Source of the DNA: an uncultured Arenicella sp.
GTDB taxonomy: Bacteria > Pseudomonadota > Gammaproteobacteria > Arenicellales > Arenicellaceae
Length of the DNA: 64,000 bases
NCBI GenBank assembly: GCA_938048185.1
Contig: CALIVT010000011.1
Coordinates: 42,882-106,881 of the forward strand
Direction: 5' to 3'
In this document: positions 1 through 64,000 of the stretch, one piece after another
Layout of the letters: each line of letters opens with the position of its first letter
How positions within the stretch are numbered: the first letter of the stretch is position 1
Translations under genes and position numbers: made by a program
The notes under the pieces: model-generated
Told to the model about the DNA's origin: nothing
Database searches by the model: none
The model's input: the letters and a program-made list of their open reading frames with translations, nothing else

Positions 1-1420
1 CTCTAAAGGAATCCGCGAGCGAGAGCGAAAAACGCCACGCAGCGTTTGGGTCATAATGTAATTCTATTTTAGGTGACGCATGAGTAAAGCTGTCTTCTCG
101 GTCTGCTGGGCGGCTATAACGACACCCTCCAAAACCACATTCAGTACCATCATCGCGTGTTCGACCCGCCAAACTACGATTATCATAATCGTAATCAATG
201 CGCTCGAGTCTCGCACCTGCGCTTAAATGCCAACGTTCACTGATTGACCAATCCACGTGTGTGAACACGCCCAGTTGTTGCGCATCAACTTGGTAATCAT
301 AGTGCACGCCGGTTGGGATAGTCGCGATCAAAAAGGCGGAACCCTGTGTAGCTTCGGCTTGTGATTGCCGTAACTCGCTGTCGGTAAAATCAGCGTCAAA
401 ACCAATCGCTATGTCTAAGCGGTCGTTGAGCGCAAAGCGCAACGCTGATTGCCAGCCAAAACCACTTTGCGCGTTTTGCTCTAACGGATCACCGGGTAGA
501 AAATGAAGCAAAAAATCCATGTCGGTGTCACGCAAATACACCGCGCCATCGGCGCGTGTACCATTATCGAATTCACGCGATGCTTTAAGCCAAGCACGTA
601 GCGATTGTGTTTTTCGAAACGCATTCGGGTCAAGATTCTCACGTGCGAGCCGCGGGTCACGATAACTATCGAGTCCCACTATAAAGCCCGCAGTCTCTTG
701 ATCAAGATCGGTGTAGCTTGCGCCAACGTTTATCTGCCAGTCTCCCAAACCTGCGGCGTGCCGCCAGCTAAGCTTGCGTTGGGTATAACCGGCATCGTCG
801 CGATAGCCTCCGTCTTCGGTAATCGTGGCGTAAACCCGGCCGCCCTCGTAGGAGACTGCCGCCTGGCCGCGCACATAACTATTAGAGCCCGCTTCGATCG
901 CGAAATAATCGTCTCCTTGCGCGGGTAAGATCACATTAACGCTGCCGGTTAAGGCATTAGAACCGTAAAACGCGGAACTCGCCCCGCGCACAACTTCGAG
1001 CCGCTGTGCCGCTTCAAAATGCGTGTCAAACAGCTCGTTGACGTTACACGCCCCCGCGCCACGCACCGGAATAGTCTCTTCCATTATAAGCACGCTGCCA
1101 CATGCGCCAGCCCCGGTAAGTACCGCAGAACGTATACCAGGTAACGACTCTTGGCCACTGCCGCGCTGCAAGCTGACGCCCGGAACCCGACTTAAACTTT
1201 GTTGAATATGCACTGGCCGAACCCGCGCCAGTTCCTGAGCGTCAGCAACCGTAATATTGATTGATTGCTCATCAAGTGGCCGTTCAATACGAGAGCCGAT
1301 GACCGCGACTTCCTCTAATTCAACCGCAAATACATGGCTCGAAAATGCAGTGATACAGGCGCTCGCTATGAGCCCAGTGACAGGGGCGATAGACACGTAT
1401 CGCCCGATAAAATTGATCAT
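1..1420 (-). CDS. TonB-dependent receptor, 3' end runs off the window (absent from the ORF track)
   Basis: Hand translation from ATG at 1420: signal peptide MINFIGRYVSIAPVTGLIASACITAFSSHVFA, TonB-box-like VELEEVAVIGSR, plug motifs RVPGVSLQRG, GIRSAVLTGAGACGS and RLEVVRGASSAFYGSNALTGSVNVI. The frame was open in every segment I translated, down to base 2 (...HYDPNAAWRFSLSLADSFR). Confidence 0.9.
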   Translation of the reverse strand, partial: MINFIGRYVSIAPVTGLIASACITAFSSHVFAVELEEVAVIGSRIERPLDEQSINITVADAQELARVRPVHIQQSLSRVPGVSLQRGSGQESLPGIRSAVLTGAGACGSVLIMEETIPVRGAGACNVNELFDTHFEAAQRLEVVRGASSAFYGSNALTGSVNVILPAQGDDYFAIEAGSNSYVRGQAAVSYEGGRVYATITEDGGYRDDAGYTQRKLSWRHAAGLGDWQINVGASYTDLDQETAGFIVGLDSYRDPRLARENLDPNAFRKTQSLRAWLKASREFDNGTRADGAVYLRDTDMDFLLHFLPGDPLEQNAQSGFGWQSALRFALNDRLDIAIGFDADFTDSELRQSQAEATQGSAFLIATIPTGVHYDYQVDAQQLGVFTHVDWSISERWHLSAGARLERIDYDYDNRSLAGRTRDDGTECGFGGCRYSRPADREDSFTHASPKIELHYDPNAAWRFSLSLADSFR

Positions 1421-1492
1421 AGTTGGGATGCCGACGCACAAACGCGGCTTGCTATAAAGTTGACTACTTTAGCGTAGTTTACACTATGTGCG

Positions 1493-3028
1493 TCAACCTA
1501 CATTTGAATCCTCAAAACTGGCCTTACGCGCTTCCATATAGGCGATCAGTTTGGCGTCTATTTCCGCATCAAGTTCAGGCGCTTGGTAATCTGCTAGCAT
1601 CTTTTTGTACTGAGCATTGGCACGCGTTTGGGTGTCGGGGCTACCCGCTTCGACCCACGCTTCGTAGCTATTATTGTCGGACACCGTCGATGGGTAAAAT
1701 GCGGTCTTAAAGTTGCGCTGAGTGTGCTCACAACCCAAGAAATGCTGGCCCGGACCGACTTCACGCAACGCATCGAGCGCTTGACCGTTTTCGCTCATGT
1801 CCACGCCTTGCGCAGACACTCGCAACATGCCGGCCTGATCGGCGTCCATAATGAATTTTTCGTAGCCCATTGATAAGCCTCCCTCTAACCAACCTGCCGT
1901 GTGCAAGGCAAAATTAACGCCGGCATTAAGAGTTGCATTCAGTGTGTTTGCCGCCTCGTACCCGGCTTGAGCATCTGGTAGTTTGGACGACGTGAAACCA
2001 CCCCCACTGCGAAAAGGAACACCTAAACGGCGCGCTAAAGAGCCACCGATGTTCATTACTTGCGACGCCTCGGGCGTACCAAACGTGGGCGCACCAGATT
2101 GCATGGACATGGAACTTACAAAATTTCCGTAAATCATCGGCGCACCAGGACGCACCAATTGAATCAAAGACATACCGGCGAGGCCTTCGGCCAAGCTCTG
2201 AGCAGCGACACCTGCTGCCGACACGGGCGACATAGCACCGGCAACAATAAACGGGGTAACAATACAGGCTTGGTTATTACGCGCGTATACTTTCAGAGAC
2301 CCAACCATTGTGCCGTCAAATGCCATCGGCGAATTGGCATTAATTAAATTGATCATTACGCAATTTTGATCAACAAATTCGTCACCAAACACTATCTTAG
2401 CCATCGCGACTGAGTCTTCCGCACGCTCAGGCGCCGTCACCGACCCCATAAACGGCTTATCGGAATATTTAAGGTGGGCATAGACCATGTCGAAGTGGCG
2501 CTTATTCACCGGCAAATCGACCGGCTCACAGATAGTACCGCCCGAGTGATGCAAGTTGTCTGACATGTACGCCAGCTTCACAAAGTTGTTAAAATCTTCG
2601 ATGGTCGCGTAGCGACGCCCCCCGTCCAAGTCATAGACAAATGGCGGGCCATAGGCCGGCACTAACACCATATTATCGCCACCAATTTGCACGTTACGTT
2701 TGGGGTTTCGCGCGTGTTGGGTGAACTCTCGTTGTGCTGTCGCCTGAACTATATCGCGACACATACCGCGCGGAAACCGAATACGATCGCCGTCAATAGC
2801 CGCGCCCGCGTCACGGAAGATATCCAACGTTTCCTCATCGTCGGTAAAATCGATACCGATCTCTTCTAAAATAATTTCGGCGTTGTTTTCAATAATGCTC
2901 AGTGACGCGTCATCGAGCACCTCAAAGTAAGGGATCTTGCGTTGAATATAGGCAGGCGCGGTTGATTCCGCATTGGCTGCTTGCGCTGCTCGGCGGCTGC
3001 GACCGCCACCTCTTCGTTCTCTGGCCAT
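1493..3028 (-). CDS. MttB-family (trimethylamine methyltransferase superfamily) corrinoid methyltransferase, non-pyrrolysine
   Basis: 511 aa. MttB-like motifs RYATIEDFNNFVKLAY, HSGGTICEPVD, TPFIVAGAMSPVS, SGAPTFGTPE, KLPDAQAGYE, HTAGWLEGGL. No in-frame amber codon. Confidence 0.93.
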   Translation of the reverse strand: MARERRGGGRSRRAAQAANAESTAPAYIQRKIPYFEVLDDASLSIIENNAEIILEEIGIDFTDDEETLDIFRDAGAAIDGDRIRFPRGMCRDIVQATAQREFTQHARNPKRNVQIGGDNMVLVPAYGPPFVYDLDGGRRYATIEDFNNFVKLAYMSDNLHHSGGTICEPVDLPVNKRHFDMVYAHLKYSDKPFMGSVTAPERAEDSVAMAKIVFGDEFVDQNCVMINLINANSPMAFDGTMVGSLKVYARNNQACIVTPFIVAGAMSPVSAAGVAAQSLAEGLAGMSLIQLVRPGAPMIYGNFVSSMSMQSGAPTFGTPEASQVMNIGGSLARRLGVPFRSGGGFTSSKLPDAQAGYEAANTLNATLNAGVNFALHTAGWLEGGLSMGYEKFIMDADQAGMLRVSAQGVDMSENGQALDALREVGPGQHFLGCEHTQRNFKTAFYPSTVSDNNSYEAWVEAGSPDTQTRANAQYKKMLADYQAPELDAEIDAKLIAYMEARKASFEDSNVG

Positions 3029-3121
3029 GACAATGTCCTCTTTTTCTTCTATCGTTCTAAATTATCTAGCATGCTGCACGCGCAATTTTTTTTAACTATT
3101 TAGCGCGTATACGCTCTGCTT

Positions 3122-5125
3122 CTAAGATCGCCGTCGCCGACGATTTCTCTGTATTGATTGTGCCGCGATGGGCGACACCGAAAATTTCATACCGTCGACA
3201 AAGTAGTCTTGAAAATTCGGTTCGTTCGCGCTTTCAATTTTACGCACCAGCTTGACCGCCTCAATAATACGTTCGCGTTCGGTGATACTTAACAAAGCCT
3301 TGGTTGCACCAATGCCCGCGGCGTTTCCAACTGAGCTAATTTGGTCTTTCGTAGCGCTTGGAATAATATCGAGGTCAGCAACAAAGTCAGGGTCTAGATG
3401 CGCACCAAAGGCACCGGCCAACAGTACTTTATCAAACGCCTTGCAATCCAAATAATCCATCAATAATTGCACGCCCGCAGACAGCGCGGCTTTAGCAAGT
3501 TGAATAGACCGCACATCAGTTTGTTCGACATAAATTGAATTAGCACCCTGCTCTACCAGTAAAAAACGAACCGTATTACCATTACTATCAAAACGTTCTG
3601 GCGCGTTTGTTTGCACAAATAGACCGGTTTGGTCGATCAGGCCCGCTTTCGCTAACTCAACCATAACTTCGATAATACCCGAACCACAAATACCGATAAC
3701 GCGCGGCTGAGCTGCAGCAAAGCCATCTTGATCTGACCATGCATCGACGCCAATAACCTTGAAACGCACCTCGAATGTCTCAGGGTCTATTCGAATTCGC
3801 TCAATCGCGCCATGCGATGCGCGCACACCAGAGCTAATTTCAGCACCCTCAAAGGCTGGGCCGGTGGGCGACGAAGTGGCGTACACCACACCGTCTTTAG
3901 CCAACATGATTTCCGCGTTTGTTCCAATATCAACCAACAAGGTGGTTTGCGATTGCATGGTGTCGATTTCACTCAAATACGCTGCTGCTGTATCAGCGCC
4001 GACGTGACCAGCAATTAATGGTAAAAATGCCAATCGTGTGCTCGGAAATAGATCCAGGCCGATTTCCGCCGCCGTCATTTCTAACCACTCTCGGATCGCT
4101 AAGGTAAAGGGCGCCTGGCCTAACTCAACCGGTGAGATTCCGAAAAACAAATGATGCATGATCGGATTGCCGACTAGAACCACTTCCAACAATTTATCGT
4201 GTGTTAACGCTAATTGTTTGCAGGCTTCATGAAACATCTCGGTAAGCTTATTGCGTACCGCGTCGGTGAGTTTTTGCTCACCGCCTTTGTTCATCATTAC
4301 GTAGGAAACACGGCTCATCAAATCTTCGCCATACTGAATTTGCGGGTTCATGGCCGATGTTTCGTACAATAAATCGCCGCTGAGTAAGTCGTAAACGTAA
4401 ACGGCCAACGTTGTCGAGCCGATGTCTACCGCGGCGCCAACCACTCGTGTTTCACCTTGTGGGTACAGTGCTACAACGTGCGAGCTATCACGCACGACCA
4501 CACTTAATTTACCGCTAGTTTCATGCACCAAGGCATGCAAATTTGCGAGTAGCTTAGGGTGGACACTGGCATCAATAGACTGCTCGGCTAAGCGCTCAAT
4601 TAGGTTTTCAGTAACCGACGGGTTGGTGTCCATCGTGGCTTCTGCCAGCTCTACATCACATACCTGCAAGACTGGATTCAGGTCGAAATCGCGCGCGATG
4701 TTTTTCTTGCTGATGTAAGCCAAATTTTCTTGGCTGCGCTCGGGCACATCAATTAATACGTCGCCCAATACACGTGTGCGACAAGCAAGGCGCAAACCTT
4801 TGAACTTATCGTTACGCTGATACATGCGTTCTTCTAGATCCGTGACGGGCGACAAATTATCGGCCGACGATATCAAGCCATGTTTTGAGTGCGAGCCCTC
4901 TGATACGTCCACCCAACATTGACGACAATTGCCGTTGCCGCCGCATAATGAACGAATCGCGACACCGGTTGCCTGCGCGGTTTCCAGCAAGGTTGCGCCA
5001 AGTTCCGCCTCGGTCGACAAGCCGGATGGCGTAAAGACAACTCGTTTGGTTTCAGTAACCGGGTCGGCACACGGGTCAGTGCGCTGGCTCGCAGCTTGAT
5101 CAAGACTAGGGGCGGCGTCAGACAT
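3122..5125 (-). CDS. RamA/RACo-type ATP-dependent corrinoid reductive activase (2Fe-2S plus ASKHA/DUF4445)
   Basis: N-terminal 2Fe-2S motif CGGNGNCRQC...RLAC. ASKHA motifs AVDIGSTT, DIGTNAE, GPAFEGAEI, GICGSG, LAGAFG, VGNAAGIGA. Confidence 0.92.
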   Translation of the reverse strand: MSDAAPSLDQAASQRTDPCADPVTETKRVVFTPSGLSTEAELGATLLETAQATGVAIRSLCGGNGNCRQCWVDVSEGSHSKHGLISSADNLSPVTDLEERMYQRNDKFKGLRLACRTRVLGDVLIDVPERSQENLAYISKKNIARDFDLNPVLQVCDVELAEATMDTNPSVTENLIERLAEQSIDASVHPKLLANLHALVHETSGKLSVVVRDSSHVVALYPQGETRVVGAAVDIGSTTLAVYVYDLLSGDLLYETSAMNPQIQYGEDLMSRVSYVMMNKGGEQKLTDAVRNKLTEMFHEACKQLALTHDKLLEVVLVGNPIMHHLFFGISPVELGQAPFTLAIREWLEMTAAEIGLDLFPSTRLAFLPLIAGHVGADTAAAYLSEIDTMQSQTTLLVDIGTNAEIMLAKDGVVYATSSPTGPAFEGAEISSGVRASHGAIERIRIDPETFEVRFKVIGVDAWSDQDGFAAAQPRVIGICGSGIIEVMVELAKAGLIDQTGLFVQTNAPERFDSNGNTVRFLLVEQGANSIYVEQTDVRSIQLAKAALSAGVQLLMDYLDCKAFDKVLLAGAFGAHLDPDFVADLDIIPSATKDQISSVGNAAGIGATKALLSITERERIIEAVKLVRKIESANEPNFQDYFVDGMKFSVSPIAAQSIQRNRRRRRS

Positions 5126-5130
5126 TTGAA

Positions 5131-5535
5131 TTAATTATGCTCAATGGAGTCATCCCAACGCAGAAAACGAGTTTCATTTTGACTAATTTCATAATAGTCG
5201 CCTTTTTCACCAACAAATACATGACCACTAACTTCGAGCTGACTTGCGTCAGTCATACTGCCAGCAGTAATACTCAAGAATCGATTTTTATCATTGCGCC
5301 AAAATAGTTGCGAACCGCAGTCGGGGCAAAAACCATGACGCGAATTCTCAGAGACGTAATACCACTTAGGCTCACCACTGATCTTAATATCATCTAGGGC
5401 GACTTGTGCAGCGGCCATATAATGCCCGGTCATCTGTCGACATTGACGACAGTGGCAATACCATAGTGGCTTCGTCGCTTTCGACGTATACCCAATATTG
5501 CCACAACAGCAAGAACCCGAGATCGATTTTGACAT
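5131..5535 (-). CDS. GFA/CENP-V family zinc protein
   Basis: GSCCCG...CHCRQCR...GFCPDCGSQLF pattern. Start placed at ATG 5535 (MSKSISGSC) because the longer track ORF overlaps the upstream gene. Confidence 0.88.
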   Translation of the reverse strand: MSKSISGSCCCGNIGYTSKATKPLWYCHCRQCRQMTGHYMAAAQVALDDIKISGEPKWYYVSENSRHGFCPDCGSQLFWRNDKNRFLSITAGSMTDASQLEVSGHVFVGEKGDYYEISQNETRFLRWDDSIEHN

Positions 5536-5552
5536 AATCGTAGGCCCGATTT

Positions 5553-6452
5553 TTACGCTCGTCGACGTCGACTGCGACGCCGGCTTTCGCCCACCTCGCC
5601 CTCTTTGGCGGGCTCGCGATAATTCAAAATCCACTGCTGGCAATCAGGGTCATTAAACGCCAATACATCGGCGGCTCTGACAGCCTGCACTAACCCATCA
5701 TGCAAGGGGTTAACAATAGCTGAGGTCATTCCTGCGCCAATTGCCATCGGTAGAAAGGCATTGTTTATGCCGTGTCTGTTCGGTAGGCCGAAACTGATAT
5801 TTGACGCGCCACAGGTAGTGTTCACCTTAAGTTCTTCGCGCAGACGCTTACATAAAGCAAACACTTGATTGCCGGCGCCGCCGATGGCTCCAATTGGCAT
5901 CACTAACGGATCAATCACAACATCTTGGGCTTTGATACCATAGTCCGCTGCGTGCTCGACGATGCGCTTGGCGATTTCAAAACGCACATCAGGGTCTTCT
6001 GAGATACCGGTTTCGTCGTTCGAGATTCCGACCACCGCGGCATCGTATTTTTTAACCAAGGGCAGCACTCGTTCAAGTACCTCTACTTCGGCCGTAGTCG
6101 AGTTGACCAAGGCACGGCCTTGGTAGGCGGCCAAACCCGCTTCGAGGGCTTCGATAATTGATGAGTCGATGCACAAAGGCACATCAACCACTGCTTGTAC
6201 GCGACGAATAGCTTCCGCCAAAATCGCCGGCTCGTCGGCAAGTGGTATGCCTGCATTTACATCCAGCATTTGTGCACCCGCCGCAACCTGTGCGATGGCA
6301 TCGGATTCTACTCGGCTGTAATCGCCCTCTTTCATCTCAGCTGCGAGGATTTTGCGCCCAGTTGGGTTTATGCGCTCACCAATCATGGTAAAGGGGCTGC
6401 CAAAGCCGATGATAACTTCTTTATTGGGTGACGATAAAACGGTCTTAGTCAT
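5553..6452 (-). CDS. Methyltetrahydrofolate:corrinoid methyltransferase (stand-alone pterin-binding domain of MetH type)
   Basis: IGERINPTGRK, GAQMLDVNAG, PLCIDSS, ALVNS, IDPLVMPIGA, GASNISFGLP motifs. Confidence 0.92.
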   Translation of the reverse strand: MTKTVLSSPNKEVIIGFGSPFTMIGERINPTGRKILAAEMKEGDYSRVESDAIAQVAAGAQMLDVNAGIPLADEPAILAEAIRRVQAVVDVPLCIDSSIIEALEAGLAAYQGRALVNSTTAEVEVLERVLPLVKKYDAAVVGISNDETGISEDPDVRFEIAKRIVEHAADYGIKAQDVVIDPLVMPIGAIGGAGNQVFALCKRLREELKVNTTCGASNISFGLPNRHGINNAFLPMAIGAGMTSAIVNPLHDGLVQAVRAADVLAFNDPDCQQWILNYREPAKEGEVGESRRRSRRRRA

Positions 6453-6500
6453 GGCGTATCTCGCTTAATGTTATTCTACTATTTTGATTATTACGTTGAT

Positions 6501-7502
6501 CTAGTAACCGGGAGCCCAAACCTGCCGGCCATCTAGCACTCCAGATTGTCTGACCATTTCAGCAACATACTTTTCTTGACGGTATGCCATGACGTGTACG
6601 CCACTGATGCCCTCAATTTCTTTGCATTGCTGCATCAGTTCTACGCATATTTTTTGACCTTCGGCCTTTTGATTTTCAGCGCCTTCAAGCCGCTGAATCA
6701 GTTCATCCGGAATATGTACTCCGGGCACATTTGTGCGCAACCAACGTGCAGTATTCGCCGATGCCAAGGTACCCACGCCGGCCAAAATAAACGCTTTCTC
6801 GGTAAGGCCCATATCAACCGAACGCCGCATCATGTCGCGCAACACTGGCAAGTCAAAACAGTATTGGGTTTGAATAAACTCAGCACCTGCCGCAACTTTT
6901 TTTTGTAACTGACGCACCCGGTTTTCAATCGGCGGAACAAACGGGTTAATGGTAGAACCCGCAAATACCTTTGGCGCTTTGTCTAATTTACGACCACTCA
7001 GAAAACGCGACTCGTCACGCATGGTACGAATAGTAGTAAGCAAGGATATGCTGTCTAAATCAAAGACCGGCTTTGCCTCAGGGTGATCACCCGCCGACAC
7101 ATCATCACCACTCAAAGCCAGCACATTGCATACGCCCATTGCCGCGGCACCGAGTACGTCCCCTTGAATCGCGATGCGATTTTTATCGCGACACGAAATT
7201 TGTAAAATTGGCGAATAACCAACATGTGATAGTAAAGCGCAAACCGCGACGCTCGACATGTGGCAATTAGCCCCAGAACCATCAGTCGCGTTTATGGCAT
7301 CGCACACGCCATCAAATAGTGCGGCACGTTCATACACTTGATCGGCGTCGGCGGAATCTGGCGGCGCTATCTCGCTGGTCACCACAAAGTGGCCTTGACG
7401 CAATACACGCTCAAATCGACCTTGCGAGACGTGCCCGACGGCCTCGGGTAACGGACTGCCTAGATTATCAACCGGTGGATGTTGACTCGCTTGAGCGTTC
7501 AT
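6501..7502 (-). CDS. metF: Methylenetetrahydrofolate reductase
   Basis: VTSEIAPP, NATDGSGA, LQISCRDKNRIAIQ, LALSGDD, KVAAGAEFIQTQYCFD, GVHVMA motifs. Confidence 0.9.
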   Translation of the reverse strand: MNAQASQHPPVDNLGSPLPEAVGHVSQGRFERVLRQGHFVVTSEIAPPDSADADQVYERAALFDGVCDAINATDGSGANCHMSSVAVCALLSHVGYSPILQISCRDKNRIAIQGDVLGAAAMGVCNVLALSGDDVSAGDHPEAKPVFDLDSISLLTTIRTMRDESRFLSGRKLDKAPKVFAGSTINPFVPPIENRVRQLQKKVAAGAEFIQTQYCFDLPVLRDMMRRSVDMGLTEKAFILAGVGTLASANTARWLRTNVPGVHIPDELIQRLEGAENQKAEGQKICVELMQQCKEIEGISGVHVMAYRQEKYVAEMVRQSGVLDGRQVWAPGY

Positions 7503-7981
7503 ACTTCGGCCTTGCTAACGCTTTTGGTAGCACGATTAGTACCCCCCTCTTTCGCGAGTCGTATCCAAGCGCTGCTACCCTTATGTTGATGATTTGGCGC
7601 GAACTGAATAAGCTCAATTTCTTGGGCATGCTTCATTTTTTGAGAGCCGCTCCAAGCATCAACCCAAACACATTTCATTTCCGGTTTTACCTCACAATTA
7701 CCGTTCGCGCGCACACCACCGCAAGGGCCGTTACGAATCGTCTTAGGGCAATTCATCGGACACGTCATGCCGGTACTCGAAAGCACGCAATTGCCGCACA
7801 TTTTGCAATCAAACAACGCGCCTTTAACCTGTTTCTCAAACCATGTCACCGGGGCATCAAGCTTGCTACCAAAGAGTTTATTGAAAACCGTCAGCGTCGC
7901 TAAGATAATCGGGCTGCTCGCGTTATAGACCATTTCATAGGCCCGCGCATGACGTGTGGCAAAGCGTCTAAGCTGGTACAT
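7499..7981 (-). CDS. MTHFR C-terminal/MetV-like cysteine-rich small subunit
   Basis: FDCKMCGNCVLSSTGMTCPMNCPKTIRNGPCGGVRANGNCEVKPEMKCVW. ATGA overlap with metF. RBS AAGGTG precedes ATG 7981. Confidence 0.88.
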   Translation of the reverse strand: MYQLRRFATRHARAYEMVYNASSPIILATLTVFNKLFGSKLDAPVTWFEKQVKGALFDCKMCGNCVLSSTGMTCPMNCPKTIRNGPCGGVRANGNCEVKPEMKCVWVDAWSGSQKMKHAQEIELIQFAPNHQHKGSSAWIRLAKEGGTNRATKSVSKAEV

Positions 7982-8654
7982 GTTGCACCTTAATAGAGTC
8001 AAGCGCGGTTGCGGGGGCTAAACCATCGAAGCCAACGAATTGGTAGCGATACGCTAAACCCAACACTTCGGCGTGCCGTTTTGCGTCTTGTTGCAACTGG
8101 GGGTCCTCCGTTTGAGCCAGGTACACTAGCTGCGTGTAGTGCTTAAAATATTCATCTTTAAGTTCTGGATAGCGGTCAATGCCCAAGCCTTGAATCACAA
8201 AGCGGTCAAAAAACTTGACCAAAAAATCAGTTAAGAAAAAGCTGCCTAATTCTTTATCGACAATATCTTGATAGTTTTGAGCGCCAGCGAAAAATTCGTA
8301 ACAATGCGCGCCTGGCAAACGTTCGGCCTTGTGTTTTTCCAAAACCGTGTCTAGTGCGCCGGCCGTGCCACAGTCGCCGTAAGCAACAAACACACTTTGA
8401 TAATCAGCGGCGTGCTGATCAAGATATTTATCGACTTCGCCCGCAATCAACTGCGGTGTATTATGCAAATGAGCCGGCAAACACTGTAAATCTATGAACT
8501 CGTCGAGTTCGGGATTGTGTTTAATTAATTCGACTAGCTCATAAACCAGTGCGCCGCAGGCGAGCACTAAGCGCTTGGGCGCCGCACTCTTTGCAGTGAT
8601 ACCCGACGCCCCTGTAATCGAGTTGTGCGGTAGCGTTGCGGTTAACAATGGCAT
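7968..8654 (-). CDS. DUF1638 family protein (corrinoid reactivation accessory)
   Basis: LACGAL, CLPAHLHNTP, VAYGDCGT, HCYEFFAG, FFLTDFL motifs, plus its position between corrinoid protein and metF genes. Confidence 0.85.
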   Translation of the reverse strand: MPLLTATLPHNSITGASGITAKSAAPKRLVLACGALVYELVELIKHNPELDEFIDLQCLPAHLHNTPQLIAGEVDKYLDQHAADYQSVFVAYGDCGTAGALDTVLEKHKAERLPGAHCYEFFAGAQNYQDIVDKELGSFFLTDFLVKFFDRFVIQGLGIDRYPELKDEYFKHYTQLVYLAQTEDPQLQQDAKRHAEVLGLAYRYQFVGFDGLAPATALDSIKVQHVPA

Positions 8655-8681
8655 AGCGACTCGATCCGATTTACAAAGCCG

Positions 8682-9377
8682 CTAAGCGGCTTGAACGCTC
8701 TTCGCGTAGGTCTGTGCCATTTCGGCGCTGCGGGCAGCGTCGCGGCCGTAGGCATCGGCACCAATTGCATCTGCGAACTCTTGGTTAAGCGGCGCGCCGC
8801 CACACATCACATGAAAGTCATTACGCATACCGCGCTTATCTAACTCTTCAATAACAACGCCCATATAAGGCATGGTGGTTGTTAACAGTGCTGACATTCC
8901 CATGATGACGGGTTTGTGTTCGTCGATCGCTTCAAGGTAGTTCTCAACCGGGTTATTAATACCCAGGTCTATCACCTCAAACCCCGCACCTTCGAGCATC
9001 ATGCCGACCAAGTTCTTACCAATATCATGGATATCGCCTTTGACCGTGCCGATTACAAACTTGCCCAATGACAGGTCGACTGAGCTATTCGCCAAAATAG
9101 GTCTTAGCAACCCCATACCCTGTTTCATGGCGCCAGCGCACTTAAGCACCTCGGGCACGAACAAAATACCATCACGAAAGTCTTCACCAACGATTTTCAT
9201 GCCACCGACTAGCGCATCGCCTAGAATGTCGTTTGCATCCCAATCCCGACCCAGCAATATCTCTACGCCTTCAAATACTTCGTCGTTTAAGCCATCGTAA
9301 AGGTCGTCTTGAATTTGTTCGACAAGTTCTTTATCGTCCAAATCAGCCAATTCAAAATCGTCTTCTTGTTCACTCAT
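8682..9377 (-). CDS. Stand-alone corrinoid (B12-binding) protein
   Basis: Cap domain GMKIVGEDFRDGILFVPEVL, B12 motif GTVKGDIHDIGKNLV, MSALLTTTM, CGGAP. Confidence 0.94.
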   Translation of the reverse strand: MSEQEDDFELADLDDKELVEQIQDDLYDGLNDEVFEGVEILLGRDWDANDILGDALVGGMKIVGEDFRDGILFVPEVLKCAGAMKQGMGLLRPILANSSVDLSLGKFVIGTVKGDIHDIGKNLVGMMLEGAGFEVIDLGINNPVENYLEAIDEHKPVIMGMSALLTTTMPYMGVVIEELDKRGMRNDFHVMCGGAPLNQEFADAIGADAYGRDAARSAEMAQTYAKSVQAA

Positions 9378-9527
9378 ATTTCGTGCCTAGCCCCAGATAT
9401 AAACCCAAATAACCGCTTGAATAACTGCGCAACCTCACCGGCGTAAGGTTTTGCTCTATTTACTCGATTGTGTGTTATAGATCGCCGACTCAGTGTCCAG
9501 ATTGCGACATTTACTTACACAGTCAAA

Positions 9528-10112
9528 TCAATTTTCACCATATCTGGCACGCTGTTCGGCATCCAGTGCCTTAGGGACGGCAAACACGCGCTGAAGCAGC
9601 GGTTTAAAAAACGCCAGGGGCTCAGAGTCATACTCTGGGTCAAAGCAGTTTTGATCGTATTCATGGCAGAATTTGACTGCGCTGTCGTAGTATCGGTGAT
9701 CCTTAAATTGATCCCGTGCATTGCGATCTCCACCGCAATGGTGCGCGTAGTAATACATCTGAAAAAGGCCGTGGTGTTTTATAACCCAATACACCTCGTC
9801 ACTGACGAAGGGTCGGAGTACCGCGGCGGCCATCTCGCTGTGTGAATACGTGGCCAGCTCATCGCCAATGTCATGCAATAGTGCTGCGGCGACCCATTCA
9901 TCGGACTCGCCCGCTCGGTGAGCACGCGTAGCCGCCTGCAAGACATGCTCTAAACGCGATATTTTGTAGCCCGATAGCGTTTCCTCTAGTGCCGCGAGCG
10001 CGGTCAATAAGCGCTGCGGAAGATCGAGCTTGTACTGGTCTTCGAGTTGGTCAAGGTAAGCGTAATCCTCAGCCGTGCCATCCTGCATTTTTGTAAAGCT
10101 GACTTTTTTCAT
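9528..10112 (-). CDS. HD-domain metalloprotein, probable diiron oxygenase (MIOX/PhnZ/TmpB superfamily)
   Basis: Ligand pattern LEH...LLHDIGD...YSHS...KHHG...YDQNCFDP. ATGA overlap with the upstream dioxygenase. Confidence 0.8.
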   Translation of the reverse strand: MKKVSFTKMQDGTAEDYAYLDQLEDQYKLDLPQRLLTALAALEETLSGYKISRLEHVLQAATRAHRAGESDEWVAAALLHDIGDELATYSHSEMAAAVLRPFVSDEVYWVIKHHGLFQMYYYAHHCGGDRNARDQFKDHRYYDSAVKFCHEYDQNCFDPEYDSEPLAFFKPLLQRVFAVPKALDAEQRARYGEN

Positions 10113-11233
10113 TTTTTCATTAGCATGCGTAACCGACTCAAGACATCATCATAGTCCATATATGAGAGTTGCAAGTGGCGACCACCGCTATCGGCGTCAT
10201 AGGCATTGCGACCGTGCATAACACGCAAATTGTTGGTCGCCATAATATCGCCGGTGTTGAGACGAAACTGCACCTTATTCTCGGGCGCTTCAACCAACGT
10301 ACCCAGTTTGCGATAGGCTCGGTAAAATGCATCCATTTGCTCAGGCGCAATGTTCGCTGGCTGCGCCAGTTGGTTTGAAAAGCGAAAGACTTTCAAGTTG
10401 CCATTAACATCGAGTGTGAGCAGTGGGTTACTGTTAATAATGTCACCGCGATCGCTAAACATGCGGAACCGAACCGGTGTGCTCGATAGTATCTTGAACG
10501 CGTCGGGGTCTCGCTCTTGCAATTGTCGAACCACCATCGCGCCATCGACTGCAGTGCTCTCGCCACCCACGCTATCATTTTGCAAAAAATGAAACATCTG
10601 TACGCCGGGCGGATTATTGTAGTTTGGCATGTCAGTATGCGGCTTTAACTCTAGGGTAGTGGAAGCAACGTTATACGCATTGTACTCACCGGGTGTCGCA
10701 CGCACGTTGTGCAAACGGTCGTAGATGGTCTCGCGTACACAGCCAACATGCTCAGCAAAGCGTTCAATTTCTCCTTCGTTACTCGGCGCGCCACGAATGA
10801 TGGTCAAGCCATAGTCGCGTATCGACTCACACCATGCGCGCAAGGCAGCGTCGCTCTGATACAGCTCACGGTACTGAAAGGTGGGAATACTGCTCTCGAA
10901 TTCTCTACCCCATACTCTCGGCATGAAACCCGATGTCGCGGGGTCGTCTGTAAACGAACCCTGACTGTAATCATGCTGGCTCAACCAGCTTAAGTCGTAA
11001 ACGCTCACATGGTTGGATTGATTCCACCGCACTTTAAGTTTTTGTTCATCAAGCGATGCAGAGCTCGCGGCGATATCAAGTGGAATATCGGCACTGACTA
11101 GAATACGTTCCTTGGTATCGGAGTGGCAGCACTCGTTGCAGTTGCAATTGTCACGCAACCAGACGTAATGAAACTCAGCCTCAGGATTAGAGTCAAGAGG
11201 AAGCTGCAAAGTCGATGCATTCAAATTAACCAT
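10109..11233 (-). CDS. Gamma-butyrobetaine/trimethyllysine hydroxylase-like Fe(II)/2OG dioxygenase (TauD family)
   Basis: N-terminal WLRDNCNCNEC...HVSVY Zn-site pattern (C30, C32, C35, H75), HTD iron motif (LKPHTDMPNY), distal NLRVMHGRNAY. Confidence 0.9.
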   Translation of the reverse strand: MVNLNASTLQLPLDSNPEAEFHYVWLRDNCNCNECCHSDTKERILVSADIPLDIAASSASLDEQKLKVRWNQSNHVSVYDLSWLSQHDYSQGSFTDDPATSGFMPRVWGREFESSIPTFQYRELYQSDAALRAWCESIRDYGLTIIRGAPSNEGEIERFAEHVGCVRETIYDRLHNVRATPGEYNAYNVASTTLELKPHTDMPNYNNPPGVQMFHFLQNDSVGGESTAVDGAMVVRQLQERDPDAFKILSSTPVRFRMFSDRGDIINSNPLLTLDVNGNLKVFRFSNQLAQPANIAPEQMDAFYRAYRKLGTLVEAPENKVQFRLNTGDIMATNNLRVMHGRNAYDADSGGRHLQLSYMDYDDVLSRLRMLMKK

Positions 11234-11379
11234 AGCGACAAATCGATAAGCCGTTGATGATCATCTGAGAATACCCCCAGCTTTAGCCGGAAAACATCAC
11301 CAACGCGACCCGCTATGCTTGGAATGCGTCACTAATTAAACCCAATCGTGCACGCTCTACTTACCTATCCAAGCCCAGA

Positions 11380-12315
11380 CTAGTCGGCCTCGTCTAAAAG
11401 CAAATTAATAACCGGTGGCAAGCGACCTCCGTTTTCAGGGTTGCTTGGCGGTGTCGGCGGACTGGGAGGCGCGACCACTAAAGGCTCAGCCAAAAGGTTC
11501 ATTACTTCGCGCAATATAGCGGTATTTGCTTGTTCTTCGATATCTGATCCAGGTCCATCGTTCCACATCGGTTGCCGGTCAAACATAACGATAATATCTC
11601 CCTGCTCGACCCGGCGACGCGCAAGCGCAGCAAAATTCGGATTTGCAATAGTTAGCCCCTGACGCTGGTCAACGTCGTTGGTATAGGGAATCAGTATCTC
11701 AACATCGGCGTTCGCTGGCGCAATAGCGACCGGCGATACACCCTCACCTTCGATAACTAAATTCCGAATAGCCGCAATGGATGCAGAATTAGCCGCTGTG
11801 GCAGCGCGCACACCGTCAGCTTGATCAACCGTCACTTGCATACCGTATTGACGAATCAAATTATTAGTGACATTTTGACCAATCGGGTTTTGCGCCCCAC
11901 CAGGAACCTGGCGAAAGGAACCGCCCGACGCCGAATCACTGTAGATAAACATGCCACCACCGGCCTTCAACCAAAGGTCGAGTGCAGACCTCTCAGCAGA
12001 CGACCAAATCTTTTGATGTAAACCAAATATCACGGCATCATAGTTATTTAAAAAATCTGAGTTCAAACTAACGCTGGTATCTCTGAACTGAACAAGGCTA
12101 TGACCTTGGCTTTCCATCAAAAGCTTGAATTTCGACAAACCCTTATCACCAGAATCGGTGATAAGCATCTGATCAAAAGGGTTTCCTTCACCCTCGTCCA
12201 GGACTGTGCCATTGGCCGCAACGCGTCCATGGATGTACGCGATATCACCGGCCAGAAGCCCGCTCGATTGAAGCGTGCTACTCAGCAACACAAAACCTAA
12301 AATTATATATTTCAT
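11380..12315 (-). CDS. Secreted protein with a class I glutamine-amidotransferase-like/DUF4350-like domain, Pro-rich linker and hydrophobic-acidic C-terminal tag
   Basis: Signal peptide MKYIILGFVLLSSTLQSSGLLA; YDAVIFG...LDLWLKAGGGMFIYSD; C-terminus APPSPPTPPSNPENGGRLPPVINLLLDEAD. Confidence 0.65.
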   Translation of the reverse strand: MKYIILGFVLLSSTLQSSGLLAGDIAYIHGRVAANGTVLDEGEGNPFDQMLITDSGDKGLSKFKLLMESQGHSLVQFRDTSVSLNSDFLNNYDAVIFGLHQKIWSSAERSALDLWLKAGGGMFIYSDSASGGSFRQVPGGAQNPIGQNVTNNLIRQYGMQVTVDQADGVRAATAANSASIAAIRNLVIEGEGVSPVAIAPANADVEILIPYTNDVDQRQGLTIANPNFAALARRRVEQGDIIVMFDRQPMWNDGPGSDIEEQANTAILREVMNLLAEPLVVAPPSPPTPPSNPENGGRLPPVINLLLDEAD

Positions 12316-12404
12316 ACTATGCTCGATTTAACACCACCCAAGCACGCGACTCGTACGACTAAGATAGTGGCAAAAAAACAGGTGGTGGCCAAAAAAACGA
12401 GTAT

Positions 12405-14990
12405 CTAGTGTTGGCTCGCTTTTTGGAAGCTGATTGAGCTATCTTTAACCGTAACCATAACCACATCGCCACCAATAAAGTCACCGGCCAGCAAGTGATG
12501 TGCCAGCGGGTTTTCAAGTAAGTCTTGGATACTGCGCTTAAGCGGTCGCGCTCCATACACGGGGTCAAACCCGGCGTCGGCAACTAAATCTAGAGCCGCA
12601 TCACTGACATCCAATTTGATGTCCTGCTTGAGCAAGCGCTTAATTAAAATTTTCATTTGTATACTGGCAATTTTTCTAACTTGATCTTTTGCTAACGCAT
12701 GAAATACCACGATATCATCAACACGATTAATGAATTCAGGCCGAAAATGCGCGGTCACGCTTTCCATTACTGCGGCTTTCATTACAGCGTAGTCGCCTTC
12801 AAGCTCATGCACTCGTTGCGAACCAAGGTTTGAGGTCATGATGATTACGCAGTTTTTAAAATCCACCGTTCGACCTTGACCATCAGTGAGGCGACCATCG
12901 TCCAACACCTGTAAAAGGATATTAAAGACATCTGGGTGCGCCTTCTCGACTTCGTCTAGTAGAATCACAGAATACGGCTTGCGGCGTACGGCCTCGGTCA
13001 GATACCCGCCCTCTTCATAACCAACGTAGCCTGGGGGCGCACCGATTAAGCGCGCGACTGAATGCTTCTCCATAAATTCTGACATGTCGATGCGAACCAT
13101 GGCTTCGTCAGTATCAAACATAAACTCGGCGAGCGCTTTGGTTAACTCAGTTTTACCGACGCCCGTTGGGCCGAGAAACATGAACGAGCCCGAAGGTCGA
13201 TTCGGGTCAGACAAGCCAGCACGAGAGCGACGAATAGCGTCGGATACGGCCGTGATCGCTTCGTTCTGACCGATAACTCGCTTGTGCAGATTCTCTTCCA
13301 TTTGTAACAGCTTGTCGCGTTCACCCTGCAACATCTTAGAAACCGGAATGCCTGTCCATGCAGCGACCACATCGGCAATCTCTTCTTCTGTTACGTTGCT
13401 GCGCAACAACTGGTTTTCAGCGCCATTTTGCTCGTTGCTTTGGGCTTTGGTGAGTTGTTTCTCCAGCTCTGGAATCACCGCATATTGCAGCTCAGACATC
13501 TTTGCCAAGTTACCTGCACGCTGCGCCATTTCCATTTCAATACGCGCGGCTTCGAGTTCTTCTTTGATGTGTTGAACACCATGAACCGCCGACTTTTCGG
13601 CCATCCATATTTCGTTTAACTCACCAAACTCTCGCTCTAATTCGGCAATTTCACTTTCGAGTTTTTGCAGACGTTTCTTAGAGGCATCATCGCTCTCTTT
13701 AATCAGCGCCTCGCGCTCGATCTTACGGCGAATAATTCGACGCTCGAGCTTGTCCATCGATTCAGGTTTAGAATCAATTTCCATACGAATACGACTGGCG
13801 GCTTCATCGATTAAGTCAATCGCTTTATCGGGCAAGTTACGGTCGGCAATATACCGGTGTGACAAGGTAGCCGCCGAGATAATCGCCGGGTCGGTAATAT
13901 CCACGCCATGGTGCACCTCGTACTTTTCTTTCAAACCACGAAGAATGGCGATGGTGTCTTCTACACTGGGCTCGTCCACTATTATTTTTTGAAAGCGTCG
14001 TTCCAGTGCGGCATCTTTCTCAATAAACTGACGATACTCGTCGAGTGTTGTTGCACCAACGCAATGCAATTCACCGCGTGCAAGCGCGGGCTTCAGCATG
14101 TTACCCGCGTCCATAGCGCCTTCGGCTTTACCGGCACCGACCATGGTGTGAATTTCATCGATAAACAAAATGACTTGCCCTTCTTGCTTCGATAAATCCT
14201 TGAGCACTGCTTTTAGTCGCTCTTCGAACTCGCCTCGAAACTTGGCACCCGCAATCAAAGACCCTAGATCCAGCGATAACAGGCGTTTACTTTTTATGCC
14301 CTCAGGGACTTCGCCGTTGACAATCCGTTGCGCCAAGCCTTCGACAATCGCCGTTTTACCCACACCGGGCTCGCCGATTATGACCGGGTTATTTTTGGTG
14401 CGACGTTGTAAAACCTGAATGGTGCGGCGTATCTCATCATCGCGACCAATGACCGGGTCGAGCTTACCTTCCTCGGCGCGCGCGGTTACGTCGATCGTAT
14501 ACTTCTCGAGAGCCTGCATGTTGTCTTCGGCATTCGCATCGTCGACGTTTGCACCGCCGCGCACCGCCTCAACAGCTTTGTTCAAAGACTCTAATGTAGC
14601 GCCCGCTTCACGCAGAAGCACGCCCGCTGTATCTTTATCTTTAACTAGGGCCAGCAAAAATAGATCGCTGGAAATAAACGAATCACCCCGCTCTTGAGCG
14701 AGCTTATCGGCGACATTAATAAGGCGCGCGGTTTGTTGAGACAAGTGCACTTCGCCGGCCTGCCCTTGTACCTGAGGCATTTCGTTTAAGGTTTTATCTA
14801 ATAGGTCGCTCAAGGCTTTATCTTGCACCCCAACTCGCGCTAATAATGGGCGGACGCTACCACCTTCTTGTTGAAACATAGCGGCCAAGACGTGGGTAGG
14901 CTCAATAAATTGGTGGTCTTTGCCCACCGCCATACTTTGCGCGTCGGCTAAGGCGAGCTGAAATTTTGATGTTAACTTGTCCATTCTCAT
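12405..14990 (-). CDS. clpB: ATP-dependent chaperone ClpB
   Basis: 861 aa. Two AAA modules ([16 protein letters not shown]), [13 protein letters not shown], coiled-coil middle domain, [13 protein letters not shown]. Confidence 0.98.
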
Positions 14991-15041
14991 TACGATTACC
15001 TCGAAGGCATGAGTTTTCTCTACTGTAATATACTTAACTAT

Positions 15042-15069
15042 ATTTAGGGCAGCTTACTCGAAAAGCAAG
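15042..15069 (-). promoter_or_regulatory. Possible sigma-32 promoter of clpB
   Basis: Minus strand CTTGCT-N14-CCCTAAAT resembles the RpoH consensus CTTGAA-N13-17-CCCCATNT and lies about 50 nt before the clpB ATG. Confidence 0.35.
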
Positions 15070-15156
15070 CACGGAATTTGTCGGTAATTCCAGCTTTCTG
15101 CTATTCTGGCGCTTAAGCTCAACACCCTAATCTAGCAACCTTGCTGAGAGTACGTC

Positions 15157-16017
15157 ATGTCACACCCACTGCCTCGAAAAAAAGTCATCAAACGCCTTGT
15201 CAAAAACTGCCTGCGCGAAGACATCGGCAGCGGCGACGTCACCGCACGCTTAACGCCGAAGAAAAGTGAGGTTGACGGTAAGATCATTAGTCGAGAACAA
15301 GGGGTTATCTGCGGCGTCGCCTGGGTAGACGAGGTATTTAAGCGTATAGGCCAGCGACATAAGACCACCATTGAGGTTGACTGGAAAATAAAAGACGGCG
15401 ACATAGTCGAACCCGATCAAACCCTATGCCGCTTCGAAGGCTATGCACACCCGATTCTTTCTGGCGAGCGCACTGCGCTGAATATTATGCAAACCTTGTC
15501 GGGCACCGCGACTGTCACGCGTCAATATGCGGATGCCATAGCCCACACCAAAGCGCGCCTGCTCGACACCCGCAAAACACTACCGATGATGCGCGAAGCG
15601 CAAAAATACGCCGTGCTATGCGGCGGCGGCGTGAACCATCGCATGGGCTTGTACGACGGCATTATCATTAAAGAAAACCATTTACGCAGTGGCAAAAGCC
15701 TAGAACGAATTGTTACCGACGCAATTGCGTCGATGCCCGAAGGCGCGCTAGTAGAACTGGAAGTCGAAACAATCGAGGAGCTTGAACGCGGGCTACACGC
15801 AGGTGCAAAACGAATTATGCTGGACGATTTCAGTATGGACGATATGCGCCTTGCGGTTGAACTCACCGGCGAGCAAGCAGACCTTGAAGCCTCTGGTAAC
15901 GTCAATATCAAAACCATTGCCGCAATTGCCGAAACCGGCGTCGATTTTATCTCATCTGGGGCGATTACTAAGCACGTGCGCGCGCTGGATTTATCCATGT
16001 TGTTTGATTATCGCTAG
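15157..16017 (+). CDS. nadC: Nicotinate-nucleotide pyrophosphorylase (carboxylating)
   Basis: EDIGSGDVT, ERTALN, LLDTRKTLP, NHRMGLYD, IKENH, IMLDDF, EASGN, ISSGAITK. Confidence 0.97.
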   Translation: MSHPLPRKKVIKRLVKNCLREDIGSGDVTARLTPKKSEVDGKIISREQGVICGVAWVDEVFKRIGQRHKTTIEVDWKIKDGDIVEPDQTLCRFEGYAHPILSGERTALNIMQTLSGTATVTRQYADAIAHTKARLLDTRKTLPMMREAQKYAVLCGGGVNHRMGLYDGIIIKENHLRSGKSLERIVTDAIASMPEGALVELEVETIEELERGLHAGAKRIMLDDFSMDDMRLAVELTGEQADLEASGNVNIKTIAAIAETGVDFISSGAITKHVRALDLSMLFDYR

Positions 16018-16062
16018 CTTACGATTGTTACAGGCTTGCGCAGCTTGGCTTGTGGCAACAGC

Positions 16063-17820
16063 ATGAGCAGAACAAACGTACCGCGCCCCCTGATGAACTG
16101 TAGTGCAGCACTTCGACTATTTATTTTTTGTCTGCTCGCGAGCAGCCTAGCGGCCTGCCATACTGAATCGGGCGGTACAATATACGTCGCCAAGGAAATT
16201 ATCACTATGGACCCCACGCAGCCACGTGCTACTAGCGTGTTTGTTCGAAATGGCCGAATAGAAAAACTAGGCAATAGCGACGACTTACAATCAAGCTACC
16301 CCGATGCAACGCTCGACGTCAGTTTACAAACCAAGGTTTTAACTCCCGGCTTTATCGACCCGCATGTGCATATGATTATGGGGGCCATTATTTACGCTCT
16401 ACCATTCGTGCCGCCTTGGGATATGGAAACCCCAAAAGGCCTAGTCAAAGGTTTAGCAAACAAAGAAGCACTGATCGCACGTCTACAAGAAATCGAAAAA
16501 AGTATGGACGGCGATACGCCTCTTATCGCGTACGGATATCACAATCTAGTTCACGGAGACCTAACACGGCACGATCTCGATTTAGTATCTAAATCACGGC
16601 CGGTACTTATTTGGCATTACTCAGGTCATGACTTTTATTTAAACTCCGCAGCCCTAGACTGGGCCGGGGTTGATAAGTCGTGGCAAGCGCAGTACGAAGG
16701 CGTGGCCTTGGGCGATGATGGCGAGCCAAATGGGCGTCTTTACGAAGACGCACCGAGGGCGTTATTTGGAAAAATGGCGATTCATTTACTGACGCCAGGA
16801 AATATTGAACAAGGCTTCTCGGGCTTCGAATCGATGCTAGCGAAAGCCGGTGTCACCACGGTCGCAGAATTGGGTTATGGCCTATTTGGAAAACGAATGG
16901 AAGACGCCTACTACTTTTTGGAGTACACCAAAAGCGACCCTTATCATTTATATTTGGTGCCAGAACATCGAGCGTTTAGTAACGCCTTCGGCGATGACGC
17001 GGTTGCGAAAGTACAATCGATGGCCGCAGATACTTTCGAACGCGGTACGCCAAAGGTGTTACCGCAAGTGAAATTCTTCACCGATGCGGCATTTTATTCA
17101 CAAACGATGCGGCTAACCGAACCCGGTTACCTTGAGGGCCAATCGGCCGGCACAGTCGGCCTTTGGGCCACGCCACCGGGCGCACTATTAGAGCAAATCA
17201 GGCCGTATTGGGAAGCAGGTTTAGACATTCACATACACTCCAATGGCGATGCCGCGCAGCAAGTGACTTTAGAAACAATGCGCGCTCTGAGAAAAGAAAC
17301 ACCGTCCGTGAGTCAACGCTTCGTTGTCGAACACGCCGGCCTCTTAAAGCCTGAACACATTCAGTCTATTGCCGACCTGGGCGGCGGAGTGTCAGCCGCA
17401 AGCCACTATGTGCATTACATGGGCGAACAATACCGTTCAGTCATTGGCGAACGCGTAAAATTCATGACGCCGCTAGCGTCTTCTATGCGAGCGAATATTC
17501 CGACCACACTACACTCGGACGCACCCTTGGCACCACCATACCCGTTGCAAGCCGCCTCGGTCCACATGACCAGGTCAACGCGCCAAGGAACGCCCTCGAC
17601 ACCAACCGAGGCGCTAACTCGATATAAAGCGCTAAAGGCAATAACAATTGATGCAGCATGGTCGTTAGGCTTGGAAAACGATATTGGTTCAATCAGCGTG
17701 GGCAAGCGCGCCAACTTTTCAGTGCTTGATGCAAACCCGCTAAATACAGAACCCGAACGCTGGCCAGACATAGCTGTTTGGGGGGTAGTGCTAGACGGTG
17801 TTAGTCAACCACTTAGATAG
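16063..17820 (+). CDS. Amidohydrolase_3 (YtcJ-like) metal-dependent hydrolase, predicted lipoprotein
   Basis: PGFIDPHVH, HIHSNGD, VEHA, LHSDAP, GSISVGKRANF, lipobox-like SLAAC. Start uncertain (16036, 16063 or 16093). Confidence 0.85.
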   Translation: MSRTNVPRPLMNCSAALRLFIFCLLASSLAACHTESGGTIYVAKEIITMDPTQPRATSVFVRNGRIEKLGNSDDLQSSYPDATLDVSLQTKVLTPGFIDPHVHMIMGAIIYALPFVPPWDMETPKGLVKGLANKEALIARLQEIEKSMDGDTPLIAYGYHNLVHGDLTRHDLDLVSKSRPVLIWHYSGHDFYLNSAALDWAGVDKSWQAQYEGVALGDDGEPNGRLYEDAPRALFGKMAIHLLTPGNIEQGFSGFESMLAKAGVTTVAELGYGLFGKRMEDAYYFLEYTKSDPYHLYLVPEHRAFSNAFGDDAVAKVQSMAADTFERGTPKVLPQVKFFTDAAFYSQTMRLTEPGYLEGQSAGTVGLWATPPGALLEQIRPYWEAGLDIHIHSNGDAAQQVTLETMRALRKETPSVSQRFVVEHAGLLKPEHIQSIADLGGGVSAASHYVHYMGEQYRSVIGERVKFMTPLASSMRANIPTTLHSDAPLAPPYPLQAASVHMTRSTRQGTPSTPTEALTRYKALKAITIDAAWSLGLENDIGSISVGKRANFSVLDANPLNTEPERWPDIAVWGVVLDGVSQPLR

Positions 17821-18286
17821 CCGTCACGTCGTTAGAAAACAGCCGTCGCGGTTTAATTAATGACGACTTAACGATAGACGTGTTGGTCTCGGCATAGTTG
17901 TGGAATATTTCCAGTAACTCATCTAGTTCCTCGATGCTTTTCAGTACTAATTTTGCGACATAACAATCGTCCCCCGTCACTCTATCGCACGAAATAAAGC
18001 GTGGTTGAGACACAATCATAGCCTCTACCTGCTTAAGCTTACCGGGCCGAGGCTTAATTCTAACGATCGCCTCCAATTCATAGCCCAAAGCCGCGAGGTC
18101 TACCTCAATGGTAAAGCGTACTAGAATGCCTTTATCCTCCAAGCGACGGACGCGCTCGGTAACACTGGGTGCCGACATTGATACTCGTTGGGCTAATTTA
18201 CTCAAGCTGATTCGTCCATCGCTCGTGAGTATGGTTAATATCTGCTGGTCCACGCCATCGAGTAGCATTTTATTATCTAATGCCAT
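17813..18286 (-). CDS. Lrp/AsnC family transcriptional regulator
   Basis: LDGVDQQILTILTSDGRISLSKLAQRVSMSAPSVTERVRRLE helix-turn-helix; RVTGDDCYVAK. Confidence 0.93.
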   Translation of the reverse strand: MALDNKMLLDGVDQQILTILTSDGRISLSKLAQRVSMSAPSVTERVRRLEDKGILVRFTIEVDLAALGYELEAIVRIKPRPGKLKQVEAMIVSQPRFISCDRVTGDDCYVAKLVLKSIEELDELLEIFHNYAETNTSIVKSSLIKPRRLFSNDVTAI

Positions 18287-18408
18287 AACTTGTTTTAACC
18301 TTTTATATTAAGGGATAATTCAATAATTTTTGAATTATACATATTAACCACTGCCATTTTGGCTAATATCATTACACTTCAATCTTTAAATGAAATCTAA
18401 GGTAAAAC

Positions 18409-19245
18409 ATGAACGTAATTAAAATGGCCGCGTTTGCTGATGGGCAAGCAGGCGGAAACCCTGCTGGAGTGGTACTGGGAGAGACCCTACCGACTGCGGA
18501 AGAAATGCAAACGATAGCCGCCGACGTCGGCTTTTCAGAAACCGTGTTTGCCGCGAAGCAAGCGGATCAAGCAAGCTGGCGGGTACGATATTTTTCACCA
18601 GAATCTGAAGTTCCGTTTTGCGGACACGCGACCATTGCCCTTGGTGCCGCATTGGCGAAAGCTCACGGAGACGGGGCGTTTAACCTCATCTTGAATGACG
18701 CCAATATCTCAGTTAATGGCAAACGCGAAGGACATAACTATATCGCCGTACTGCAATCGCCAGCCACTCGTTATACGCTGATCAACGACACAGAGATAGA
18801 CGCAACACTATCGCTATTTGACTATCGACGAAGCCAGCTATCTCATGCAATAGCCCCTGCTCGAATCCACGCAGGGGCTGATCACTACTTAATAGTTTTA
18901 AAGTCTCGTTCAGATTTAGCTGCTATGGCGTATGACCTTAACGCTGGTCGTGACTTCATGAGGGCAAGGAATTTAGTCACCATTATGTTCGCTTTTGCGG
19001 AGTCTGATCATATTTTTCACGTTAGAAACGCCTTCGCATCGGGCGGCGTGCTCGAAGACCCTGCCACTGGTGCCGCCGCAGCCGCCTTTAGTGCTTACCT
19101 AAGAGACTCTGGCTCGACAGCACAAAATAAAATAGAAATCGTTCAAGGAGAAGATATGGGTGCTCGCTCGCTAATTACCGCCGAATTTGATTCTGTAACT
19201 TCGAGCTCAATCCGAGTTTCCGGTGCCACACGAGACCTGAGCTAA
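18409..19245 (+). CDS. PhzF-family isomerase/epimerase
   Basis: AAF..GGNPAGVV, FSETVF, RYFSPESEVPFCGHATIA, EDPATGAAA, QGEDMG. Confidence 0.92.
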   Translation: MNVIKMAAFADGQAGGNPAGVVLGETLPTAEEMQTIAADVGFSETVFAAKQADQASWRVRYFSPESEVPFCGHATIALGAALAKAHGDGAFNLILNDANISVNGKREGHNYIAVLQSPATRYTLINDTEIDATLSLFDYRRSQLSHAIAPARIHAGADHYLIVLKSRSDLAAMAYDLNAGRDFMRARNLVTIMFAFAESDHIFHVRNAFASGGVLEDPATGAAAAAFSAYLRDSGSTAQNKIEIVQGEDMGARSLITAEFDSVTSSSIRVSGATRDLS

Positions 19246-19408
19246 TTGCCAAGCTTTCAGTTGTGATACATAAAACCGGCGTATCTGAACTAACCAGTCT
19301 GTCTACAAACCTCAATAGAACCAACCTCTGTTCACACTATTTAACAACACCGAAGCCGGCCGTTTGTTAGGCTGAATTGCACCTAAATTGAGATTAATGG
19401 AGAACAAC

Positions 19409-20101
19409 ATGAAAAAGTTATTAGCCGAGTTCATCGGCACATTTTGGTTAGTATTGGGCGGTTGCGGAAGCGCTGTATTGGCCGCTAAGTTTGGTGGTGA
19501 CATGAGTAGCACCCTAGGCATAGGTCTAGTCGGCGTTTCCTTAGCATTCGGACTAACCGTTCTGACCATGGCGTATGCAATTGGTCATATTTCTGGCTGC
19601 CACTTAAATCCAGCAGTATCTCTAGGGCTTGCGATTGGCGGACGCTTCTCGTTTTCAGAACTGCCAGGATACGTGATTGCGCAGGTACTTGGCGCCGTAG
19701 TCGCGGCGTTTACTTTATCGATTATCGCTGGCGGGGCACCAGGTTATGAAGGCGGGCTAGCGTCTAACGGAATGGGGTCAGTCTCGCCAGGCGGTTTTTC
19801 AGTTACATCGGGATTGCTTACTGAAGTTGTAATGACCTTTATGTTTCTATTAATCATCTTAGGTGCAACGTCTAAGCGCGCACCTGCGGGCTTTGCGCCC
19901 ATCGCCATCGGTTTAGGCTTAACGCTTATACATCTGATCTCTATTCCGGTCACCAATACGTCAGTGAATCCAGCTCGAAGCACCGGCCCCGCACTGCTCG
20001 AAGGTGGCATCTACCTCCAGCAGCTGTGGATGTTTTGGATCGCGCCATTGGTCGGCGCGGCGTTAGCGGGCCTAGTAAGTAAATTTCTTGAAAGTGAATA
20101 A
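19409..20101 (+). CDS. aqpZ: Aquaporin Z
   Basis: [23 protein letters not shown] start; two NPA motifs (HLNPAVS, SVNPARS). Confidence 0.96.
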
Positions 20102-20147
20102 TATTGGTGTTTAAGTGTTACAAAAGCACTAAATAGTAATCAGCAGT

Positions 20148-20184
20148 AAAAAAGCCCTTGGCGTTTCCGCTCAAGGGCTTTTTT
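20148..20184. terminator. Bidirectional intrinsic terminator between convergent aqpZ and rplS
   Basis: A6-GCCCTTG-loop-CAAGGGC-T6. Confidence 0.9.
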
Positions 20185-20205
20185 ATTTCTTCGCTAAGAA
20201 AAAGC

Positions 20206-20553
20206 TTAGCTAAGCTTCTCTTTAATACGTGCTTTACGGCCAGTAAGTTCACGCAAGTAGTACAACTTGGCGCGACGAACAGCGCCTCGGCGCTTTACCG
20301 TTACTGAGTCGATCATTGGGCTATGCGTTTGGAATACGCGCTCTACGCCTTCACCATAAGAAATTTTGCGCACGGTGAACGCTGAATGTAGGCCGCGATT
20401 ACGCTTAGCAATTACAACACCTTCGTATGCCTGCAAGCGCTCGCGCTCGCCTTCTTTAATTTTCACTTGAACAACGATCGTGTCACCCGGTCCGAAGTCT
20501 GGGATGCTTGTGTTCAACTGTTCGTTGTTGATTTCGTCAATAAGGTTTGTCAT
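20206..20553 (-). CDS. rplS: 50S ribosomal protein L19
   Basis: [37 protein letters not shown]. Confidence 0.99.
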
Positions 20554-20657
20554 TTTAATCTCCGCCGATACTATTCAACGCATTATTGCTTGAAGGAAGT
20601 ACCGTCTTTAAATTCAATTACTTCTGTTTTTTTATACTACTGTTCTTTACTACTACA

Positions 20658-21422
20658 TCAACTATCGTTTAAATCGCTAACGTCTAAGTTACGATCCTTT
20701 AGATAGTCATCTAACAAACTTTGCTGCTGGTCTGTTAGCTCAATTTTTTCCAGCAGTTCTGGGCGCCGTTCCCAGGTACGGCCTAAGGCCTGCTGTTCGC
20801 GCCATTTTGCAATGGCTTGGTGGTCGCCGCTAAGCAACACATCCGGCACACTTTGACCATCATATTCTTCAGGTCTGGCGTAGTGCGGGCAATCTAAAAT
20901 ACCGTCCACAAACGAGTCTTGTTCAGCCGACTCACTATTGCCTAAGCTGTCGGGTAACAAGCGCGCTATTGCGTCAATCATCACCATCGCGGGTAACTCA
21001 CCGCCGGACAACACATAATCGCCAATCGACCATTCTTCATCAACGTGATGTTCGAGTACTCGCTCATCAATGCCTTCATAACGACCCGCCAGCAGAATCA
21101 GCGATTCTTGCTTGGCGAAACTCTTTGCCGCCGCATGATCAAAACGCTTGCCTTGCGGGCTTAGGTAAACCACCTTAGCGCCAGTCTTGGCTTGCGACCT
21201 CGCGGCATTAATGACCTTGGTCATCGGCTCAGGCAACATAAGCATGCCTGGGCCGCCCCCGAAGGGCCTACCATCAACTTTGCTGTGTTTGTCATCAGCA
21301 TAGTCTCTTGGGTTGTGTAGGGTGAGCTGCAACACATTCTGCTGCATTGCTCGGCCTATCACACCGTGTTCAGTTATTGCACTGAACATGCCAGGGAAAA
21401 TTGAAATTACGTGTAAATCCAC
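20658..21422 (-). CDS. trmD: tRNA (guanine-N1)-methyltransferase
   Basis: [41 protein letters not shown]. Confidence 0.98.
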
Positions 21423-21443
21423 TTTCCTAGCACTCTTGGTAAA

Positions 21444-21968
21444 TCAATCAGAATCAGTTAAGTACGATTTATCCCAATCAACCAGCATATAGCCTTGCTC
21501 TAAATCAACTTCTAAAATTACGTCATCGATATAAGGGATAAGCACTTCTGCTTGCCCCTCTTCGGTATTTTTACAAACCAACACATCATTCGCACCGGTT
21601 TCCATAATCGAAAGAACTTGACCAATCGGGCCCGATTCATTCTTGACGTTTAAACCGATCAACTGCTGCCAATAAAACTCACCGTCAGGCAAAGCAGGTA
21701 AATCGCTTTGCTTAACCAAGATCGTTTGACCGCTCAAGGCCATCGCTTGATCTCGATCACTGACACCCTCAAATCGGGCGACCATGCCTTGGCCTTGTTC
21801 TCGGCAATTCAACACGGCTATTGGTGCTGGCTTATCGTTGGAACGAGGTTTGCTTAAATACCAGGTTTTATATTGACCTATGTCGGCGCGGTTGCGAGTG
21901 TAAGAATGAAGCTTAACCCAGCCTTTAACGCCCCAAACGCCGACTAATTTACCAAGTTCTACGTACAC
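21444..21968 (-). CDS. rimM: Ribosome maturation factor RimM
   Basis: GVWGVKGWVK, EFYWQQLIG, ETGANDVLV, LIPY; position between rpsP and trmD. Confidence 0.97.
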   Translation of the reverse strand: MYVELGKLVGVWGVKGWVKLHSYTRNRADIGQYKTWYLSKPRSNDKPAPIAVLNCREQGQGMVARFEGVSDRDQAMALSGQTILVKQSDLPALPDGEFYWQQLIGLNVKNESGPIGQVLSIMETGANDVLVCKNTEEGQAEVLIPYIDDVILEVDLEQGYMLVDWDKSYLTDSD

Positions 21969-21988
21969 CGTGTAAAAGGTGTAATCGC

Positions 21989-22462
21989 TTACTCAGCGTT
22001 GGCTTCTGCGTCGCCTTCAGCTGGTGCATCTTCGCTAGCAGCTTCTTCTGCAGGCGCTTCTTCGGCGGCCGCAGCGGCTTCAGCTTCAGCGGCTTTCTTA
22101 GCTTCTGCTTCGGCGGCTTCTTTAGCCTTTAACGCATCGGCTTCAGCTTTCGCAGCCGCAGCTTGCTTAGCGTCTGTGCGTGCAACCAATTTAGCTTTTT
22201 CAGCTTCGATCGCTTCAGGGCCTTTAGCAAATTGTTTTAGCAAGTTAGCTACGCGATCAGAAGGTTGTGCACCTTGGCTAACCCAATAGTCAACGCGCTC
22301 GGTGTCGATGCGTAAACGCTCTTCACCACCCACAGCACGCGGGTTAAAGAAACCGATACGTTCGATAAAACGACCGCGCGGTGAGCGACGTGAATCTGCG
22401 ACCATAATGCCGTAGAAAGGACGTTTCTTAGCGCCGCCACGGGCTAGACGAATTGTTACCAT
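21989..22462 (-). CDS. rpsP: 30S ribosomal protein S16 with long Ala/Glu/Lys-rich C-terminal extension
   Basis: [17 protein letters not shown]...IERIGFFNP...GAQPSDRV. Confidence 0.98.
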
Positions 22463-22897
22463 AGTAAATACTCTTTGTTTGCTTGCTCACTCAAACACGA
22501 GCAAGCACTTTATTAAATTTTGTCTTCGAAGTTCTTAAGCCTACGTCGTTTTCTCTAATTTTTGCTCATACTCAGCATTAAAGACGCCCTATGAGCTTAA
22601 AGAAGCACGCGTTGATCTAGAATTACATTCCAGCTCGAGAGGCGCGCGATTTTAAAGGTTAAATCATCCAAATGAAAGGTTTTTGGCGCAAATTCGAGGA
22701 AAATCTTCTGCTTTTACTGTTTTCCACCAAACCTGAGGTGTCCTCGATGCGTAAGGCGCTGAATTGTAACCAGAAACCACACTATTTAACACGCCGACTC
22801 TTGTGTTCTTCGACGCACACTCTTAGACTTCGCGCGCAATACCAGCGCGGTTAACCCTGCTGGCTTTCTTTTATGTATTTCTACCTCGTGTGTTCTC

Positions 22898-24496
22898 ATG
22901 TTCGAAAACTCCGCCGCTCAACGCAGCAATATTAAAAACGACGTGCTCTCTGGTTTAACTGTCGCCTTAGCGTTGGTCCCAGAAGCGGTAGCTTTCGCGC
23001 TAATTGCCGGAGTCGAACCATTGGTAGGGCTTTACGCAGCCTTTATGGTCGGACTCATTACCGCAGTAATGGGCGGGCGGCCGGGCATGATATCTGGTGC
23101 AACCGGCGCTTTAGCGGTGGTGATGGTGGCATTGGTTGCAGATCACGGTGTTGAATATTTATTCGCGACCGTCGTATTGATGGGTGTAATACAAGTGCTT
23201 GCGGGTGTACTAAGGGTCGCGCGTTTTATTCGCCTGGTACCTCACCCAGTCATGCTCGGCTTTGTGAACGGCCTGGCAATCGTAATATTCTTGGCTCAAC
23301 TCGGCCAGTTTGGCGAAGCTGGGCAGCCAGGTTGGGCCGCAGGCACATTTCTAGAAGGCAGTATTGTTGATGTTGCATGGCTAGCCGCCGACCAATTGAC
23401 TATTATGCTGAGCCTGGTCGCGATCACCATGGCAATTATTAAATTCTTGCCGATGCTCACGACGGCAATACCCTCCTCACTTGTGGCTATCTTAGTCGTT
23501 TCAATAGCCGTATTTGGCTTAAGCGTTGATACCAAGGTGGTTGGCGACGTGGCGTCTATTGCGGGTGGCTTGCCAACGTTTAGCCTTCCATCAGTCCCTT
23601 TTAACGTTGAAACACTGAGCATCATCTTTCCGTACGCGTTTATCTTAGCGGCTATCGGTCTGATTGAATCACTGCTGACACTGCGTTTGATCGACGAAAT
23701 TACCGAGACTCGAGGCAATGGCAATAAAGAGTGCATTGGTCAAGGCATCGCTAATACTGCCACCGGCATGTTTGGCGGCATGGGCGGGTGCGCGATGATC
23801 GGTCAAAGCATGATTAACGTAAACTCAGGTGGGCGTGGGCGCTTATCAGGCATTACCGCAGCGCTATCGTTACTAGCTTTTATCTTGTTCGCGTCGCCTT
23901 TGATTGAGCAAATTCCAATCGCAGCACTTATTGGCGTTATGTTTATTGTGGTAATCGGTACCTTTGAGTGGAGTAGCTTTAGAATAATAAATCGTGTGCC
24001 TAAGCAGGACGCGTTTGTGTTAATAACCGTTTCGGCAGTAACCGTGTTTACCGACTTGGCGGTGGCGGTGGTTGTTGGGGTGATTATCTCGGCACTGGTC
24101 TTCGCGTGGAACCACGCAAAAGAAGTGCGCGTCGAGAAGCGTGAAAACCGCTACGGCTCACATTACTATACGGTGCATGGTCCACTTTTCTTTGGCTCTA
24201 CCGCATCGTTCTCGGAGCAGTTTACTCCGCGTGACGATAATAAAGACGTGATCATTGACTTCGCGGACTCGCGCGTGGCCGACCACTCGGGAATTGAAGC
24301 GATTGACGCGCTGGCAATGCGTTATAAAAAGAACAACCGCATTCTGCACCTTATTCACCTAAGTCCAGAGTGCAAGAAGCTGCTCAAAAAGGCCGGTGAC
24401 ATGGTCGAGGTCAATGTAGTAGAAGACCCGAATTACTTTGTTGCAATAGAGAACGCAGACTGGGGTGACGAGCCCATGGTCGGTGGCAGCAATTAA
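22898..24496 (+). CDS. SulP/SLC26 family anion transporter with STAS domain
   Basis: [39 protein letters not shown]; C-terminal GPLFFGS...DHSGIEA STAS domain. Confidence 0.93.
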
Positions 24497-24745
24497 GCCA
24501 ACGGATTAGTTAAAATTTAACCAACAACGTGTTGATGGGGTGGCAGCAGAGCGTTAACCGGGTTTTACTAGCGATAACGCCTTAGAAAACTGCTAGGTTA
24601 AACCGTTCTGCCGTCTAGGTCGTAGCCGACGTCGCTTGCCGTGTTGAAGTTTCGCGAAACACGTTCAGCAAAGGCTGGCCACTAGTGCTTCTATCGCCTT
24701 TCGCCTATGATATTGGCAATATTAAATCATTATAGGAATACCTAA

Positions 24746-25177
24746 ATGAGCGCTAAAAGAGGCTTTACCTTGGCCCTTATCGCATTCGTCGTCTTCGTAT
24801 TTATTCAATCATTGTTCTATAAGTTCGCAGGCTCAGAACAAACTGACATTATTTTCACGACCATTGCCGAGTGGATGAAAACCGTCGGCCTTGGCTTTAT
24901 TGCACCCACATTTGCGTCCATCGGCGGTTATGCAGTTGGCGGCACCGAGCTAATCGCCAGTGGCTTACTTATCTACTCACCCACTCGACGCCTGGGTGCA
25001 GTTCTCGGCTTCGTGGTAATTTCGGGCGCGATTTTCTTTCACCTAGGCACTCCGCTTGGCGTTGACCGCGTGATCAACGAGGCGGGCGACACCGACGGGG
25101 GCGCATTGTTTTATATGGCGTGTGGGGTTTGGGTAAGTTGCTTGCTTATCTTTCTTTTGAGTAACGCTGAGAAGTAA
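24746..25177 (+). CDS. DoxX-like membrane protein
   Basis: Four hydrophobic segments with QSLFYKF.G, GGTELIAS, GAIFFHL.TPLGV. Confidence 0.7.
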   Translation: MSAKRGFTLALIAFVVFVFIQSLFYKFAGSEQTDIIFTTIAEWMKTVGLGFIAPTFASIGGYAVGGTELIASGLLIYSPTRRLGAVLGFVVISGAIFFHLGTPLGVDRVINEAGDTDGGALFYMACGVWVSCLLIFLLSNAEK

Positions 25178-25185
25178 AACCAGCA

Positions 25186-25671
25186 TTGATAAAAACGCCA
25201 CTACTCACCCTGCTCGAGACGCTTCCGCAAACCGGCCGCGTCGAGTGGATCGGCTTGCGGCCCAGTCGACGCGCAGAACTAGACATCGTAGAGCAGGTGA
25301 TCGCAGACACCGACTTCGGACTAGAAGGCGACCGCTACTCGGGCAGCAGCGGAAAGCGCCAAGTCACATTGTTGCAATATGAGCATTTACCAGTAATTGC
25401 ATCGATACTCGGTATCACAACGTGCGCGCCAGAATTACTGCGCAGGAATATTGTGATAAGTGGAATAAATTTACTCGCACTTAAAGGTAAGCAGTTCCGA
25501 ATTGGCGGCGCGGTGTTGGAATACACTGGCTTGTGCCACCCCTGTTCGTTTATGGAGTCTACCTTTGGGCCGGGGGGCTATAACGCGGTTCGCGGACATG
25601 GTGGCATTACCGCTCGTGTTATTGAACGCGGAACAATTGCCCTAACGAACGAGGTGTCAGTCCAGCGATAA
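25186..25671 (+). CDS. MOSC-domain protein
   Basis: GLEGDRY, RQVTL, LRRNIVISG, LCHPCSFM, GHGGITARV. Confidence 0.9.
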   Translation: MIKTPLLTLLETLPQTGRVEWIGLRPSRRAELDIVEQVIADTDFGLEGDRYSGSSGKRQVTLLQYEHLPVIASILGITTCAPELLRRNIVISGINLLALKGKQFRIGGAVLEYTGLCHPCSFMESTFGPGGYNAVRGHGGITARVIERGTIALTNEVSVQR

Positions 25672-25706
25672 CCCGCCTCAGTAGCACCGCGAGTGGCGTC
25701 AAATAC

Positions 25707-26825
25707 TCAACGAACCGCTAAATAATTATCACCCAGGTCTCCCTTCGACAACACGATTTGCCAGAGCTGGCTCCGACAACTGCGAAACGTTGCGGCAGCC
25801 CCTAGTAAATAAAAGTTCCACATTCGCCGAAATGTCTCGTCGTAACTCTGCGAAAGCTGATCCCAGTGATCATTGAAATTTTGATGCCATTGCATGAGTG
25901 TTCGGTCATAGTCGTTGCGGAAATTATGCCAGTCTTCCATGATAAAAAGACCTTCAGTCGCTTCACCAATTAGTTTAACTGAGGGTGTAATGGAGTTCGC
26001 AAAAATATACTTTCGCACCCACGGGTCAAGTTTGTTAGATGTTATTTTAAAGCCAATCGTATGCAACAAAAAAAGTCCCTTGTCATCGAGACAGCGGTGC
26101 GCGACTTCAAAATAGCGTCGATAATTTTTGAAACCCACATGCTCAAACATACCCAGTGAAAATATTCGGTCAAACCGCTCATCAATATCTCGATAATCTT
26201 GCACGCGTATTTCGATTGGAAGCCCACTGCAGTTTTCCCGAGCCAGGGCCGCTTGTTCTTGTGAAATAGTAATCCCGACCACTTCGACCCCATAGTTCTG
26301 GGCGGCGTACTTAGCCGCCCCGCCCCAGCCGCAACCGATGTCAAGCACTCGCATACCGGGTTTTAAGTCAAGCTTACGGCAAACCAAATCCAATTTAGCT
26401 TCTTGAGCTGCGTCCAAACTATTTGCCTCACGCCAATAACCGCAAGTATAAATCATACGCTGGTCCAACATCGCCGCGTAAAGATCGTTGCCTAAGTCGT
26501 AGTGCTGTTTGCCAACGAAGAAAGACTTTTTCTGGGTCTGTTGATTAAGCAAATACGCTTTAACAAAGAATAGTTTATCTTTCCACGTTCTGACTTTTTT
26601 CTGTAAGTCAGCGTTTAATACCTGAGTAAAAAATTGATCTAAGTGGTCGCAGTCCCACCAACCTTCCATATACGCTTCGCCTAAGCCGAGCGTGCCTGCA
26701 CCTAAGATACGTCCATATAGTTGGTCGTTATGCACAGCTATATCCCAAGGCCTATCACCATCAATCAAAACATCAGCATGATGTAAAAGGTCCGCGATTC
26801 TTTTCTTATAGTTTGAGTCGGACAT
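25707..26825 (-). CDS. cfa: Cyclopropane-fatty-acyl-phospholipid synthase
   Basis: HYDLGND, YTCGYW, VLDIGCGWGG, SLGMFEHVG, RMWNFYL; 372 aa. Confidence 0.95.
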   Translation of the reverse strand: MSDSNYKKRIADLLHHADVLIDGDRPWDIAVHNDQLYGRILGAGTLGLGEAYMEGWWDCDHLDQFFTQVLNADLQKKVRTWKDKLFFVKAYLLNQQTQKKSFFVGKQHYDLGNDLYAAMLDQRMIYTCGYWREANSLDAAQEAKLDLVCRKLDLKPGMRVLDIGCGWGGAAKYAAQNYGVEVVGITISQEQAALARENCSGLPIEIRVQDYRDIDERFDRIFSLGMFEHVGFKNYRRYFEVAHRCLDDKGLFLLHTIGFKITSNKLDPWVRKYIFANSITPSVKLIGEATEGLFIMEDWHNFRNDYDRTLMQWHQNFNDHWDQLSQSYDETFRRMWNFYLLGAAATFRSCRSQLWQIVLSKGDLGDNYLAVR

Positions 26826-27437
26826 GTCTTAATCTCTTAATATTATTTTATTAGACCGATAGCAGTGTCACTTTATTACGAAAAGTACGCTAGTCGTAGC
26901 ATGGTTTTTTCACCATCACTATGTGCGTTCTGTTCACGTGGGGTTATATGAGTAAACTTTCCTGCCTACAACCGCCCAATGACACATCACCTCTCGAGAC
27001 AAGTTATAAAATTCACTCACTCAAACCAAGGACTAAGCTTGAATCTCGCAAGCCAGAAACTCACGTCACCGCCACCACAATCATACCCTAGGGTGCAATC
27101 AGAGGCACGCACGCCGTGATTACCCACTCAGAATATTGAAACGTTTTGTACCCTGGTTTTTATCACGCCTGAACCACTGGTTAGCACATTTACATAAACC
27201 CGTTTGCCCCCGGTTGGTATCGCCGGGTCCGGGTTTACTTCGTTACCATTGGCAATCAAACTCACAGATGTGCGTGGCTCAAAGCGAGCAGTCCACTAGT
27301 GCTGACCAATGTCAAAACCATGGTACTGATCAGCAACGAGGTGGGCAGCAAGAACCCCATACTGACTGTTCTCCGAAACAAGCTTAGCTGTATTTGAGTC
27401 TAGCGTTCAATTTTTAAAACCACGTTAAGACGCAGCG

Positions 27438-28502
27438 TCAGGGCAACAAATCACCTAGCTTTACCGCTTCACCGCTGCGCTCGCACTGGTAGCCCGGCAA
27501 TGAATTCACTTCAGCTTGGAACGCATCCGAGCTAAGCATTTCTATGAAGCTCTGCACGTCATTGTCATGAATAGCCTCGGCCTTTACTGCCCATAGATAG
27601 GCGTCTTCGGTGATTGGTATAAAGTCTAAGTCAAAACGTGCGGCTGCGGCTTGCATACCAAAACCAACATCGGCCATGCCGGTAGCAACTTGGGCGGCGA
27701 CAGCGGTGTGTGTGTATTCATATTGATCGTAACCCTTAATAGAGTCGGTATTGATACCCTCCTCGAGCAACATTTGATCAAATAGTTCGCGTGTGCCCGA
27801 GTACGGTTGGCGGTTAATGAGTCTTATGTCTTGCTTGGCTAAATCGGCCAGACCGCGCAGGGAAAATGCATTACCCGGGGCAGTCATCAAGCCCTGTTGA
27901 CGCGTAATAAACCTAAGGATATGCACGTCATTCTTGTCTAATAAACGTTGATAACGTAATAATTGTTCACCTATCTGATGATGTAGGGGCAAGGTAAAAC
28001 CCGCTACTTTGCAAGAACCCGCATGTAAGGCCTTTAATGCATCGGCTGAACCGTGGTAATGCAATTCGGTTTGGTAGTCAGACAAATGCTTGGGGATTAA
28101 CGCCACGGCATAACCATGACTGGCGTAAATAGTCATTACGCTGACCTGATCAGATAGCACTTTGTGTACCTTGGCATTAAGTTCCATCGCCAAACTTTCC
28201 ATCTGCGTGTGTAAGCGCGCATCGAACCGTTGATTGGCTTGCAGCAGTACTTCACCCAACGTCGTCAGGCCCGCGCCTCGGCCGCGCTCTTTAATGACCA
28301 CCGGGCTTCCAAAAAAAGCATCGGCATCTTGCAATATATTCCACGCGTGGCGATACGAAAGCTCACAGTCTTGGGCCGCGGCGGTGAGTTTACGACGTTT
28401 TTGTACTGCCTCAAGTAACGGCAAAAACAACACGTGCAAGCGCCGACCATCGCTGTCCTCGAAACGCCAGTGAGGTACCAGCTTTAAATGATTAATCTGC
28501 AT
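27438..28502 (-). CDS. fdsR: FdsR-like regulator (ModE-type HTH plus periplasmic-binding-fold domain)
   Basis: LTAAAQDCELSYRHAW HTH, RGRGAGLTTLG, ASHG, INRQPYSGTR, VATGMADVGFG; divergent from fdsGBAC. Confidence 0.8.
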   Translation of the reverse strand: MQINHLKLVPHWRFEDSDGRRLHVLFLPLLEAVQKRRKLTAAAQDCELSYRHAWNILQDADAFFGSPVVIKERGRGAGLTTLGEVLLQANQRFDARLHTQMESLAMELNAKVHKVLSDQVSVMTIYASHGYAVALIPKHLSDYQTELHYHGSADALKALHAGSCKVAGFTLPLHHQIGEQLLRYQRLLDKNDVHILRFITRQQGLMTAPGNAFSLRGLADLAKQDIRLINRQPYSGTRELFDQMLLEEGINTDSIKGYDQYEYTHTAVAAQVATGMADVGFGMQAAAARFDLDFIPITEDAYLWAVKAEAIHDNDVQSFIEMLSSDAFQAEVNSLPGYQCERSGEAVKLGDLLP

Positions 28503-28514
28503 TTTTATGCATAT
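28495..28514. promoter_or_regulatory. Putative FdsR-binding box 1, overlapping the fdsR start codon
   Basis: ATCTG-N10-CATAT. Its core TGCATTTTTATGCATA recurs with one mismatch 67 bp downstream. Confidence 0.7.
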
Positions 28515-28561
28515 TTGTAACGCCGAATTTACGTGCTATTTTGTTGATATATAGGCGATTA

Positions 28562-28581
28562 ATATGCATTTTTCTGCATAA
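28562..28581. promoter_or_regulatory. Putative FdsR-binding box 2, upstream of fdsG
   Basis: ATATG-N10-CATAA containing the inverted repeat ATGCA-N6-TGCAT. Resembles the ATANG-N10-CNTAT FdsR motif I recall from Cupriavidus necator. Confidence 0.7.
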
Positions 28582-28630
28582 TTGTTCAAGTTAACTGCGC
28601 TCAAAAGCGATAAACACATAATAATAAAAT

Positions 28631-29107
28631 ATGATTGCGAACACGAAACACCAAACCGTGCTGTCGGCTATTGAAGCCAATCAACATTTGGAGGGCGCCA
28701 TGCTGCCGATCCTTCATCAAATACAACACGACCTTGGACACATCCCCAGCGAACATGTGATTGATATTGCACAAGCGCTGAATGTATCGCGTGCCGAAGT
28801 GCACGGCGTAATCAGTTTTTATCATTCCTTTACAACGTCGCCTAAGGGCAAGCATGTAATCGAGGTGTGCCGAGCCGAGTCATGTCAGGCCAAAGGCGGT
28901 CGCGCAATCGAAGCGGCGGTTAAAGCCAAGCTTGGAATTGATTTCGAGCAAACGACTGACGACGGAGAAATCACGCTCGAGCCGGTTTACTGCTTAGGCA
29001 ATTGTGGTTGCTCGCCCGCTGTTAAAATCAACTCAGATGTGTATGGCCGAGTCACTACCGACAGCGTTGAAAACTTAATCGACGGCTTACTCACAGGGCA
29101 GCACTAA
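28631..29107 (+). CDS. fdsG: NAD-dependent formate dehydrogenase gamma subunit (NuoE-like)
   Basis: LPILHQIQ, SRAEVHGVISFYH, VCRAESCQA, VYCLGNCGCSP. Confidence 0.95.
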   Translation: MIANTKHQTVLSAIEANQHLEGAMLPILHQIQHDLGHIPSEHVIDIAQALNVSRAEVHGVISFYHSFTTSPKGKHVIEVCRAESCQAKGGRAIEAAVKAKLGIDFEQTTDDGEITLEPVYCLGNCGCSPAVKINSDVYGRVTTDSVENLIDGLLTGQH

Positions 29108-30660
29108 TGACTATTAAAGTATTTATACCGCAAGACTCAAGCGCGATTTCGGTAGGCGCGAATCAGGTCGCGGCGAAGCTCAGTGAACAGACTGGCATTG
29201 ACCTTATTCGTAATGGCTCACGTGGTTTGTTTTGGCTGGAGCCCATGATCGAAATTGAAACCGACGCAGGGCGAGTCGCCTATGGCCCGGTGACTGTGAA
29301 CGATATTGAACCGCTGCTAGAGCAAGGTTTGTTAGCAGGCGAACAACGACACCCATTATGCCTCGGACTGACAGAAGAAATTCCGTTTTTGAAAAATCAG
29401 CAACGCCTGACCTTCGAACGCGCGGGTGTTATCGACCCTGCAAGTTTAGACGACTATAAAGCGCACTCGGGTTACCAAGGTTTAGAGCGCGCGCTCACCA
29501 TGAGTAGCCAAGCCTGTGTGGATGAAGTCAAAGGATCTGGCTTGCGTGGCCGAGGTGGTGCAGCCTTTCCAACCGGCATTAAGTGGCAGACCGTACACGA
29601 CGTACCGGGCGAGAAAAAATACATCGTTTGTAATGCCGATGAAGGCGACTCGGGCACCTTCGCTGACCGTCTACAAATGGAAGCCGACCCATTCGGTTTG
29701 ATCGAGGGCATGACCATTGCCGCCATCGCCGTGGGCGCGGACCAGGGTTACATCTACCTACGTGAAGAATACCCGCACGCTCATGCCATGTTAAACAATG
29801 CAATTGACTCAGCAATAGCGGCTAACTTACTCGGCGAGAATATTTTAGACAGTGGCAAAACCTTTAACCTAGAAGTACGACTCGGCGCTAAGTCTTATAT
29901 CTGTGGCGAGGAAACCGCGCTATTAGAGAGCCTAGAAGGCAAACGCGGTGTGGTGCGCGCTAAACCGCCGCTACCAGCAATAGAAGGCTTATTTGGCAAA
30001 CCCACCGTGGTGAACAACGTTCTATCGTTGTCGACCATTCCGACTATTTTTGCCAAAGGCGCTGAATACTACGCCAGCTTTGGAATGGGCCGTTCACGCG
30101 GCACCATGCCGTTTCAGCTAGCAGGCAATCTTAAGCAAACAGGTTTAGTAGAGTTGGCATTTGGCATTACTTTGAATGGCTTACTAAACGACTTTGGTGG
30201 CGGCTCAGCCACCGATAAACCATTACGCGCAGTGCAATGCGGTGGCCCCTTGGGGACGTATTTACCAGAATCGCAATGGGGTATCCAAATGGATTACGAA
30301 GCGCTTGCTGGCATCGGCGGCGTTTTAGGCCATGGAGGTGTGGTCGCCTTTGACACCAGCGTCGACATGTCAGAGCAAGCCAGTTTTTCAATGGAATTTT
30401 GCGCTGAAGAATCTTGCGGCAAGTGCACGCCCTGCCGAGTCGGCGCAATACGCGGCGTAGAGACCATCGAAAAAGTTCGCAACGATGATGACCGCGACGC
30501 CAACCTCGTACTATTAAATAGCCTTTGCAACACGATGGAGTCTGGGTCCTTGTGTGCCATGGGCGGCATGACCCCATTTCCAGTCAAGAGTGCGTTAGAG
30601 CACTTCTCGGAAGACTTCTATCAACCAGCCGGCAGCACTAAATCAGGTGAGCAATCATGA
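29107..30660 (+). CDS. fdsB: NAD-dependent formate dehydrogenase beta subunit (NuoF-like)
   Basis: RNGSRGLFWLEP, SGLRGRGGAAFPTG, CNADEGDSGTF, YICGEET, ESCGKCTPCR, SLCAMG. Confidence 0.96.
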   Translation: MTIKVFIPQDSSAISVGANQVAAKLSEQTGIDLIRNGSRGLFWLEPMIEIETDAGRVAYGPVTVNDIEPLLEQGLLAGEQRHPLCLGLTEEIPFLKNQQRLTFERAGVIDPASLDDYKAHSGYQGLERALTMSSQACVDEVKGSGLRGRGGAAFPTGIKWQTVHDVPGEKKYIVCNADEGDSGTFADRLQMEADPFGLIEGMTIAAIAVGADQGYIYLREEYPHAHAMLNNAIDSAIAANLLGENILDSGKTFNLEVRLGAKSYICGEETALLESLEGKRGVVRAKPPLPAIEGLFGKPTVVNNVLSLSTIPTIFAKGAEYYASFGMGRSRGTMPFQLAGNLKQTGLVELAFGITLNGLLNDFGGGSATDKPLRAVQCGGPLGTYLPESQWGIQMDYEALAGIGGVLGHGGVVAFDTSVDMSEQASFSMEFCAEESCGKCTPCRVGAIRGVETIEKVRNDDDRDANLVLLNSLCNTMESGSLCAMGGMTPFPVKSALEHFSEDFYQPAGSTKSGEQS

Positions 30661-33557
30661 TTAGAGTAGAACACCCAAACGATCCGAATAAAGACTACGG
30701 AACGCCCTCGTCAGTATCGTTAGCCGACATTGCAGACGGCGCTTACGTAGAAACCATTACCGGTTACATCGACGGCGTCTCAGTTACTGTACCAGTCGGC
30801 ACGTCCGTTATGCGTGCGGCTGCAATTGCAGACATCAATATTCCAAAGTTGTGCGCGACCGACAGTCTTGACGCATTCGGTTCGTGCCGCCTCTGCTTAG
30901 TACAAATTGAAGGGCGCCGAGGCTCACCCGCGTCATGCACGACTCCATTTGAAGACGGCATGCGGGTGACAACGCAAAATTCTGAGTTAGCCGATTTACG
31001 TCGAGGCGTAATGGAATTGTATATCTCAGACCATCCACTCGATTGTTTAACCTGCTCAGCGAATGGTGACTGCGAACTGCAAGACATGGCCGGTGTGGTT
31101 GGCCTGCGCGAAGTACGTTACGGCTACGAGGGCGAGAACCACTTGGATGAAGTTAAAGATGAATCCAACCCCTACTTCACCTTTGACCCCAGCAAGTGTA
31201 TTACCTGTTCGCGCTGCGTGCGTGCCTGCGAAGAAACTCAAGGCACTTTCGCGCTTACTATTGAGAACCGCGGTTTTAAGTCGAAGGTCAGCGCTGGGCA
31301 ATCACAAGACTTCATCGACTCTGAATGCGTAAGCTGCGGCGCCTGTGTGCAGGCATGCCCGACCGCGACCTTAAGTGAGAAATCGATTATCGAAGCAGGT
31401 CAGCCGGAACATTCTAAGGTTACTACCTGCGCTTACTGTGGCGTTGGTTGTGCCTTCAAAGCGGAAATGAAAGGCGAAGAATTGGTGCGCATGACCCCTT
31501 ACAAAAACGGCGAAGCCAACCGCGGACATTCATGTGTGAAAGGCCGTTTTGCATTTGGTTACGCCACCCACAAAGAACGCATCACGACGCCGATGATTCG
31601 CGACACCATCAACGATCAATGGCAACCCGTCTCTTGGGAAGAGGCCTTTGAGTTTGCGGCTGAGAAACTAAAAGCGATTCAAACTCAGTACGGCCGTAAA
31701 TCAATTGGTGGTATCTCATCGTCCCGCTGCACCAATGAAGAAGTCTATTTAGTACAAAAAATGGTGCGCGCTGGGTTCGGTAATAACAATGTCGATACGT
31801 GTGCCCGTGTTTGTCACTCGCCGACGGGTTATGGTTTAAAGCAAACCTTGGGCGAATCTGCTGGCACTCAAAATTTTGACTCAGTCGAAGACTGCGATAT
31901 CGCGATGGTGATGGGAGCGAACCCCACCGATGCACACCCCGTATTCGGCTCGCGTTTAAAGAAACGTTTACGCGAGGGCGCCAAACTAATCGTTGTAGAC
32001 CCGCGCAGAATTGATCTAGTCAAGAGTCCACATATTAATGCCGAGCACCACCTTAAGTTATTGCCCGGCACTAACGTAGCGTTTATTAACACCATGGCAC
32101 ACGTCATTGTGCGTGATAAATTATTTGACGAAGACTTTGTGAACCAGCGTTGCGAAGAAGACGCTTTCAAAGAGTGGCTAGCGTTTATTAGCGACGACAA
32201 GCATTCACCAGAAAATAGCGAGGCGATTACGGGCATTCCCGCCGCAGACATCACCGCCGCCGCACGCCTTTATGCGACGGGGGGAAATGCCGCTATTTAT
32301 TACGGCTTAGGCGTAACTGAACACAGCCAAGGTTCGACTACAGTGATGGGCATTGCTAATCTAGCCATGCTTACTGGCAACATTGGCCGGCGCGGCGTTG
32401 GGGTTAACCCATTGCGCGGCCAGAACAATGTGCAAGGGTCTTGTGATATGGGTTCCTTTCCACATGAACTACCTGGCTATCGCTCAGTTGCAGATGACGA
32501 AGTACGCGCTACCTTCGAAAGCGCGTGGGGTTTAAATCTGGATAACGAACCCGGTTATCGCATCAACAATATGTTGGATGCGGCGGTTGCAGGTCAATAC
32601 AAAGGGTTATACGTGCAAGGCGAAGACATTGCGCAATCAGACCCGAACACCAAACACGTTGAAGCAGCGTTAATGAATTTAGATTGCTTGATCGTACAAG
32701 ACTTGTTTCTGAATGAAACGGCGAAGTTCGCCACCGTATTCTTACCCGGTGCGAGCTTCCTAGAAAAGAACGGTACGTTCACTAACGCGGAGCGACGTAT
32801 CTCGCCTGTGCGCAAGGTAATGAAACCGTTGGCGGGCAAAGAAGATTGGGAAGTAACCCAAGGCTTATGTAACGCAATGGGTTTTGAAATGAACTACTCA
32901 CACCCGCGTGAGATCATGCAGGAAATCGCTAGCTTAACGCCAACCTTCACCAACGTGACTTACGAGCGGTTAGACAAAGAAGGCTCAATTCAGTGGCCAT
33001 GTAATGACGAGGCTCCGGATGGCACGCCGACCATGCACATCGAAGAGTTTGTGCGCGGCAAGGGTTTGTTTAAGGTGACTGAGTACGTACCGACCGATGA
33101 AAAAGTCACACGGCGTTTTCCAATGTTATTAACGACAGGGCGTATTTTGTCGCAATATAACGTGGGCGCGCAAACACGGCGTACCGAAAACAATGCCTGG
33201 CATGACAAAGACCTGCTTGAAATTCACCCCAGCGATGCAACCGATCGTGGAATTGTGAACGGGGACCGGGTAAAGATTCAAAGCCGCTCGGGCGAAACGC
33301 ACCTCACTGCGCATGTGACTGAACGAGTGCAGCCGTCCGTGGTTTATACAACCTTTCACCACCCTGAGAGCGGCGCCAACGTTATTACTACCGATAACTC
33401 AGATTGGGCGACAAACTGCCCCGAGTATAAAGTTACTGCGGTACAGGTCAGTAAAGTGATTGTCGCGACTGAAAACTCTCAGTGGCAACAACAGTTTGAG
33501 AGCTTTACCGAAAAACAACTAGAGTTGGCTGAGATTGAAACCGAAGAACCAGCCTAA
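30657..33557 (+). CDS. fdsA: NAD-dependent formate dehydrogenase alpha subunit (Mo-bisPGD, Cys ligand)
   Basis: IPKLCATDSL..FGSCRLC, HPLDCLTC, two 4Fe-4S motifs, CAYCGVGC, active-site DTCARVCH, PLRGQNNVQG, NCPEYK. Confidence 0.97.
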   Translation: MIRVEHPNDPNKDYGTPSSVSLADIADGAYVETITGYIDGVSVTVPVGTSVMRAAAIADINIPKLCATDSLDAFGSCRLCLVQIEGRRGSPASCTTPFEDGMRVTTQNSELADLRRGVMELYISDHPLDCLTCSANGDCELQDMAGVVGLREVRYGYEGENHLDEVKDESNPYFTFDPSKCITCSRCVRACEETQGTFALTIENRGFKSKVSAGQSQDFIDSECVSCGACVQACPTATLSEKSIIEAGQPEHSKVTTCAYCGVGCAFKAEMKGEELVRMTPYKNGEANRGHSCVKGRFAFGYATHKERITTPMIRDTINDQWQPVSWEEAFEFAAEKLKAIQTQYGRKSIGGISSSRCTNEEVYLVQKMVRAGFGNNNVDTCARVCHSPTGYGLKQTLGESAGTQNFDSVEDCDIAMVMGANPTDAHPVFGSRLKKRLREGAKLIVVDPRRIDLVKSPHINAEHHLKLLPGTNVAFINTMAHVIVRDKLFDEDFVNQRCEEDAFKEWLAFISDDKHSPENSEAITGIPAADITAAARLYATGGNAAIYYGLGVTEHSQGSTTVMGIANLAMLTGNIGRRGVGVNPLRGQNNVQGSCDMGSFPHELPGYRSVADDEVRATFESAWGLNLDNEPGYRINNMLDAAVAGQYKGLYVQGEDIAQSDPNTKHVEAALMNLDCLIVQDLFLNETAKFATVFLPGASFLEKNGTFTNAERRISPVRKVMKPLAGKEDWEVTQGLCNAMGFEMNYSHPREIMQEIASLTPTFTNVTYERLDKEGSIQWPCNDEAPDGTPTMHIEEFVRGKGLFKVTEYVPTDEKVTRRFPMLLTTGRILSQYNVGAQTRRTENNAWHDKDLLEIHPSDATDRGIVNGDRVKIQSRSGETHLTAHVTERVQPSVVYTTFHHPESGANVITTDNSDWATNCPEYKVTAVQVSKVIVATENSQWQQQFESFTEKQLELAEIETEEPA

Positions 33558-34368
33558 ATCAAAAGCGTCAGGTTCAGTCGGCGGCAACGCGATACTTGAC
33601 GGCGTTGAACAACGCTCGGTCGAGGTTCGCCACGCCGAGCATCTACAAAGCGCTGAAACCGACTTGGTGGCACAGGAAGTGCCGGTGGCCATTGCCTATA
33701 ACGGCGAAAGCCACGCGGTAATGATGGCCAGCCCAATCGATCTGCATGACTTTGCGATTGGTTTCAGCATTAGTGAGCGCATTGTTGATTCCAAAAGCGA
33801 TATTCGCGCGGTTGAGATTCGACGCGCCAGGCAAGGCATCACGCTCCAATTACAGATTAAGCCAAGCTTAATGAAGCGCCTTGACGGCAAGCGTCGTCAA
33901 CTGAGTGGCCGCTCCGGCTGTGGCGTATGCGGTATTACGGATTTGGCCGCGGCTATTCCGAGTATTACCCCTCTGCCAGACTCAACATTACCAAGCCACA
34001 CGGTGATCGATTTGGCCGTCAAATCGATGCAAGAAGTACAAGCCTTGCAACAACAATGCGGTGCAGTGCATTGCGCGGCCTTATTCTCTGCAAGCGGTGA
34101 ACTAATAGCGTGGCGCGAAGACGTAGGGCGACATAACGCCTTGGACAAGTTAATTGGCAACCAAATCGACACACTAAGCCGTGAGCAGTTCTTTGTTATG
34201 TCTAGCCGCGCCAGCCATGAATTAATTGCCAAAGTTGCGATTAGCGGTGTCGGCACCTTAGTCACCGTATCAGCGGCTACATCCTTAGCGATCGATTTGG
34301 CGGAGAAAGCAAACCTAAATTTAGTTGGCTTTGTACGTGAATCGCGTCAGATTATTTACGCGAGTTAA
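33535..34368 (+). CDS. fdhD: Formate dehydrogenase sulfurtransferase FdhD/FdsC
   Basis: EVPVAIAYNG, GRSGCGVCG, GAVHCAA, EDVGRHNALDKLIG, SSRASHELI. Start codon uncertain. Confidence 0.95.
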   Translation: MKPKNQPKSKASGSVGGNAILDGVEQRSVEVRHAEHLQSAETDLVAQEVPVAIAYNGESHAVMMASPIDLHDFAIGFSISERIVDSKSDIRAVEIRRARQGITLQLQIKPSLMKRLDGKRRQLSGRSGCGVCGITDLAAAIPSITPLPDSTLPSHTVIDLAVKSMQEVQALQQQCGAVHCAALFSASGELIAWREDVGRHNALDKLIGNQIDTLSREQFFVMSSRASHELIAKVAISGVGTLVTVSAATSLAIDLAEKANLNLVGFVRESRQIIYAS

Positions 34369-34388
34369 AAAGGTCGAATCGAGCCCAC

Positions 34389-36347
34389 TTAAAGTACCAA
34401 TTGCAAAACCGTTTTCAGCGGTTCGAGATGCTCTTCGTAATTGCGCCACTGATCCATCCCGCTGGTGTAAATTGGTTGCCGAACTTGCTCTGAACTTGGC
34501 GTTCTAACCGCTCTTTTATTTTCATGAAAATCCACACACGCCTGTTCGAAAGGCAAACCGCAGTAGTCTAAAATTCGACGCACTTGCGTTTCTAAATCTA
34601 AAATCACATCTTCATGCTGCACTCGCAAGACTCTACCAGGCAGCACGTCATCCCAGTGTTGCATGGTGTCGACATAAGCGCAGTAGTATTCACCGATGGT
34701 TTCTAAGCTATACGAAAATTCCTGGCCTTCAGCAAAAAGTTGCTTAAAACCGCTGAAGCAACAGGCCATTGGTTCACGCCGAGCATCAATTATTTTCGCG
34801 TTCGGCAACATCAAATGAATCAAGCCAATGTGTCTGAAGTTGTTGGGCATTTTATCGATAAAGAACGCCCCACCTCGCCGGTGGCTGCGGGTGTCTTCAA
34901 TGTATTGTTGGCCAAGATTTATAAACCCTTGCTCGGGCAAATCAAGCAGCACTGATGGGTATCGCGGGGTATCACCGACCAAATGCCGACCATTGAGGCG
35001 ATGCGCCATGCTGATAACGTTAGCAAGCTCCAGCGTGCCGTCGACTTGAGAATGGGACGCTAAAATTTGTTCCAGCAAGGTTGAGCCTGCGCGCGGCAAA
35101 CCAACAATAAAAATTGGGTCTTGCGCAGTGTGCCCATACGATGAACGTGCCTTAAAGAACGTCTTATCAAAATGCTGCTTTTGGATGTTTAAACCATCGT
35201 TTATCAGCGTCGCGTCATACTTTAATTCATTCGCCTTTAGCTCGTTTCCACGCCGATAATAATCGAATGATTGCGTGTATTCGCATCGGTCTTCATACGC
35301 TTTACCTAAAGCAAAACGAATTTGCACTTGGTTGATATCATCGATATCGGAGTTGTCTTCATATGACCGCATCGCCTCGATTTCAGCGTCACTGAACGAG
35401 TAGGTTTTAAGATTAGCAAGGCTCCAATAAGCGTCACCGAACCCAGGTTGCGCCTCATACGCCGCTTGATAGGCATTAATAGCGGCCGCCAGCTCGCCAG
35501 AGGTTTTCAAAGCATGCCCAAGCGCCACCTGCACCGCCGCATTGTGGGGTTGCTTGGCGATTACATTGCGGTACGATCGTGTCGCCGCTGAGTAGTCGCC
35601 CACGGCTTGTAACGCATTGCCTAAACTTACCTCAAAACTGGGATTGGGGTCGGTATCAAATAAAATTTTAGCCTGCGCCAATGCCTTATCAAATTTTTGC
35701 CGTCGCTGCAGTACCTCCACATAATCTACGCGCGCTCGCAGGTAGTTTGGTTTAAATTCTAAACACTTCTCTAGTAGAAACTCGGCGTCATCCAAAATTT
35801 TAAATTTAGTTCCAAGTTCGGCCAGTAAGCGCATAGCTTCTGGATGGTGCGGCACGCGCTTTAAGAATTGGCGGCATAAGGTCTCGGCTTTATGCAGCTT
35901 GTTTTGATGAATCAGGCTGCTAACCGACACCAGCTCCGGCGGCAAGCTTTGCAACCACTTAAATTGCCGAGACGCTTCGTCGGCTCCGGGATAGTCGGAC
36001 AGTTGAGCTAGGGCATGCCACGCGCCGTGCAGCGCAGGGTTTATTGATACGGCTTTTTCGAACGCGACAATCGCCCGCTCAGTTTGACCCAAAGCTTGAT
36101 AGTTATATGCGGTTTCTTGTAAAGCATGAGTATGCATTGGGTCTATGCCTTGCAAACGTGTCAAAACCTTTAACGCAGACTTATGGTCACCCAGCTTACG
36201 TTCGCACACCGCCAGTAAGTAGAGTGCCTCTACGTGTTCGTTCGATTGATCGAGCAGTTCAGTAACTAAGACGCGCGCGGCCGCGAATTCACCACTACGA
36301 ATGTGTGCTTTTGCGTTCGCTACTTTAATGTTTAACTCGTTAGTCAA
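34389..36347 (-). CDS. TPR-repeat protein fused to a PAPS-dependent sulfotransferase domain
   Basis: N-terminal TPR-like helical repeats; 5'-PSB motif IVGLPRAGSTLLEQIL; FIDKMPNNF; RREPMACCFS; RTPSSEQVRQPIY. Confidence 0.92.
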   Translation of the reverse strand: MTNELNIKVANAKAHIRSGEFAAARVLVTELLDQSNEHVEALYLLAVCERKLGDHKSALKVLTRLQGIDPMHTHALQETAYNYQALGQTERAIVAFEKAVSINPALHGAWHALAQLSDYPGADEASRQFKWLQSLPPELVSVSSLIHQNKLHKAETLCRQFLKRVPHHPEAMRLLAELGTKFKILDDAEFLLEKCLEFKPNYLRARVDYVEVLQRRQKFDKALAQAKILFDTDPNPSFEVSLGNALQAVGDYSAATRSYRNVIAKQPHNAAVQVALGHALKTSGELAAAINAYQAAYEAQPGFGDAYWSLANLKTYSFSDAEIEAMRSYEDNSDIDDINQVQIRFALGKAYEDRCEYTQSFDYYRRGNELKANELKYDATLINDGLNIQKQHFDKTFFKARSSYGHTAQDPIFIVGLPRAGSTLLEQILASHSQVDGTLELANVISMAHRLNGRHLVGDTPRYPSVLLDLPEQGFINLGQQYIEDTRSHRRGGAFFIDKMPNNFRHIGLIHLMLPNAKIIDARREPMACCFSGFKQLFAEGQEFSYSLETIGEYYCAYVDTMQHWDDVLPGRVLRVQHEDVILDLETQVRRILDYCGLPFEQACVDFHENKRAVRTPSSEQVRQPIYTSGMDQWRNYEEHLEPLKTVLQLVL

Positions 36348-36395
36348 TTTAAAACGTCGATCGAATTTACGATAAGGCGTCTGGTTTTATAGCAT

Positions 36396-36426
36396 AAAAA
36401 AGAGGCGGCATCTTAGATGCCGCCTC
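36396..36426 (-). terminator. Intrinsic terminator downstream of the TonB-dependent receptor
   Basis: Perfect 11-bp stem GAGGCGGCATC-NNN-GATGCCGCCTC followed by T6 on the minus strand. Confidence 0.9.
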
Positions 36427-36457
36427 GGATCAATCTGCCATCACTCTCGCGCTTCGC

Positions 36458-38875
36458 CTAGTAGTCGTAACTCACTCTAATGCCAATGGTTCGCGGCCGA
36501 ATCGGGTTAATTCGAAAGATCAAGTCGGGGGCGCCTATGTCTAACTGACCGCGTTCATCGCTTAAATTATCGACGTACAAGCTGCCATTCCAATTGCCCA
36601 TTCTCGCGCCAATAGACGCATCGACTTGCGTATAACTATCTAATGGAAAACGCGCGATTTCAACCAAGCTTGAAAATCGATCATCCGTATATTTAACCAC
36701 CGTTTGAGCGTAGCCGGAAAAGCCTGCAAACTCCTGCTCATAGCGCGCGCCCAGGGTCCATTGCGTCTCGGGTGCGAACGGTAACTCCGACCCTGCGGGG
36801 CTAATATTAGTAATGGTCGGCGGCAACTCAACTAGCTCGGAGTCAATGTAACTAAACGAGCCAAAGACACTTAAAGCGTCGGTTGGCGCCCACGTCAAAT
36901 CCAGCTCTAGACCTTGCACCTCAGCGTCACCAACGTTGTCGAAAAACGACGAATTATCGATTGAAAAATCGAGAACACCTTGCTGTAAATCAGTAAAGTC
37001 GGTGTAATACACCGCGCCATTAAGACGCACGGTGTTATCGGCAAATTGGGTCTTCCAACCAAGTTCATAACTGTTTACGTTATCACTCTCAAAAAAGAAC
37101 GGAATGTTAACTGCGCCACTGCCGCCGCCGCCATTGCGATTAAAACCGCCCGAACGGAAACCTTCTGAATACGTGGCGTACAACAACACATCATCGCTTG
37201 CATTCCAGCTCACGTTTAGTTTGAAAATGGTATCCGATAACTCCGTGGGTGTTTGCCCAGCAAGAATTTGATCGACGTTATTTCCAAACGGACCGGGTGT
37301 GCGAAAGTTAAAGCTAGATTGCCCGCGCAAACCTATATCAATGCTGTATCTGCGCGCGCCAAGCGTCGCGGTTACGGTATCGGATACTTTATAAGCGAGT
37401 GAGCCAAAGAACGACAACTCTTCGCGATCACTTAAGAAATCATTGAAGAATGTAACACCCGGGGCACGCACATTGGGGTCCGACGCAAAGGCATCAGGGA
37501 TTGGTAAGTTTGGTTGAAAACCGACTAGGGTCGAGGCTGGGTAGGTAAAGTCACTGCGTTCAATAGTTTGCTGATCGTCATAATAAACACCCCCAATAAA
37601 ACTTAGCTGCCGATCACTGTCGGTAGCAATTCGAACCTCGTGTACCGAACGCTCAGTCTCGAAGAACGAGGCCGTGAACAACGCCGGGCTTCCGCAGCTA
37701 TCGTACCCTGGGGTACAAATATAATACGGGATAAACGGCCCATTATTCGCGTACCCGGTGTAGTCAGTTTGGCCTTCGAACGTGCGCTCGGTATAGGAAC
37801 CGTTATAGACTAAATCTAGATCGCCTAGCGCACCGTTTACCGTGAGTGACACCAAATCTACCTCGTCTTCACCGAAATCACGTGTAAAGGTTTGCACATT
37901 TAGCTCATCACCGGGGCTAACGTCAGGTTCGAAATCAAAAATACCTTCGGTATCTAAGCTTTGACTTACAACTTGAAGTGTCGCATCCCAGTTGTCATTA
38001 ATTTGGCCTTTGATACTTGCTCTAAAACCGGTGTATTCAGCGTCGTTGAAGTCATCTTCAACAAGCGCCGAGTTTTCTGCGGTGGCTCGAGTGCTGGGCA
38101 CCGTACCACCAAAACCTGGATTACTTAATGGAATTTGACGAGTAGCGGCGATGTTGTCAATGTAGCCACCTTGATCCGAATTATAGACGGCGATGCGCGC
38201 GGCAAGCTTATCATCCACTAAGGGGAAATTGACGTAGCCTTCTACGCTTAAACTGCCTTCACCACCCGAAGTATCAGAGACATCAACCGTGACACCGACG
38301 CTAAATTCGTTGAACTCAGGTTTATTGCTTATAAGGCGTAAGGTGCCTGCCTGCGAACTCGCACCGAACAAGGTGCCCTGAGGGCCTTTAAGAACCTCGA
38401 TACGCCCTAGATCGGTGGCATACAAGTCTATATTACGGCCTGCATACGAAATTGGCGTTTCATCCAGATAGGTCGCGACGCTGGGTTCAGACCCTAGGCT
38501 CGCGATTCTCACGGCCGTTCGACCAGGAGAGATGCCACGAATGAATACCTCTTGCTTACCGGGCCCCTGGCCCGAGGCATTTACGCCGGGTATCAACCCG
38601 ACATAATCATTGAAGCTGTCGATTCGCAACTCATCGAGTTTAGTCTCACTAATCGCTTGTAGGGCGATAGCAACATCTTGAGAGCTTTCTGAGCGCCGTG
38701 ACGCGGTAACCACAATTTCTTCTAGGCCAACGTCTTGGTCTGAATTTTCTTGTGCACTGGCACCAAGCGGAGTCGCAATCGCTAACGCGAGGATTGAGGC
38801 ACTTACCTCGCGGGCAATTCTTGAACGTCGAGGCGCATTAATAGCACTTGGGGAAATATCATTTAGCATCATCAA
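36458..38875 (-). CDS. TonB-dependent receptor
   Basis: Signal peptide, LEEIVVTASRR TonB box, RIEVLKGPQGTLFGASS plug motif, C-terminal RTIGIRVSYDY. Confidence 0.96.
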   Translation of the reverse strand: MMMLNDISPSAINAPRRSRIAREVSASILALAIATPLGASAQENSDQDVGLEEIVVTASRRSESSQDVAIALQAISETKLDELRIDSFNDYVGLIPGVNASGQGPGKQEVFIRGISPGRTAVRIASLGSEPSVATYLDETPISYAGRNIDLYATDLGRIEVLKGPQGTLFGASSQAGTLRLISNKPEFNEFSVGVTVDVSDTSGGEGSLSVEGYVNFPLVDDKLAARIAVYNSDQGGYIDNIAATRQIPLSNPGFGGTVPSTRATAENSALVEDDFNDAEYTGFRASIKGQINDNWDATLQVVSQSLDTEGIFDFEPDVSPGDELNVQTFTRDFGEDEVDLVSLTVNGALGDLDLVYNGSYTERTFEGQTDYTGYANNGPFIPYYICTPGYDSCGSPALFTASFFETERSVHEVRIATDSDRQLSFIGGVYYDDQQTIERSDFTYPASTLVGFQPNLPIPDAFASDPNVRAPGVTFFNDFLSDREELSFFGSLAYKVSDTVTATLGARRYSIDIGLRGQSSFNFRTPGPFGNNVDQILAGQTPTELSDTIFKLNVSWNASDDVLLYATYSEGFRSGGFNRNGGGGSGAVNIPFFFESDNVNSYELGWKTQFADNTVRLNGAVYYTDFTDLQQGVLDFSIDNSSFFDNVGDAEVQGLELDLTWAPTDALSVFGSFSYIDSELVELPPTITNISPAGSELPFAPETQWTLGARYEQEFAGFSGYAQTVVKYTDDRFSSLVEIARFPLDSYTQVDASIGARMGNWNGSLYVDNLSDERGQLDIGAPDLIFRINPIRPRTIGIRVSYDY

Positions 38876-39041
38876 AACTCTCTATTTAGTTGTGCGGCAA
38901 AGCCTACCATGCCAGTTATTACAACTTTATGAAAGTGAGAGAATGATTTTGAGACGTAAAGTCCCATTTTAGGGCCGCAAGAGATCGTCATAGTAATAGT
39001 GTATAAATAGGGACTAACCACAATAAAACGAAACTAAGCTT

Positions 39042-40319
39042 ATGAATTCAAACGTGATAATTCGCATTTTTCTTGCGTTAACAACCAGCCTCATCTTGAG
39101 TATCGGCGCAAACGCGAAGGACTTGAGTGTTCGTAATGCTGAAAGTGTCGGAATGTCGTCAACTCGGTTATCTAAAGTAGACGATCTAGGTGCTCGCTAT
39201 ATTAGAGATGGCAATTATGCAGGGATTGTCACTCTGGTTGCTCGCAAAGGTAAAGTCGTACAGCATAAGGCACACGGGACGTACGGTGTAGCGAATAACA
39301 AACCGTTGGAAACCGACACCCTGTTTCGAATTTATTCGATGACCAAACCGATCACCGCGGTTGCGGCAATGATGCTGTATGAAGAGGGTAAGTTTCATAT
39401 GAACGACCCGGTGAGTAAGTACTTGCCGGAGTTTGCTGAGCAGAAAATATTAGTCAGTGATGAACTGGGTAATCCCAAACTGCGCGCACCGAAGTCACCA
39501 ATGACCCTGCGTCAATTATTTACTCACAGCGCTGGGCTTAGTTACGGTTTTACCGCGGATAACCCCGTTGACGTGGCCTATCAAAAAGCCAAGCTTTTCG
39601 AGAGCAAAAATCTAAGCGAATTTAGTCGCAGCGTGGCCGCCCTACCGTTGCGCTATGAGCCTGGAACTCGCTATCACTACAGCGTTAGCATGGATATTTT
39701 AGGCGCGGTAATCGAGAAACTGAGCGGCATGCCGTTAGACAAATTTTATAAGTCACGTATTTTCGACCCGCTAAAAATGCAGGATACGTTCTTCGAAATA
39801 CCCGTCAACAAGCTTGATCGTTTAGCCAGTGATCAGTTTTGGGATGAGCGCAGTAAACGTGTGATGGACATGCCGGCAGAGCAATCACGACAATATGACA
39901 AGGTTTCGCTGTTTATGGGTGGCGGCGGACTGATCTCAAGCGCCAACGATTATTTCCGGTTCGCACAAATGATCATCAATGGCGGCGAGCTCGACGGCAC
40001 GCGCATTTTAAGCCCCAAAACAATTCAATACCTAAGCTTAAACCATCTTAGTGACAAGGTTCGTAACGAGGGCGTGCACGACTTACATGCCGGGCAAAGT
40101 ATGGCGTTGGGGTTCGGCGTTGTTACCAACCCTGCAGCCATGCCGGCTGTATCATCCCTAGGCGAGCTGTCGTGGGCCGGTCTTGCGGGCACCAAATTTT
40201 GGATTGACCCGAAAGAGCAGCTGGTCGGCATTGCGCTTGTGCAACTCTATGGTGCACCCTGGCCTTTGCGCTTTGACATGAAAGCAGCGACGTATCAAGC
40301 AATCACCAACCTGCAATAA
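39042..40319 (+). CDS. Secreted serine hydrolase, beta-lactamase class C/EstB-like family
   Basis: Signal peptide, FRIYSMTKPIT (SxxK), LFTHSAG, YHYS, WAGLAGT. Confidence 0.9.
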   Translation: MNSNVIIRIFLALTTSLILSIGANAKDLSVRNAESVGMSSTRLSKVDDLGARYIRDGNYAGIVTLVARKGKVVQHKAHGTYGVANNKPLETDTLFRIYSMTKPITAVAAMMLYEEGKFHMNDPVSKYLPEFAEQKILVSDELGNPKLRAPKSPMTLRQLFTHSAGLSYGFTADNPVDVAYQKAKLFESKNLSEFSRSVAALPLRYEPGTRYHYSVSMDILGAVIEKLSGMPLDKFYKSRIFDPLKMQDTFFEIPVNKLDRLASDQFWDERSKRVMDMPAEQSRQYDKVSLFMGGGGLISSANDYFRFAQMIINGGELDGTRILSPKTIQYLSLNHLSDKVRNEGVHDLHAGQSMALGFGVVTNPAAMPAVSSLGELSWAGLAGTKFWIDPKEQLVGIALVQLYGAPWPLRFDMKAATYQAITNLQ

Positions 40320-40411
40320 GGCGTGCCAGACATCGACGCTCTCAGCGGTCTAGATAAAAGCCATTAGCGGCTTTAAGAATTAGTAACCATACGTTCCAGG
40401 GTGATTTAATC

Positions 40412-41227
40412 ATGGTCAGCAAAACCATCATCTTTTGCATATTAACCTCGTCATTGGTAAGTGCGGCAGGCACCGCACTTGTGTTATCAACGCTAAAAGG
40501 TGAGCCTCAGGTAGCCAAAGCGCGAATAAACGACTCTCAATTAGAGCAACGAATTTCTGAGCTGGAAGACCGTCTAGCAAACATTACCCAACAGAAATCG
40601 GTTGAACAAGCACCGCCCATCAACGTTATTGCTCAAGCGCCCGCACGCTCAACGACTGCTCCACAAACAACTGCACAGACCGAAACCACGCCCTCGTTCG
40701 ACGAATTACGCGAACGCCGGCGAGAGCAACGCATTGCTCAATTGCAACCTACGTATCGCGCTCAACAGTTTGTAAAGGCTGGTTTTGCCGAGGAAGAAGC
40801 CGCGCGCATTGTACAGTTAGAGGCGCGAGAATCGCTACGACAACTAAACGCGCAGTACCAAGCCCGCCGGCAACAGTTAGAGGGGCAAGACAGTTCACTT
40901 GCCAGCACTAACCCGATTCGAGCGGAACTCGGTGATGAAAATTATGAACGTTATTTGGAAGCAAATGGTTGGCCAACTAAAGCGTCTGTCGGTTCTGTAA
41001 TTGGCGGCTCTCCCGGCGAAAATGCTGGACTGAGAGCGGGCGACAATATCGTTTCATACGCCGGTGAACGAGTGTTCAATCTTGGTGACGTAAACCTACT
41101 TACCGCCCAAGGGCGCGTCGGTCAAAATGTTCTAATAGAAGTTGAGCGCGAGGGCGAAACTCTGCAACTATCAATCCCGCGCGGGCCGATTGGCGTAAAT
41201 TCAGGGCGGCGCGGGTTTCGACGCTAA
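40412..41227 (+). CDS. Membrane-anchored PDZ-domain protein
   Basis: N-terminal hydrophobic helix and coiled coil; C-terminal VIGGSPGENAGLRAGDNIVSYAG PDZ motif. Confidence 0.8.
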   Translation: MVSKTIIFCILTSSLVSAAGTALVLSTLKGEPQVAKARINDSQLEQRISELEDRLANITQQKSVEQAPPINVIAQAPARSTTAPQTTAQTETTPSFDELRERRREQRIAQLQPTYRAQQFVKAGFAEEEAARIVQLEARESLRQLNAQYQARRQQLEGQDSSLASTNPIRAELGDENYERYLEANGWPTKASVGSVIGGSPGENAGLRAGDNIVSYAGERVFNLGDVNLLTAQGRVGQNVLIEVEREGETLQLSIPRGPIGVNSGRRGFRR

Positions 41228-41240
41228 GTCTTAGGCTTTT

Positions 41241-41954
41241 TCAACCTTCATCAGTGTTATCAGGCGTCTTGTCTATGCTTAGCTTTAACGGCTCGCTGTC
41301 ACACCGAAAAAAGTAAACGGTGTTACTTGAAACATCATCCTGCGCTCGCTCTCGTTGCTGCTTAAAGCAAATATCGCCATTTGAAGAATTAGAACGTGCA
41401 TACAGATCACCTAAACGATCTTGGTAGCTTTCGAATTTACTGCGCCGACGAATATTCCTATTTCGATTAAAGGTTCGCGCAAAACGCTCGACCGCATGCG
41501 AATTCTGTTCAGCATAACGAACGGCTTCGCGTTTTGCGAACAATCTCAGACTGGCGAAGTCAAAGCTGATCGTGGGTTTTTGATCACCCTTGTCACTTGA
41601 GCCTTGAGTTTCATTCTCGCTAACGGGCTCGGCATTTGCTTGAGCGGGCTCGACCGGTTCACTCACTAACGAATCCTCGCCTTTCTCGATGCTGGTTGAG
41701 CCCAATGACGGGTCAGCCAAGTCAGGAATATTAGCAGGCAATGGTAACTGTTGATTCAGGCTTTGCTCAAACGTCTCTACTTCCTCTACTTTTTTCAGAA
41801 ACACCGTCAGACTCGCACCTCGGTCAACACTTGGGATCATCAATTTGGGAATACTCGGCAGTAAGAATGCCAACGCGATGTGTAAAAAAAGCGCCGCAGT
41901 CAGCGCTTTTTTGAAATGATGGTGCTGCTCGGAGATATCAGCAGTAAGCTGCAT
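41241..41954 (-). CDS. Hypothetical membrane-anchored protein (TonB-like N-terminal anchor and acidic/Pro linker)
   Basis: ALTAALFLHIALAFLL TM segment with conserved-looking His, E/P-rich linker, C-terminal domain with two Cys. No family recognised. Confidence 0.55.
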   Translation of the reverse strand: MQLTADISEQHHHFKKALTAALFLHIALAFLLPSIPKLMIPSVDRGASLTVFLKKVEEVETFEQSLNQQLPLPANIPDLADPSLGSTSIEKGEDSLVSEPVEPAQANAEPVSENETQGSSDKGDQKPTISFDFASLRLFAKREAVRYAEQNSHAVERFARTFNRNRNIRRRSKFESYQDRLGDLYARSNSSNGDICFKQQRERAQDDVSSNTVYFFRCDSEPLKLSIDKTPDNTDEG

Positions 41955-42039
41955 CGGGTTGCTCGTGCTGTTTAGAGGTGGAAGTACTATCCTTAGACCG
42001 AGTATATCGACAAGCTATTGCCATATTGAATTGCATGCC

Positions 42040-42654
42040 CTACTTCGGCCTACGAGCAAAAAGTTGCTCACCAAGATCGGAGTATTTTGCCCCACCTAAA
42101 CGAGACAACGGGTTCAAGCCAGGTGCGTCTAATTGAAAGCGCCCCTTCTCATGCGGTACCACTAAGTCGTCATTGACCTCAAGCTTAATAATTTCACCGT
42201 AGATTACGGCTTGCGGAACTGCGCCAACCTCGTCAATACGATACAACTCGCAGGCCATAGCCACGTCGCAGCCAGCAATGCGCGGCAAACTGAAACCTTC
42301 AAATTCAGCTAAGTCTAAGCCGGCAACATCAATTTCTGACTCACCATGAGCAAAGGTTCCTGACGTTGCGTTCACCTGATCTAGGTGGCGAGCACTTGGA
42401 ATATGCACAACGAACTTCTTGCGTTCGCGGATATTAACGCGAGTGTCTTTTTCATATTCGGCGTCTTTCTTACCGATTGACATGATCAATAACGGAGGAT
42501 CGCTCGCGATGCCAGTGAAAAACGAGAACGGAGCAACATTGTATGAAGCATCTCCGTTGTCGGACAGCACCCACGCAATAGGCCGAGGGATAATTGTCTC
42601 AACCATTGCGCCGTAACGCTGATTGGGGGTCATTTTTTTAAAATCTAATTGCAT
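42040..42654 (-). CDS. Flavin reductase family protein (DIM6/NtaB-like)
   Basis: PRPIAWV, NVAPFSFF, KDTRVNI, PLSRLGG. Start 42654 or 42678. Confidence 0.9.
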   Translation of the reverse strand: MQLDFKKMTPNQRYGAMVETIIPRPIAWVLSDNGDASYNVAPFSFFTGIASDPPLLIMSIGKKDAEYEKDTRVNIRERKKFVVHIPSARHLDQVNATSGTFAHGESEIDVAGLDLAEFEGFSLPRIAGCDVAMACELYRIDEVGAVPQAVIYGEIIKLEVNDDLVVPHEKGRFQLDAPGLNPLSRLGGAKYSDLGEQLFARRPK

Positions 42655-42694
42655 GTCTTTAGTAATCCGATACCACACGGTTGAGAATAGCTAC

Positions 42695-43273
42695 TCAATT
42701 GAGATAACTTTCTTTAAAGTGACGCCGACACAGTGAGACATAACGTTCATTGCCGCCAATCTCAACTTGCGACCCTTGGCGCATCGCCTTGCCACTTGCA
42801 TCAACCCGTACCACCATATTAGCTTTTGAGCCGCAATGACAGATGGTTTTCAGCTCTTGCAATACGTCGGCCCACGCTAACAGCGCTTTACTACCGGGAA
42901 AGAGTTGCCCTTGAAAGTCAGTTCGAATACCGTAACACAACACCGGTATGGATAAGGTGTCGCATACATCGCTAAGTTGCCAAACTTGCTCTTCCGACAA
43001 AAACTGTGCCTCGTCAACTAATAAACAGTCTATGTGTTTCGCTTGGTGCCTTAATCGAACATGCTCTAATAAATCATCATCAGCGTGAAATAAGTCAGCC
43101 TCTTGCGACAAACCAATGCGCGAGCTGACCTTGCCTTGCCCATAACGATCGTCGAACGCCGCGGTCAGTAGCAGCGTATGCATACCGCGCTCGCGATAGT
43201 TAAAGCTCGATTGCAAAAGCGTGGTCGACTTGCCCGCGTTCATTGTTGAGTAATAAAAATACAACTTAGCCAC
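42695..43273 (-). CDS. tdk: Thymidine kinase
   Basis: [45 protein letters not shown]. Confidence 0.97.
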
Positions 43274-44258
43274 GATTACCTCCGCCGTGGTGCGTTTTGG
43301 AATTCAAAATCGTATTCATAAAACAATTTAGTACTCGCTCTGAGTCTACTTGTTTTGCCACCGCTATCGACGGGCGACCTTGCCAATGGTCAAACAACTC
43401 AGGCGAGGTTCGATCAAAGCGATCTAACACTAGCGCGCCAACAGCGACGCCATCATTCACCACTCGCGCCGGTCCTGAAACCAGTTCAAACGCCGAGCGC
43501 TCGACCAAGTAGGCCAGCGCACTGGCATCGTGCATCGCACACTGACGCTTACCTCCGTACTCCTTCGTGGTGCTATAAAAATCAATATAGTAACGACTGC
43601 TGTCCCAAATAAATTGGCCCATCGCACCGGCCGAATCGCGCAGCAACGCGAAATGTTCATCGGTTAACGGAACTTGCAGCGTCACGTCTAGCCCAATAAC
43701 AGCTAAAGGCCAATCATAGGCACAAACAACATCGGCCGCATGCGGGTCGTTGACGAAATTAGCCTCGGCCAGCGGAGTGACATTGCCAGGCACATCGAGC
43801 GCTCCCCCCATGACCACTAGCTCTTTCACTTTAGACGGCAAAGACGGGTCCAACATCACCGCTTGAGCGATGTTGGTCAGTGGGCCAATGGCGACTAGAC
43901 TCACCTCACCGGGCCGCTGATTTACGTTGCGAATAATAAATTCTGCGGCACTTTCATCACGCGCCACTGAACGCGGTGGCGGTAAATTAAGGTCACCCAT
44001 GCCGTCAGCACCGTGTACAAAATCGGGTGATGGCATGCGCGCTTGACTTAATGGCTCGGCAGCGCCCCTCGCCACTGGTATGTCGGCTCGGCTATAGTGT
44101 TCTAAGACGACAAGCGCGTTGCCAGTGGTAATATCCACGCTCGCATTACCAAACACCGTGGTTAAACCAAGTAAGTTGATGTCTGGATGACTAAGCGCGA
44201 AGGCGATCGCCTGTGCGTCATCTATACCCGGGTCGGTATCAAGAATTACGTTATGCAT
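43266..44258 (-). CDS. Nucleoside hydrolase (IUNH/Rih family)
   Basis: [32 protein letters not shown] (catalytic His retained). Confidence 0.95.
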
Positions 44259-44276
44259 AAAGTAGAATCAAATAGT

Positions 44277-45155
44277 TTAGACGTGCAAATCAGCCAGCCA
44301 CGGAATTGATGGGATAGCGCCTGCGCGAGTAACCGCTAGGCTGCCCGCTTGGCACGCTTGGTTTAACGCCGCTTGCTCACCCAAGCCGTTTATAAGCCCA
44401 GCCAAAAGATAACCAACAAAGGTATCGCCAGCACCGGTGGTATCGACCACCTCGAGAGTACTCGCGTTGGCGGCGAAGCGTTCGCCTTGATAAGCTGAGA
44501 TCGCGCCCTTGCTCCCAAGCGTAATGACCACTCGCGTATTCGGCAGGCGAGCCGATAGCGCGTTCATCGCGGCATCGATATCGTCTAATTCGCTAATCAT
44601 CTGCGCCTCAATCTGATTGACCACTAAGGTATCGAGCTGCGCAAGCGGTAAGTGGTTTATCGCCTGCGTCATCGGCGCAGGATTAAGTACGATCCTTAAA
44701 CCTTTAGCCTGACCCAGCTCAAATATTTGCTCAATCAAATTACATTCGTTTTGTAATAGTAGATAGTCGCCCACGCTTGCTTTTTCTAGCGCTGAGCGTA
44801 CCTTCGCTTTAATAAAGCCTTGGTTGGCGCCGCCGTGCAACACGATTGCATTTTCGCCCTGCGTGTCGACTTGAATGATTGCATGTCCGCTCGGCTCATC
44901 GCACAGCTCAATATGGTCAGCACCCACCGAATTCTCCAGTAGCAGTGCATGAGCCCATTCATCGGCTTTGTTCAAACGGCCAATATGCTGAACCGCGATA
45001 CCAGCTCGCGCTAGCGCAATTGATTGGTTTGCGCCCTTTCCGCCAAGCACAGTCTGTAGCGAGCCGCTAAGCAATGTCTCGCCGGGTTGCACAAAGTGAG
45101 GCACCTGATAAACATAATCAATGTTAATTGAGCCAACGTTATAGACAATCGTCAT
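44277..45155 (-). CDS. rbsK: Ribokinase
   Basis: GSINID, GGKGANQ, GGAN, LLQNE, NPAP, DTTGAGDTFVG PfkB signature. Confidence 0.92.
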   Translation of the reverse strand: MTIVYNVGSINIDYVYQVPHFVQPGETLLSGSLQTVLGGKGANQSIALARAGIAVQHIGRLNKADEWAHALLLENSVGADHIELCDEPSGHAIIQVDTQGENAIVLHGGANQGFIKAKVRSALEKASVGDYLLLQNECNLIEQIFELGQAKGLRIVLNPAPMTQAINHLPLAQLDTLVVNQIEAQMISELDDIDAAMNALSARLPNTRVVITLGSKGAISAYQGERFAANASTLEVVDTTGAGDTFVGYLLAGLINGLGEQAALNQACQAGSLAVTRAGAIPSIPWLADLHV

Positions 45156-46066
45156 TACTTCGCCAAACCTATTTCTTTTAAGCGTTGCTGTAAAAATTTA
45201 CCCGCGGTAATCGGTGCATATTGTCTTGGGTGGCGCGCGTCGATGCACTGCGGCAAACAATCAAGAGACACCTCGGGACTGGGGTGCATAAAAAACGGGA
45301 TAGAGTATCTACTAACACGTGCCTGGTTAGCCTTGGGGTTGACGACTCGATGTGTGGTCGAACGCAAGGTGTTGTTGGTAAGCCGTTGCAACATATCACC
45401 GACATTGCAAATGATAGTGCCCTCAATCATATTGATCGGTACCCACTCTCCCTGCTTGCTGAGTACCTCTAAGCCGTCTTGTTCCGAACCCGCAAGCAAT
45501 GTTAATAAGTTAATATCTTCATGAGCGGCTGCGCGTAAGTTCGGCAGCTCGCCGTCGAGAACAGGCGGATAATGCAATATTCTGAGAATAGCCTCACCAT
45601 GTTCGACTCGCGCGTTAAAGTAGTCGGCAGGCAAGCCCAGTATGGCGGCGAAAACGCGCAGCACTCGACGCGCTAAGTCGTCTAAGTCGGCATAGAGCGC
45701 CTCAAAAGTCTTTCGGAAATCATCATCACCCTCGGGCCATACATTCTGATCCAAATAGTCATGGTTCGCAGACTCGCGACCCACATGGAAGAACTCTTTC
45801 AAATCGCTGTGTGCGGCGCCTTTGGCTCTCTCAATACCGAACGGAATATAACCTCGAACTCGACCTTCGTAACGCAGCTTTTCGATGGTCGGCAGCGCGA
45901 AGAAACGCCGTGACGCCTGCCACGCTGACTCAATCAGTTGTGGGTCTAAGCCATGCCCGCTAATGCCAGCAAAGCCCCACTCTTGATACGCGGCCTTGAA
46001 GTCCGCTAAAAAGTGATCGCGGTCGGTGTCGAAACGCCGAATGTCTAAAATTGGGACGATGTGCAT
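45155..46066 (-). CDS. Isopenicillin-N-synthase-like Fe(II)/2OG dioxygenase
   Basis: DIOX_N-type N-terminus (WGFAGISGHG, FFALP, RGY), HED iron motif (AAHEDINLLTLL), THRVVNP, RYSIPFF. Confidence 0.93.
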   Translation of the reverse strand: MHIVPILDIRRFDTDRDHFLADFKAAYQEWGFAGISGHGLDPQLIESAWQASRRFFALPTIEKLRYEGRVRGYIPFGIERAKGAAHSDLKEFFHVGRESANHDYLDQNVWPEGDDDFRKTFEALYADLDDLARRVLRVFAAILGLPADYFNARVEHGEAILRILHYPPVLDGELPNLRAAAHEDINLLTLLAGSEQDGLEVLSKQGEWVPINMIEGTIICNVGDMLQRLTNNTLRSTTHRVVNPKANQARVSRYSIPFFMHPSPEVSLDCLPQCIDARHPRQYAPITAGKFLQQRLKEIGLAK

Positions 46067-46099
46067 AAATCAAAAATCAAATACGAAAAGTGTCTTTCT

Positions 46100-47353
46100 C
46101 TATAGCGGCGCGATTGCTTGCATAAGCAAACCACAAAGCCAGGCGCCATAGGTACCGAGCACATAACCAAATACGGCCAGCAACACGCCAACAGGCGCTA
46201 ACGCCGGGTGAAACGCAGCGGCTAATACCGGCGCTGAAGCCGCGCCACCAATATTCGCTTTGCTGCCAATGGCGAGAAAAAAATAAGGTGCACGAATAAT
46301 CTTTGCAACGATCACGAGTATAACAATATGAAAAAGCATCCAAATACCGCCGACCACAAACAAACCAGGATGATCACCGAGCGCCCGAATATCCATTTTC
46401 ATACCAATGGTCGCGACCAAGATAAAAATAAATATTGTGCCTATTTTTGACGCCCCTGCGCCCTCGTACTCGCGCACGTTAGTAAAAGACAAAATCACCC
46501 CTATGGTAGTCGCTAGCACGATTAGCCAGAAGAACTTTGAGGTTAAACTGAACTTAGCCAGCTCCGGGGCATTTGTTTGAATCGACGGCGCGATAATATC
46601 CGCCATAAAGTGCGAAAACCCGGTCGCCGCAAACGCGATTCCCAACATCACCATTAAATCAGACGTTGTCGGGTTTCTGGCAATACGCTTGCCGTAATGC
46701 TCCATTTTCTCTTGCAGACGCTGAACCGAGCTAGCGTCGGCGTTAAAGAAACGGTCAATCTTGTCTTTCTTGCCAATGCCGATCAGTAAAAAGACCATCC
46801 ACACTTCAGCCACGATAATGTCAACCGTGATCATTATGCCGAATAGCGTCTCTGATGGCTTAAAGACTTCATACATCGCAGCCTGATTCGCACCACCGCC
46901 GATCCAGCTGCCCGCGACCGTTGTCATGCCACGCCAAACGGCTTCAGGGCCCGCACCGCCAACTAATTCAGGGTTGAACGCAGAGGTAATTAGAATAGCA
47001 ACTGGCCCGCCAATAATGACACCAAGCGTCGCAGTAAAGAACATAACCAGTGGTTTGTAACCAAGCTTGGCAATTTCTTTTAAATCAACACTCAACGTCA
47101 ACAGGATTAGGCAGGCGGGTAATAAATAGCGCGACGCCATGTAATAGAGTTGCGAATTTTCGCCATCAACAATACCAAATGTGTTGAGCAAAGACGGTAG
47201 GAAATAACACAGCAATAACATGGGCACTATGCTGTAAAACTTCTTTAGGCTAGGGTTAGCGCTATTTGACGTTTTAAAGACTAAAGCCAATATTGCCAAC
47301 AAAAGGCCAAGTATGACCGCGTCGTTCGTGATTAAGGCTGTAGAATGTTGCAT
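46100..47353 (-). CDS. DUF819 family polytopic membrane protein (putative transporter)
   Basis: LLPACLILLTL, AGSWIGGGANQAA, SKANIGGAASAP; about 11 hydrophobic segments. Start taken at ATG 47353. Confidence 0.85.
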   Translation of the reverse strand: MQHSTALITNDAVILGLLLAILALVFKTSNSANPSLKKFYSIVPMLLLCYFLPSLLNTFGIVDGENSQLYYMASRYLLPACLILLTLSVDLKEIAKLGYKPLVMFFTATLGVIIGGPVAILITSAFNPELVGGAGPEAVWRGMTTVAGSWIGGGANQAAMYEVFKPSETLFGIMITVDIIVAEVWMVFLLIGIGKKDKIDRFFNADASSVQRLQEKMEHYGKRIARNPTTSDLMVMLGIAFAATGFSHFMADIIAPSIQTNAPELAKFSLTSKFFWLIVLATTIGVILSFTNVREYEGAGASKIGTIFIFILVATIGMKMDIRALGDHPGLFVVGGIWMLFHIVILVIVAKIIRAPYFFLAIGSKANIGGAASAPVLAAAFHPALAPVGVLLAVFGYVLGTYGAWLCGLLMQAIAPL

Positions 47354-47500
47354 GCTTATAGTTAAGTTGTCTCGACGATTTAGAATAACGTAAGTCGACC
47401 TAGATGTGCCCATTTTTTAATAGCACGCAGCATAAACAAACTGGCAACCGAGCGCGTAGTTCTAACATTGCACTCAACAACACATTACTGGAAGGAAAAA

Positions 47501-48062
47501 ATGACGATTCGAAAGACTGTTTTACTCTGCTTTATGTGCATTTTTGATCGCGTGCACGTCCGTCGAACCAACGCAGAACCAATTTGAAGAAAGTAAGCAA
47601 CGCCAGTTTTTCGAAGGTTTAAAAAAACTATGCGGTAAACACTTCGAAGGCAAAATGACCTACCCTGAAGAAGGGCAAGACAGCTTCGCCGGTAAAGTTC
47701 TGGTCGCGCGCTTTATGGAGTGTGGTAATCCCGATATCAGAATTCCGTTTGACGTCGGCAAAGACACATCAAGAACATGGATTATCAGTCAAACAGCGAA
47801 CGGCCTGCAGCTTAAACACGACCACCGCCACGCGGACGGTACGCCGGATGAAATTAATATGTACGGCGGCTTAGCAAAAAGCGACGGCAGTCATTTATCC
47901 CAAGCCTTCTACGCCGACGCGCACACCGCAGCTATTATTCCCGCGGCGGCTACTAACGTATGGACGCTGTCGCTCAGCGCGGACGGACAAACGTTAACGT
48001 ACTATCTAGAGCGCAACGCGGCGCCGAGATTTAAAGCGGTTTTAAAACAAGTGAAAAATTAG
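47501..48062 (+). pseudogene. Lipoprotein gene with an apparent one-base frameshift in the signal peptide (or a sequencing error)
   Basis: RBS GGAAGG and ATG 47501 open a frame that stops after 28 codons. The 172-aa ORF from TTG 47544 with lipobox LIAC is in another frame. Removing one T at 47520-47523 gives MTIRKTVYSALCAFLIAC. Confidence 0.55.
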
Positions 48063-48064
48063 GT

Positions 48065-48613
48065 TTAGCTTTTCCATTTAGCCCAAGGGTTTGCTGAGCC
48101 CGACGATGTAGAAGGCTCTTTACTTGCTGAGGGCTCTTTACCCGCTGAGGGCTCTTTATTCGCTGAGGGCTCTTTACGTCCCCACGGGGATTGGTCGGAA
48201 GAAGGTTTCTTCTTGGCTGGCGTATCTCTGCGTGACTTTGTTTTCGCTTGCTTAAAAACCGGGCCAGAGATTGGATCGTCAAAGAACTCTCTGTCGCTCT
48301 CGGTGATGATCGCGGGTAACTGAGGCTCTAAACCATCAGCAAAGGTCCGCTCTCGGGGCGGCAGCTCGTGTTGCTCATCGTCGGGAATGGGTAATTGCTT
48401 GAACTTATACAAATAGAACGCTTCGGTTTTTTCTCTCGCCCACGCCGTTTTATGCAAAAACTTGTGGCTTGACGCGATGCTCGGCTTATTCTTGAAACAA
48501 TTTATATTCAACTGTGCTGCCAATACTTCCCAGCCATAATGCTCAACTAATTCGGTTACAAGCGCCTTTACGCCCACGCCATGCAGGGGGTTGTTTCGGT
48601 CTTGGTTTGTCAT
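48065..48613 (-). CDS. VF530/DUF2132 family putative DNA-binding protein with C-terminal repeat tail
   Basis: NNPLHGV...[10 protein letters not shown]...INCF...[21 protein letters not shown]. Confidence 0.88.
48108..48179. repeat. Four-copy 18-bp coding tandem repeat (KEPSA-type)
   Basis: GCTGAGGGCTCTTTANNN units at 48126, 48144 and 48162, plus a degenerate unit at 48108. Encodes [24 protein letters not shown]. Confidence 0.95.
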
Positions 48614-48752
48614 AAATATTGGCTCTCAAGGGCGCGTATCAAATTGTTTGCTAGACTACCACATCGCGGCTTAGATCAGTCGTTTCAACGCTGTTTTCAG
48701 TGTAAACTCCGACCCTCACCCAGTACTTATTTCACCTACCTTTACGCATCTC

Positions 48753-49133
48753 ATGTCGATCAAATCATTTATTCTAAAAGCAGCTCGTAATGGACTCGGC
48801 TTAATCATTGTTTTTTTCGATTGGGTGTCACGACCAACACCCATTAAACGCAGCGCTGAGCAACAAAATAAAGTGCAAGAAGCCGTTTCCGGACTGTCTT
48901 TATACCAATTGTATGCATGCCCATTCTGCGTTAAGACTCGCCGAGCAATCCATCGACTTAACGTAGAGATTGATGCTCGTGACATCAATAAAAATGCAGA
49001 CTATCGAACCCAGTTAGAACAGGGTGGCGGTCGAATAAAAGTACCGTGCCTGAGGATCGAAAAGGACAATGAAATTCAGTGGATGTATGAATCCAATGAC
49101 ATCATTAAGTATCTAGAAGCCGCAACGGCCTAA
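48753..49133 (+). CDS. Glutaredoxin-family protein
   Basis: LYQLYACPFCVKTRR, GGRIKVPCLRI, WMYESNDII. Confidence 0.9.
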   Translation: MSIKSFILKAARNGLGLIIVFFDWVSRPTPIKRSAEQQNKVQEAVSGLSLYQLYACPFCVKTRRAIHRLNVEIDARDINKNADYRTQLEQGGGRIKVPCLRIEKDNEIQWMYESNDIIKYLEAATA

Positions 49134-49138
49134 GGACT

Positions 49139-50485
49139 TCACCGATTTTCACGATAGCTTTTTTCCAACACCTGGATAACCGCCGCACCCCGAATAAGCT
49201 TAGCTTTACTTGCGCCCACGCCATAGATAGCAATGGGTGTCGCCCAATCGCTGTCTATGCTTAGGTCTAATAGATCCTCAGCGGATAAGGTCATGCGCCC
49301 CATGCGCTCAGTCAGCGGTATGTTTGTGCCGCCAACGCCGTCGTAGGCCCGATATACCACTTCTGTGCAGACTAACTGATCCGAGCGAAAGAAATCAAAG
49401 TCAAAGTTATAACCTTTGCCCGCATGCGTCACGACCCTGGCAACCGCGTGCTGAATTTCAGCGTTCGTTAAGTTTGGGCGCAACACAACAAACCCGTCGA
49501 CACTTAGGGTCTCGTCTAGGGTGCGAAAACGCAGGCCATCTTTGAGCGCTTCAAAAGTAACTCTATCACCCGCCCAATACTGCAGGTAACCCGACATTTC
49601 GCTTAACTTACTCTGCTCTTCACGCCGCCCAACAAACAAGGCCGCGTGAGGCCAATAGCCGGGTAAAAACAAATTGGTTAATGCTTGTCGATGACGCGTT
49701 ATAAAGATGTCCCCGGGCTCTAATATTGAAACTAATTGCTGGCGAATTGCAGCGGTCACCCGTTTAGTACGCGGCAACTTTATTTCTGCGACGGCGCGGC
49801 CGCTGTACTCAAGCATTGCGAACAGAGACTTCTGACGCGCGGAGGCGCCGCGCCTGCGCCACGAATGACGGCGAGCAAGAAACCACGCACCGAGATAGCG
49901 CCGCCAACTTAAATCGATATACCGCTCCTGCTTGGGTATTTGCAAAAATAGGTCTTCGAGGTCGGGCTGCCCGCTGATGGCCTGACCAATACGAGTTCGA
50001 TTTTTTTTGAAGGTCCGGTGAGCTTCGTGAATGCGAGTCGCATTCATGGGTGAGAACAATGCTTTATAAACCGCGGTGTATTGCTTGCGCTCTACTCTTA
50101 GGCTCGGAATTGACTCGTTTAATTTTCGCTGAATGTCGCTATGCGACGCGACTTTGGTGACCAAAAAACGATCCATCCGAACAATCGAACAAATAGCTGA
50201 GTATGCCATTAGGAAATACTGCCAATCGGAGTCGTTAATGAGCTTGCGAGTACCGCCGGTCTGATCAATAGTGGTGTTTACGATATCCCACAAATTATTG
50301 CGAAGCGTTAAAAATCGAGCAAACCAATAGCCAATTTCTTCGTCTTCCGACGGGCTAAAAATACCTCTACTCGCTATCTCGCTTAACCGCTCACGGCTCA
50401 TCGCGTCGTCGAACAGCCTTGCCAGCGCTAGATTGAGAGAGTTGAGCGCTCGCAGCTCGAGTTCGATTACTATCCGAGAATCCAT
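49139..50485 (-). CDS. YiiX/YebB-like permuted NlpC/P60 cysteine hydrolase with a large N-terminal extension
   Basis: LEPGDIFI, GYWPHAALFVG, YNFDFDF, LVCTEVVYRAY (His before Cys indicates the permuted order). Confidence 0.85.
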   Translation of the reverse strand: MDSRIVIELELRALNSLNLALARLFDDAMSRERLSEIASRGIFSPSEDEEIGYWFARFLTLRNNLWDIVNTTIDQTGGTRKLINDSDWQYFLMAYSAICSIVRMDRFLVTKVASHSDIQRKLNESIPSLRVERKQYTAVYKALFSPMNATRIHEAHRTFKKNRTRIGQAISGQPDLEDLFLQIPKQERYIDLSWRRYLGAWFLARRHSWRRRGASARQKSLFAMLEYSGRAVAEIKLPRTKRVTAAIRQQLVSILEPGDIFITRHRQALTNLFLPGYWPHAALFVGRREEQSKLSEMSGYLQYWAGDRVTFEALKDGLRFRTLDETLSVDGFVVLRPNLTNAEIQHAVARVVTHAGKGYNFDFDFFRSDQLVCTEVVYRAYDGVGGTNIPLTERMGRMTLSAEDLLDLSIDSDWATPIAIYGVGASKAKLIRGAAVIQVLEKSYRENR

Positions 50486-50747
50486 TTATTGTTTTTGTAG
50501 CTCGCTTGGCACGTTAGTGACCACACCTTACCGTAAAGTCCGACGCGCTTGCCATACTCATTCATAAATAAATCAGGCATTGGAAATCGCGCACTTTTCG
50601 CCGAAAACATCCAAAAATATAAACCAAGAAAAACGTAAGGCACTAATATTAATCACTTTAATTTCATCTTATTCAAAAATTATAGCCTAGGAAGCGAGCC
50701 AAGATGATACTCCTTAAAATGCCCATTCATCTTATTTGGGAGTAAAT

Positions 50748-51713
50748 ATGGACAGCAGGAATTATTATAATCCGCGTATCGAAACGCGCTTTGGAAAAGT
50801 AACCACACCGCAAGCGAATGCCGTCGATGGGATTGTACGTTTAGACTGGGCAAAGCTCTTTTGGGTTGGCAGCATGCTCGTTTTCGGCATCATCGGCAGT
50901 GCCTTAACGGTGACGGCGGGCAGTATCGTGCTGTTCACGGTATTCACCGCAACGACTCTTTGTTTTGGCCACTCAGTTGGCATGCACCGGCGCTTCATTC
51001 ATCGAAGCTATCAATGCCCTAGATGGCTCGAAGTGCTGCTTGTGCACCTAGGCACGTTGATCGGACTCGCTGGCCCTTTAGGGATGCTGCGGACACACGA
51101 CTTGCGCGATTGGGCACAACGGCAAGCGGCATGTCACGACTATTTCTCGCACGCCAGTGTTTGGTATAAAGACGCCTATTGGCAATTGTTTTGCTCTATT
51201 AAGCTCAGTTGCCCACCCGACGTCACACCCGAACCCGAAATAACGAACGACCACGTATTTCATCTAATGGAAAAAACGTGGATGTGGCAGCAACTACCGT
51301 GGGCATTTTTATTCTTTTGCTTTGGAGGCTGGGCCTGGGTATTCTGGGGAATCTGCTCACGCGTGAGCGTCAGTATTCTTGGTCACTGGCTGATCGGCTA
51401 CTTCGCGCACAATCAAGGACAGCGCGACTGGCACGTAGACGGAGTTGCAGTTCAGGGCCATAACATACCTTGGACGGCCTTACTCACCATGGGCGAAAAT
51501 TGGCACAACAACCACCACGCTTTTCCTAACTCAGCCAAATTAGGCCTGGAAGCCGGGCAGTGGGACCCGGGTTGGTGGGCCCTAAAGGCATTGGAGAAGT
51601 GTGGTCTAGTCTCCGATCTGGCCTTACCCAGCATGGCCAATCTTAGACCAGAGCTACTTCGTCTTAGACACTCGAATACTGCAACCGAACAAATAGAAGG
51701 TGGTGAAAAGTAG
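50748..51713 (+). CDS. Membrane fatty-acid (acyl-CoA type) desaturase-like protein
   Basis: HRRFIH and WHNNHHAFP His boxes, GLEAGQWDPGWW, several TM segments. The middle box is atypical (THDLRD). Confidence 0.85.
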   Translation: MDSRNYYNPRIETRFGKVTTPQANAVDGIVRLDWAKLFWVGSMLVFGIIGSALTVTAGSIVLFTVFTATTLCFGHSVGMHRRFIHRSYQCPRWLEVLLVHLGTLIGLAGPLGMLRTHDLRDWAQRQAACHDYFSHASVWYKDAYWQLFCSIKLSCPPDVTPEPEITNDHVFHLMEKTWMWQQLPWAFLFFCFGGWAWVFWGICSRVSVSILGHWLIGYFAHNQGQRDWHVDGVAVQGHNIPWTALLTMGENWHNNHHAFPNSAKLGLEAGQWDPGWWALKALEKCGLVSDLALPSMANLRPELLRLRHSNTATEQIEGGEK

Positions 51714-51718
51714 GCGCG

Positions 51719-52807
51719 CTAAACGAAATAACGGGACGCAATTTCATTCGCAGCGGCCCGACTACGTTGATCGCCAGCATCGATCAAGTCGGCGTAAGTT
51801 ATTAATGGATGCGTAACTTGCGGACAAATATTTTTGTGCTCGGCCTTACCCCAAAATTTAGAAAACACATTTACTTTGGGTGCTGACTCGTCCATTCCAC
51901 GGTCTGCTTTGATAAAACGCATAGCGCGAATAAACTTCCATTGTTGCTGATCGCCAAGGTAGATTGACCCGGTTTCAGCTTGTTCAGACTCAATGTAACT
52001 GGCCGCCGCGAATTCGCCACCCAAGTGAACGTCATATTTGCTAAATTCACTGGATCGCCACCAATCTTTATCAGCCGTGTAGTACGGCCCCAAATATAGG
52101 CGCTTTTTTAACGTCGGGTATTGCTCTACCCATCGGCCGATCAACCGATGCCGGGCCCGCCACTCGCGCACCTTGGTGCGATTAGATTCAACAAAGTACC
52201 CGTTATCTTTTAAGTCTCTAAAGACGGTTCCACAAACGCCAAGGGCAACATTAGCGTATTCCGAAACGACGCGATAATTTTCGTTTAATAGACCTGGGTT
52301 CGCTAACAAGGCAAAAATGATTTGTAAATCAATCGGACTAAACGGTTTGGCCGGGCGGCTCAAGGCAATACCATCAGCGTGTGGCTGAGCATCGATAAAA
52401 ACAAACAACGGAGAAAGCTTTAAATAGGCGTTGCCACCGGCATCCAGATAATTTACGTTTAAGTCCCGCAAAAGCTTAGCCGAATCACCGTCAATTCGAT
52501 CAGCAATAAGGAGCGGAGTACGCCCCTCCGCCGCTGCCTGCAATTGCTTGACCATTGGCAAAAGAGTGTCTATATGAATTCCGTTCTTGATCTCACTAAT
52601 CAATTCTATTTGAGTACCTGCGAGACGAAACTTCATGTCCGGCCACAGGCCGGTACCGAGCACTGAGTTTACTTCGACTGTCTCTAAAGTTAATCCGGTG
52701 TGCGCGTGTAATGTTTCAATCGCTTTAGATGCGATTTTCTCTTCTAAGGACGCTATTGGTTTCATAGGCGCAATGATCTTAGTTTTTGCACGCAGATCCG
52801 CGAACAT
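51719..52807 (-). CDS. Type IV toxin-antitoxin AbiEi-family antitoxin-like protein
   Basis: NYLDAGGNAYL, HTH segment (ANVALGVCGTVFRDLKDNGYF), LIGRWVEQY, LGGEFAA, HPLITYADLIDAGDQR. Confidence 0.75.
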   Translation of the reverse strand: MFADLRAKTKIIAPMKPIASLEEKIASKAIETLHAHTGLTLETVEVNSVLGTGLWPDMKFRLAGTQIELISEIKNGIHIDTLLPMVKQLQAAAEGRTPLLIADRIDGDSAKLLRDLNVNYLDAGGNAYLKLSPLFVFIDAQPHADGIALSRPAKPFSPIDLQIIFALLANPGLLNENYRVVSEYANVALGVCGTVFRDLKDNGYFVESNRTKVREWRARHRLIGRWVEQYPTLKKRLYLGPYYTADKDWWRSSEFSKYDVHLGGEFAAASYIESEQAETGSIYLGDQQQWKFIRAMRFIKADRGMDESAPKVNVFSKFWGKAEHKNICPQVTHPLITYADLIDAGDQRSRAAANEIASRYFV

Positions 52808-52919
52808 GAACTTTATTTTAGAAGCGCTAAGCCTGACTAATGTCGACTAGACCCGCTAGCATGCCTGGTTAATGCAGTTAAAACCCAATCTATAAGTGCG
52901 TTGTTGGGGTGCTGAAAAC

Positions 52920-52948
52920 AAAAAAAGCCGCAGCACACGTGCTACGGC
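52920..52948 (-). terminator. Intrinsic terminator for the 53090-53416 transcript
   Basis: Minus strand GCCGTAGCAC-GT-GTGCTGCGGC (one G-U pair) followed by T7. Confidence 0.8.
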
Positions 52949-53004
52949 CCTTCCCGGGAACTTAACCCCTACCCCTACTTAACTACCCAACTCTTACTAC
53001 TTAC

Positions 53005-53036
53005 CTACGTTGTAACTGCTCTACGTTGTAACTGCC
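53005..53036. repeat. Two-copy 16-bp tandem repeat in an intergenic trailer
   Basis: CTACGTTGTAACTGC at 53005 and 53021. Confidence 0.9.
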
Positions 53037-53089
53037 TCATCCTTGAGAAAAGCTACCAATTTGCTCGATGCGCCTAAATTTGAGATAGC

Positions 53090-53416
53090 CTAGTGCATAT
53101 AACAATTCACCGGTAACAGGTCCATAAAATCATCTTCTGATAATTGCGTGTACCCATTTGCCGCATTCTTGTTTAATGCGTCGGCTTCTTCCGCCGCTTG
53201 CGCTGAATCGCTTAATTGAGGCCCCCACGCGCCACCAACTTCGTCGATTATTTCTAATACCACTTCGCGAGAACGTCTGTTATCGGACTCGCTATAAATG
53301 TCGATCAGATGCTTGAGTGAGAGGCCATTACTGCCTAATACTTTTTTAGCACTGCTTGGCGTCTCTAATTCACTTAGCTCAATTACTAAATCACTGATGC
53401 TTTCTGTTATCTTCAT
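53090..53416 (-). CDS. Hypothetical acidic protein, 108 aa
   Basis: Clean ORF with ATG, protein-like composition and a downstream terminator; ends LSEDDFMDLLPVNCYMH. Confidence 0.75.
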   Translation of the reverse strand: MKITESISDLVIELSELETPSSAKKVLGSNGLSLKHLIDIYSESDNRRSREVVLEIIDEVGGAWGPQLSDSAQAAEEADALNKNAANGYTQLSEDDFMDLLPVNCYMH

Positions 53417-53972
53417 TTTAGTACCGAAATCGTCCTGTAGTGAAATTATCTAAGTAAATAGGTTGCCGCTTTTCTGATGTAGTAACTGTATCTACTTCAA
53501 GGCGCTATCACTATTGGCAAACGTCGCGACTTTCTCAGACCATCTCTCAGGAACGTACTACTTTAGTCTGATGAGTATCACGCGCGTGACAAAACGTTGA
53601 GTCAAGTAGTCATAGGTCGCGCAAAAGCGAGCTCTTAGCTCGAAAGGCAGGATTTATAAGGCATTAGGACGATGCGGCTGGCAGCTAACCAGAGACCAAG
53701 GCAATATTTAAATAAAATAAAATTACAAACGTCAGCCAAAAGGTCTGAATTTAACTTATTGTCTAGTTACTAAGTCAACTAAGATCGTAACAAAATTTGA
53801 CAAAAATCCAGTAAATTCCGAGGCTTACGCAGTGTGCACAATCAAGAAACTGGCTGTTTTCAGTTCCTCAACGACGCACAATATCCGTCAAATTGACCAA
53901 AACCCCACTCCGATTCGCTTATCAATCTAATAACGATTTAATATTGCGGCTGCATTAGGTTTGAAATAAACG

Positions 53973-54926
53973 TTACAGCCAATCCTCTTCATCATTCTCC
54001 TTTTGGCGCATCATGGGCGCCCCAACGGTTCGAGCGTTGCGCGTGTTGATATTGGCCTGAACCTTTGAAACCGCTCGCTCGCGCAAAATAATCGCGACGC
54101 CCGACATAACCGTTATTAGCGAGCCAACAACAACCCAACGGTCAATCGACTCGCCAAAAAATAGATACCCGAAAAGAATCGCCCAAATTATTTGGCTGTA
54201 TTGCATTGGCGCGACATACGCTGCAGGCGCATTTCGAAAACCATTCAACACCGAATACTGCCCAAGCAAGCCCAGTGCACCCACTAAGAACATCAACCCC
54301 AAGTCTTTTAAAGGCATAGGTTGATACACAAAATACAACGCACTGCCTGATACTAGGATCATCGCCAACAAAGGAAATAGAATCATTGTTGCCATATTTT
54401 CGGTCGCCCCGATTTTGCGTGAGATGACTGCCGAACCGGCGCCACAAACCGCGGCAAAAAGTGCGGATACATGACCCAATTGAACGGTCTCTACCGACGG
54501 CCTTAACACCACTAACACGCCAACTAAGCCAAAGAAAATTGCCAACCAGCGATATAGAGCGATCTGCTCATCTAAAAACCAAACTGCAAAAACAGAAATC
54601 AACAACGGCGTACAAAATAACAACACATAGGCTTCGACCATAGGCAACGTAGAGAACGCGTAAAAGCTCGCGCATAAACTCGCGACGTGCAAAAACGCTC
54701 GCAAAGTTAATAATGCGGGGTTGGTCGGCGACATAGATTGTGGTTTATTTTCAATAATCCGCGCGATTGAAAATGGCACATAACTGAACAGCATCGCGAA
54801 AAACACAATTTGAAAAACATGGTAGTCCTTTAAAGACTTAACCACCGCGTCGTGCGTCGAGTAAATCGCAAAACCGAACAAGGCAAATGCAAGACCAACG
54901 GACATCGAATTTTTTTGATTGGGCAT
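53973..54926 (-). CDS. DMT/EamA family transporter
   Basis: Ten TM helices in two repeats; FYAFSTLPMVEA, RWLAIFFGLVGVLVVLRP, PMQYSQIIWA. Confidence 0.93.
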   Translation of the reverse strand: MPNQKNSMSVGLAFALFGFAIYSTHDAVVKSLKDYHVFQIVFFAMLFSYVPFSIARIIENKPQSMSPTNPALLTLRAFLHVASLCASFYAFSTLPMVEAYVLLFCTPLLISVFAVWFLDEQIALYRWLAIFFGLVGVLVVLRPSVETVQLGHVSALFAAVCGAGSAVISRKIGATENMATMILFPLLAMILVSGSALYFVYQPMPLKDLGLMFLVGALGLLGQYSVLNGFRNAPAAYVAPMQYSQIIWAILFGYLFFGESIDRWVVVGSLITVMSGVAIILRERAVSKVQANINTRNARTVGAPMMRQKENDEEDWL

Positions 54927-54989
54927 AATAAAAAGTGATTAGTTAGGCCTAAGCCCGGTAGAGATTTGCCGAATGTTAAACCGTCAACC

Positions 54990-55904
54990 TTAGGCGATTA
55001 TCCACGCGATCAGTGGCAGTGAAAAAAACGAGAAAACAGTGCTGTACCCGAGCAAGGTTGCGACAAAACGAGGCGCTATCCCCGCTTGAATAGCCATTAG
55101 ACCGGGAGTAATCATACACGGCATTGCGGCTTCAAAAATACTGGCAATGCGCACTTCTTCGTTTCCTCCCACCGCAAATAAAATCGCGCTGGCAAGCACC
55201 GGCGCTACAACCATCTTTAAGACGATAGCGCTGGCGATCGGTATTCTATGTTGTGGCAAAAGTTGCGGTTGAAACTGAACGCCTAAAACGAACAGTGCGG
55301 CTGGCATCAACAACGCAGCAAGCCATTCAAAGCCGATTTGTGCAAGGTTCATAACGCTATCCAACGGCAGAAATAATGCGACCATCAGGGCAATAAAAGG
55401 CGGGAAGGTAAAGATTTTTCGGAATACATCTAAAACTCGAAAATTGCGCTCGCCATGGTGCTTAGAAGGCGAATAAATCGCTATCACAACCAACCCAAAG
55501 GTACTCAAAATCATGAAACCGCCAAGCTGGTCAAAAAAAATGGCGTAGGCGAGCACCGCATCGTCAAAAAACGCGAGGACCATTGGGAACCCTAAAAAAG
55601 AAGTGTTGCCCATTGTTACTAGCAGCAACATCACGCCTTCTATGGCCCTCGGCCAACGCAATATGCGCGATACAAGCATTACCAGCGCTGCACCTGCAAA
55701 CAACCAAGCCCACGCTACGCCAGCCGGAATAATCACCTCAGAAGAGAAAGCAAGCTGCGGTACTTTTAGTAGAATCAACGACGGCATGGCGGCGTAAACA
55801 ATGAAATTATTCAGCCATTTAGCCAGTTTAGGCGGGTCGTTAATAAAGCGTCTCGCTATAAAGCCGAGCAGAAACAGACCAACGATCGGAAGAATGATAA
55901 GCAC
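54990..55904 (-). CDS. AEC (auxin efflux carrier) family transporter
   Basis: MGNTSFLGFP, LFVLG, LKMVVAP, EAAMP. Start GTG 55904 or TTG 55931. Confidence 0.9.
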   Translation of the reverse strand: MLIILPIVGLFLLGFIARRFINDPPKLAKWLNNFIVYAAMPSLILLKVPQLAFSSEVIIPAGVAWAWLFAGAALVMLVSRILRWPRAIEGVMLLLVTMGNTSFLGFPMVLAFFDDAVLAYAIFFDQLGGFMILSTFGLVVIAIYSPSKHHGERNFRVLDVFRKIFTFPPFIALMVALFLPLDSVMNLAQIGFEWLAALLMPAALFVLGVQFQPQLLPQHRIPIASAIVLKMVVAPVLASAILFAVGGNEEVRIASIFEAAMPCMITPGLMAIQAGIAPRFVATLLGYSTVFSFFSLPLIAWIIA

Positions 55905-56097
55905 GAGATAACGCCTTGCGAAGGATGTCAAACAAGAAGCTCAAGCATGGCATAAAAGCGCATGCTTTAAACAGTCATATTTCCGCGAAGGTGACCTAGG
56001 GGCGCGAGTACAAGTTTAAATAGTTCATTAACCCAACGGGGCGAAACACACAAAAATATCTAAGCGGTAATGGCTCACGGTTATCTAATGTAATTGC

Positions 56098-57852
56098 CTA
56101 CTGTTGCTCTAGCCACTCGTCCATCAGCGTTTCAAGTATCGATAACGGCAAAGCACCGTTCTCTAATATGGCATCGTGAAAGGCTCGTACATCAAATCGT
56201 GAACCAAGTTTGGCCTGCGCTTTAGCGCGCAATTCACGAATTTTAAGTTCGCCAGTTTTGTACGCTAAGGCTTGCCCTGGCCAGGAGATATAACGATCTA
56301 CCTCGGAGGTAATGTTGTTCATCGACAAACCGGAGTTCGCGGCCATATAGTCGATGGCTTTTTGTCGCGTCCAGCCTTTACTGTGTAAGCCAGTATCAAC
56401 AACTAAACGACAGGCTCGCCACATTTCGTAAGACAAACGGCCAAAATTTGTATACGGGGTTTGATAAAAACCAACCTCTAACCCCAAGCGCTCTGAATAC
56501 AAACCCCATCCTTCAATGAATACCGTTTGCCCTCCATACTTTCTAAAGTTTGGCAGATCTAACTCTTGCGCTAGCGCGATTTGCAAATGGTGACCCGGCA
56601 CCGCTTCATGCAAAGACAACGCTTCTAACTGATACAAAGGCCGCGTATTCAACAAAGTGGTATTAACAAAATAGGTGCCTGCACGCGAGCCGTCGCCTGC
56701 GGGTGGCCGATAGTAAGCGGTAGTGGTCTTCTCAGCGATATCGAGGGGAATTTCCTTTAAGCCGTAAGGCATACGCGGTAACTTGCCAAATAGTTTAGGC
56801 AGCTCGCCGTCCATCTTTTTCGAAATTGCCGCCACGACTTGCATGCGCTCTTCGGCTGTCTTCGGATAAAATTCTGGGGTATCGCGCAAATATACAAGCC
56901 AGTCCTCAAAACTGCCTTCGAACTTGGCTTGGCTAATCACCTCTAGCATCTCAGCCTTGATTCTAGCCACCTCGGAAAGACCGACCTTATGTACTTGATC
57001 GGCGCTCACCTCAGTAGTGGTATAGAAACGCACTAAATAATCGTAGTAGTCAGCGCCACCTGAGATGGCATCGATTCCAACCTTAGTGCGACACACCGGC
57101 GCGTACTCATTCAAATAGAATGTTTTAAATTTCTTAAGGGCGGGTATTATCTGCTCTGATACAACCTTAGCGGCATTGGCCTTAGCTGAGATAAAATCGG
57201 CTTCGTTAACGACCGCCGGGCGCTGCTCGAACGGCGCCATAAACACACTATTATTCACGTCGGCAACTAGGTGTGTCTCGATCGATTGTTCAAAGCCTTG
57301 CATCGGCGCACACGCTTGCACCCAACCTTGCTTCAAACCAGTGCGAATTCGCTCGGTAGCGCTCCCTATGTACGGTGCCATTTGCCCCAGTCGCGCAAGG
57401 TAGCTCTGGTAATCTTCGAGTGTGAAAAACGGTAACTGGTCAGGCAAGCTGGTTAGATCTAAGTGCGGCCCAGAGCGATTATTCATAATCAAATACTTGC
57501 CTCCGTAGGTCGATGCTTCGATCTCATTTTTCAAATCAAGGCTAAGCAATGCGTGATTTAACCGATTAGCCTGACTTAAACTTTGCACATCAATTGCGTT
57601 TAGCTGTCCGACAAATTTCTTTGCGCTTGCAACCGCGGCGTCATAGGCGGCGAGTGATGGGTCACTTAAAATATCATCATAGTCACGCACGCCTAAGCTG
57701 GTTGCGAAGACCGGGCTTTGTTGTAATTTAGTTTGCCAATGAGCCTCGAGTATTGCCTCGAATCGGGTGTCGATTTCAGCCGCAATAATTGCGCTACAGA
57801 AAAGCAGTGAACCAAGTGCGGCGAAGGCCAGTAACGGTGAGATTTTTTTCAT
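56098..57852 (-). CDS. DUF885 family secreted protein (probable metallopeptidase)
   Basis: Signal peptide, HKVGLSEV, TTAYY, LHEAVPGHHLQ, FIEGWGLYSE, RLVVDTGLH, EVDRYISWPGQALAYK. Confidence 0.93.
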   Translation of the reverse strand: MKKISPLLAFAALGSLLFCSAIIAAEIDTRFEAILEAHWQTKLQQSPVFATSLGVRDYDDILSDPSLAAYDAAVASAKKFVGQLNAIDVQSLSQANRLNHALLSLDLKNEIEASTYGGKYLIMNNRSGPHLDLTSLPDQLPFFTLEDYQSYLARLGQMAPYIGSATERIRTGLKQGWVQACAPMQGFEQSIETHLVADVNNSVFMAPFEQRPAVVNEADFISAKANAAKVVSEQIIPALKKFKTFYLNEYAPVCRTKVGIDAISGGADYYDYLVRFYTTTEVSADQVHKVGLSEVARIKAEMLEVISQAKFEGSFEDWLVYLRDTPEFYPKTAEERMQVVAAISKKMDGELPKLFGKLPRMPYGLKEIPLDIAEKTTTAYYRPPAGDGSRAGTYFVNTTLLNTRPLYQLEALSLHEAVPGHHLQIALAQELDLPNFRKYGGQTVFIEGWGLYSERLGLEVGFYQTPYTNFGRLSYEMWRACRLVVDTGLHSKGWTRQKAIDYMAANSGLSMNNITSEVDRYISWPGQALAYKTGELKIRELRAKAQAKLGSRFDVRAFHDAILENGALPLSILETLMDEWLEQQ

Positions 57853-57932
57853 AACAAAATCTGTTTGCAATAGTTAGGTTTATCATTACTGGGCTTAGTA
57901 TAGTGCAAACAAATAAACGAATCGCGAACAAT

Positions 57933-58718
57933 ATGCTCCACACTATTTTCAATCGAATACGCGCGATGTTCCATCGGCAAGCGCCTGACCCCATTGTGAT
58001 GAGCTTGGAGCAGAGAGCCTATTTGCAAAGCTCGGTAAGTTTCTATCAACGCCTCGACGCACACGATAAACAGCGTTTTGAGAATCGTTGTATGGCGTTC
58101 ATCAACGCCACTGAAATCGTCGGTCATGACCTAGAGGTTAGCAACCTTGATGAAATACTGATCGCCGCAAGCTCGGTTATTTTAGCCTGGGGCTTTGAAA
58201 GGTGGCATTACGTGAAGGTTGATACAGTTTATCTAGTTTCCGGCTCCTTTAACGACAGCTCTGAATTTCAACGCAGCGACTCCAACATCAGCGGCTTAGT
58301 CGGCACCCATCATTTACGTGGCAAAATGATTCTCAGTCAACCAGCACTGCATCATGGCTTTGCAAATGACAACGACCGACATAACGTCGCCATTCACGAA
58401 TTCGCCCACCTCATCGATATGGCCGATGGTGACATTGATGGCTTACCTAGGCAGCTCGCGAAGCACAGTTATGCCCTGCCTTGGTTGGACTTAGTCGCTA
58501 AAAAAATTCAAGATATTGATAGTGGTAAAAGTGATATCCGACACTACGGCGCAACTAATAATGCCGAGTTTTTCTCGGTAGCGACTGAATATTTTTTCGA
58601 GCAACCAAGAACATTAAAGCGCAAGCATCCTAAGCTTTACCGCGCACTAGAGGACTTCTATCAACAAAACCAGGCAGACCGTCTTCGTGCCGACCGCGAC
58701 GCTAAAAAGGCACTCTGA
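57933..58718 (+). CDS. M90/MtfA family zinc metallopeptidase
   Basis: NVAIHEFAHLID (HExxH), YGATNNAEFFSVATEYFFE. Confidence 0.92.
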   Translation: MLHTIFNRIRAMFHRQAPDPIVMSLEQRAYLQSSVSFYQRLDAHDKQRFENRCMAFINATEIVGHDLEVSNLDEILIAASSVILAWGFERWHYVKVDTVYLVSGSFNDSSEFQRSDSNISGLVGTHHLRGKMILSQPALHHGFANDNDRHNVAIHEFAHLIDMADGDIDGLPRQLAKHSYALPWLDLVAKKIQDIDSGKSDIRHYGATNNAEFFSVATEYFFEQPRTLKRKHPKLYRALEDFYQQNQADRLRADRDAKKAL

Positions 58719-58751
58719 TCGTTCGCTAGCGGCACACCCTAAGCGCGTTGA

Positions 58752-59402
58752 CTATTCGACGCTGACGGCCTCTTTTTCTAATTCTCGTAACACGTTTACA
58801 AAGGACTCCTTGGGTTGCCCACCTGAAACCAAATACTTATTATTAAAAATAAACGCCGGCACGGAAGAAATTCCTTTTTGACTGTGGCCGTATTGCTCGG
58901 CTCTTACCTCATGACTCAGGTCATCGGTGTCAAGCAACTTTTGCGCGTCATCTACTGCCAAACCAACCTCGGCAACGCACGCTAACAGCTCTGCATCGCT
59001 ACTCGGGTTGCCGCCATTTAGAAAATATAAATCAAACAAGGCAAGCTTCAATTCGGTTTGTAGACCAACCTGTTTAGCCCAATGAAGTAAGCGGTGCGCA
59101 TTGAACGTGTTGTACACGCGGCCGTCATCGGGAAAGTTAAATTCGTAACCTTCTTCACGCCCTCTCTCTATCAAGTTTTTGCGGTTTGCTTTTACCTGTT
59201 CGGTACTCAAGCCATATTTTTGCTGAATATGCTCGCCCCGGTCCTGACCTTCGGGGGGCATCTCAGGGTTTAACTCAAACGGCTTCCAAGTTATGTCAAC
59301 CGAGTCGGATAGGTTCATTTCGATAATCGCAGCATTTAGAGCACGATAACCAATGACACACCAAGGACATGACACGTCTGAGATAATTTCTATAGTGTGC
59401 AT
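58752..59402 (-). CDS. DsbA-family oxidoreductase (FrnE-like)
   Basis: ISDVSCPWCVIG, PFELNP, NTFNAHRL, GISSVPAF. Confidence 0.93.
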   Translation of the reverse strand: MHTIEIISDVSCPWCVIGYRALNAAIIEMNLSDSVDITWKPFELNPEMPPEGQDRGEHIQQKYGLSTEQVKANRKNLIERGREEGYEFNFPDDGRVYNTFNAHRLLHWAKQVGLQTELKLALFDLYFLNGGNPSSDAELLACVAEVGLAVDDAQKLLDTDDLSHEVRAEQYGHSQKGISSVPAFIFNNKYLVSGGQPKESFVNVLRELEKEAVSVE

Positions 59403-59405
59403 AGC

Positions 59406-59843
59406 CTACCCCGCTCCGTGTTGTTGAAGCCATTGGGTGAGTTGGGTTAACGACATTGCGCCAGAGGTTCTGGCAAACTCTTTACCTTGTTTAAACAAAA
59501 TCAAGGTGGGGATCGAGCGAATTTGCCAACGCCCAGCCACGGCCTGTTCGTCTTCCGTGTTTAATTTCGCAAGACGTAACTTGGGTTCGAACGTTTGTGC
59601 AGCCTGCTCGAAAATCGGCGCGAAATTGCGACACGGGCCACACCAAGGAGCCCAGCAATCGACCAATACAGGTATCTCGTTATGGTGCAAGGTTGTCGCG
59701 ACATTCGCCGCGGTCAGTTCAATGGGCTTGCCTTGAAACAATGGCTTTTTGCACTTGCCGCATTTAGGTTTATCACCTAACCGTTCGTTAGGAATCCGAT
59801 TAGTCGATTTGCAACTAGGGCAAGAGATATTAGTGGTATTCAT
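59406..59843 (-). CDS. trxC: Thioredoxin 2 (zinc-finger thioredoxin)
   Basis: CPSC...CGKC zinc finger; WAPWCGPC; IRSIPTL. Confidence 0.95.
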   Translation of the reverse strand: MNTTNISCPSCKSTNRIPNERLGDKPKCGKCKKPLFQGKPIELTAANVATTLHHNEIPVLVDCWAPWCGPCRNFAPIFEQAAQTFEPKLRLAKLNTEDEQAVAGRWQIRSIPTLILFKQGKEFARTSGAMSLTQLTQWLQQHGAG

Positions 59844-59866
59844 GGCTTTTTACTTCAGCTGGGGGG

Positions 59867-61066
59867 TTACTTCAATTGGGTTTTTACTCGAATTTCATTT
59901 TCCAGTGTCTTATGCACTGGGCATCGATCCGCAATTTGCAACATGCGCGCCTCTTGTTCGGGGCTCAGCACTCCGTCCAAGCTAATTGCGCGTTGCAAGA
60001 TATCAACCTGACCGCTTTGCTTTTCGCAATCAACACAATCTTCCGCGTGAATCCGATTATGGGTGACACTCACCGATACATTCTTTAAGGCTATTTTCTT
60101 ATGGCGCGCGTACATATTTAAGGTCATGGCAGTGCAACTACCAAGTGCAATACCCAGATAATCGTAGGGCGATGGTCCAAGATTGGTACCGCCCATACTA
60201 ATAGGTTCGTCGGCAAGAAGATGATGACCACTGGCACTTACCTGACACAAAAAGCCTTGCTTAGTTTGCGCGCTAACGTGAACACTGTGGTCTCGCTGAG
60301 GTTTTATAACCGAGGGCTCGATATAGCGCATCGCCCAACTTGCCAGCACTTGCGCTGTATACTGAGAATCCCCCTTATCGCTCAACAAATGATCAGCATT
60401 GTCGAGGCTAACAAAGCTCTTAGGGTGCAGTGCACTGGCAAATATTTTACCGGCCTCATCAATCGACACCGTATTGTCAGTCGGCGAATGCATTACCATC
60501 AATGCCTTGCGCAATTGACGAAAATCAATGTCGTGACCTCGCACGTTGTCGACAAATTCTTGTTTAAAGGTGAATGGCCGGCCCGCTAATTCGATGTTTG
60601 CTGAACCGGCCTGCTCTAATTCATTCAAATGCTCTTCCAACAAATGCAATATATGCGCTGGATTCGACGGTGAACCAATGCTCGCAACCGCATTTGCAGA
60701 TTCAATATATTTGGCCGCGGCCAACATGGCTGTGCCTCCTAAGGAGTGCCCAACCAAAAGCTGTGGAGCGTGATATTCGCGTGCTAAAAAATCAGCCGCA
60801 TCAACTAAGTCATTAATATTGGTAGAGAAATCACTGTCCTTAAAGCTGCCTTTACTGCCGCCTAACCCGGTGAAGTCAAACCGTAGCGTAGCTATTCCTT
60901 GCTGCGCTAAGGTGTTCGAAATGGTAACCGCCGCATTAATACTTTTAGTACATGTGAAGCAATGCGCGAACAACGCATAAGCTATGACGTCGCCATTGTC
61001 AGGCGAATGCAAGGCACCAGCAAGCTCCAGCTCTTGCCGGTTATGAAACTTCAAGTTGGTCTGCAT
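59867..61066 (-). CDS. Bifunctional alpha/beta hydrolase-OsmC protein
   Basis: AHCFTC, RFDFTGLG, GHSLGG, ADHLL in the hydrolase part; GPSPYDYL..ALGSCT...ADRCPVH in the OsmC part. Confidence 0.94.
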   Translation of the reverse strand: MQTNLKFHNRQELELAGALHSPDNGDVIAYALFAHCFTCTKSINAAVTISNTLAQQGIATLRFDFTGLGGSKGSFKDSDFSTNINDLVDAADFLAREYHAPQLLVGHSLGGTAMLAAAKYIESANAVASIGSPSNPAHILHLLEEHLNELEQAGSANIELAGRPFTFKQEFVDNVRGHDIDFRQLRKALMVMHSPTDNTVSIDEAGKIFASALHPKSFVSLDNADHLLSDKGDSQYTAQVLASWAMRYIEPSVIKPQRDHSVHVSAQTKQGFLCQVSASGHHLLADEPISMGGTNLGPSPYDYLGIALGSCTAMTLNMYARHKKIALKNVSVSVTHNRIHAEDCVDCEKQSGQVDILQRAISLDGVLSPEQEARMLQIADRCPVHKTLENEIRVKTQLK

Positions 61067-61160
61067 CTAGGGAATGTCTAAGGATTAGGTTGGCGGATAT
61101 AGTAACAGACCGACCTGCGCAGTCATTAATTACCAAGCAAAGTTGTCAGAATTTTATTTT

Positions 61161-61198
61161 ATTATTGTTTTACAATAAAAAATTATTGTTTTATATTG
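61161..61198. promoter_or_regulatory. Putative tandem operator of the DUF2975/HTH operon
   Basis: Palindrome TTATTG-N5-CAATAA (61162-61178). ATTATTGTTTTA is repeated exactly 21 bp later. Confidence 0.6.
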
Positions 61199-61226
61199 AC
61201 GAATAAGAAAAATTAATGGAGCAACT

Positions 61227-61763
61227 ATGAATTCTATCTCTAAAATCAAAGCACTAAATTCCACCCTATCAATAATTTGCCTGGTCTTAATTTTTGCCCT
61301 ACCTATAAGCGCACTCTATTTTTGGATCAATTTCGAACAGACCGCGCACCTGTTGGAGTTTGCCAAGGGTGGCGCGCTGCAACTGGACACTATTCAACCT
61401 TGGCAAATAATCTCATCCGCCCTATATAGTGTAGGCGCGACTCTTGTGCTAGTTCTCGGACTGTGGAATTTAAGATTATTGTTCAATAACTTTAAACGCG
61501 GCGAATTCTTTGGCGAACCGAGCACGCGGGCGCTGCATGTACTCTCTCAAGTGCTCTTGATAAGCGCCGTATTAAAATGCCTCAGCTCTGCTGTATTGAG
61601 TGTTTTACTCACCTGGAATAATCCGGCAGGGGAAAAGGCGCTTGTGATTTGCTTCGGTTCCAATGAGTTATGGATGCTGTTTATCGCGGCTACCTTTCTA
61701 GCCATCACCTGGACTTTCAAAGAGGGGCAAAAACTCGCCCAAGAAAATGCGGAGTTTGTCTAA
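61227..61763 (+). CDS. DUF2975 family membrane protein
   Basis: Four TM segments, LFNNFKRGEFF, C-terminal EGQKLAQENAEFV; adjacent YozG-like HTH. Confidence 0.88.
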   Translation: MNSISKIKALNSTLSIICLVLIFALPISALYFWINFEQTAHLLEFAKGGALQLDTIQPWQIISSALYSVGATLVLVLGLWNLRLLFNNFKRGEFFGEPSTRALHVLSQVLLISAVLKCLSSAVLSVLLTWNNPAGEKALVICFGSNELWMLFIAATFLAITWTFKEGQKLAQENAEFV

Positions 61764-61766
61764 GCC

Positions 61767-61970
61767 GTGCGTATCATTGTTCACTTAGACGCGATGCTAG
61801 TCACGCGCAAAAAACGCTCGAAAGAGCTCGCAGAATTCGTTGGCATCACCGAACAAAATATTTCACTTCTAAAAACGGGTCGAGTCAAAGGCATACGATT
61901 TAATACCTTGGAGAAAATTTGCGAATTTTTAGAGTGTCAGCCCGGGGATATTTTGGAGTATAAAAAATGA
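61767..61970 (+). CDS. Cro/C1-type HTH regulator (YozG-like)
   Basis: ELAEFVGITEQNISLLKTGRVKGIRFNTLEKICEFLECQPGDIL. Confidence 0.95.
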   Translation: MRIIVHLDAMLVTRKKRSKELAEFVGITEQNISLLKTGRVKGIRFNTLEKICEFLECQPGDILEYKK

Positions 61971-62188
61971 GACTAAAATCTGGCATGCTTCTAATTGTAG
62001 TTTTTCTCATGTCGATTAGCGCCTGCTCTAACAAGAGCATTTATCAAGGAATACAAGCTAACCGCCAAGCCGAGTGCAATAAAGAACCAAACGAAAATGC
62101 GCGCGCTGAGTGCTTAGGTCAGACAAGCCCCAGCTTCGAAACGTATGAACGTGATCGTAAAACACTTATCAAGAGAAACGAACGATGA
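61967..62188 (+). CDS. Small hypothetical lipoprotein
   Basis: Signal peptide with lipobox ISAC; two further Cys; ATGA overlaps on both sides. Confidence 0.75.
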   Translation: MRLKSGMLLIVVFLMSISACSNKSIYQGIQANRQAECNKEPNENARAECLGQTSPSFETYERDRKTLIKRNER

Positions 62189-62832
62189 AATTTTTGATGA
62201 AACCACCTTTTACCAGACTACTTTTGACTCAACGACTAAGGGCAACACGGGCAATCATAAGCCTACTAATCGCAGTTCTGCTTAGCTCCTGCGTCGGCAT
62301 GCCAATAAGCTCGATGTGGAAACTACAGAGTTTTGACCCGCTCGCAGCGAACCCAAGCACTGTTCGGTTAGCCGTTATTACCGACAAAATAGTCAGCCTT
62401 CAAGATAAGTCGATGACGCTTAGTCTAGGCTTTTATTCAGAATTTCCTGAACACAATTTTTCCAGTACTTTTCATGCCACCCTTCAAAAAAACGCCACGG
62501 TAGATGAGTTAAAGAAGTTTAAGCAAACGAACCAACATATTACGCTGTTTTACCTAAGCGACGACGCTGCGTATCAAATGCGCATTGCACAACGCCGTTT
62601 AAGAGAAATTAAAGATCAACAAATTGAAGGCAATAGCGGCCTTAATGTGGGCATTAACACCGGATGTTTCAACGCGCCTAAACCTGATACGTTAAGCGCT
62701 TCTATCTTCGCTCGCTTTAGTGAGGAACAAGGTTATATCAAACTTGGCTCTGGAATAGACCTGCTAGCCGAGGCGCAAAAAAGCGGTGAAAATTTCTGGG
62801 TTGAATGCTCCGATTCACAAGCGCAAACGTGA
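62185..62832 (+). CDS. Hypothetical lipoprotein
   Basis: Hydrophobic stretch ending LLSSC; a Cys pair in the C-terminal half. Start uncertain. Confidence 0.7.
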   Translation: MKFLMKPPFTRLLLTQRLRATRAIISLLIAVLLSSCVGMPISSMWKLQSFDPLAANPSTVRLAVITDKIVSLQDKSMTLSLGFYSEFPEHNFSSTFHATLQKNATVDELKKFKQTNQHITLFYLSDDAAYQMRIAQRRLREIKDQQIEGNSGLNVGINTGCFNAPKPDTLSASIFARFSEEQGYIKLGSGIDLLAEAQKSGENFWVECSDSQAQT

Positions 62833-62835
62833 CGC

Positions 62836-63483
62836 CTATTCTATAGAAGCGAGCCTGTCCAAGGACGCAAGCTTGGCACCAAAGCCGATAAACACAAAAC
62901 CTGTTACAGCCTTCACCCAACGCTGAATACGGCTACTATGCAATGCTCCTGACAAACGGCTAAATAGAATTACCATCGATGAAAACCAGATAAGGTTCAA
63001 CGTTGAATGAATAAACACCAGTTGAAACGCGACGCCAACGGTCTCGCCAGTTTGGGGAATAAACTGGGGAAATACAGCTAGGTAGAACATTGAAACCTTG
63101 GGGTTTAGTCCGCAGGTCAAAACACCTTCGATAAACGCTTTTTTTATAGCGGTTTGTTTCGCCACAGGCCGGGCTTGCTGAACGAAAGGAGTCTCTCGAC
63201 ACGCGCTTCTTAACGACTGAACCCCGATCCAACATAGGTAGATCGCACCGGCGACCTTCAGAAGAAAAAATAATTCAGCGGATTGAATAAGAATGAGCGA
63301 AATTCCTAAAATAGACAACACACCATGGAGATAAAACGCAAGCCCAAAGCCCGCGACATTAGCAAAGCCCGCGACTCTTCCGGACGAAGGAACCGTCTTT
63401 GCAATCAGCAAGCCGTTCGGGCCTGGCGACACGACCAGAAGCATTGCTGCGATGGTGAAACTGAGTAGCTGTGAAATTTCCAT
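62836..63483 (-). CDS. LysE/RhtB family translocator
   Basis: VSPGPN, AGAIYLCWIG, LNPKVSMFYLAVFPQF. Confidence 0.94.
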   Translation of the reverse strand: MEISQLLSFTIAAMLLVVSPGPNGLLIAKTVPSSGRVAGFANVAGFGLAFYLHGVLSILGISLILIQSAELFFLLKVAGAIYLCWIGVQSLRSACRETPFVQQARPVAKQTAIKKAFIEGVLTCGLNPKVSMFYLAVFPQFIPQTGETVGVAFQLVFIHSTLNLIWFSSMVILFSRLSGALHSSRIQRWVKAVTGFVFIGFGAKLASLDRLASIE

Positions 63484-63509
63484 ACTTAAACTTCCATACT
63501 TATCGTTCG

Positions 63510-63725
63510 TTACTTCCAGCCAACTTTCCAGCGCTCTCTATCGTTGAGTTCACGCCAATCGATCGAATAGCTCCGATTGTTAATGACCGCTTCGATCACG
63601 CACTCAATGACACTACCCTGTTCGTCAAACTCGACCTCGGCAATCAAAAAGTGCTTTTCTTTGTAGCTAGGTTGGGTCGCAGTCCACTTACTGTGCAATA
63701 ATTTTTTAGGGCTGAGTTTGGTCAT
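63510..63725 (-). CDS. Trp-rich conserved small protein (TIGR02450 type)
   Basis: KLLHSKWTA...KEKHF...IEAV...IDWREL...WKVGW. Confidence 0.88.
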   Translation of the reverse strand: MTKLSPKKLLHSKWTATQPSYKEKHFLIAEVEFDEQGSVIECVIEAVINNRSYSIDWRELNDRERWKVGWK

Positions 63726-63740
63726 ACTTCCAAGTTCGGA

Positions 63741-64000
63741 TTACGTGCGTGATTTTGTCTTTTTAGCGTGGTTTCGCAGCGCCGCGTCAAACGCAATATT
63801 CGCCCAACGCGCAGCGGCCTCAGGGTCTTCGTAAATTTCTTCGGGCGCGCGATAATAGGACATCTTAATTAACTTTTCTTTAGCGTGAAATTCAAACGCC
63901 TCTAGATCAAGCTCTTCAAACAGTCCAACATTATCGTTGTCGGTCTTTAGAAACAGCTCATCGTCAGCAACTAAGCCAAACATCAAGTCGTTATGGTAAA
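63741..64000 (-). CDS. TfoX/Sxy N-terminal-domain protein, 5' end outside the window
   Basis: Frame stays open to the window edge (..YHNDLMFGLVADDELFLKTD); MSYYRAPEE...WANIAFDAA. Confidence 0.88.
   Translation of the reverse strand, partial: YHNDLMFGLVADDELFLKTDNDNVGLFEELDLEAFEFHAKEKLIKMSYYRAPEEIYEDPEAAARWANIAFDAALRNHAKKTKSRT

Follow-up and report, generated by a model that had tools for sequence, protein, structure and literature searches.

What are two oxygen-dependent iron enzymes doing beside a set of genes for Co(I) chemistry in an uncultured marine Arenicella-like gammaproteobacterium? The window analysed here, a stretch of 64,000 nucleotides, carries ten such genes in a row, and in our opinion it is fairly probable that they form a two-module catabolic unit. 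The ten co-oriented open reading frames listed in a preliminary description of this DNA are all present on the minus strand within the limits it gave (1493-11233), with the domains it had assigned (Pfam and NCBIfam), and most are separated by short gaps or overlaps. The stop codon of the 2OG dioxygenase gene and the start of the HD gene share ATGA, and the MetV-like and MetF genes overlap by 4 nt. The larger gaps are of about 150 nt between the HD and corrinoid genes, 93 nt before the MttB gene and 72 nt after it; a gap of about 150 nt also lies 5' of the dioxygenase gene. An apparent overlap of the GFA and pterin-binding genes is an artefact of the longest open reading frame (5131-5643), the likely GFA start being the ATG at 5534; for the MetV-like gene the likely start is the ATG at 7981. 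Chance does not account for the arrangement, since many independent genomes and contigs have the same set of genes.

Seven of the ten genes match the aerobic MtgBCD glycine-betaine cassette of Ruegeria pomeroyi: those for the corrinoid protein, DUF1638, the MetV-like subunit, MetF, the methyl-THF:corrinoid methyltransferase, the RACo/RamA-like activase and the non-Pyl MttB. The preliminary description had seen catabolic methyl harvesting in this part, and such a system, of the MtgB type, is borne out by the domains, by a gene order equal to that of the Sinorhizobium (S. meliloti) and Paracoccus clusters and by identities of 42-67%. The MtgC-like corrinoid (cobalamin-binding) protein (8682..9377; B12-binding_2 and B12-binding), whose DxHxxG motif reads DIHDIG, is 64.6-66.8% identical to the proteins of these two clusters; its top NCBIfam match is the glycine-betaine corrinoid protein MtgC (197.7 bits, cut-off 370), and it falls below both MtgC cut-offs. 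The DUF1638 protein (7968..8654; Pfam DUF1638, 93.8 bits) takes the identical position in S. meliloti and Paracoccus, is induced on N-osmolytes in R. pomeroyi (PMC12478193) and, by analogy, is an accessory of corrinoid reactivation in such systems. Next come the MetV-like small cysteine-rich subunit (7499..8002; DUF5981, the MTHFR C-terminal family, 89.8 bits), 48-51% identical to its S. meliloti and Paracoccus homologues, and the MetF2-type methylene-THF reductase (6501..7502; Pfam MTHFR, 115.4 bits), 63% identical to the genes there and predicted to run in the direction of methyl-THF oxidation; no protein was induced more strongly on N-osmolytes than MetF2 (PMC12478193). The MtgD-like methyl-THF:corrinoid methyltransferase (5553..6452; Pterin_bind) exceeds the cut-off of NF005719 (362.7 bits against 259) and is 62-65% identical to its S. 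meliloti and Paracoccus counterparts, and the GFA-family Zn/Cys protein (5131..5534; Pfam GFA, 67.8 bits), which resembles glutathione-dependent formaldehyde-activating enzymes, occupies this position in every gammaproteobacterial cluster.

The activase (3122..5125) joins an N-terminal 2Fe-2S domain to an ASKHA part (RACo_C_ter 244.8 bits, Raco_middle 152.9 bits, RACo_linker and Fer2) and is 42-43% identical to the S. meliloti and Paracoccus ASKHA proteins. It had been called RamA; the assignment to the corrinoid activases stands, but the RACo/AcsV models fit better than that of methanogen RamA (TIGR04270), which gives 84 bits and has its cut-off at 500. The last enzyme of the row, the MtgB-like member of the MttB superfamily (1493..3028; Pfam MTTB, 749 bits), must be non-Pyl, since its 511-aa reading frame has no interruption and spans the whole Pfam model. 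It scores 704 bits against S. meliloti 4YYC and 447 bits against D. hafniense MtgB (2QNE/9YCE), and it retains three of the four glycine-betaine contacts of MtgB, Y97, R312 and H348 (contacts from PMC13080624); the fourth, F356, is replaced within GWLEGG, as in 4YYC. From its sequence we predict a glycine betaine:corrinoid methyltransferase.

The first module (9377..1493) would thus be an aerobic cobalamin-dependent glycine-betaine demethylation cassette. Its MttB would move one methyl group of glycine betaine onto the Co(I) corrinoid protein, and the pterin-binding MtgD would hand it on to tetrahydrofolate. Together, MetF and the MetV-like protein would turn methyl-THF into methylene-THF for C1 oxidation or assimilation, while the RACo/RamA-like activase and DUF1638 would re-reduce the Co(II) that arises in air. 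Homology and synteny with the genetically demonstrated R. pomeroyi system suggest these steps.

Could the corrinoid genes instead be chiefly a split methionine synthase (MtgC/MtgD with a distant MtgE), with the MttB and the oxygenases as peripheral methyl-donor options and not a carbon or energy pathway? Indeed, mtgC and mtgD mutants of R. pomeroyi are methionine auxotrophs and MetH is missing from most MtgBCD genomes (PMC12478193); also, bmt/MtgE lies near the S. meliloti cluster. However, Pfam finds a homocysteine-binding domain in none of the ten genes, and MetF/MetV and GFA, together with the DMGDH-like and formate-THF ligase genes that adjoin the cluster in sister genomes, indicate methyl oxidation, so that we regard this explanation as very improbable. 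The absence of MtgE near the cluster is uninformative either way, since mtgE is usually not co-located (Mausz et al., PMC12478193). Moreover, synthetic and catabolic roles are not exclusive. Catabolism and methionine synthesis had been set against each other as alternatives, which is a false dichotomy, as Ruegeria MtgC and MtgD serve both roles.

It was correct that the cluster holds no homocysteine methyltransferase, inner-membrane transporter or cobalamin riboswitch (no Rfam family is above threshold in positions 1-16000). Contrary to what was proposed, it is not self-contained, because the window has no inner-membrane transporter and no genes for the dimethylglycine (DMG) or sarcosine steps. 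Nor is the joining of aerobic and Co(I) chemistry new: an aerobic MtgBCD with RamA, DUF1638 and MetF2 has been shown genetically in R. pomeroyi (Mausz et al., PNAS 2025, PMC12478193), in a paper that also names the S. meliloti cluster MtgBCDE, and since seven genes match that cassette, the use of Co(I) chemistry by an aerobe has a precedent. With the MtgBCD(E) systems of R. pomeroyi, Phaeobacter inhibens and S. meliloti our locus has in common the families MtgB, MtgC, MtgD, MetF2, RamA-like and DUF1638, an aerobic host and the co-location of later demethylation genes in relatives. It differs in its gammaproteobacterial origin, in the lack of a nearby MtgE, in a conserved block that includes the GFA gene and a TonB-dependent receptor, and in the 2OG dioxygenase and HD pair joined to the cassette. 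The same set of MttB, corrinoid protein, methyl-THF methyltransferase and RamA-type activase is found in the anaerobic systems (MtgB/MtgC of Desulfitobacterium hafniense; MtcB, MtpB and MtyB of Eubacterium limosum), whose MtgB our MttB resembles in score and contacts; here, however, the host is aerobic, O2-dependent enzymes are linked, F356 is replaced and the corrinoid protein is of the proteobacterial type. Mausz et al. (PMC12478193) make no mention of a 2OG dioxygenase and HD pair, and it is possibly this pair that is the new part of the locus.

The 2OG dioxygenase (10109..11233) has the Pfam domains TauD (155.9 bits) and GBBH-like_N. BBOX is its top NCBIfam model (319.5 bits, cut-off 414.75), followed by TmpA (308.7 bits, cut-off 400); in PDB it scores about 190 bits to TmpA 6NPB and human BBOX alike, TmpA being the top sequence match at 191 bits. 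The GBBH-like N-terminal domain keeps the CxCxxC motif, which in BBOX is a zinc site. Our active-site table shows the Fe/2OG residues (H202, D204, H347, R360), both acid (carboxylate)-binding Asn (N191, N293) and Y177 and Y366 of BBOX retained. Throughout the subfamily there are invariant changes with respect to BBOX, W181 to His, Y194 to Ser, N292 to Ser and Y205 to Met, and the phosphonate-binding R288 of TmpA is Gln in every member (TmpA residues from PMC9296572). Judged by sequence, the enzyme is a separate subfamily of its own within the BBOX/TmpA/TMLH clade. The first two of these changes affect two of the four aromatic-cage residues, and hence its substrate may be something other than the trimethylammonium compound that the preliminary description had assumed.

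For the HD protein (9528..10112), an AF2 model with a pLDDT of 90 was compared with PDB by Foldseek, and the top 12 matches are exclusively PhnZ, TmpB and MIOX (TM 0.61-0.70 to PhnZ/TmpB). All six diiron ligands (H56, H80, D81, H91, H114, D158) are invariant, and D153 is nearly so. Identity to PhnZ/TmpB is about 20%, the NCBIfam TmpB model gives 38.5 bits where its cut-off is 300, the protein lacks the YxxE loop seen in PhnZ/TmpB, and an invariant Tyr stands where E27 of PhnZ and E33 of TmpB contact the substrate nitrogen. The protein is a new subfamily of the PhnZ/TmpB/MIOX fold, and the model predicts a mixed-valent diiron oxygenase that would oxidatively cleave a hydroxylated product.

As in TmpA/TmpB and PhnY/PhnZ, an Fe/2OG hydroxylase is here followed by an HD-domain diiron oxygenase in a two-gene cassette, and the two proteins look like a sequential hydroxylase and oxidative-cleavage couple of that kind. 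Leisingera caerulea TmpA/TmpB convert TMAEP via (R)-OH-TMAEP to glycine betaine and phosphate (Rajakovich et al. 2019), and this product is the substrate of the MtgB-type enzyme adjoining our pair. Would the pair then simply be an isofunctional TmpA/TmpB that mineralises 2-(trimethylammonio)ethylphosphonate mainly for phosphate, the glycine betaine by-product happening to feed the cassette? The dioxygenase is in the TmpA clade with TmpA as best PDB match, the HD fold is nearest PhnZ and TmpB, glycine betaine is a known TmpAB product (PMC10574752), and M3AEP is common in marine organisms (PMC10590968). Nevertheless we think it unlikely, given equivalog scores far below both curated cut-offs, BBOX scores equal to those of TmpA, the Gln at R288, the two changed cage aromatics, the missing YxxE loop and, among related loci with annotated neighbours, no phosphonate transporter genes but betaine transporters and carbon or nitrogen catabolic genes. 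Unlike TmpA, the dioxygenase also retains the BBOX-like N-terminal motif; unlike true BBOX genes, its gene is followed (L088 excepted) by an HD oxygenase gene. A third precedent is SmaO/SmaX, a 2OG hydroxylase and HD oxygenase cascade taking Asp via beta-hydroxy-Asp to aminomalonate (JACS 2025, PMC12186529) and thus able to cleave the C-C bond of an alpha-hydroxy-carboxylate, which is the chemistry that a carboxylate betaine as substrate would require here. SmaX, however, has only one Fe site, held by fewer ligands, and its substrate is a peptide.

How firmly do the two oxygenases belong together? Dioxygenase homologues at 44-52% identity likewise have an HD gene of the same type directly downstream; such pairs adjoin a BCCT transporter with a carnitine dehydrogenase (718.8 bits, above cut-off) or an OpuA-type betaine ABC transporter. 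Eight natural fusions of TauD (with GBBH-like_N) to HD were found, one of which has the active-site signature of our dioxygenase subfamily. In many genomes the pair is located between the corrinoid and DUF1638 genes with gaps of 2-100 nt, and in Arenicella-like genomes it is inside or beside the corrinoid cluster. Yet the HD gene often occurs without an adjacent dioxygenase, so its substrate is not solely the dioxygenase product. Most HD homologues adjoin soxBDAG or a divergent MttB and DMGDH-like pair and have no dioxygenase there (in SUP05-type loci the gene directly follows soxBDAG); the dioxygenase-less ones stand next to sarcosine oxidase, DMGDH-like/MttB genes or a corrinoid cluster. Within 10 kb of 49 of 57 well-flanked HD genes there are MttB, DMGDH-like, sox or dioxygenase genes, in a set chosen largely by HD similarity, with some duplicate contigs and 15 loci via dioxygenase homologues.

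It is therefore fair to ask whether HD is an independent entry or accessory enzyme of N-methylglycine catabolism in general, acting on an environmental hydroxylated compound such as a hydroxy-betaine or an amino alcohol, while the dioxygenase is unrelated or optional and its product is not the MttB substrate. Besides the contexts just named, this would explain why HD follows eno as first gene of the corrinoid cluster in L052 and L035, why the Cocleimonas loci L010 and L019 differ solely by the presence or absence of the dioxygenase, and why a word-based search (E <= 0.001) returns 6140 HD-family but 442 dioxygenase proteins, counts that are not strictly comparable. On the contrary, where the dioxygenase is present it is immediately upstream of HD with the one exception of L088, the fusions unite both domains, a different 2OG dioxygenase (PhyH-type) precedes HD in L053, the deepest HD branches of a midpoint-rooted NJ tree are dioxygenase-paired, and a gene missing from 10-kb flanks is not thereby missing from the genome. 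In our view this explanation is quite unlikely. L086 has a second, separate GBBH-like gene within a carnitine operon.

The claim that the oxygenases first make the MttB substrate is therefore plausible and partly supported: fold, ATGA overlap, recurrence, fusions and embedding speak for it, but co-conservation with the corrinoid genes is partial. It holds in sister genomes; both oxygenases are missing from the Alphaproteobacterial cassettes examined (S. meliloti, Paracoccus), and 3 of 14 species-level corrinoid clusters surveyed keep HD without the dioxygenase. The pair is embedded among corrinoid genes in sister genomes, but in the window it may be transcribed separately, since an upstream region of its own precedes it and a 150-nt gap follows. 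The 10-mer TGWCGCAWTC, a candidate operator or promoter element, is found on the minus strand upstream of both transcription-unit starts in window-type loci. One copy (11322..11331) precedes the dioxygenase start by about 90 nt, and L007 and L012 carry the motif in the corresponding position. The other (9500..9509, within TGTCGCAATCTGGACA), a candidate internal promoter or operator, lies in the HD-corrinoid gap and is conserved in all seven loci with that adjacency, dioxygenase-less ones included.

The flanking genes are on the same strand. Upstream, a 311-aa protein (11380..12315; N-terminus MKYIILGFVLLSSTLQSSG) has a hydrophobic, signal-peptide-like N-terminal stretch as read by eye, no Pfam family at the default threshold and weak DUF4350/ThuA-like matches (E about 2e-3). 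Its orthologues (63-68% identity) precede the dioxygenase in L007 and L012; this makes it a conserved neighbour in the window-type arrangement, but its membership of the system is doubtful. Downstream of MttB, here as in L007, L012 and L052 (63-75% identity), is the outer-membrane TonB-dependent receptor (1..1420, extending past the window edge; Plug and beta-barrel). BtuB is its top NCBIfam match, a weak one (63 bits, far below cut-off), and it is a candidate importer of cobalamin or of the substrate.

Our preferred reading, the two-module unit, would work as follows. The second module (11233..9528) would be a hydroxylase and HD-domain diiron oxygenase cascade of the TmpA/TmpB, PhnY/PhnZ or SmaO/SmaX type, and we infer that its enzymes act in sequence. 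The 2OG dioxygenase would hydroxylate the carbon that bears the acid group of an onium-type osmolyte, candidates being N-methylated 2-aminoethylphosphonates, beta-alanine betaine or a hydroxy-betaine. The HD enzyme, with its full six-ligand diiron motif, would then perform a four-electron oxidative cleavage, and the carboxylate so formed, most probably glycine betaine or a glycine with fewer methyl groups, would feed the first module. Since HD is retained where the dioxygenase is missing, it would have an additional job of its own, and the dioxygenase may be best viewed as an accessory that broadens the range of precursors. For this bacterium it would mean that the oxygenase pair probably converts another osmolyte-like compound into the betaine used by the B12 system.

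The ten-gene block of the preliminary description is borne out: all ten reading frames lie on the minus strand, from 11233 to 1493, with domains assigned by Pfam and NCBIfam. At its head stands a pair composed of a 2OG dioxygenase (10109..11233, TauD family with a GBBH-like N-terminal domain) and an HD-domain protein (9528..10112), whose start overlaps the dioxygenase stop (ATGA). The corrinoid module (9377..1493) follows. It encodes a two-domain corrinoid protein (B12-binding_2 and B12-binding, the DxHxxG motif reading DIHDIG), a DUF1638 protein, a MetV-like protein (MTHFR C-terminal domain), MetF (MTHFR domain), a pterin-binding methyl-THF:corrinoid methyltransferase (MtgD; NF005719, 362.7 bits against a cut-off of 259), a GFA-family protein, an activase of RACo-type ASKHA architecture with an N-terminal 2Fe-2S domain, and a full-length MttB-family protein in an uninterrupted reading frame (PF06253, 749 bits). 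All are on the minus strand. The 'overlap' of the GFA and pterin-binding genes arose because the longest reading frame had been taken; the likely GFA start is the ATG at 5534. There are two gaps of about 150 nt, one 5' of the dioxygenase and the other between the HD and corrinoid genes.

The 5' neighbours of the block are clpB and a gene for a 311-aa protein without a family; its 3' neighbour is a TonB-dependent receptor gene (1-1420, minus), which runs past the window edge. This receptor resembles BtuB best, though weakly, and may take up cobalamin or the substrate; it is also kept directly 3' of MttB in three fetched homologous loci (L007, L012, L052). No riboswitch was found in the 72-nt gap between the two genes, and the reported absence of a cobalamin riboswitch was confirmed for positions 1-16000, where Rfam gave neither a cobalamin nor a THF riboswitch. 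The Rfam matches to the Chlorobi-1 sRNA (9411-9454, minus, in the HD-corrinoid gap; 23 bits, gathering score 50, E 0.015) and to PYLIS (E 0.84) are probably due to chance; the Chlorobi-1 segment is not conserved among related loci. According to Pfam, none of the ten genes carries a homocysteine-binding domain, the module of a split methionine synthase (MtgCDE), and tblastn detected no homologue of DMGDH, sox, diaminopropionate-lyase-like or M24 genes elsewhere in the window. An NAD-type formate dehydrogenase 17 kb away (29107-33557, plus; a Nuo51-like subunit of 517 aa and a molybdopterin subunit of 966 aa) is outside the present finding, though it could take C1 units from the methyl groups the rest of the way to CO2. 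A separate four-gene block (43266-47413, minus), encoding a DUF819 membrane protein, a 2OG-Fe(II) oxygenase with DIOX_N and 2OG-FeII_Oxy domains, a PfkB kinase and a nucleoside hydrolase, is unrelated to it. By its related proteins and contigs the organism falls near Arenicella. The read sets that hold the region are all DNA runs from marine metagenomes, none being RNA.

The corrinoid core has a described counterpart. In the aerobe Ruegeria pomeroyi, growth on glycine betaine and the synthesis of methionine both require the corrinoid protein MtgC and the pterin-binding MtgD, and N-osmolytes induce MtgB (pfam06253), MetF2, RamA and DUF1638; the MtgBCD-type genes of Alpha-, Gamma- and Deltaproteobacteria often cluster with genes for later demethylation steps, and mtgE usually lies elsewhere (Mausz et al., PNAS 2025; PMC12478193). 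The components of that system are present in the window: a non-Pyl MttB-superfamily enzyme (pfam06253), separate cobalamin-binding MtgC and pterin-binding MtgD, and, associated with them, a RamA-type activase, DUF1638 and a MetF paralogue. With the corrinoid protein as query we retrieved clusters from Sinorhizobium meliloti, which is named in the 2025 study, and from Paracoccus methylovorus. Both read MttB (in the opposite orientation), corrinoid protein, DUF1638, MetV-like, MetF, methyl-THF methyltransferase, a small ORF and the ASKHA activase; the gene order is identical to that of the window, and seven proteins are orthologous at 42-67% identity. In S. meliloti, bmt (the MtgE of Mausz et al.) is nearby. 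Compared with the S. meliloti structure 4YYC, the MttB protein reaches 704 bits; with Desulfitobacterium MtgB (DhMtgB) it reaches 447 bits. For DhMtgB, crystallography places Y97, R312, H348 and F356 in contact with glycine betaine (PMC13080624). Three of these four contacts (Y97, R312, H348) are kept, while F356 is replaced by Gly in a GWLEGG motif common with 4YYC, with a Trp four residues earlier. Given the same order, these identities and the retained MttB contacts, the core classifies as a member of the aerobic MtgBCD kind, that is, as a known system, and glycine betaine is the probable methyl donor of its MttB. The preliminary description was correct that aerobic life is here joined to Co(I) chemistry, but such a union has ceased to be new; the surprise it expressed is reduced, since aerobic MtgBCD was described in 2025.

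What is left to explain is the pair attached to this core. Databases of JGI and NCBI annotate the dioxygenase as gamma-butyrobetaine dioxygenase (BBOX), an assignment which we reject because of the curated cut-off and of changes in the active site. It is about equally distant from TmpA (6NPB) and from human BBOX (some 190 bits each), and it stays below the cut-offs of both the TmpA equivalog NF049936 (308.7 bits, cut-off 400) and the BBOX model TIGR02409 (319.5 bits, cut-off 414.75). We aligned 17 homologues of 44-100% identity with TmpA and BBOX, taking the contact residues as quoted in PMC9296572, where the acid-binding Asn are N191/N293 in BBOX and N187/N287 in TmpA, and where R288 of TmpA also contacts the phosphonate. 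All 17 keep the Fe ligands, the 2OG Arg, both acid-binding Asn and cage residues Y177 and Y366. The BBOX cage Y177/W181/Y194/Y366 as a whole reads Y/H/S/Y in the window protein: W181 is invariantly His, and Y194 is Ser across the subfamily and His or Gln in distant members. N292 is invariantly Ser and Y205 Met or Leu. Although both Asn are kept, the TmpA phosphonate contact is not, R288 being Gln in 17/17 aligned members. Because the scores fall below both cut-offs and these changes are invariant, we assign the dioxygenase to a distinct subfamily whose predicted substrate is not gamma-butyrobetaine, and is probably not 2-(trimethylammonio)ethylphosphonate (TMAEP) either. The loss of the phosphonate Arg points, weakly, to a carboxylate.

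The HD protein carries the database name phosphohydrolase, which we reject because of the fold matches of its model. In sequence its similarity to PhnZ and TmpB is marginal (E ~1e-4), with 38.5 bits on the TmpB model NF049941 (cut-off 300) and 40.3 bits on TIGR03276 (cut-off 214.6), the second model for TmpB/PhnZ. Its AlphaFold model (pLDDT 90) was compared with the PDB by Foldseek: ranks 1-12 are occupied only by PhnZ, TmpB and MIOX, and the first hydrolase appears below significance (E 0.26, TM 0.17). The modelled fold is therefore closer to the HD-domain oxygenases than to HD phosphohydrolases. The six-ligand motif H...HD...H...H...D is present and invariant in 37 sequences (H56, H80, D81, H91, H114, D158), D153 is nearly so, and H91 and H114 align with TmpB ligands. 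The YxxE gating loop that PhnZ and TmpB use for their substrates (PMC8177086) is absent, the aligned positions being L46 and Y49; the invariant Y49 occupies the position of the Glu which in PhnZ/TmpB contacts the substrate nitrogen.

An exhaustive HMMER search at E <= 1e-30 places this protein in a family of 189 clusters (50% identity), found in SUP05, Arenicellales and sponge symbionts. Among the matches are eight natural fusions of TauD (with or without GBBH-like_N) to HD, of 597-701 aa (P0262, P0283, P0284, P0333, P0338, P0351, P0358, P0359). The active-site signatures of their dioxygenase parts vary, being TmpA-like with Arg/Lys, BBOX-like, or window-like, the last in P0351. The fusion P0358 has an N-terminal extension resembling a eukaryotic organelle-targeting sequence.

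We then compare the genomic contexts, surveyed by tblastn and ORF clustering. A scan with the HD protein, one genome per species, gave 80 loci, nearly all labelled Gammaproteobacteria; a metagenome scan with the dioxygenase gave 3 short loci only, and the view from the dioxygenase side is that of individual homologue look-ups. Flanks of 5 kb or more on each side are available for 57 HD loci, some of them redundant contigs and 15 obtained via dioxygenase homologues. In this set the HD gene accompanies both dioxygenase and corrinoid cluster in 11, the corrinoid cluster without dioxygenase in 3, and the dioxygenase alone in 6. A divergent MttB (25% identity to that of the window) with a DMGDH-like gene accompanies it in 18 and soxBDAG in 10; one locus has the DMGDH-like gene only and 8 have none of these contexts. 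Co-conservation of the oxygenase pair with the corrinoid genes is partial. The window's own order, from the 311-aa protein through dioxygenase, HD and corrinoid gene to MttB and TonB receptor, recurs in L007 and L012. A second order, seen in many loci (for instance L001, L009, L013, L017, L018, L021, and L094-L098 via the dioxygenase look-ups), is DMGDH-like, corrinoid, dioxygenase, HD, DUF1638 and so on to MttB, often adjoined by formate-THF ligase; the gaps are 2-100 nt, so here the pair sits within the corrinoid operon. In L097 (19188-21134) the genes after MttB encode a Rieske oxygenase that resembles GbcA, at 137.8 bits far short of the cut-off, and an aldehyde dehydrogenase. HD heads the corrinoid cluster after eno in L052 and L035, and the presence or absence of the dioxygenase is the sole difference between the Cocleimonas loci L010 and L019.

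Away from the corrinoid cluster, dioxygenase homologues of 44-52% identity have an HD-family gene (51-54% identity) immediately 3'. In L086 such a pair adjoins a BCCT transporter gene and an operon for a bona fide carnitine dehydrogenase (718.8 bits, above cut-off), and in L090 a LysR gene; in L099 it is divergent from an OpuA-type betaine ABC transporter; in L088 the dioxygenase homologue stands without HD, beside a TRAP binding protein. On a sponge-symbiont (Poriferihabitaceae) contig, L053, it is a PhyH-type 2OG dioxygenase, not a TauD/GBBH-like one, that precedes HD (9086-10591); two MttB genes, an MFS transporter and a DMGDH-like gene surround them.

In SUP05/Thioglobus-type loci, HD (~10001-10588) directly follows soxG of soxBDAG, the heterotetrameric sarcosine oxidase, and the flanks contain no Rieske partner and no 2OG dioxygenase. 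These loci (L022, L025, L028, L050, L054, L061, L063, L064, L067-L069, L080-L082) have upstream a gene for a reductase that resembles GbcB but stays below the cut-off (364 bits), together with an M24 creatinase-like gene, and dsbB downstream. The divergent-MttB loci (L002-L004, L024, L027, L029-L033, L039, L040, L042, L047 and others) read, from a divergent LysR gene, MttB, DMGDH-like, HD, diaminopropionate ammonia-lyase-family (502.7 bits, above cut-off), M24 hydrolase and dsbB; upstream are genes for 5-formyl-THF cyclo-ligase, a D-glutamate cyclase-like protein and 5-oxoprolinase-like proteins (LamB_YcsF/CT_C_D/CT_A_B). It could be argued that HD merely keeps its position near dsbB. This may explain some of the SUP05-type synteny, but it fails for HD genes inside corrinoid operons and in fusions. 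In a midpoint-rooted NJ tree of HD proteins the context types fall into clades, with dioxygenase-paired members at the base and in an Arenicella/Cocleimonas clade; the topology agrees with the two genes having been paired ancestrally and the dioxygenase having been lost later, though the rooting is insecure. Given fusion, gene overlap and repeated adjacency, we find it most likely that dioxygenase and HD protein act in sequence.

Regulation bears on whether pair and core form one unit. The 10-mer TGWCGCAWTC lies about 100-170 nt 5' of the dioxygenase, and again at such a distance 5' of the corrinoid gene; both copies are present in the window (11322-11331 and 9500-9509, minus; the second copy within TGTCGCAATCTGGACA in the HD-corrinoid gap), in L007 (8740, 10601) and in L012 (8580, 10475), and the copy 5' of the corrinoid gene also in L008 (9128). 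The window alone has 3 matches where 0.85 would be expected; the fetched loci, 1.5 Mb in all, contain 21, at least 7 of them at these two positions. Scans for promoters and terminators did not exceed what shuffled sequence gives and placed no site between the genes. The 10-mer is probably an operator or promoter element common to two transcription units, and the arrangement suggests two promoter regions under one regulator. Separate transcription of the pair, which the preliminary description held to count against a single system, may therefore be half true, but the 10-mer at both upstream regions points to co-regulation.

The following scheme, based on homology and synteny with R. pomeroyi and S. 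meliloti, seems reasonable for the core: MttB would transfer a methyl of glycine betaine to the Co(I)-corrinoid, MtgD would pass it on to THF, and MetF/MetV would then carry out oxidation, while the RACo-like activase and DUF1638 would provide ATP-dependent reductive reactivation. For the pair we argue by analogy. The dioxygenase would hydroxylate the carbon carrying the acid group, and the HD oxygenase would cleave that bond by a four-electron oxidation, yielding an N-methylated glycine. Precedents are TmpAB, which converts TMAEP to glycine betaine and phosphate (PMC10574752), SmaOX, which cleaves the C-C bond of an alpha-hydroxy-carboxylate (PMC12186529), and also PhnYZ. Some loci retain the HD gene but have no dioxygenase, so the HD substrate must also reach the enzyme as such or via another hydroxylase. 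The idea of oxygenase-fed demethylation is supported in part: the MtgBCD core and the fusions and adjacency of the pair favour it, while the frequent HD genes without dioxygenase, and the class of substrate, do not.

In our opinion, the corrinoid core belongs, as a new member, to a known system and the attached pair is a variant of the TmpAB/PhnYZ kind; our literature search returned no paper on the dioxygenase-HD pair or on its link to MtgBCD. We would go further only tentatively, and with more doubt than conviction: the pair might be an undescribed oxygenase route from a marine osmolyte other than TMAEP to glycine betaine or a less methylated glycine, and the HD family a widespread, unrecognised gateway enzyme for the catabolism of N-methylglycines in ocean bacteria. 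Such a route would cleave a C-C or C-P bond, with beta-alanine betaine, a partly methylated aminoethylphosphonate and a hydroxy-betaine (carnitine, for instance) as candidate substrates. The consistent association of the HD family with N-methylglycine catabolism in abundant marine lineages is a concrete and testable lead.

Between phytoplankton and bacteria, glycine betaine and related onium osmolytes serve as major currencies in which carbon, nitrogen and methyl groups are exchanged, and the betaine demethylation route of most marine bacteria became known as late as 2025. Should the pair feed the MtgBCD route, it would add a new precursor pool, of phosphonate or carboxylate betaines, to the marine betaine cycle. 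A large family that so far bears just the label 'HD phosphohydrolase', and proteins wrongly labelled gamma-butyrobetaine dioxygenase, would then also receive a function, and the few known HD-domain oxygenases an extra substrate class. The locus is, moreover, a natural case in which iron enzymes that depend on O2 are encoded together, and probably co-regulated, with a Co(I) cycle that is sensitive to it.

Follow-up and report, generated by a model that had tools for sequence, protein, structure and literature searches.

Three enzymes encoded alongside a stand-alone corrinoid protein in an uncultured Arenicella sp. carry short runs of arginine at one terminus or the other, and the corrinoid protein itself opens with a strongly acidic stretch, which raises the question of whether tails and acidic region together form a common means by which separate enzymes reach one B12 carrier. 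A preliminary description of the locus proposed that they constitute a shared electrostatic docking code replacing the covalent linkers of fused MetH, or driving a metabolon or condensate that shields Co(I) from O2. The present study follows up this proposal in the window, i.e., the whole 64,000-nucleotide stretch analysed (GenBank assembly GCA_938048185.1, contig CALIVT010000011.1, positions 42,882 to 106,881), and in homologous loci.

Materials and Methods

All open reading frames (ORFs) of at least 100 aa in the window were scanned for Arg-rich ends, the limit being 5 or more Arg among the final 12 or the initial 15 residues. The comparative survey covered 80 genome loci from Proteobacteria, Actinobacteria, and Chloroflexi, in which a tail was scored at a minimum of 4 Arg in a window of 12 aa or, for MttB, of 15 aa ahead of the YIxR motif. 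The corrinoid-protein clade defined here, 'DDLYDG', is characterized by ~15 extra N-terminal residues, a net charge of about −11 to −17 over the first 40 residues, and the motif acidic-Φ-x-L-x-x-L-x-D-[DE]-[DE]-L-x-x-Q-x-x-DDLY[DN]G.

Results

The gene cluster

By sequence, the cluster (Table 1) is an aerobic-type MtgBCD/RamA (split-MetH-type) corrinoid methyl-transfer system. An AGAGGA Shine-Dalgarno sequence precedes the ATG of MttB by 8 nt, and the protein's top PDB match was 4yyc (704 bits, residues 5–508 aligned); its ORF has no in-frame amber (pyrrolysine) codon and scores under the cut-off of the Pyl-type model TIGR02369. Glycine betaine is bound in Desulfitobacterium hafniense MtgB by Y97, R312, H348, and F356 (PMC13080624), the first three of which are matched in the alignment by Y126, R340, and H376, while the position of F356 is taken by Gly384, with Trp380 nearby. 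RamA matched RACo (PDB 3zyy, 243 bits), MtgD scored 363 bits against NCBIfam PRK07535 (cut-off 259) and matched the MeTr structures 2yck and 1f6y, and Foldseek matched the fold of MtgC to MttC, MtaC, and 4jgi, its DxHxxG motif reading GDIHDIGKN at residues 114–122. The neighboring TonB-dependent receptor is closest to BtuB, with a score far under the curated cut-off. The homocysteine-binding MtgE, an S-methyl_trans homolog, was not found by tblastn in the 64-kb window; since the genes of the system are scattered in Ruegeria pomeroyi (PMC12478193), mtgE may sit elsewhere in the source genome. A TTG-start ORF of the GFA gene (5643..5131) reads RARQRGRGGRK where it shares nucleotides with the MtgD tail codons, read in a different frame, and GFA itself probably begins with the ATG at 5535.

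Table 1. Features of the corrinoid methyl-transfer cluster and its surroundings in the window
Feature	Position	Strand	Basis
TonB-dependent receptor (context); runs off window start, 73 nt downstream of mttB	1..1420	-	
MttB-superfamily (non-pyrrolysine) methyltransferase, MtgB-like MT1; 511 aa	1493..3028	-	Pfam MTTB PF06253, 749 bits; uninterrupted ORF
N-terminal Arg/Gly-rich tail of MttB (MARERRGGGRSRR)	2990..3028	-	
RamA/RACo-type reductive activase; 667 aa	3122..5125	-	Pfam: Fer2 + RACo linker/middle/ASKHA (C_ter)
C-terminal Arg tail of RamA (QRNRRRRRS)	3125..3151	-	
GFA-family protein, non-partner, without tail	5131..5535	-	Pfam GFA from residue 41 of long ORF
Pterin-binding methyl-H4folate:corrinoid methyltransferase, MtgD-like MT2; 299 aa	5553..6452	-	Pfam Pterin_bind PF00809
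C-terminal Arg tail of MtgD (ESRRRSRRRRA)	5556..5588	-	
MetF2 (methylene-H4folate reductase paralog), non-partner, without tail	6501..7502	-	Pfam MTHFR
DUF5981 (MTHFR C-terminal-like), non-partner, without tail	7499..8002	-	Pfam
DUF1638 protein (PF07796), adjoins mtgC, counted as non-partner, without tail	7968..8654	-	Pfam
Stand-alone corrinoid protein MtgC; 231 aa, net charge −27	8682..9377	-	Pfam: B12-binding_2 cap PF02607 + B12-binding PF02310
Acidic N-terminal 39 residues of MtgC, net −16	9261..9377	-	Charge count
HD-domain protein and GBBH-like TauD-family dioxygenase (context), upstream of mtgC	9528..11233	-	Pfam

Arg-rich tails in the window and across loci

The three tails were present exactly as first described, at the N-terminus of MttB and the C-termini of RamA and MtgD, and the accompanying statement that the other cluster proteins lack them agreed with the scan, in which these corrinoid-protein partners were the only real genes recovered. 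All three partners are thus tailed versus 0 of ~50 other genes, for which the chance is roughly 1/C(54,3) = 4e-5. A fourth match, 7319–7903 on the plus strand, is an antisense ORF within metF2 and not a real gene. We also considered the MttB N-terminus as a Tat (twin-arginine) signal peptide, a reading rejected because RRGGGRSRRAAQAANAESTAP has no hydrophobic core and contradicted as well by the C-terminal position of the same tail type in RamA, MtgD, MtgE, and two MttB paralogs.

The same restriction holds across the 80 loci, where tails were present in 39/39 complete RamA homologs, 41/42 complete MtgD homologs, and 26/26 close MttB homologs, and in 0/75 copies of MtgC itself. Among non-partners, 8 of 113 reached at least 4 Arg per 12 aa (MetF2 1/25, DUF1638 4/65, DUF5981 3/18, GFA 0/5), and at 5 or more Arg a single DUF1638 protein remained (1/65, against 0/25, 0/18, and 0/5 for MetF2, DUF5981, and GFA). 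The fourth partner, MtgE (PF02574), was predicted blind to be tailed, and all 15 copies proved to be so. Two MttB paralogs (L002:492-2018 and L038:7648-9174) have no N-terminal tail and carry instead a ~40-aa C-terminal extension ending in an Arg tail; both are divergent, and their C-terminal tail was likewise a blind prediction. Judged from these sequences, the tail is position-independent and can occupy either terminus. Even P0150, which belongs to the DDLYDG clade but is divergent (56% identical), is accompanied by RACo and S-methyl_trans with tails.

The tails are about 10–15 residues long, carry a charge of +5 to +8, and consist of 43.5% Arg and 20% Gly with almost no Lys; the R:K ratio is 743:21 (35:1), versus about 2:1 in the protein bodies. 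Each tail uses ~3 different Arg codons, and tail length and order vary, which, together with the R:K bias, indicates selection on composition at the protein level.

The acidic N-terminus of MtgC

MtgC begins MSEQEDDFELADLDDKELVEQIQDDLYDGLNDEVFEGVE, and the 17 Asp/Glu and 1 Lys counted earlier in its first 39 residues are exact, giving a net charge of −16 that is complementary to that of the tails. Its start agrees with the M-S-[DE] start of 120 homologs. Residues 1–18 form an extension without counterpart in anaerobe corrinoid proteins (about 15 extra residues), and L10, L13, L18, Q21, and DDLYDG are invariant in the N-terminal region. The window protein has all the features of the DDLYDG clade, which occur in every N-terminally complete representative of at least 53% identity and are absent at 50% identity or less; every MtgC of the 80 loci has the acidic motif ..DD-Φ-x-L-x-x-L-x-D-E-E-L-V-x-Q-M-x-DDLYDG.

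The AlphaFold model of MtgC (pLDDT 85) is helical at residues 11–40 (pLDDT ~95) and falls below 50 only at residues 1–6. This suggests that residues ~10–40 are a confidently folded acidic cap helix and that only about 7–9 residues are floppy, so that the N-terminus would be an acidic cap surface with a short tip and not a long polyanionic tail; the conserved L10 and L13 suggest that part of the extension has a structural role. A fully disordered polyelectrolyte complex of the histone H1–prothymosin-alpha type was rejected, as it needs both regions disordered and MtgC residues 11–40 are predicted to be ordered.

Co-occurrence and the tail-less sister clade

The acidic corrinoid N-terminus and the partner tails were always found together in the 80 loci, and they are also absent together. 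The nearest sister clade, from Anaerolineales and Desulfobacterales, lineages known as anaerobes, has the same gene set; its corrinoid proteins (50–54% identical) begin ~15 residues later without an acidic extension, and its MttB, Pterin_bind, and RACo neighbors have no tails, RACo ending in the acidic FLDDEQGS and the pterin-binding proteins in ..AYRKRKADDEG. Neither feature was present in the PDB anaerobe homologs, in which D. hafniense MtgB begins, tail-less, at query residue ~26–32 and the MeTr chains end at query residue 275–280 of MtgD. Co-variation of the two features, the check suggested in the preliminary description, falls out as the docking proposal would have it. The acidic extension arose once, so its co-occurrence with the tails is largely one evolutionary event followed by co-inheritance, and only the partners show independent gains. 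Charges correlate weakly from locus to locus (rho ~0.3, p ~0.05, without phylogenetic correction).

Discussion

A docking role for the tails is well supported by comparison of sequences, and given the co-occurrence in 80 loci, the tailed MtgE, and the absence of both features from the sister clade and the PDB anaerobe homologs, the best reading is an address for the corrinoid hub that is based on charge and shared by its partners. We lean, by a modest degree, toward tails that serve all these partners as one address tag, directed at the acidic N-terminal region specific to this MtgC clade. The docking code of the preliminary description survives in this form, with the amendment that its acidic half is predicted to be mostly a folded cap helix. 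MtgC would be a small acidic B12-carrier hub visited in turn by MttB/MtgB from the methyl donor side, by MtgD, which would move the methyl to H4folate, by RamA, which would re-reduce Co(II) in an ATP-dependent manner, and, in many genomes, by MtgE bringing homocysteine. The terminal, probably disordered Arg/Gly-rich tail of each visitor would address the floppy acidic tip together with the first cap helix, which is acidic and ends in DDLYDG. Since hub (−27) and enzyme bodies (−13 to −34) are both anionic, tails would overcome their mutual repulsion; they would also speed encounter by electrostatic steering or as a tether, let competing partners displace each other and, by holding the cap, may help to uncap cobalamin. 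We infer the physical binding of tail to N-terminus and its kinetic role, and the tails may substitute for the MetH linkers; the condensate and O2-shielding ideas are speculative.

Among the alternatives, the one that survives best, though we regard it as unlikely, is that the ligand of the tails is a different polyanion (RNA/DNA, polyphosphate, or anionic membrane lipids), on which the pathway enzymes would gather as a cluster or condensate, the acidic MtgC N-terminus being a separate adaptation. Arg/Gly-rich tails are classic nucleic-acid binders, and a composition of 44% R and 20% G, common to all pathway enzymes, resembles that of RNA-binding RGG tails. However, the tail-less and extremely acidic hub could join such a cluster only by binding the tails, which are limited to MtgC-contacting proteins, are rare in the co-operonic MetF2, DUF5981, DUF1638, and GFA, and strictly co-occur with the acidic MtgC clade.

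Less probable still is recognition of the tails by a common third factor other than MtgC, whether DUF1638, a cofactor-loading or assembly chaperone, or a protease co-regulating partner levels. DUF1638 is the natural candidate, having no known function, being genetically required, and always adjoining mtgC (PMC5764234), but it is equally present in the tail-less sister clade with a similar net charge (−11 vs −12), and no clade-specific third protein recurs in the 80 loci. We give similarly little credence to tails that act within each enzyme (charge compensation, solubility or folding, oligomer stability) and were inherited with the clade: the strongly anionic enzyme bodies would fit, but tails are missing both from non-partners of equal acidity (DUF1638 −12, HD −11, GBBH-like −12) and from the sister-clade enzymes, which match the tailed ones in acidity (−8 to −27), and four unrelated folds gained tails at either terminus. 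That the tails are functionless by-products of GC-rich read-through or mis-called ends, as the spurious Arg/Gly/Ala-rich ends of high-GC genomes and the ~5% of 'other' ORFs in the loci with at least 5 Arg might suggest, is effectively refuted by the conservation statistics, as about 97–100% of partners keep their tails across phyla despite sequence turnover, also in ~50% GC genomes such as that of this window, with a skewed R:K ratio and mixed codons.

Returning to the address tag, a more ambitious form, which we put forward tentatively and hold to be doubtful as a whole, is that the tail is a portable 'hub address' that any enzyme may carry at either terminus, making a dynamic, competitive polyelectrolyte contact with the MtgC cap. 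This would allow fast hand-over among MT1, MT2, MtgE, and RamA at low protein concentrations and pull the cap off cobalamin solely in the presence of a partner, so that Co(I) and methyl-Co are less exposed to oxygen. If true, the arrangement would be the counterpart, without covalent bonds, of the MetH linker choreography, and the tail could be put to use as a tag in engineered B12 methyltransferase cascades.

Comparison with known systems

The gene system itself is already published (Mausz et al. 2025, PMC12478193; Price et al. 2018, PMC5764234); it is the MtgBCD/RamA system that aerobic bacteria use as glycine-betaine demethylase and split methionine synthase. The window shares with it the stand-alone MtgC, MttB-family MtgB, pterin-binding MtgD, RamA-like activase, DUF1638, and MetF2, and its MtgC belongs to the same clade (62–92% identity to roseobacter, SAR116, and Gammaproteobacteria homologs); unlike the published system, it adds a GFA gene and a GBBH-like dioxygenase, with no mtgE in 64 kb. 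Neither Arg-rich tails nor an acidic N-terminal extension is mentioned in those two papers or in a 2025 bioRxiv follow-up, in keeping with the earlier author's unawareness of any prior account, and from the sequences the pair looks like an undescribed docking tag in a known gene system.

The anaerobic systems (D. hafniense MtgABC, Methanosarcina MttBC/RamA, and Moorella/Carboxydothermus MeTr-CFeSP-RACo) have the same folds and likewise bring MT1, MT2, and activase to one corrinoid protein, but have neither the acidic N-terminal extension nor the Arg tails present here. MttB-MttC docking depends on the corrinoid and a dimerisation loop, and in MtaC an additional domain at the N-terminus fits into MtaB (PDB 2I2X) and stabilises the complex (PMC9842639). 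MtaC may thus offer, by analogy, a precedent for partner docking through an N-terminal addition on the corrinoid protein, although there a folded extra domain serves one partner, whereas here a short acidic extension is apparently matched by the tails of four partner families. Acyl carrier protein and the acidic C-terminal tip of SSB are acidic carriers or hubs recognised by many enzymes via charge complementarity, and MtgC resembles them as a small, very acidic hub with many partners; the basic element of their partners is a structured patch or pocket, in contrast to the convergent terminal Arg/Gly-rich tail, at either end, seen here. As in fused MetH, modules for homocysteine, folate, cap plus B12, and reactivation would reach the cofactor in turn, but where MetH joins them by covalent linkers, the modules here are separate proteins.

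Gene content of the cluster

A single gene block on the minus strand, spanning window positions 1493-11233, is the aerobic MtgBCD/RamA system, which was described recently. As reported by Mausz et al. 2025 (PMC12478193), MtgBCD with split MetH provides abundant marine bacteria with a major route for demethylating glycine betaine and making methionine, and in Ruegeria pomeroyi both processes need MtgC and MtgD. MtgB is the MttB-family donor-side enzyme, homocysteine is bound by MtgE, and RamA and DUF1638 are tied to reactivation (PMC12478193; PMC5764234). The window's MtgC, the small stand-alone corrinoid protein, shares 74-92% identity with its 120 nearest relatives in genomes and metagenomes, the named ones being Alpha- and Gammaproteobacteria, and its start agrees with theirs. 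No mtgE was found within the 64-kb window.

Genes of the cluster and their coordinates in the window
Feature	Position	Strand	Remark
GBBH-like dioxygenase	11233..10109	-	gene block
HD protein	10112..9528	-	gene block
Corrinoid protein MtgC	9377..8682	-	gene block
DUF1638	8654..7968	-	gene block
DUF5981	8002..7499	-	gene block
MetF2	7502..6501	-	gene block
Pterin-binding MtgD	6452..5553	-	gene block
GFA	5535..5131	-	gene block; 5535 is the probable true start
RamA/RACo-type activase	5125..3122	-	gene block
MttB-family methyltransferase	3028..1493	-	gene block
TonB-dependent receptor	1-1420	-	gene block; runs off window start

The MttB start is preceded by a good Shine-Dalgarno sequence, and the best PDB match of the protein is 4yyc (704 bits). 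Three of the four glycine-betaine-binding residues of the Desulfitobacterium hafniense MtgB site (PMC13080624) are retained (Y126, R340, and H376), while the position of F356 is occupied by Gly384 with Trp380 nearby; the 4yyc homolog shows the same Y/R/H retention and the same F356 replacement. Given these retained residues, the substrate of the window's MttB is probably a carboxylated quaternary amine.

Immediately upstream of mtgC, and co-oriented with it, are the genes for the O2-dependent, TauD-family dioxygenase and the HD-domain protein (9528-11233), an arrangement that hints at a link to carnitine/gamma-butyrobetaine-type substrates and an aerobic lifestyle. Overlaps of 35 nt between DUF1638 and DUF5981 and of 4 nt between DUF5981 and metF2 (7499-8654, minus strand) suggest translational coupling of the three genes. 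After the mttB stop, the TonB-dependent receptor gene begins 73 nt further downstream; among NCBIfam models it most resembles BtuB/TonB-B12 (63 bits versus a cut-off of ~600), and it may supply the B12-dependent cluster with corrinoids. Rfam detected no cobalamin riboswitch. The mechanical ORF call for GFA has a TTG start and reads through the tail codons of MtgD in a different frame (5536-5643, minus strand); the resulting Arg-rich N-terminus (RARQRGRGGRK) is spurious, and the start is likely the ATG at 5535 (MSKSISGS), with the Pfam GFA domain running from residue 41 of the long ORF.

Arginine-rich tails and the acidic extension of MtgC

The preliminary description reported Arg-rich ends on three partners of MtgC, and all three were exact: MttB begins MARERRGGGRSRR, RamA ends QRNRRRRRS, and MtgD ends ESRRRSRRRRA. 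Equally accurate was its count of 17 Asp/Glu and one Lys in the first 39 residues of MtgC (net -16), and its statement that the other cluster proteins are tail-less held among window ORFs of at least 100 aa, where no further real gene has such an end. Tails are thus present on 3/3 partners versus 0 of ~50 other window genes, with a probability by chance of roughly 4e-5.

To assess conservation, 80 genomic loci built around MtgC homologs of 62-75% identity were compared, drawn from Alpha-, Beta-, and Gammaproteobacteria, Actinobacteria (Planktophila, Acidimicrobiia, Thermoleophilia, Gaiellaceae), and Chloroflexi (Limnocylindria). Every MtgC in these loci kept the N-terminal extension M-S-[DE]n-Φ-x-L-x-x-L-x-D-[DE]-[DE]-L-V-x-Q-M-x-DDLY[DN]G, of which L10, L13, L18, Q21, and DDLYDG were invariant in a 31-sequence alignment. 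Tails were counted in complete genes only, using a 12-aa window within the last 30 residues for C-termini and, for MttB, a 15-aa window preceding the conserved YIxR motif; the sole MtgD exception was a truncated ORF, and many of the other ORFs were spurious calls from high-GC genomes.

Arg content of protein ends across the 80 loci
Protein	≥4 Arg	≥5 Arg
RamA C-terminus	39/39	37/39
MtgD C-terminus	41/42	37/42
Close MttB N-terminus	26/26	
MtgC	0/75	0/75
MetF2	1/25	0/25
DUF1638	4/65	1/65
DUF5981	3/18	0/18
GFA	0/5	0/5
Other ORFs	106/772 (14%)	42/772 (5%)

The remaining tailed proteins in the loci were set aside: some are singletons without relation to the system (CobT, AspRS), and the others are spurious ORFs from high-GC DNA. 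The CobT cobaltochelatase subunit, a cobalamin-pathway protein encoded near mtgC (L026:5143-7017, plus strand), ends in ERGHPRRRRAA, possibly by coincidence since it is a singleton. A search for natural MtgC fusions, in which tails might have been lost, returned over-long representatives that were over-extended ORF calls only.

The tails consist of 43.5% Arg, 20% Gly, and 11.5% Ala, with an R:K ratio of 743:21 versus 2:1 in the protein bodies. Within a tail, Arg is encoded by ~3 different codons, at about the frequencies seen in the remaining gene, and both length and residue order differ among orthologs; selection therefore acts on amino-acid composition and not on DNA or RNA. A cause at the DNA or RNA level was rejected accordingly, as the mixed Arg codons follow body usage; Rfam and tRNA searches of the window gave no match. 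A Tat signal at the MttB N-terminus was also rejected, as there is no hydrophobic core and the same type of tail is C-terminal in RamA, MtgD, MtgE, and two MttB paralogs.

The net charge of MtgC is -27, compared with -6 to -14 for the corrinoid proteins of the sister clade, and the first 39 residues account for almost this entire difference. Partner bodies carry a negative net charge too (MttB -22, RamA -34, MtgD -13). Across loci, the N-terminal charge of MtgC correlated weakly with tail charge (rho 0.31 and 0.32, p ~0.05, phylogeny not corrected for), and this correlation was given no weight. The N-terminus is strongly acidic, as originally noted, but is predicted to be no long polyanionic tail: in the AlphaFold model (pLDDT 85) residues 1-6 are disordered and 11-40 confidently helical, and Foldseek aligned ~207-217 columns of MtgC to MttC, 4jgi, and MtaC, leaving the extension without a counterpart in these proteins. 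Together, order and alignment span indicate a short floppy acidic tip followed by an acidic first cap helix.

The sister clade as a negative control

An exhaustive search among 50%-identity representatives of the corrinoid protein revealed a sharp boundary: all representatives of at least 53% identity with a complete N-terminus carried DDLYDG and the acidic extension; fragments were left unscored, as were a few ORFs that had been mis-called or read out of frame. The next-closest corrinoid proteins (210-218 aa, ≤50% identity) start ~15 residues later and have an ordinary cap helix. Even a divergent member of the DDLYDG clade (P0150, 56% identity) has RACo and MtgE-like neighbors that both bear tails.

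The sister clade was sampled from long contigs of MAGs labelled Anaerolineales, Desulfobacterales, and Chloroflexi; the contigs of representatives P0176, P0181, and P0197 measured only 1-1.4 kb, and long Anaerolineales/Desulfobacterales contigs were used in their place, though P0176 does include a pterin-binding C-terminus, which has no tail. The gene repertoire matches that of the tailed clade (3-5 MttB paralogs, Pterin_bind, two corrinoid proteins, DUF1638, and RACo), yet no Arg tails were found on sister-clade partners in the long contigs, where the last residues are AYRKRKADDEG in the pterin-binding protein and FLDDEQGS in RACo. The co-variation test proposed in the preliminary description came out in its favor, tails and acidic extension occurring together in the 80 loci and both being absent from the sister clade, although the extension has a single origin and this co-variation does not represent many independent events. 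We take the members of the tailed clade to be aerobes or facultative organisms and those of the sister clade to be anaerobes, reading the physiology of the MAG lineages from taxon names; the O2-dependent TauD-family gene in the window is consistent with this.

Each of the sister-clade loci L086-L091 holds two corrinoid proteins and 3-5 MttB paralogs. In L086-L090 (e.g., L086:13068-19349), RACo is flanked by two hydantoinase/oxoprolinase-like genes with a GntR regulator directly upstream; L091 has one hydantoinase-like gene only and no RACo within the stretch covered.

Tails on MtgE and divergent MttB paralogs

Two tests that the tail hypothesis could have failed were provided by MtgE, of which the preliminary description was unaware and which is a further enzyme obliged to dock on MtgC, and by divergent MttB paralogs. 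MtgE, a recurrent family in the loci (PF02574, S-methyl_trans), bore an Arg-rich C-terminal tail in 15/15 complete copies (e.g., RERRGRRRA, RRGRRGRRRA), placed after a ~40-residue C-extension. Two MttB paralogs adjoining mtgC begin at Pfam position 29-32 and so lack the N-tail; both instead have a ~40-residue C-terminal extension, ending ASRRRRTARSVAL in L002:492-2018 and SGRRQNRRRGRSGL in L038:7648-9174. The tag is thereby modular and position-independent, and no fewer than four unrelated folds have acquired it. Two more MttB paralog classes with Arg-rich N-termini (354-366 bits versus the window protein) lie beside one mtgC in L043:7919-13469; the same hub is probably common to several donor-side enzymes.

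Discussion

The best-supported reading of these patterns is that the tails form a shared electrostatic address directed at the acidic cap region of MtgC. They would counter the repulsion that anionic proteins exert on each other, let partners meet MtgC faster, and permit its competitive hand-over among them. Because their target sits on the cap that must leave cobalamin, they may also assist uncapping, which is speculation. Alternatively, the tails could bind a third-factor receptor such as DUF1638, act intramolecularly, or bind RNA, polyP, or membrane; these readings are weakened by the confinement of tails to hub partners, by their strong conservation, and by the tail-less sister clade, which has DUF1638 and equally acidic enzymes. 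The same observations weaken the idea that the tails are neutral junk.

An electrostatic address for MtgC would bear on how three to four enzymes share one free corrinoid protein under oxic conditions. The conserved pair of acidic cap extension and RG-rich tails offers a concrete mutable handle and leads to predictions about binding kinetics, about salt dependence, and about Ruegeria or Phaeobacter phenotypes. The tail could also act as a simple sequence rule predicting which MttB paralogs or other methyltransferases use MtgC, and as a tag to assemble synthetic cobamide methyltransferase cascades.

That carrier proteins can be recognized through their charge is well established (ACP, SSB tip); what we rate as new is a putatively convergent, terminal, portable RG-rich tag common to all visitors of a B12 carrier. 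The gene system itself is already known, and the papers defining it (PMC12478193, PMC5764234, PMC13080624) leave the tails and acidic extension unmentioned. Neither the key MtgBCD, MtgB, and split-MetH papers nor a broader literature search mentioned tails, and no paper in the openly accessible literature searched paired "corrinoid protein" with "arginine-rich". An N-terminal docking element on a corrinoid protein has a precedent in MtaC, whose additional domain docks into MtaB (PMC9842639). PDB homologs from anaerobes agree with the sister clade, being shorter at the relevant ends when aligned to the window's proteins: D. hafniense MtgB begins at query residue ~26-32 of MttB, anaerobe MeTr ends at residue 275-280 of MtgD, and anaerobe corrinoid proteins begin at residue 19-20 of MtgC.

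Follow-up and report, generated by a model that had tools for sequence, protein, structure and literature searches.

The gene block at positions 42040 to 47353 of the window (the whole 64-kb stretch of DNA that was analyzed) may be an operon for the uptake, salvage and catabolism of pyrimidine (deoxy)nucleosides. It would be organized around a four-gene cassette in which an Fe(II)/2-oxoglutarate (2OG) oxygenase hydroxylates C2' of the substrate, a reading that we place just short of probable. The genes and the region upstream of them are:

46100..47353, minus strand: DUF819 membrane protein, putative importer of the operon substrate (Pfam PF05684, 1.2e-87)
45155..46066, minus strand: DIOX_N + 2OG-FeII_Oxy Fe(II)/2OG oxygenase, proposed pyrimidine deoxynucleoside hydroxylase (Pfam, 2.1e-23 and 1.5e-21)
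44277..45155, minus strand: ribokinase-like PfkB kinase (Pfam PfkB, 3.9e-41)
43266..44258, minus strand: Ca2+-type IU-family ribonucleoside hydrolase (Pfam IU_nuc_hydro, 2.2e-88)
42695..43273, minus strand: thymidine kinase, Tdk (NCBIfam NF003300; Pfam TK, 4.5e-53)
42040..42678, minus strand: Flavin_Reduct-domain protein (Pfam Flavin_Reduct, 2.6e-19)
47354..47543, no strand: intergenic region between the DUF819 gene and a divergent gene (47544-48062), presumed from its position to hold the operon promoter

A first-pass annotation had listed five of these genes, at 42040-46066. Their coordinates and minus-strand orientation are correct, their identities agree with Pfam, and the overlaps and 18-nt gap given there match the junctions that we read from the sequence. 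The oxygenase stop and the kinase start have one base in common (TAATG), 18 nt separate the kinase and hydrolase genes, and the GTG start of tdk lies 8 nt inside the hydrolase gene with a GGAGG upstream. From tdk to the flavin-reductase ORF there are 16 nt to a GTG or 40 nt to an ATG; the ATG, at 42654, is the likely start, giving 204 amino acids in agreement with homologues of 204 amino acids. The DUF819 gene, missing from the first-pass annotation, is on the same strand, 33 nt upstream of the oxygenase gene. Its mechanically called ORF runs to 47413, and the start is probably M21 at 47353, for a protein of 417 amino acids. A terminator scan and an Rfam search found no terminator-like site or Rfam element inside the block, and in 47354..47543 a sigma-70 consensus scan gave no minus-strand promoter-like site, with Rfam likewise blank. 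The window sequence comes from a marine metagenome that has no RNA runs.

The kinase scored 217.8 bits against the NCBIfam ribokinase model TIGR02152, under the cut-off of 299.65 and about three times the score of the next PfkB subfamily, and its PDB matches at E<=1e-30 were ribokinases without exception. The motifs GSINID, GGKGANQ and TGAGD are readable in its translation. Asn11, Asp13 and GGKGANQ form a ribose-type motif, unlike those of other PfkB subfamilies; following E. coli RbsK, we take these to be the residues that contact ribose. The hydrolase scored 297 bits with Pfam IU_nuc_hydro (PF01156). Its NCBIfam neighbours were RihC, UriH and RihA, each under its cut-off (RihC 210 vs 382), and its top PDB matches were plant NRH3 and NRH1 (8e-72), with which its N-terminal DxDxxxDD Ca2+ motif and catalytic His-Asp pair (HD) align. 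Tdk exceeded the cut-off of NF003300 (312.5 bits; cut-off 195).

The oxygenase matched Pfam DIOX_N (83.7 bits, gathering threshold 27.3) and 2OG-FeII_Oxy (77 bits, threshold 23), and no NCBIfam model. With both domains, the iron triad and the RxS motif present, it is an Fe(II)/2OG oxygenase of the IPNS-like/DOXC class. The iron ligands H182, D184 and H239 align with H214, D216 and H271 of thymine 7-hydroxylase (T7H, EC 1.14.11.6), and the 2OG ligands R253 and S255 (the RxS motif, for the C5 carboxylate) with its R286 and S288. Across 169 family members these residues are invariant, except for one Ala at S255, as are two further 2OG ligands, R162 and Y166. The best PDB match was 3OOX (2.4e-78; Foldseek 43% identity, TM 0.87), followed by T7H (5.8e-40); the AF2 model of the oxygenase had a pLDDT of 82 and a pTM of 0.86. 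Judged by sequence, the oxygenase is in an uncharacterized, tightly conserved family with 3OOX, CC_0200 of Caulobacter crescentus, as its structural member. CC_0200 is a structural-genomics protein, and a 2023 review (PMC10467617) gave its function as undefined.

We sampled 173 orthologous loci, of which 18 were linked to nucleoside or pyrimidine genes and about 150 had no nucleoside neighbour. The oxygenase-PfkB-hydrolase-Tdk cassette was found in ten (the window, L001, L081, L083, L085, L167, L169, L171, L172 and L173), with oxygenases 57-80% identical, Tdk proteins 77-87% identical to that of the window, and gaps of -20 to +174 nt. Given this recurrence amid flanking genes that are unrelated between loci, the arrangement is more than chance. 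The stop/start overlap between oxygenase and kinase genes is present in the window, L081, L085, L167, L169 and L170. A flavin-reductase gene follows tdk in only four of the ten cassettes (the window, L081, L083 and L001) and is absent in L085, L167, L169 and L171-173. The first-pass annotation was right to place it after tdk in the window, but it is a lineage-specific appendage outside the cassette core, and we can only infer a role for it.

The upstream transporter also varies. DUF819 proteins are members of the CPA/AT transporter superfamily (PMC8396727). The one encoded here has 90% identity, over 417 amino acids, to the product of the same-position gene in L081/L082, and in L167 and L169 a TsgA-family MFS transporter takes its place. 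Such variation is what one would expect if the module acts on a compound brought in from outside, and the DUF819 protein is a putative importer of the operon substrate.

Other neighbours indicate what the substrate may be. At every sampled locus of the clade holding the window, the oxygenase gene was beside nucleoside or pyrimidine genes. The order in L170 is PreA, beta-ureidopropionase-like, NCS1 permease, dihydropyrimidinase, Upp, oxygenase, PfkB and hydrolase, and in its relative L084 the oxygenase gene comes straight after that for dihydropyrimidinase (TIGR02033, 586 bits); from these contexts, the bases handled are pyrimidines. In a distant clade, whose oxygenases (50-55% identity) are at least as far from that of the window as are those of the stand-alone clades, oxygenase and tdk genes are 3-21 nt apart in L080, L137, L141 and L143, and in L130 and L159 a gene for a NupC-family transporter lies between the oxygenase gene and tdk. 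Tdk and NupC as neighbours point to deoxy-pyrimidine nucleosides. The first-pass annotation had staked its reading on homologues being linked to nucleoside genes, and such linkage was found throughout the window clade and, with tdk and NupC, in the distant one. Its proposal of a deoxynucleoside oxygenase is borne out to the extent that this gene context supports a pyrimidine (deoxy)nucleoside-directed enzyme.

The roughly 150 stand-alone orthologues were mostly from Lysobacterales, in which the oxygenase gene is flanked by a glmM-like mutase gene and tpiA/nuo; the neighbourhood in Xanthomonas and Lysobacter is trpA, accD, glmM-like, oxygenase, tpiA, nuo. The oxygenase could be a housekeeping enzyme unrelated to nucleosides, its adjacency to their genes being inherited synteny without shared function. 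In favour of this, the majority of orthologues are alone in housekeeping neighbourhoods, an ancestral oxygenase-tdk adjacency could persist in both linked clades, and the invariant pocket residues are common to linked and stand-alone members, which would mean that all of them probably do the same thing. We nevertheless consider it unlikely: linkage takes three forms (the hydrolase/kinase/Tdk cassette; NupC-Tdk; Upp and the reductive pathway) in independent lineages with different flanks, the linked loci have stop/start overlaps and exchangeable transporters, and neutral synteny seldom survives at 50-57% protein identity.

IU-type hydrolases have very low turnover of 2'-, 3'- or 5'-deoxynucleosides (review, PMC8910321), as the first-pass annotation had presumed, so a step restoring the 2'-OH would make the hydrolase and ribokinase useful for deoxynucleosides. 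2'-hydroxylation seems to us the most economical reading of the oxygenase chemistry, if slightly less than an even call. In the proposed pathway, thymidine or deoxyuridine would be imported by the DUF819 protein (in relatives by TsgA-type MFS or NupC-type carriers), and Tdk would convert part of it to dTMP or dUMP, kept for DNA synthesis. The oxygenase would hydroxylate C2' of the remaining deoxynucleoside to give ribothymidine or uridine. From these the hydrolase, a Ca2+-dependent enzyme that would require the ribose hydroxyls, would release thymine or uracil and ribose, and ribokinase would convert ribose to ribose 5-phosphate. The base would be used by Upp or broken down by reductive pyrimidine degradation, the genes for which adjoin the cassette in one relative.

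That the oxygenase gene is linked to those for hydrolase, ribokinase, Tdk, NupC, Upp and pyrimidine degradation agrees with 2'-hydroxylation ahead of the hydrolase and is silent on the order of steps. The C2' reading has limits: about 150 of the 173 orthologues have the same invariant pocket and no nucleoside neighbour, the hydrolase and ribokinase alone are an ordinary ribonucleoside catabolic pair beside which the oxygenase could serve another step, and the gene context fits C2' or C1' hydroxylation, of a nucleoside or a nucleotide, alike.

The oxygenase might instead attack deoxynucleosides at C1', giving base and 2-deoxyribonolactone, or hydroxylate dTMP or dUMP made by Tdk, with hydrolase and ribokinase serving ribonucleosides in parallel. 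This would account equally well for the links to Tdk, NupC, Upp and pyrimidine degradation, and Stubbe is said to have described, in 1985, a deoxyuridine 1'-hydroxylase activity in Rhodotorula. The Fe/2OG halogenases AdaV and AdeV, of the same broad superfamily, are very distant matches (E about 1e-13; AdaV 2.7e-13) that act on a nucleotide in a secondary-metabolite context. Their target is C2' of 2'-deoxyadenosine monophosphate, and this would be a precedent for C2'-H abstraction on deoxyribose. We think C1' or nucleotide hydroxylation improbable, since it leaves the translational coupling of oxygenase and ribokinase unexplained, nucleotides are not known substrates of IU hydrolases, and no cassette contains a lactonase, deoxyribonate-pathway gene or nucleotidase (the HAD gene of L168 encodes a type II haloacid dehalogenase).

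We give a similarly low probability to removal of a blocking modification (for example by oxidative O-demethylation of 2'-O-methyl ribonucleosides or by N-demethylation of bases) ahead of the hydrolase, by which the operon would recycle modified nucleosides derived from RNA. This role, named in the first-pass annotation too, would also restore a substrate for a ribose-specific hydrolase and pass ribose to ribokinase, and O-demethylases occur in the DIOX_N class (PDB matches 9VGI and 5O7Y). However, it leaves without a role the thymidine kinase, which is the most recurrent partner and the sole one in the distant clade, and modified nucleosides are minor compared with DNA-derived deoxynucleosides.

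The closest characterized relative of the oxygenase in sequence and fold is T7H of Neurospora crassa (PDB 5C3O-5C3S; 31-33% identity, Foldseek E 4e-27, TM 0.83). The two have in common the fold, including the C-terminal lid helix, and there are conserved equivalents of the Fe/2OG ligands, Arg190, Phe292 and Arg328. In contrast, four of six T7H substrate-contact positions are replaced. Half of the aromatic sandwich is kept (Phe292, here F259), and Tyr217, a position calling for Tyr, Phe or Trp in a T7H, is Ile185 in 169/169 members; the polar contacts to the uracil ring are also lost, with Glu122 replaced by His94, Asn294 by His261, and Asn87 by Val70 (Ala, Val or Ser across the family, Ala in most members). 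These replacements weaken the thymine-hydroxylase alternative of the first-pass annotation. A T7H-like oxidase of hydrolase-released thymine or uracil, which the homology, the conserved equivalents and the linkage to Upp and pyrimidine degradation would suit, is the least probable of the readings, given that the replacements are invariant in the family, none of the called neighbours at the 18 linked loci is an iso-orotate decarboxylase-like gene, oxidation of thymine beforehand is unnecessary beside a reductive pathway, and the substrates of Tdk and NupC are nucleosides, not bases.

Returning to 2'-hydroxylation, the widespread 3OOX family could be the one that has been missing for the genes of pyrimidine deoxynucleoside 2'-hydroxylase (EC 1.14.11.3), giving bacteria a direct, O2-dependent change of deoxyribo- into ribonucleosides and, for the use of DNA-derived nucleosides, a route free of phosphorylase and DeoC; we take this seriously but would not bet on it. 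We found in the literature no report of such a bacterial enzyme and no gene assignment for the fungal one. If 2'-hydroxylation is correct, a large conserved family with a crystal structure since 2010 would gain a function, and bacteria too would carry out a reaction for which only an enzyme activity from fungi is known. Marine and soil Gammaproteobacteria would have an extra catabolic route for nucleosides derived from extracellular DNA, and an enzyme that installs a 2'-OH would be of interest for biocatalysis of nucleoside analogues. Should the chemistry differ, the context still narrows the search for the family's substrate to pyrimidine (deoxy)nucleosides.

The module resembles bacterial catabolism by Rih-type hydrolase and ribokinase in having the same ordinary pair for ribonucleoside use, and Tdk is an ordinary thymidine salvage enzyme. 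It differs from that system and from the canonical Deo route (DeoA/DeoD, DeoB, DeoC) by the addition of the oxygenase and tdk, and from the latter also in that the 64-kb window, the block included, has no phosphorylase or aldolase gene. The fungal precedent invoked in the first-pass annotation exists: thymidine salvage in Neurospora and Rhodotorula proceeds through the thymine ribonucleoside and a hydrolase step (PMC4787775), and for Rhodotorula a 2'-hydroxylase activity on pyrimidine deoxyribonucleosides, dependent on 2OG, is documented in a reference of PMC2655668. The fungal pathway consists of 2'-hydroxylase, nucleoside hydrolase, T7H and iso-orotate decarboxylase; the window system is bacterial and operon-encoded, lacks the decarboxylase, adds ribokinase and thymidine kinase, apparently sends the base to Upp or reductive degradation, and has a 2'-hydroxylase that we infer. 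To our knowledge, thymidine kinase is not part of the fungal route. Both systems have a 2OG oxygenase beside a ribonucleoside hydrolase step giving thymine and ribose, and the characterized enzyme most similar to the window oxygenase, T7H, is itself a member of the fungal pathway.

Six genes lie close together on the minus strand of the window:

46100-47353 (mechanical ORF to 47413), minus strand: DUF819 membrane protein; homologues start at M21, and it is 90% identical to its counterpart in L081 (one of the loci, L001-L173, that we collected for encoding oxygenase relatives)
45155-46066, minus strand: oxygenase with DIOX_N and 2OG-FeII_Oxy domains; no matching NCBIfam model
44277-45155, minus strand: PfkB kinase; best model ribokinase TIGR02152, 217.8 bits (cut-off 299.65)
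43266-44258, minus strand: IU-type nucleoside hydrolase; Pfam, 297 bits
42695-43273, minus strand: thymidine kinase (Tdk); NF003300, 312.5 bits versus a cut-off of 195
42040-42678 (start probably 42654), minus strand: Flavin_Reduct-domain protein, assigned by its domain

The junctions were as the first-pass annotation had described them (TAATG, an 18-nt gap, an 8-nt overlap and a short gap before the last gene), and a GGAGG precedes the GTG start of tdk. The DUF819 gene, 33 nt upstream of the oxygenase gene, was missing from that annotation. No terminator-like sites or Rfam elements broke up the block, Rfam had no riboswitch or leader match near the operon, and a consensus scan gave no convincing minus-strand promoters or terminators at the operon. 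We set the limits of the operon by gene spacing because the minus strand lacked a promoter consensus. The window sequence comes from a marine metagenome; the operon sequence was found in DNA runs of marine metagenomes only, and in no RNA runs. Matches listed in the metagenome scan were mostly 47-54% relatives with few close ones, and, among the matches listed, the named organisms with oxygenases nearest to that of the window were Arenicella.

The partner proteins have clear family signatures. The kinase scored under the TIGR02152 cut-off, yet about threefold higher than with any other PfkB subfamily; its PDB matches were ribokinases throughout, and it has the motifs GSINID, GGKGANQ and GAGD. 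The Asn of the first motif distinguishes ribokinase from the Salmonella deoxyribokinase. The hydrolase is closest to plant NRH3 and NRH1 and carries the DTDPGIDD Ca2+ motif plus AEAN and HD motifs. According to a review, IU-type hydrolases turn over deoxynucleosides very poorly when the 2', 3' or 5' hydroxyl is missing, and all isozymes characterised share a strict specificity for ribose (PMC8910321), in agreement with the earlier statement that these enzymes need the ribose 2'-OH. DUF819 is part of the CPA/AT transporter superfamily (PMC8396727). None of the ORFs annotated in the 64-kb window (180 aa or longer) was a deo, udp, cdd or upp gene, a result that is uninformative for the whole genome.

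We gathered at least 173 loci encoding oxygenase relatives, used the six proteins of the window as queries against the flanks, and placed the oxygenases on a simple neighbour-joining tree. The proportions of loci are biased by sampling, and counts hold among the matches listed. For neighbour clustering in the high-GC Lysobacterales loci, a GC3 filter was applied against spurious ORFs. The plasmid collection contained no oxygenase orthologues, just paralogues of 33-35% identity.

In the window's clade, nucleoside or pyrimidine genes were linked to the oxygenase at all sampled loci among the matches listed. The same oxygenase-PfkB-hydrolase-Tdk order (the cassette) was present in at least nine further loci (L001, L081, L083, L085, L167, L169, L171, L172 and L173), whose oxygenases are 57-80% identical to that of the window. 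Cassette gaps ranged from -20 to +174 nt, and the oxygenase and kinase genes had a stop/start overlap at several loci. The flanks were unrelated between loci (H+-pyrophosphatase, DNA polymerase I, TonB receptors and others). The transporter encoded upstream of the cassette was DUF819 in the window and L081; in L167 and L169 it was an MFS carrier of the TsgA family. The Flavin_Reduct gene, which the first-pass annotation had counted in the operon, follows tdk in the window but otherwise just in L081, L083 and L001, and is thus an add-on outside the core cassette. Locus L168 had oxygenase and hydrolase genes only; a HAD hydrolase upstream of its oxygenase, considered as a nucleotidase, was ruled out as a type II haloacid dehalogenase. 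In L170 the order was PreA, beta-ureidopropionase-like, NCS1 permease, dihydropyrimidinase, Upp, oxygenase, PfkB and a frameshifted hydrolase, and in its relative L084 the reductive pyrimidine-degradation genes were followed directly by the oxygenase. The nucleoside hydrolase of this sublineage was in two fragments (L170, 7535-8496) or absent (L084). A cytochrome P450 gene then follows in both (L084, 8136-9386; L170, 8493-9704), with a best NCBIfam match, under cut-off, to the cyclodipeptide-synthase-associated type.

Three genes flanking the operon in the window keep their synteny with it in close relatives: a 237-aa protein with no Pfam match (window 41241-41954; also L081, L083), a Peptidase_C92 amidase (49139-50485; L081, L085) and an AbiEi_2 regulator-like protein (51719-52807; L081, L083). 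These three probably reflect lineage synteny and not common function. Beta-lactamase, PDZ and TonB-receptor genes also flank the operon in L081 as in the window. The gene at 48065-48613 (minus strand) codes for a DNA-binding protein that has a VF530 domain and a C-terminal tail made up of KEPSA-like repeats. The span 34389-38875 (minus strand) holds a 652-aa ORF that by eye looks like TPR repeats with a sulfotransferase-like C-terminus and, next to it, an 805-aa ORF that by eye looks like a TonB-dependent receptor. Farther away, 1493-11233 (minus strand) holds a cluster for corrinoid-dependent demethylation of quaternary amines (MttB-family methyltransferase, 749 bits; RACo activase; pterin-binding methyltransferase; MTHFR; DUF1638; B12-binding corrinoid protein; HD protein), after which comes a gamma-butyrobetaine-hydroxylase-like TauD oxygenase. 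Together these suggest that this marine bacterium catabolises betaine, carnitine or butyrobetaine. The genes at 29107-34368 (NuoF-like subunit, 966-aa molybdopterin formate-dehydrogenase-like subunit, FdhD) look like a cluster for a soluble, NAD-linked formate dehydrogenase, with a PBP_like regulator-type gene (27438-28502) ahead of it.

Linkage was also found in one distant clade, which contains a Steroidobacteraceae MAG and whose oxygenases, at 50-55% identity, are as far from that of the window as those of the stand-alone clades. Here the oxygenase-tdk spacing was 3-21 nt in L080, L137, L141 and L143, and a NupC-family CNT nucleoside transporter gene sits between the two in L130 and L159. 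In L080 and L141, tdk is followed by a TonB-dependent receptor gene. A DDAH_eukar-type dimethylarginine dimethylaminohydrolase homologue lies beside plsY on the minus strand (L137, 2115-3089; L141, 882-1856), divergent from oxygenase-tdk. We set it aside as a hint of an arginine-derivative substrate, since it occurs in one sublineage and is divergently transcribed.

The proposed linkage of homologues to nucleoside genes held in these two clades but not in the approximately 150 remaining loci among the matches listed (Lysobacterales, Idiomarinaceae, Reinekea, Hahella), which had no such neighbour within 8-10 kb. In Xanthomonas and Lysobacter the neighbourhood is housekeeping: trpA, accD, glmM-like, oxygenase, tpiA/nuo. 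The oxygenase orthologue there is directly downstream of the glmM-like PGM/PMM mutase (L071, 8515-10927; L013, 8554-10927); the two ORFs overlap in L013 and may be co-transcribed. The many stand-alone orthologues favor an oxygenase function unrelated to nucleosides, which we consider unlikely. The family is tight: in 169 aligned sequences, 86 positions were at least 97% invariant, including the iron triad H182, D184 and H239 and the 2OG ligands R253, S255, R162 and Y166. Judging from this alignment, nucleoside-linked and unlinked oxygenases probably catalyse one reaction.

Pyrimidine nucleosides, and specifically their deoxy forms, are what all linked contexts share. Tdk and NupC would take dT and dU, the hydrolase and ribokinase would take ribosides and ribose, and Upp and the reductive pathway would take uracil and thymine. 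One reaction would join these parts: conversion of deoxynucleoside to ribonucleoside by the oxygenase. The identities of the genes, their coupling and the recurrence of the cassette are direct observations; from this genomic context we tentatively propose, as the likeliest reading of substrate and regiochemistry, that the oxygenase is a pyrimidine deoxyribonucleoside 2'-hydroxylase. The fungal precedent invoked in the first-pass annotation is in the literature: a pyrimidine deoxyribonucleoside 2'-hydroxylase leads into the hydrolase step of the thymidine salvage pathway (PMC4787775), and PMC2655668 gives Wondrack et al. 1978 as the source for the activity. Hydroxylation at C1', or a nucleotide-level substrate, is a rival reading of low probability. 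An oxygenase that demethylates modified nucleosides, for example 2'-O-methyl ribosides, seems just as doubtful and leaves Tdk without a role.

The oxygenase family has no curated name in an NCBIfam search. The AF2 model was confident overall (pLDDT 82, pTM 0.86). The best solved relative was Caulobacter crescentus CC_0200 (3OOX; E 2.4e-78; Foldseek TM 0.87), a structural-genomics protein with a function still given as undefined in 2023 (PMC10467617). The nearest characterised enzyme by sequence and fold was Neurospora crassa thymine 7-hydroxylase (T7H; 5.8e-40; TM about 0.83; 31-33% identity), which outranked IPNS-like, EFE-like and plant enzymes. We mapped the substrate contacts of T7H (PMC4787775) onto the oxygenase through the alignment. 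Arg190, Phe292 and Arg328 are conserved in the family; Tyr217, Glu122 and Asn294 are replaced by Ile185, His94 and His261, invariant throughout it, and Asn87 is Val in the window oxygenase and Ala in most members. The oxygenase is therefore a T7H relative with a different, strongly conserved pocket and not a T7H orthologue. With the pocket not conserved and no iso-orotate decarboxylase gene among the neighbours at the linked loci, T7H-like base oxidation, the earlier alternative of thymine hydroxylation, is improbable.

The individual parts (Tdk, IU-type hydrolase, ribokinase-like kinase and 2OG oxygenase) are ordinary family members. We found no description of their combination in the literature, and nothing on a bacterial deoxynucleoside hydroxylase, the function of this oxygenase family or a fungal 2'-hydroxylase gene. 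For the large orphan family of oxygenases, the cassette opens an inexpensive and clear-cut biochemical test. The proposed route, a hypothesis drawn from genomic context, would parallel the opening part of fungal thymidine salvage in a bacterial operon, but with Tdk and ribokinase added and another fate for the base.
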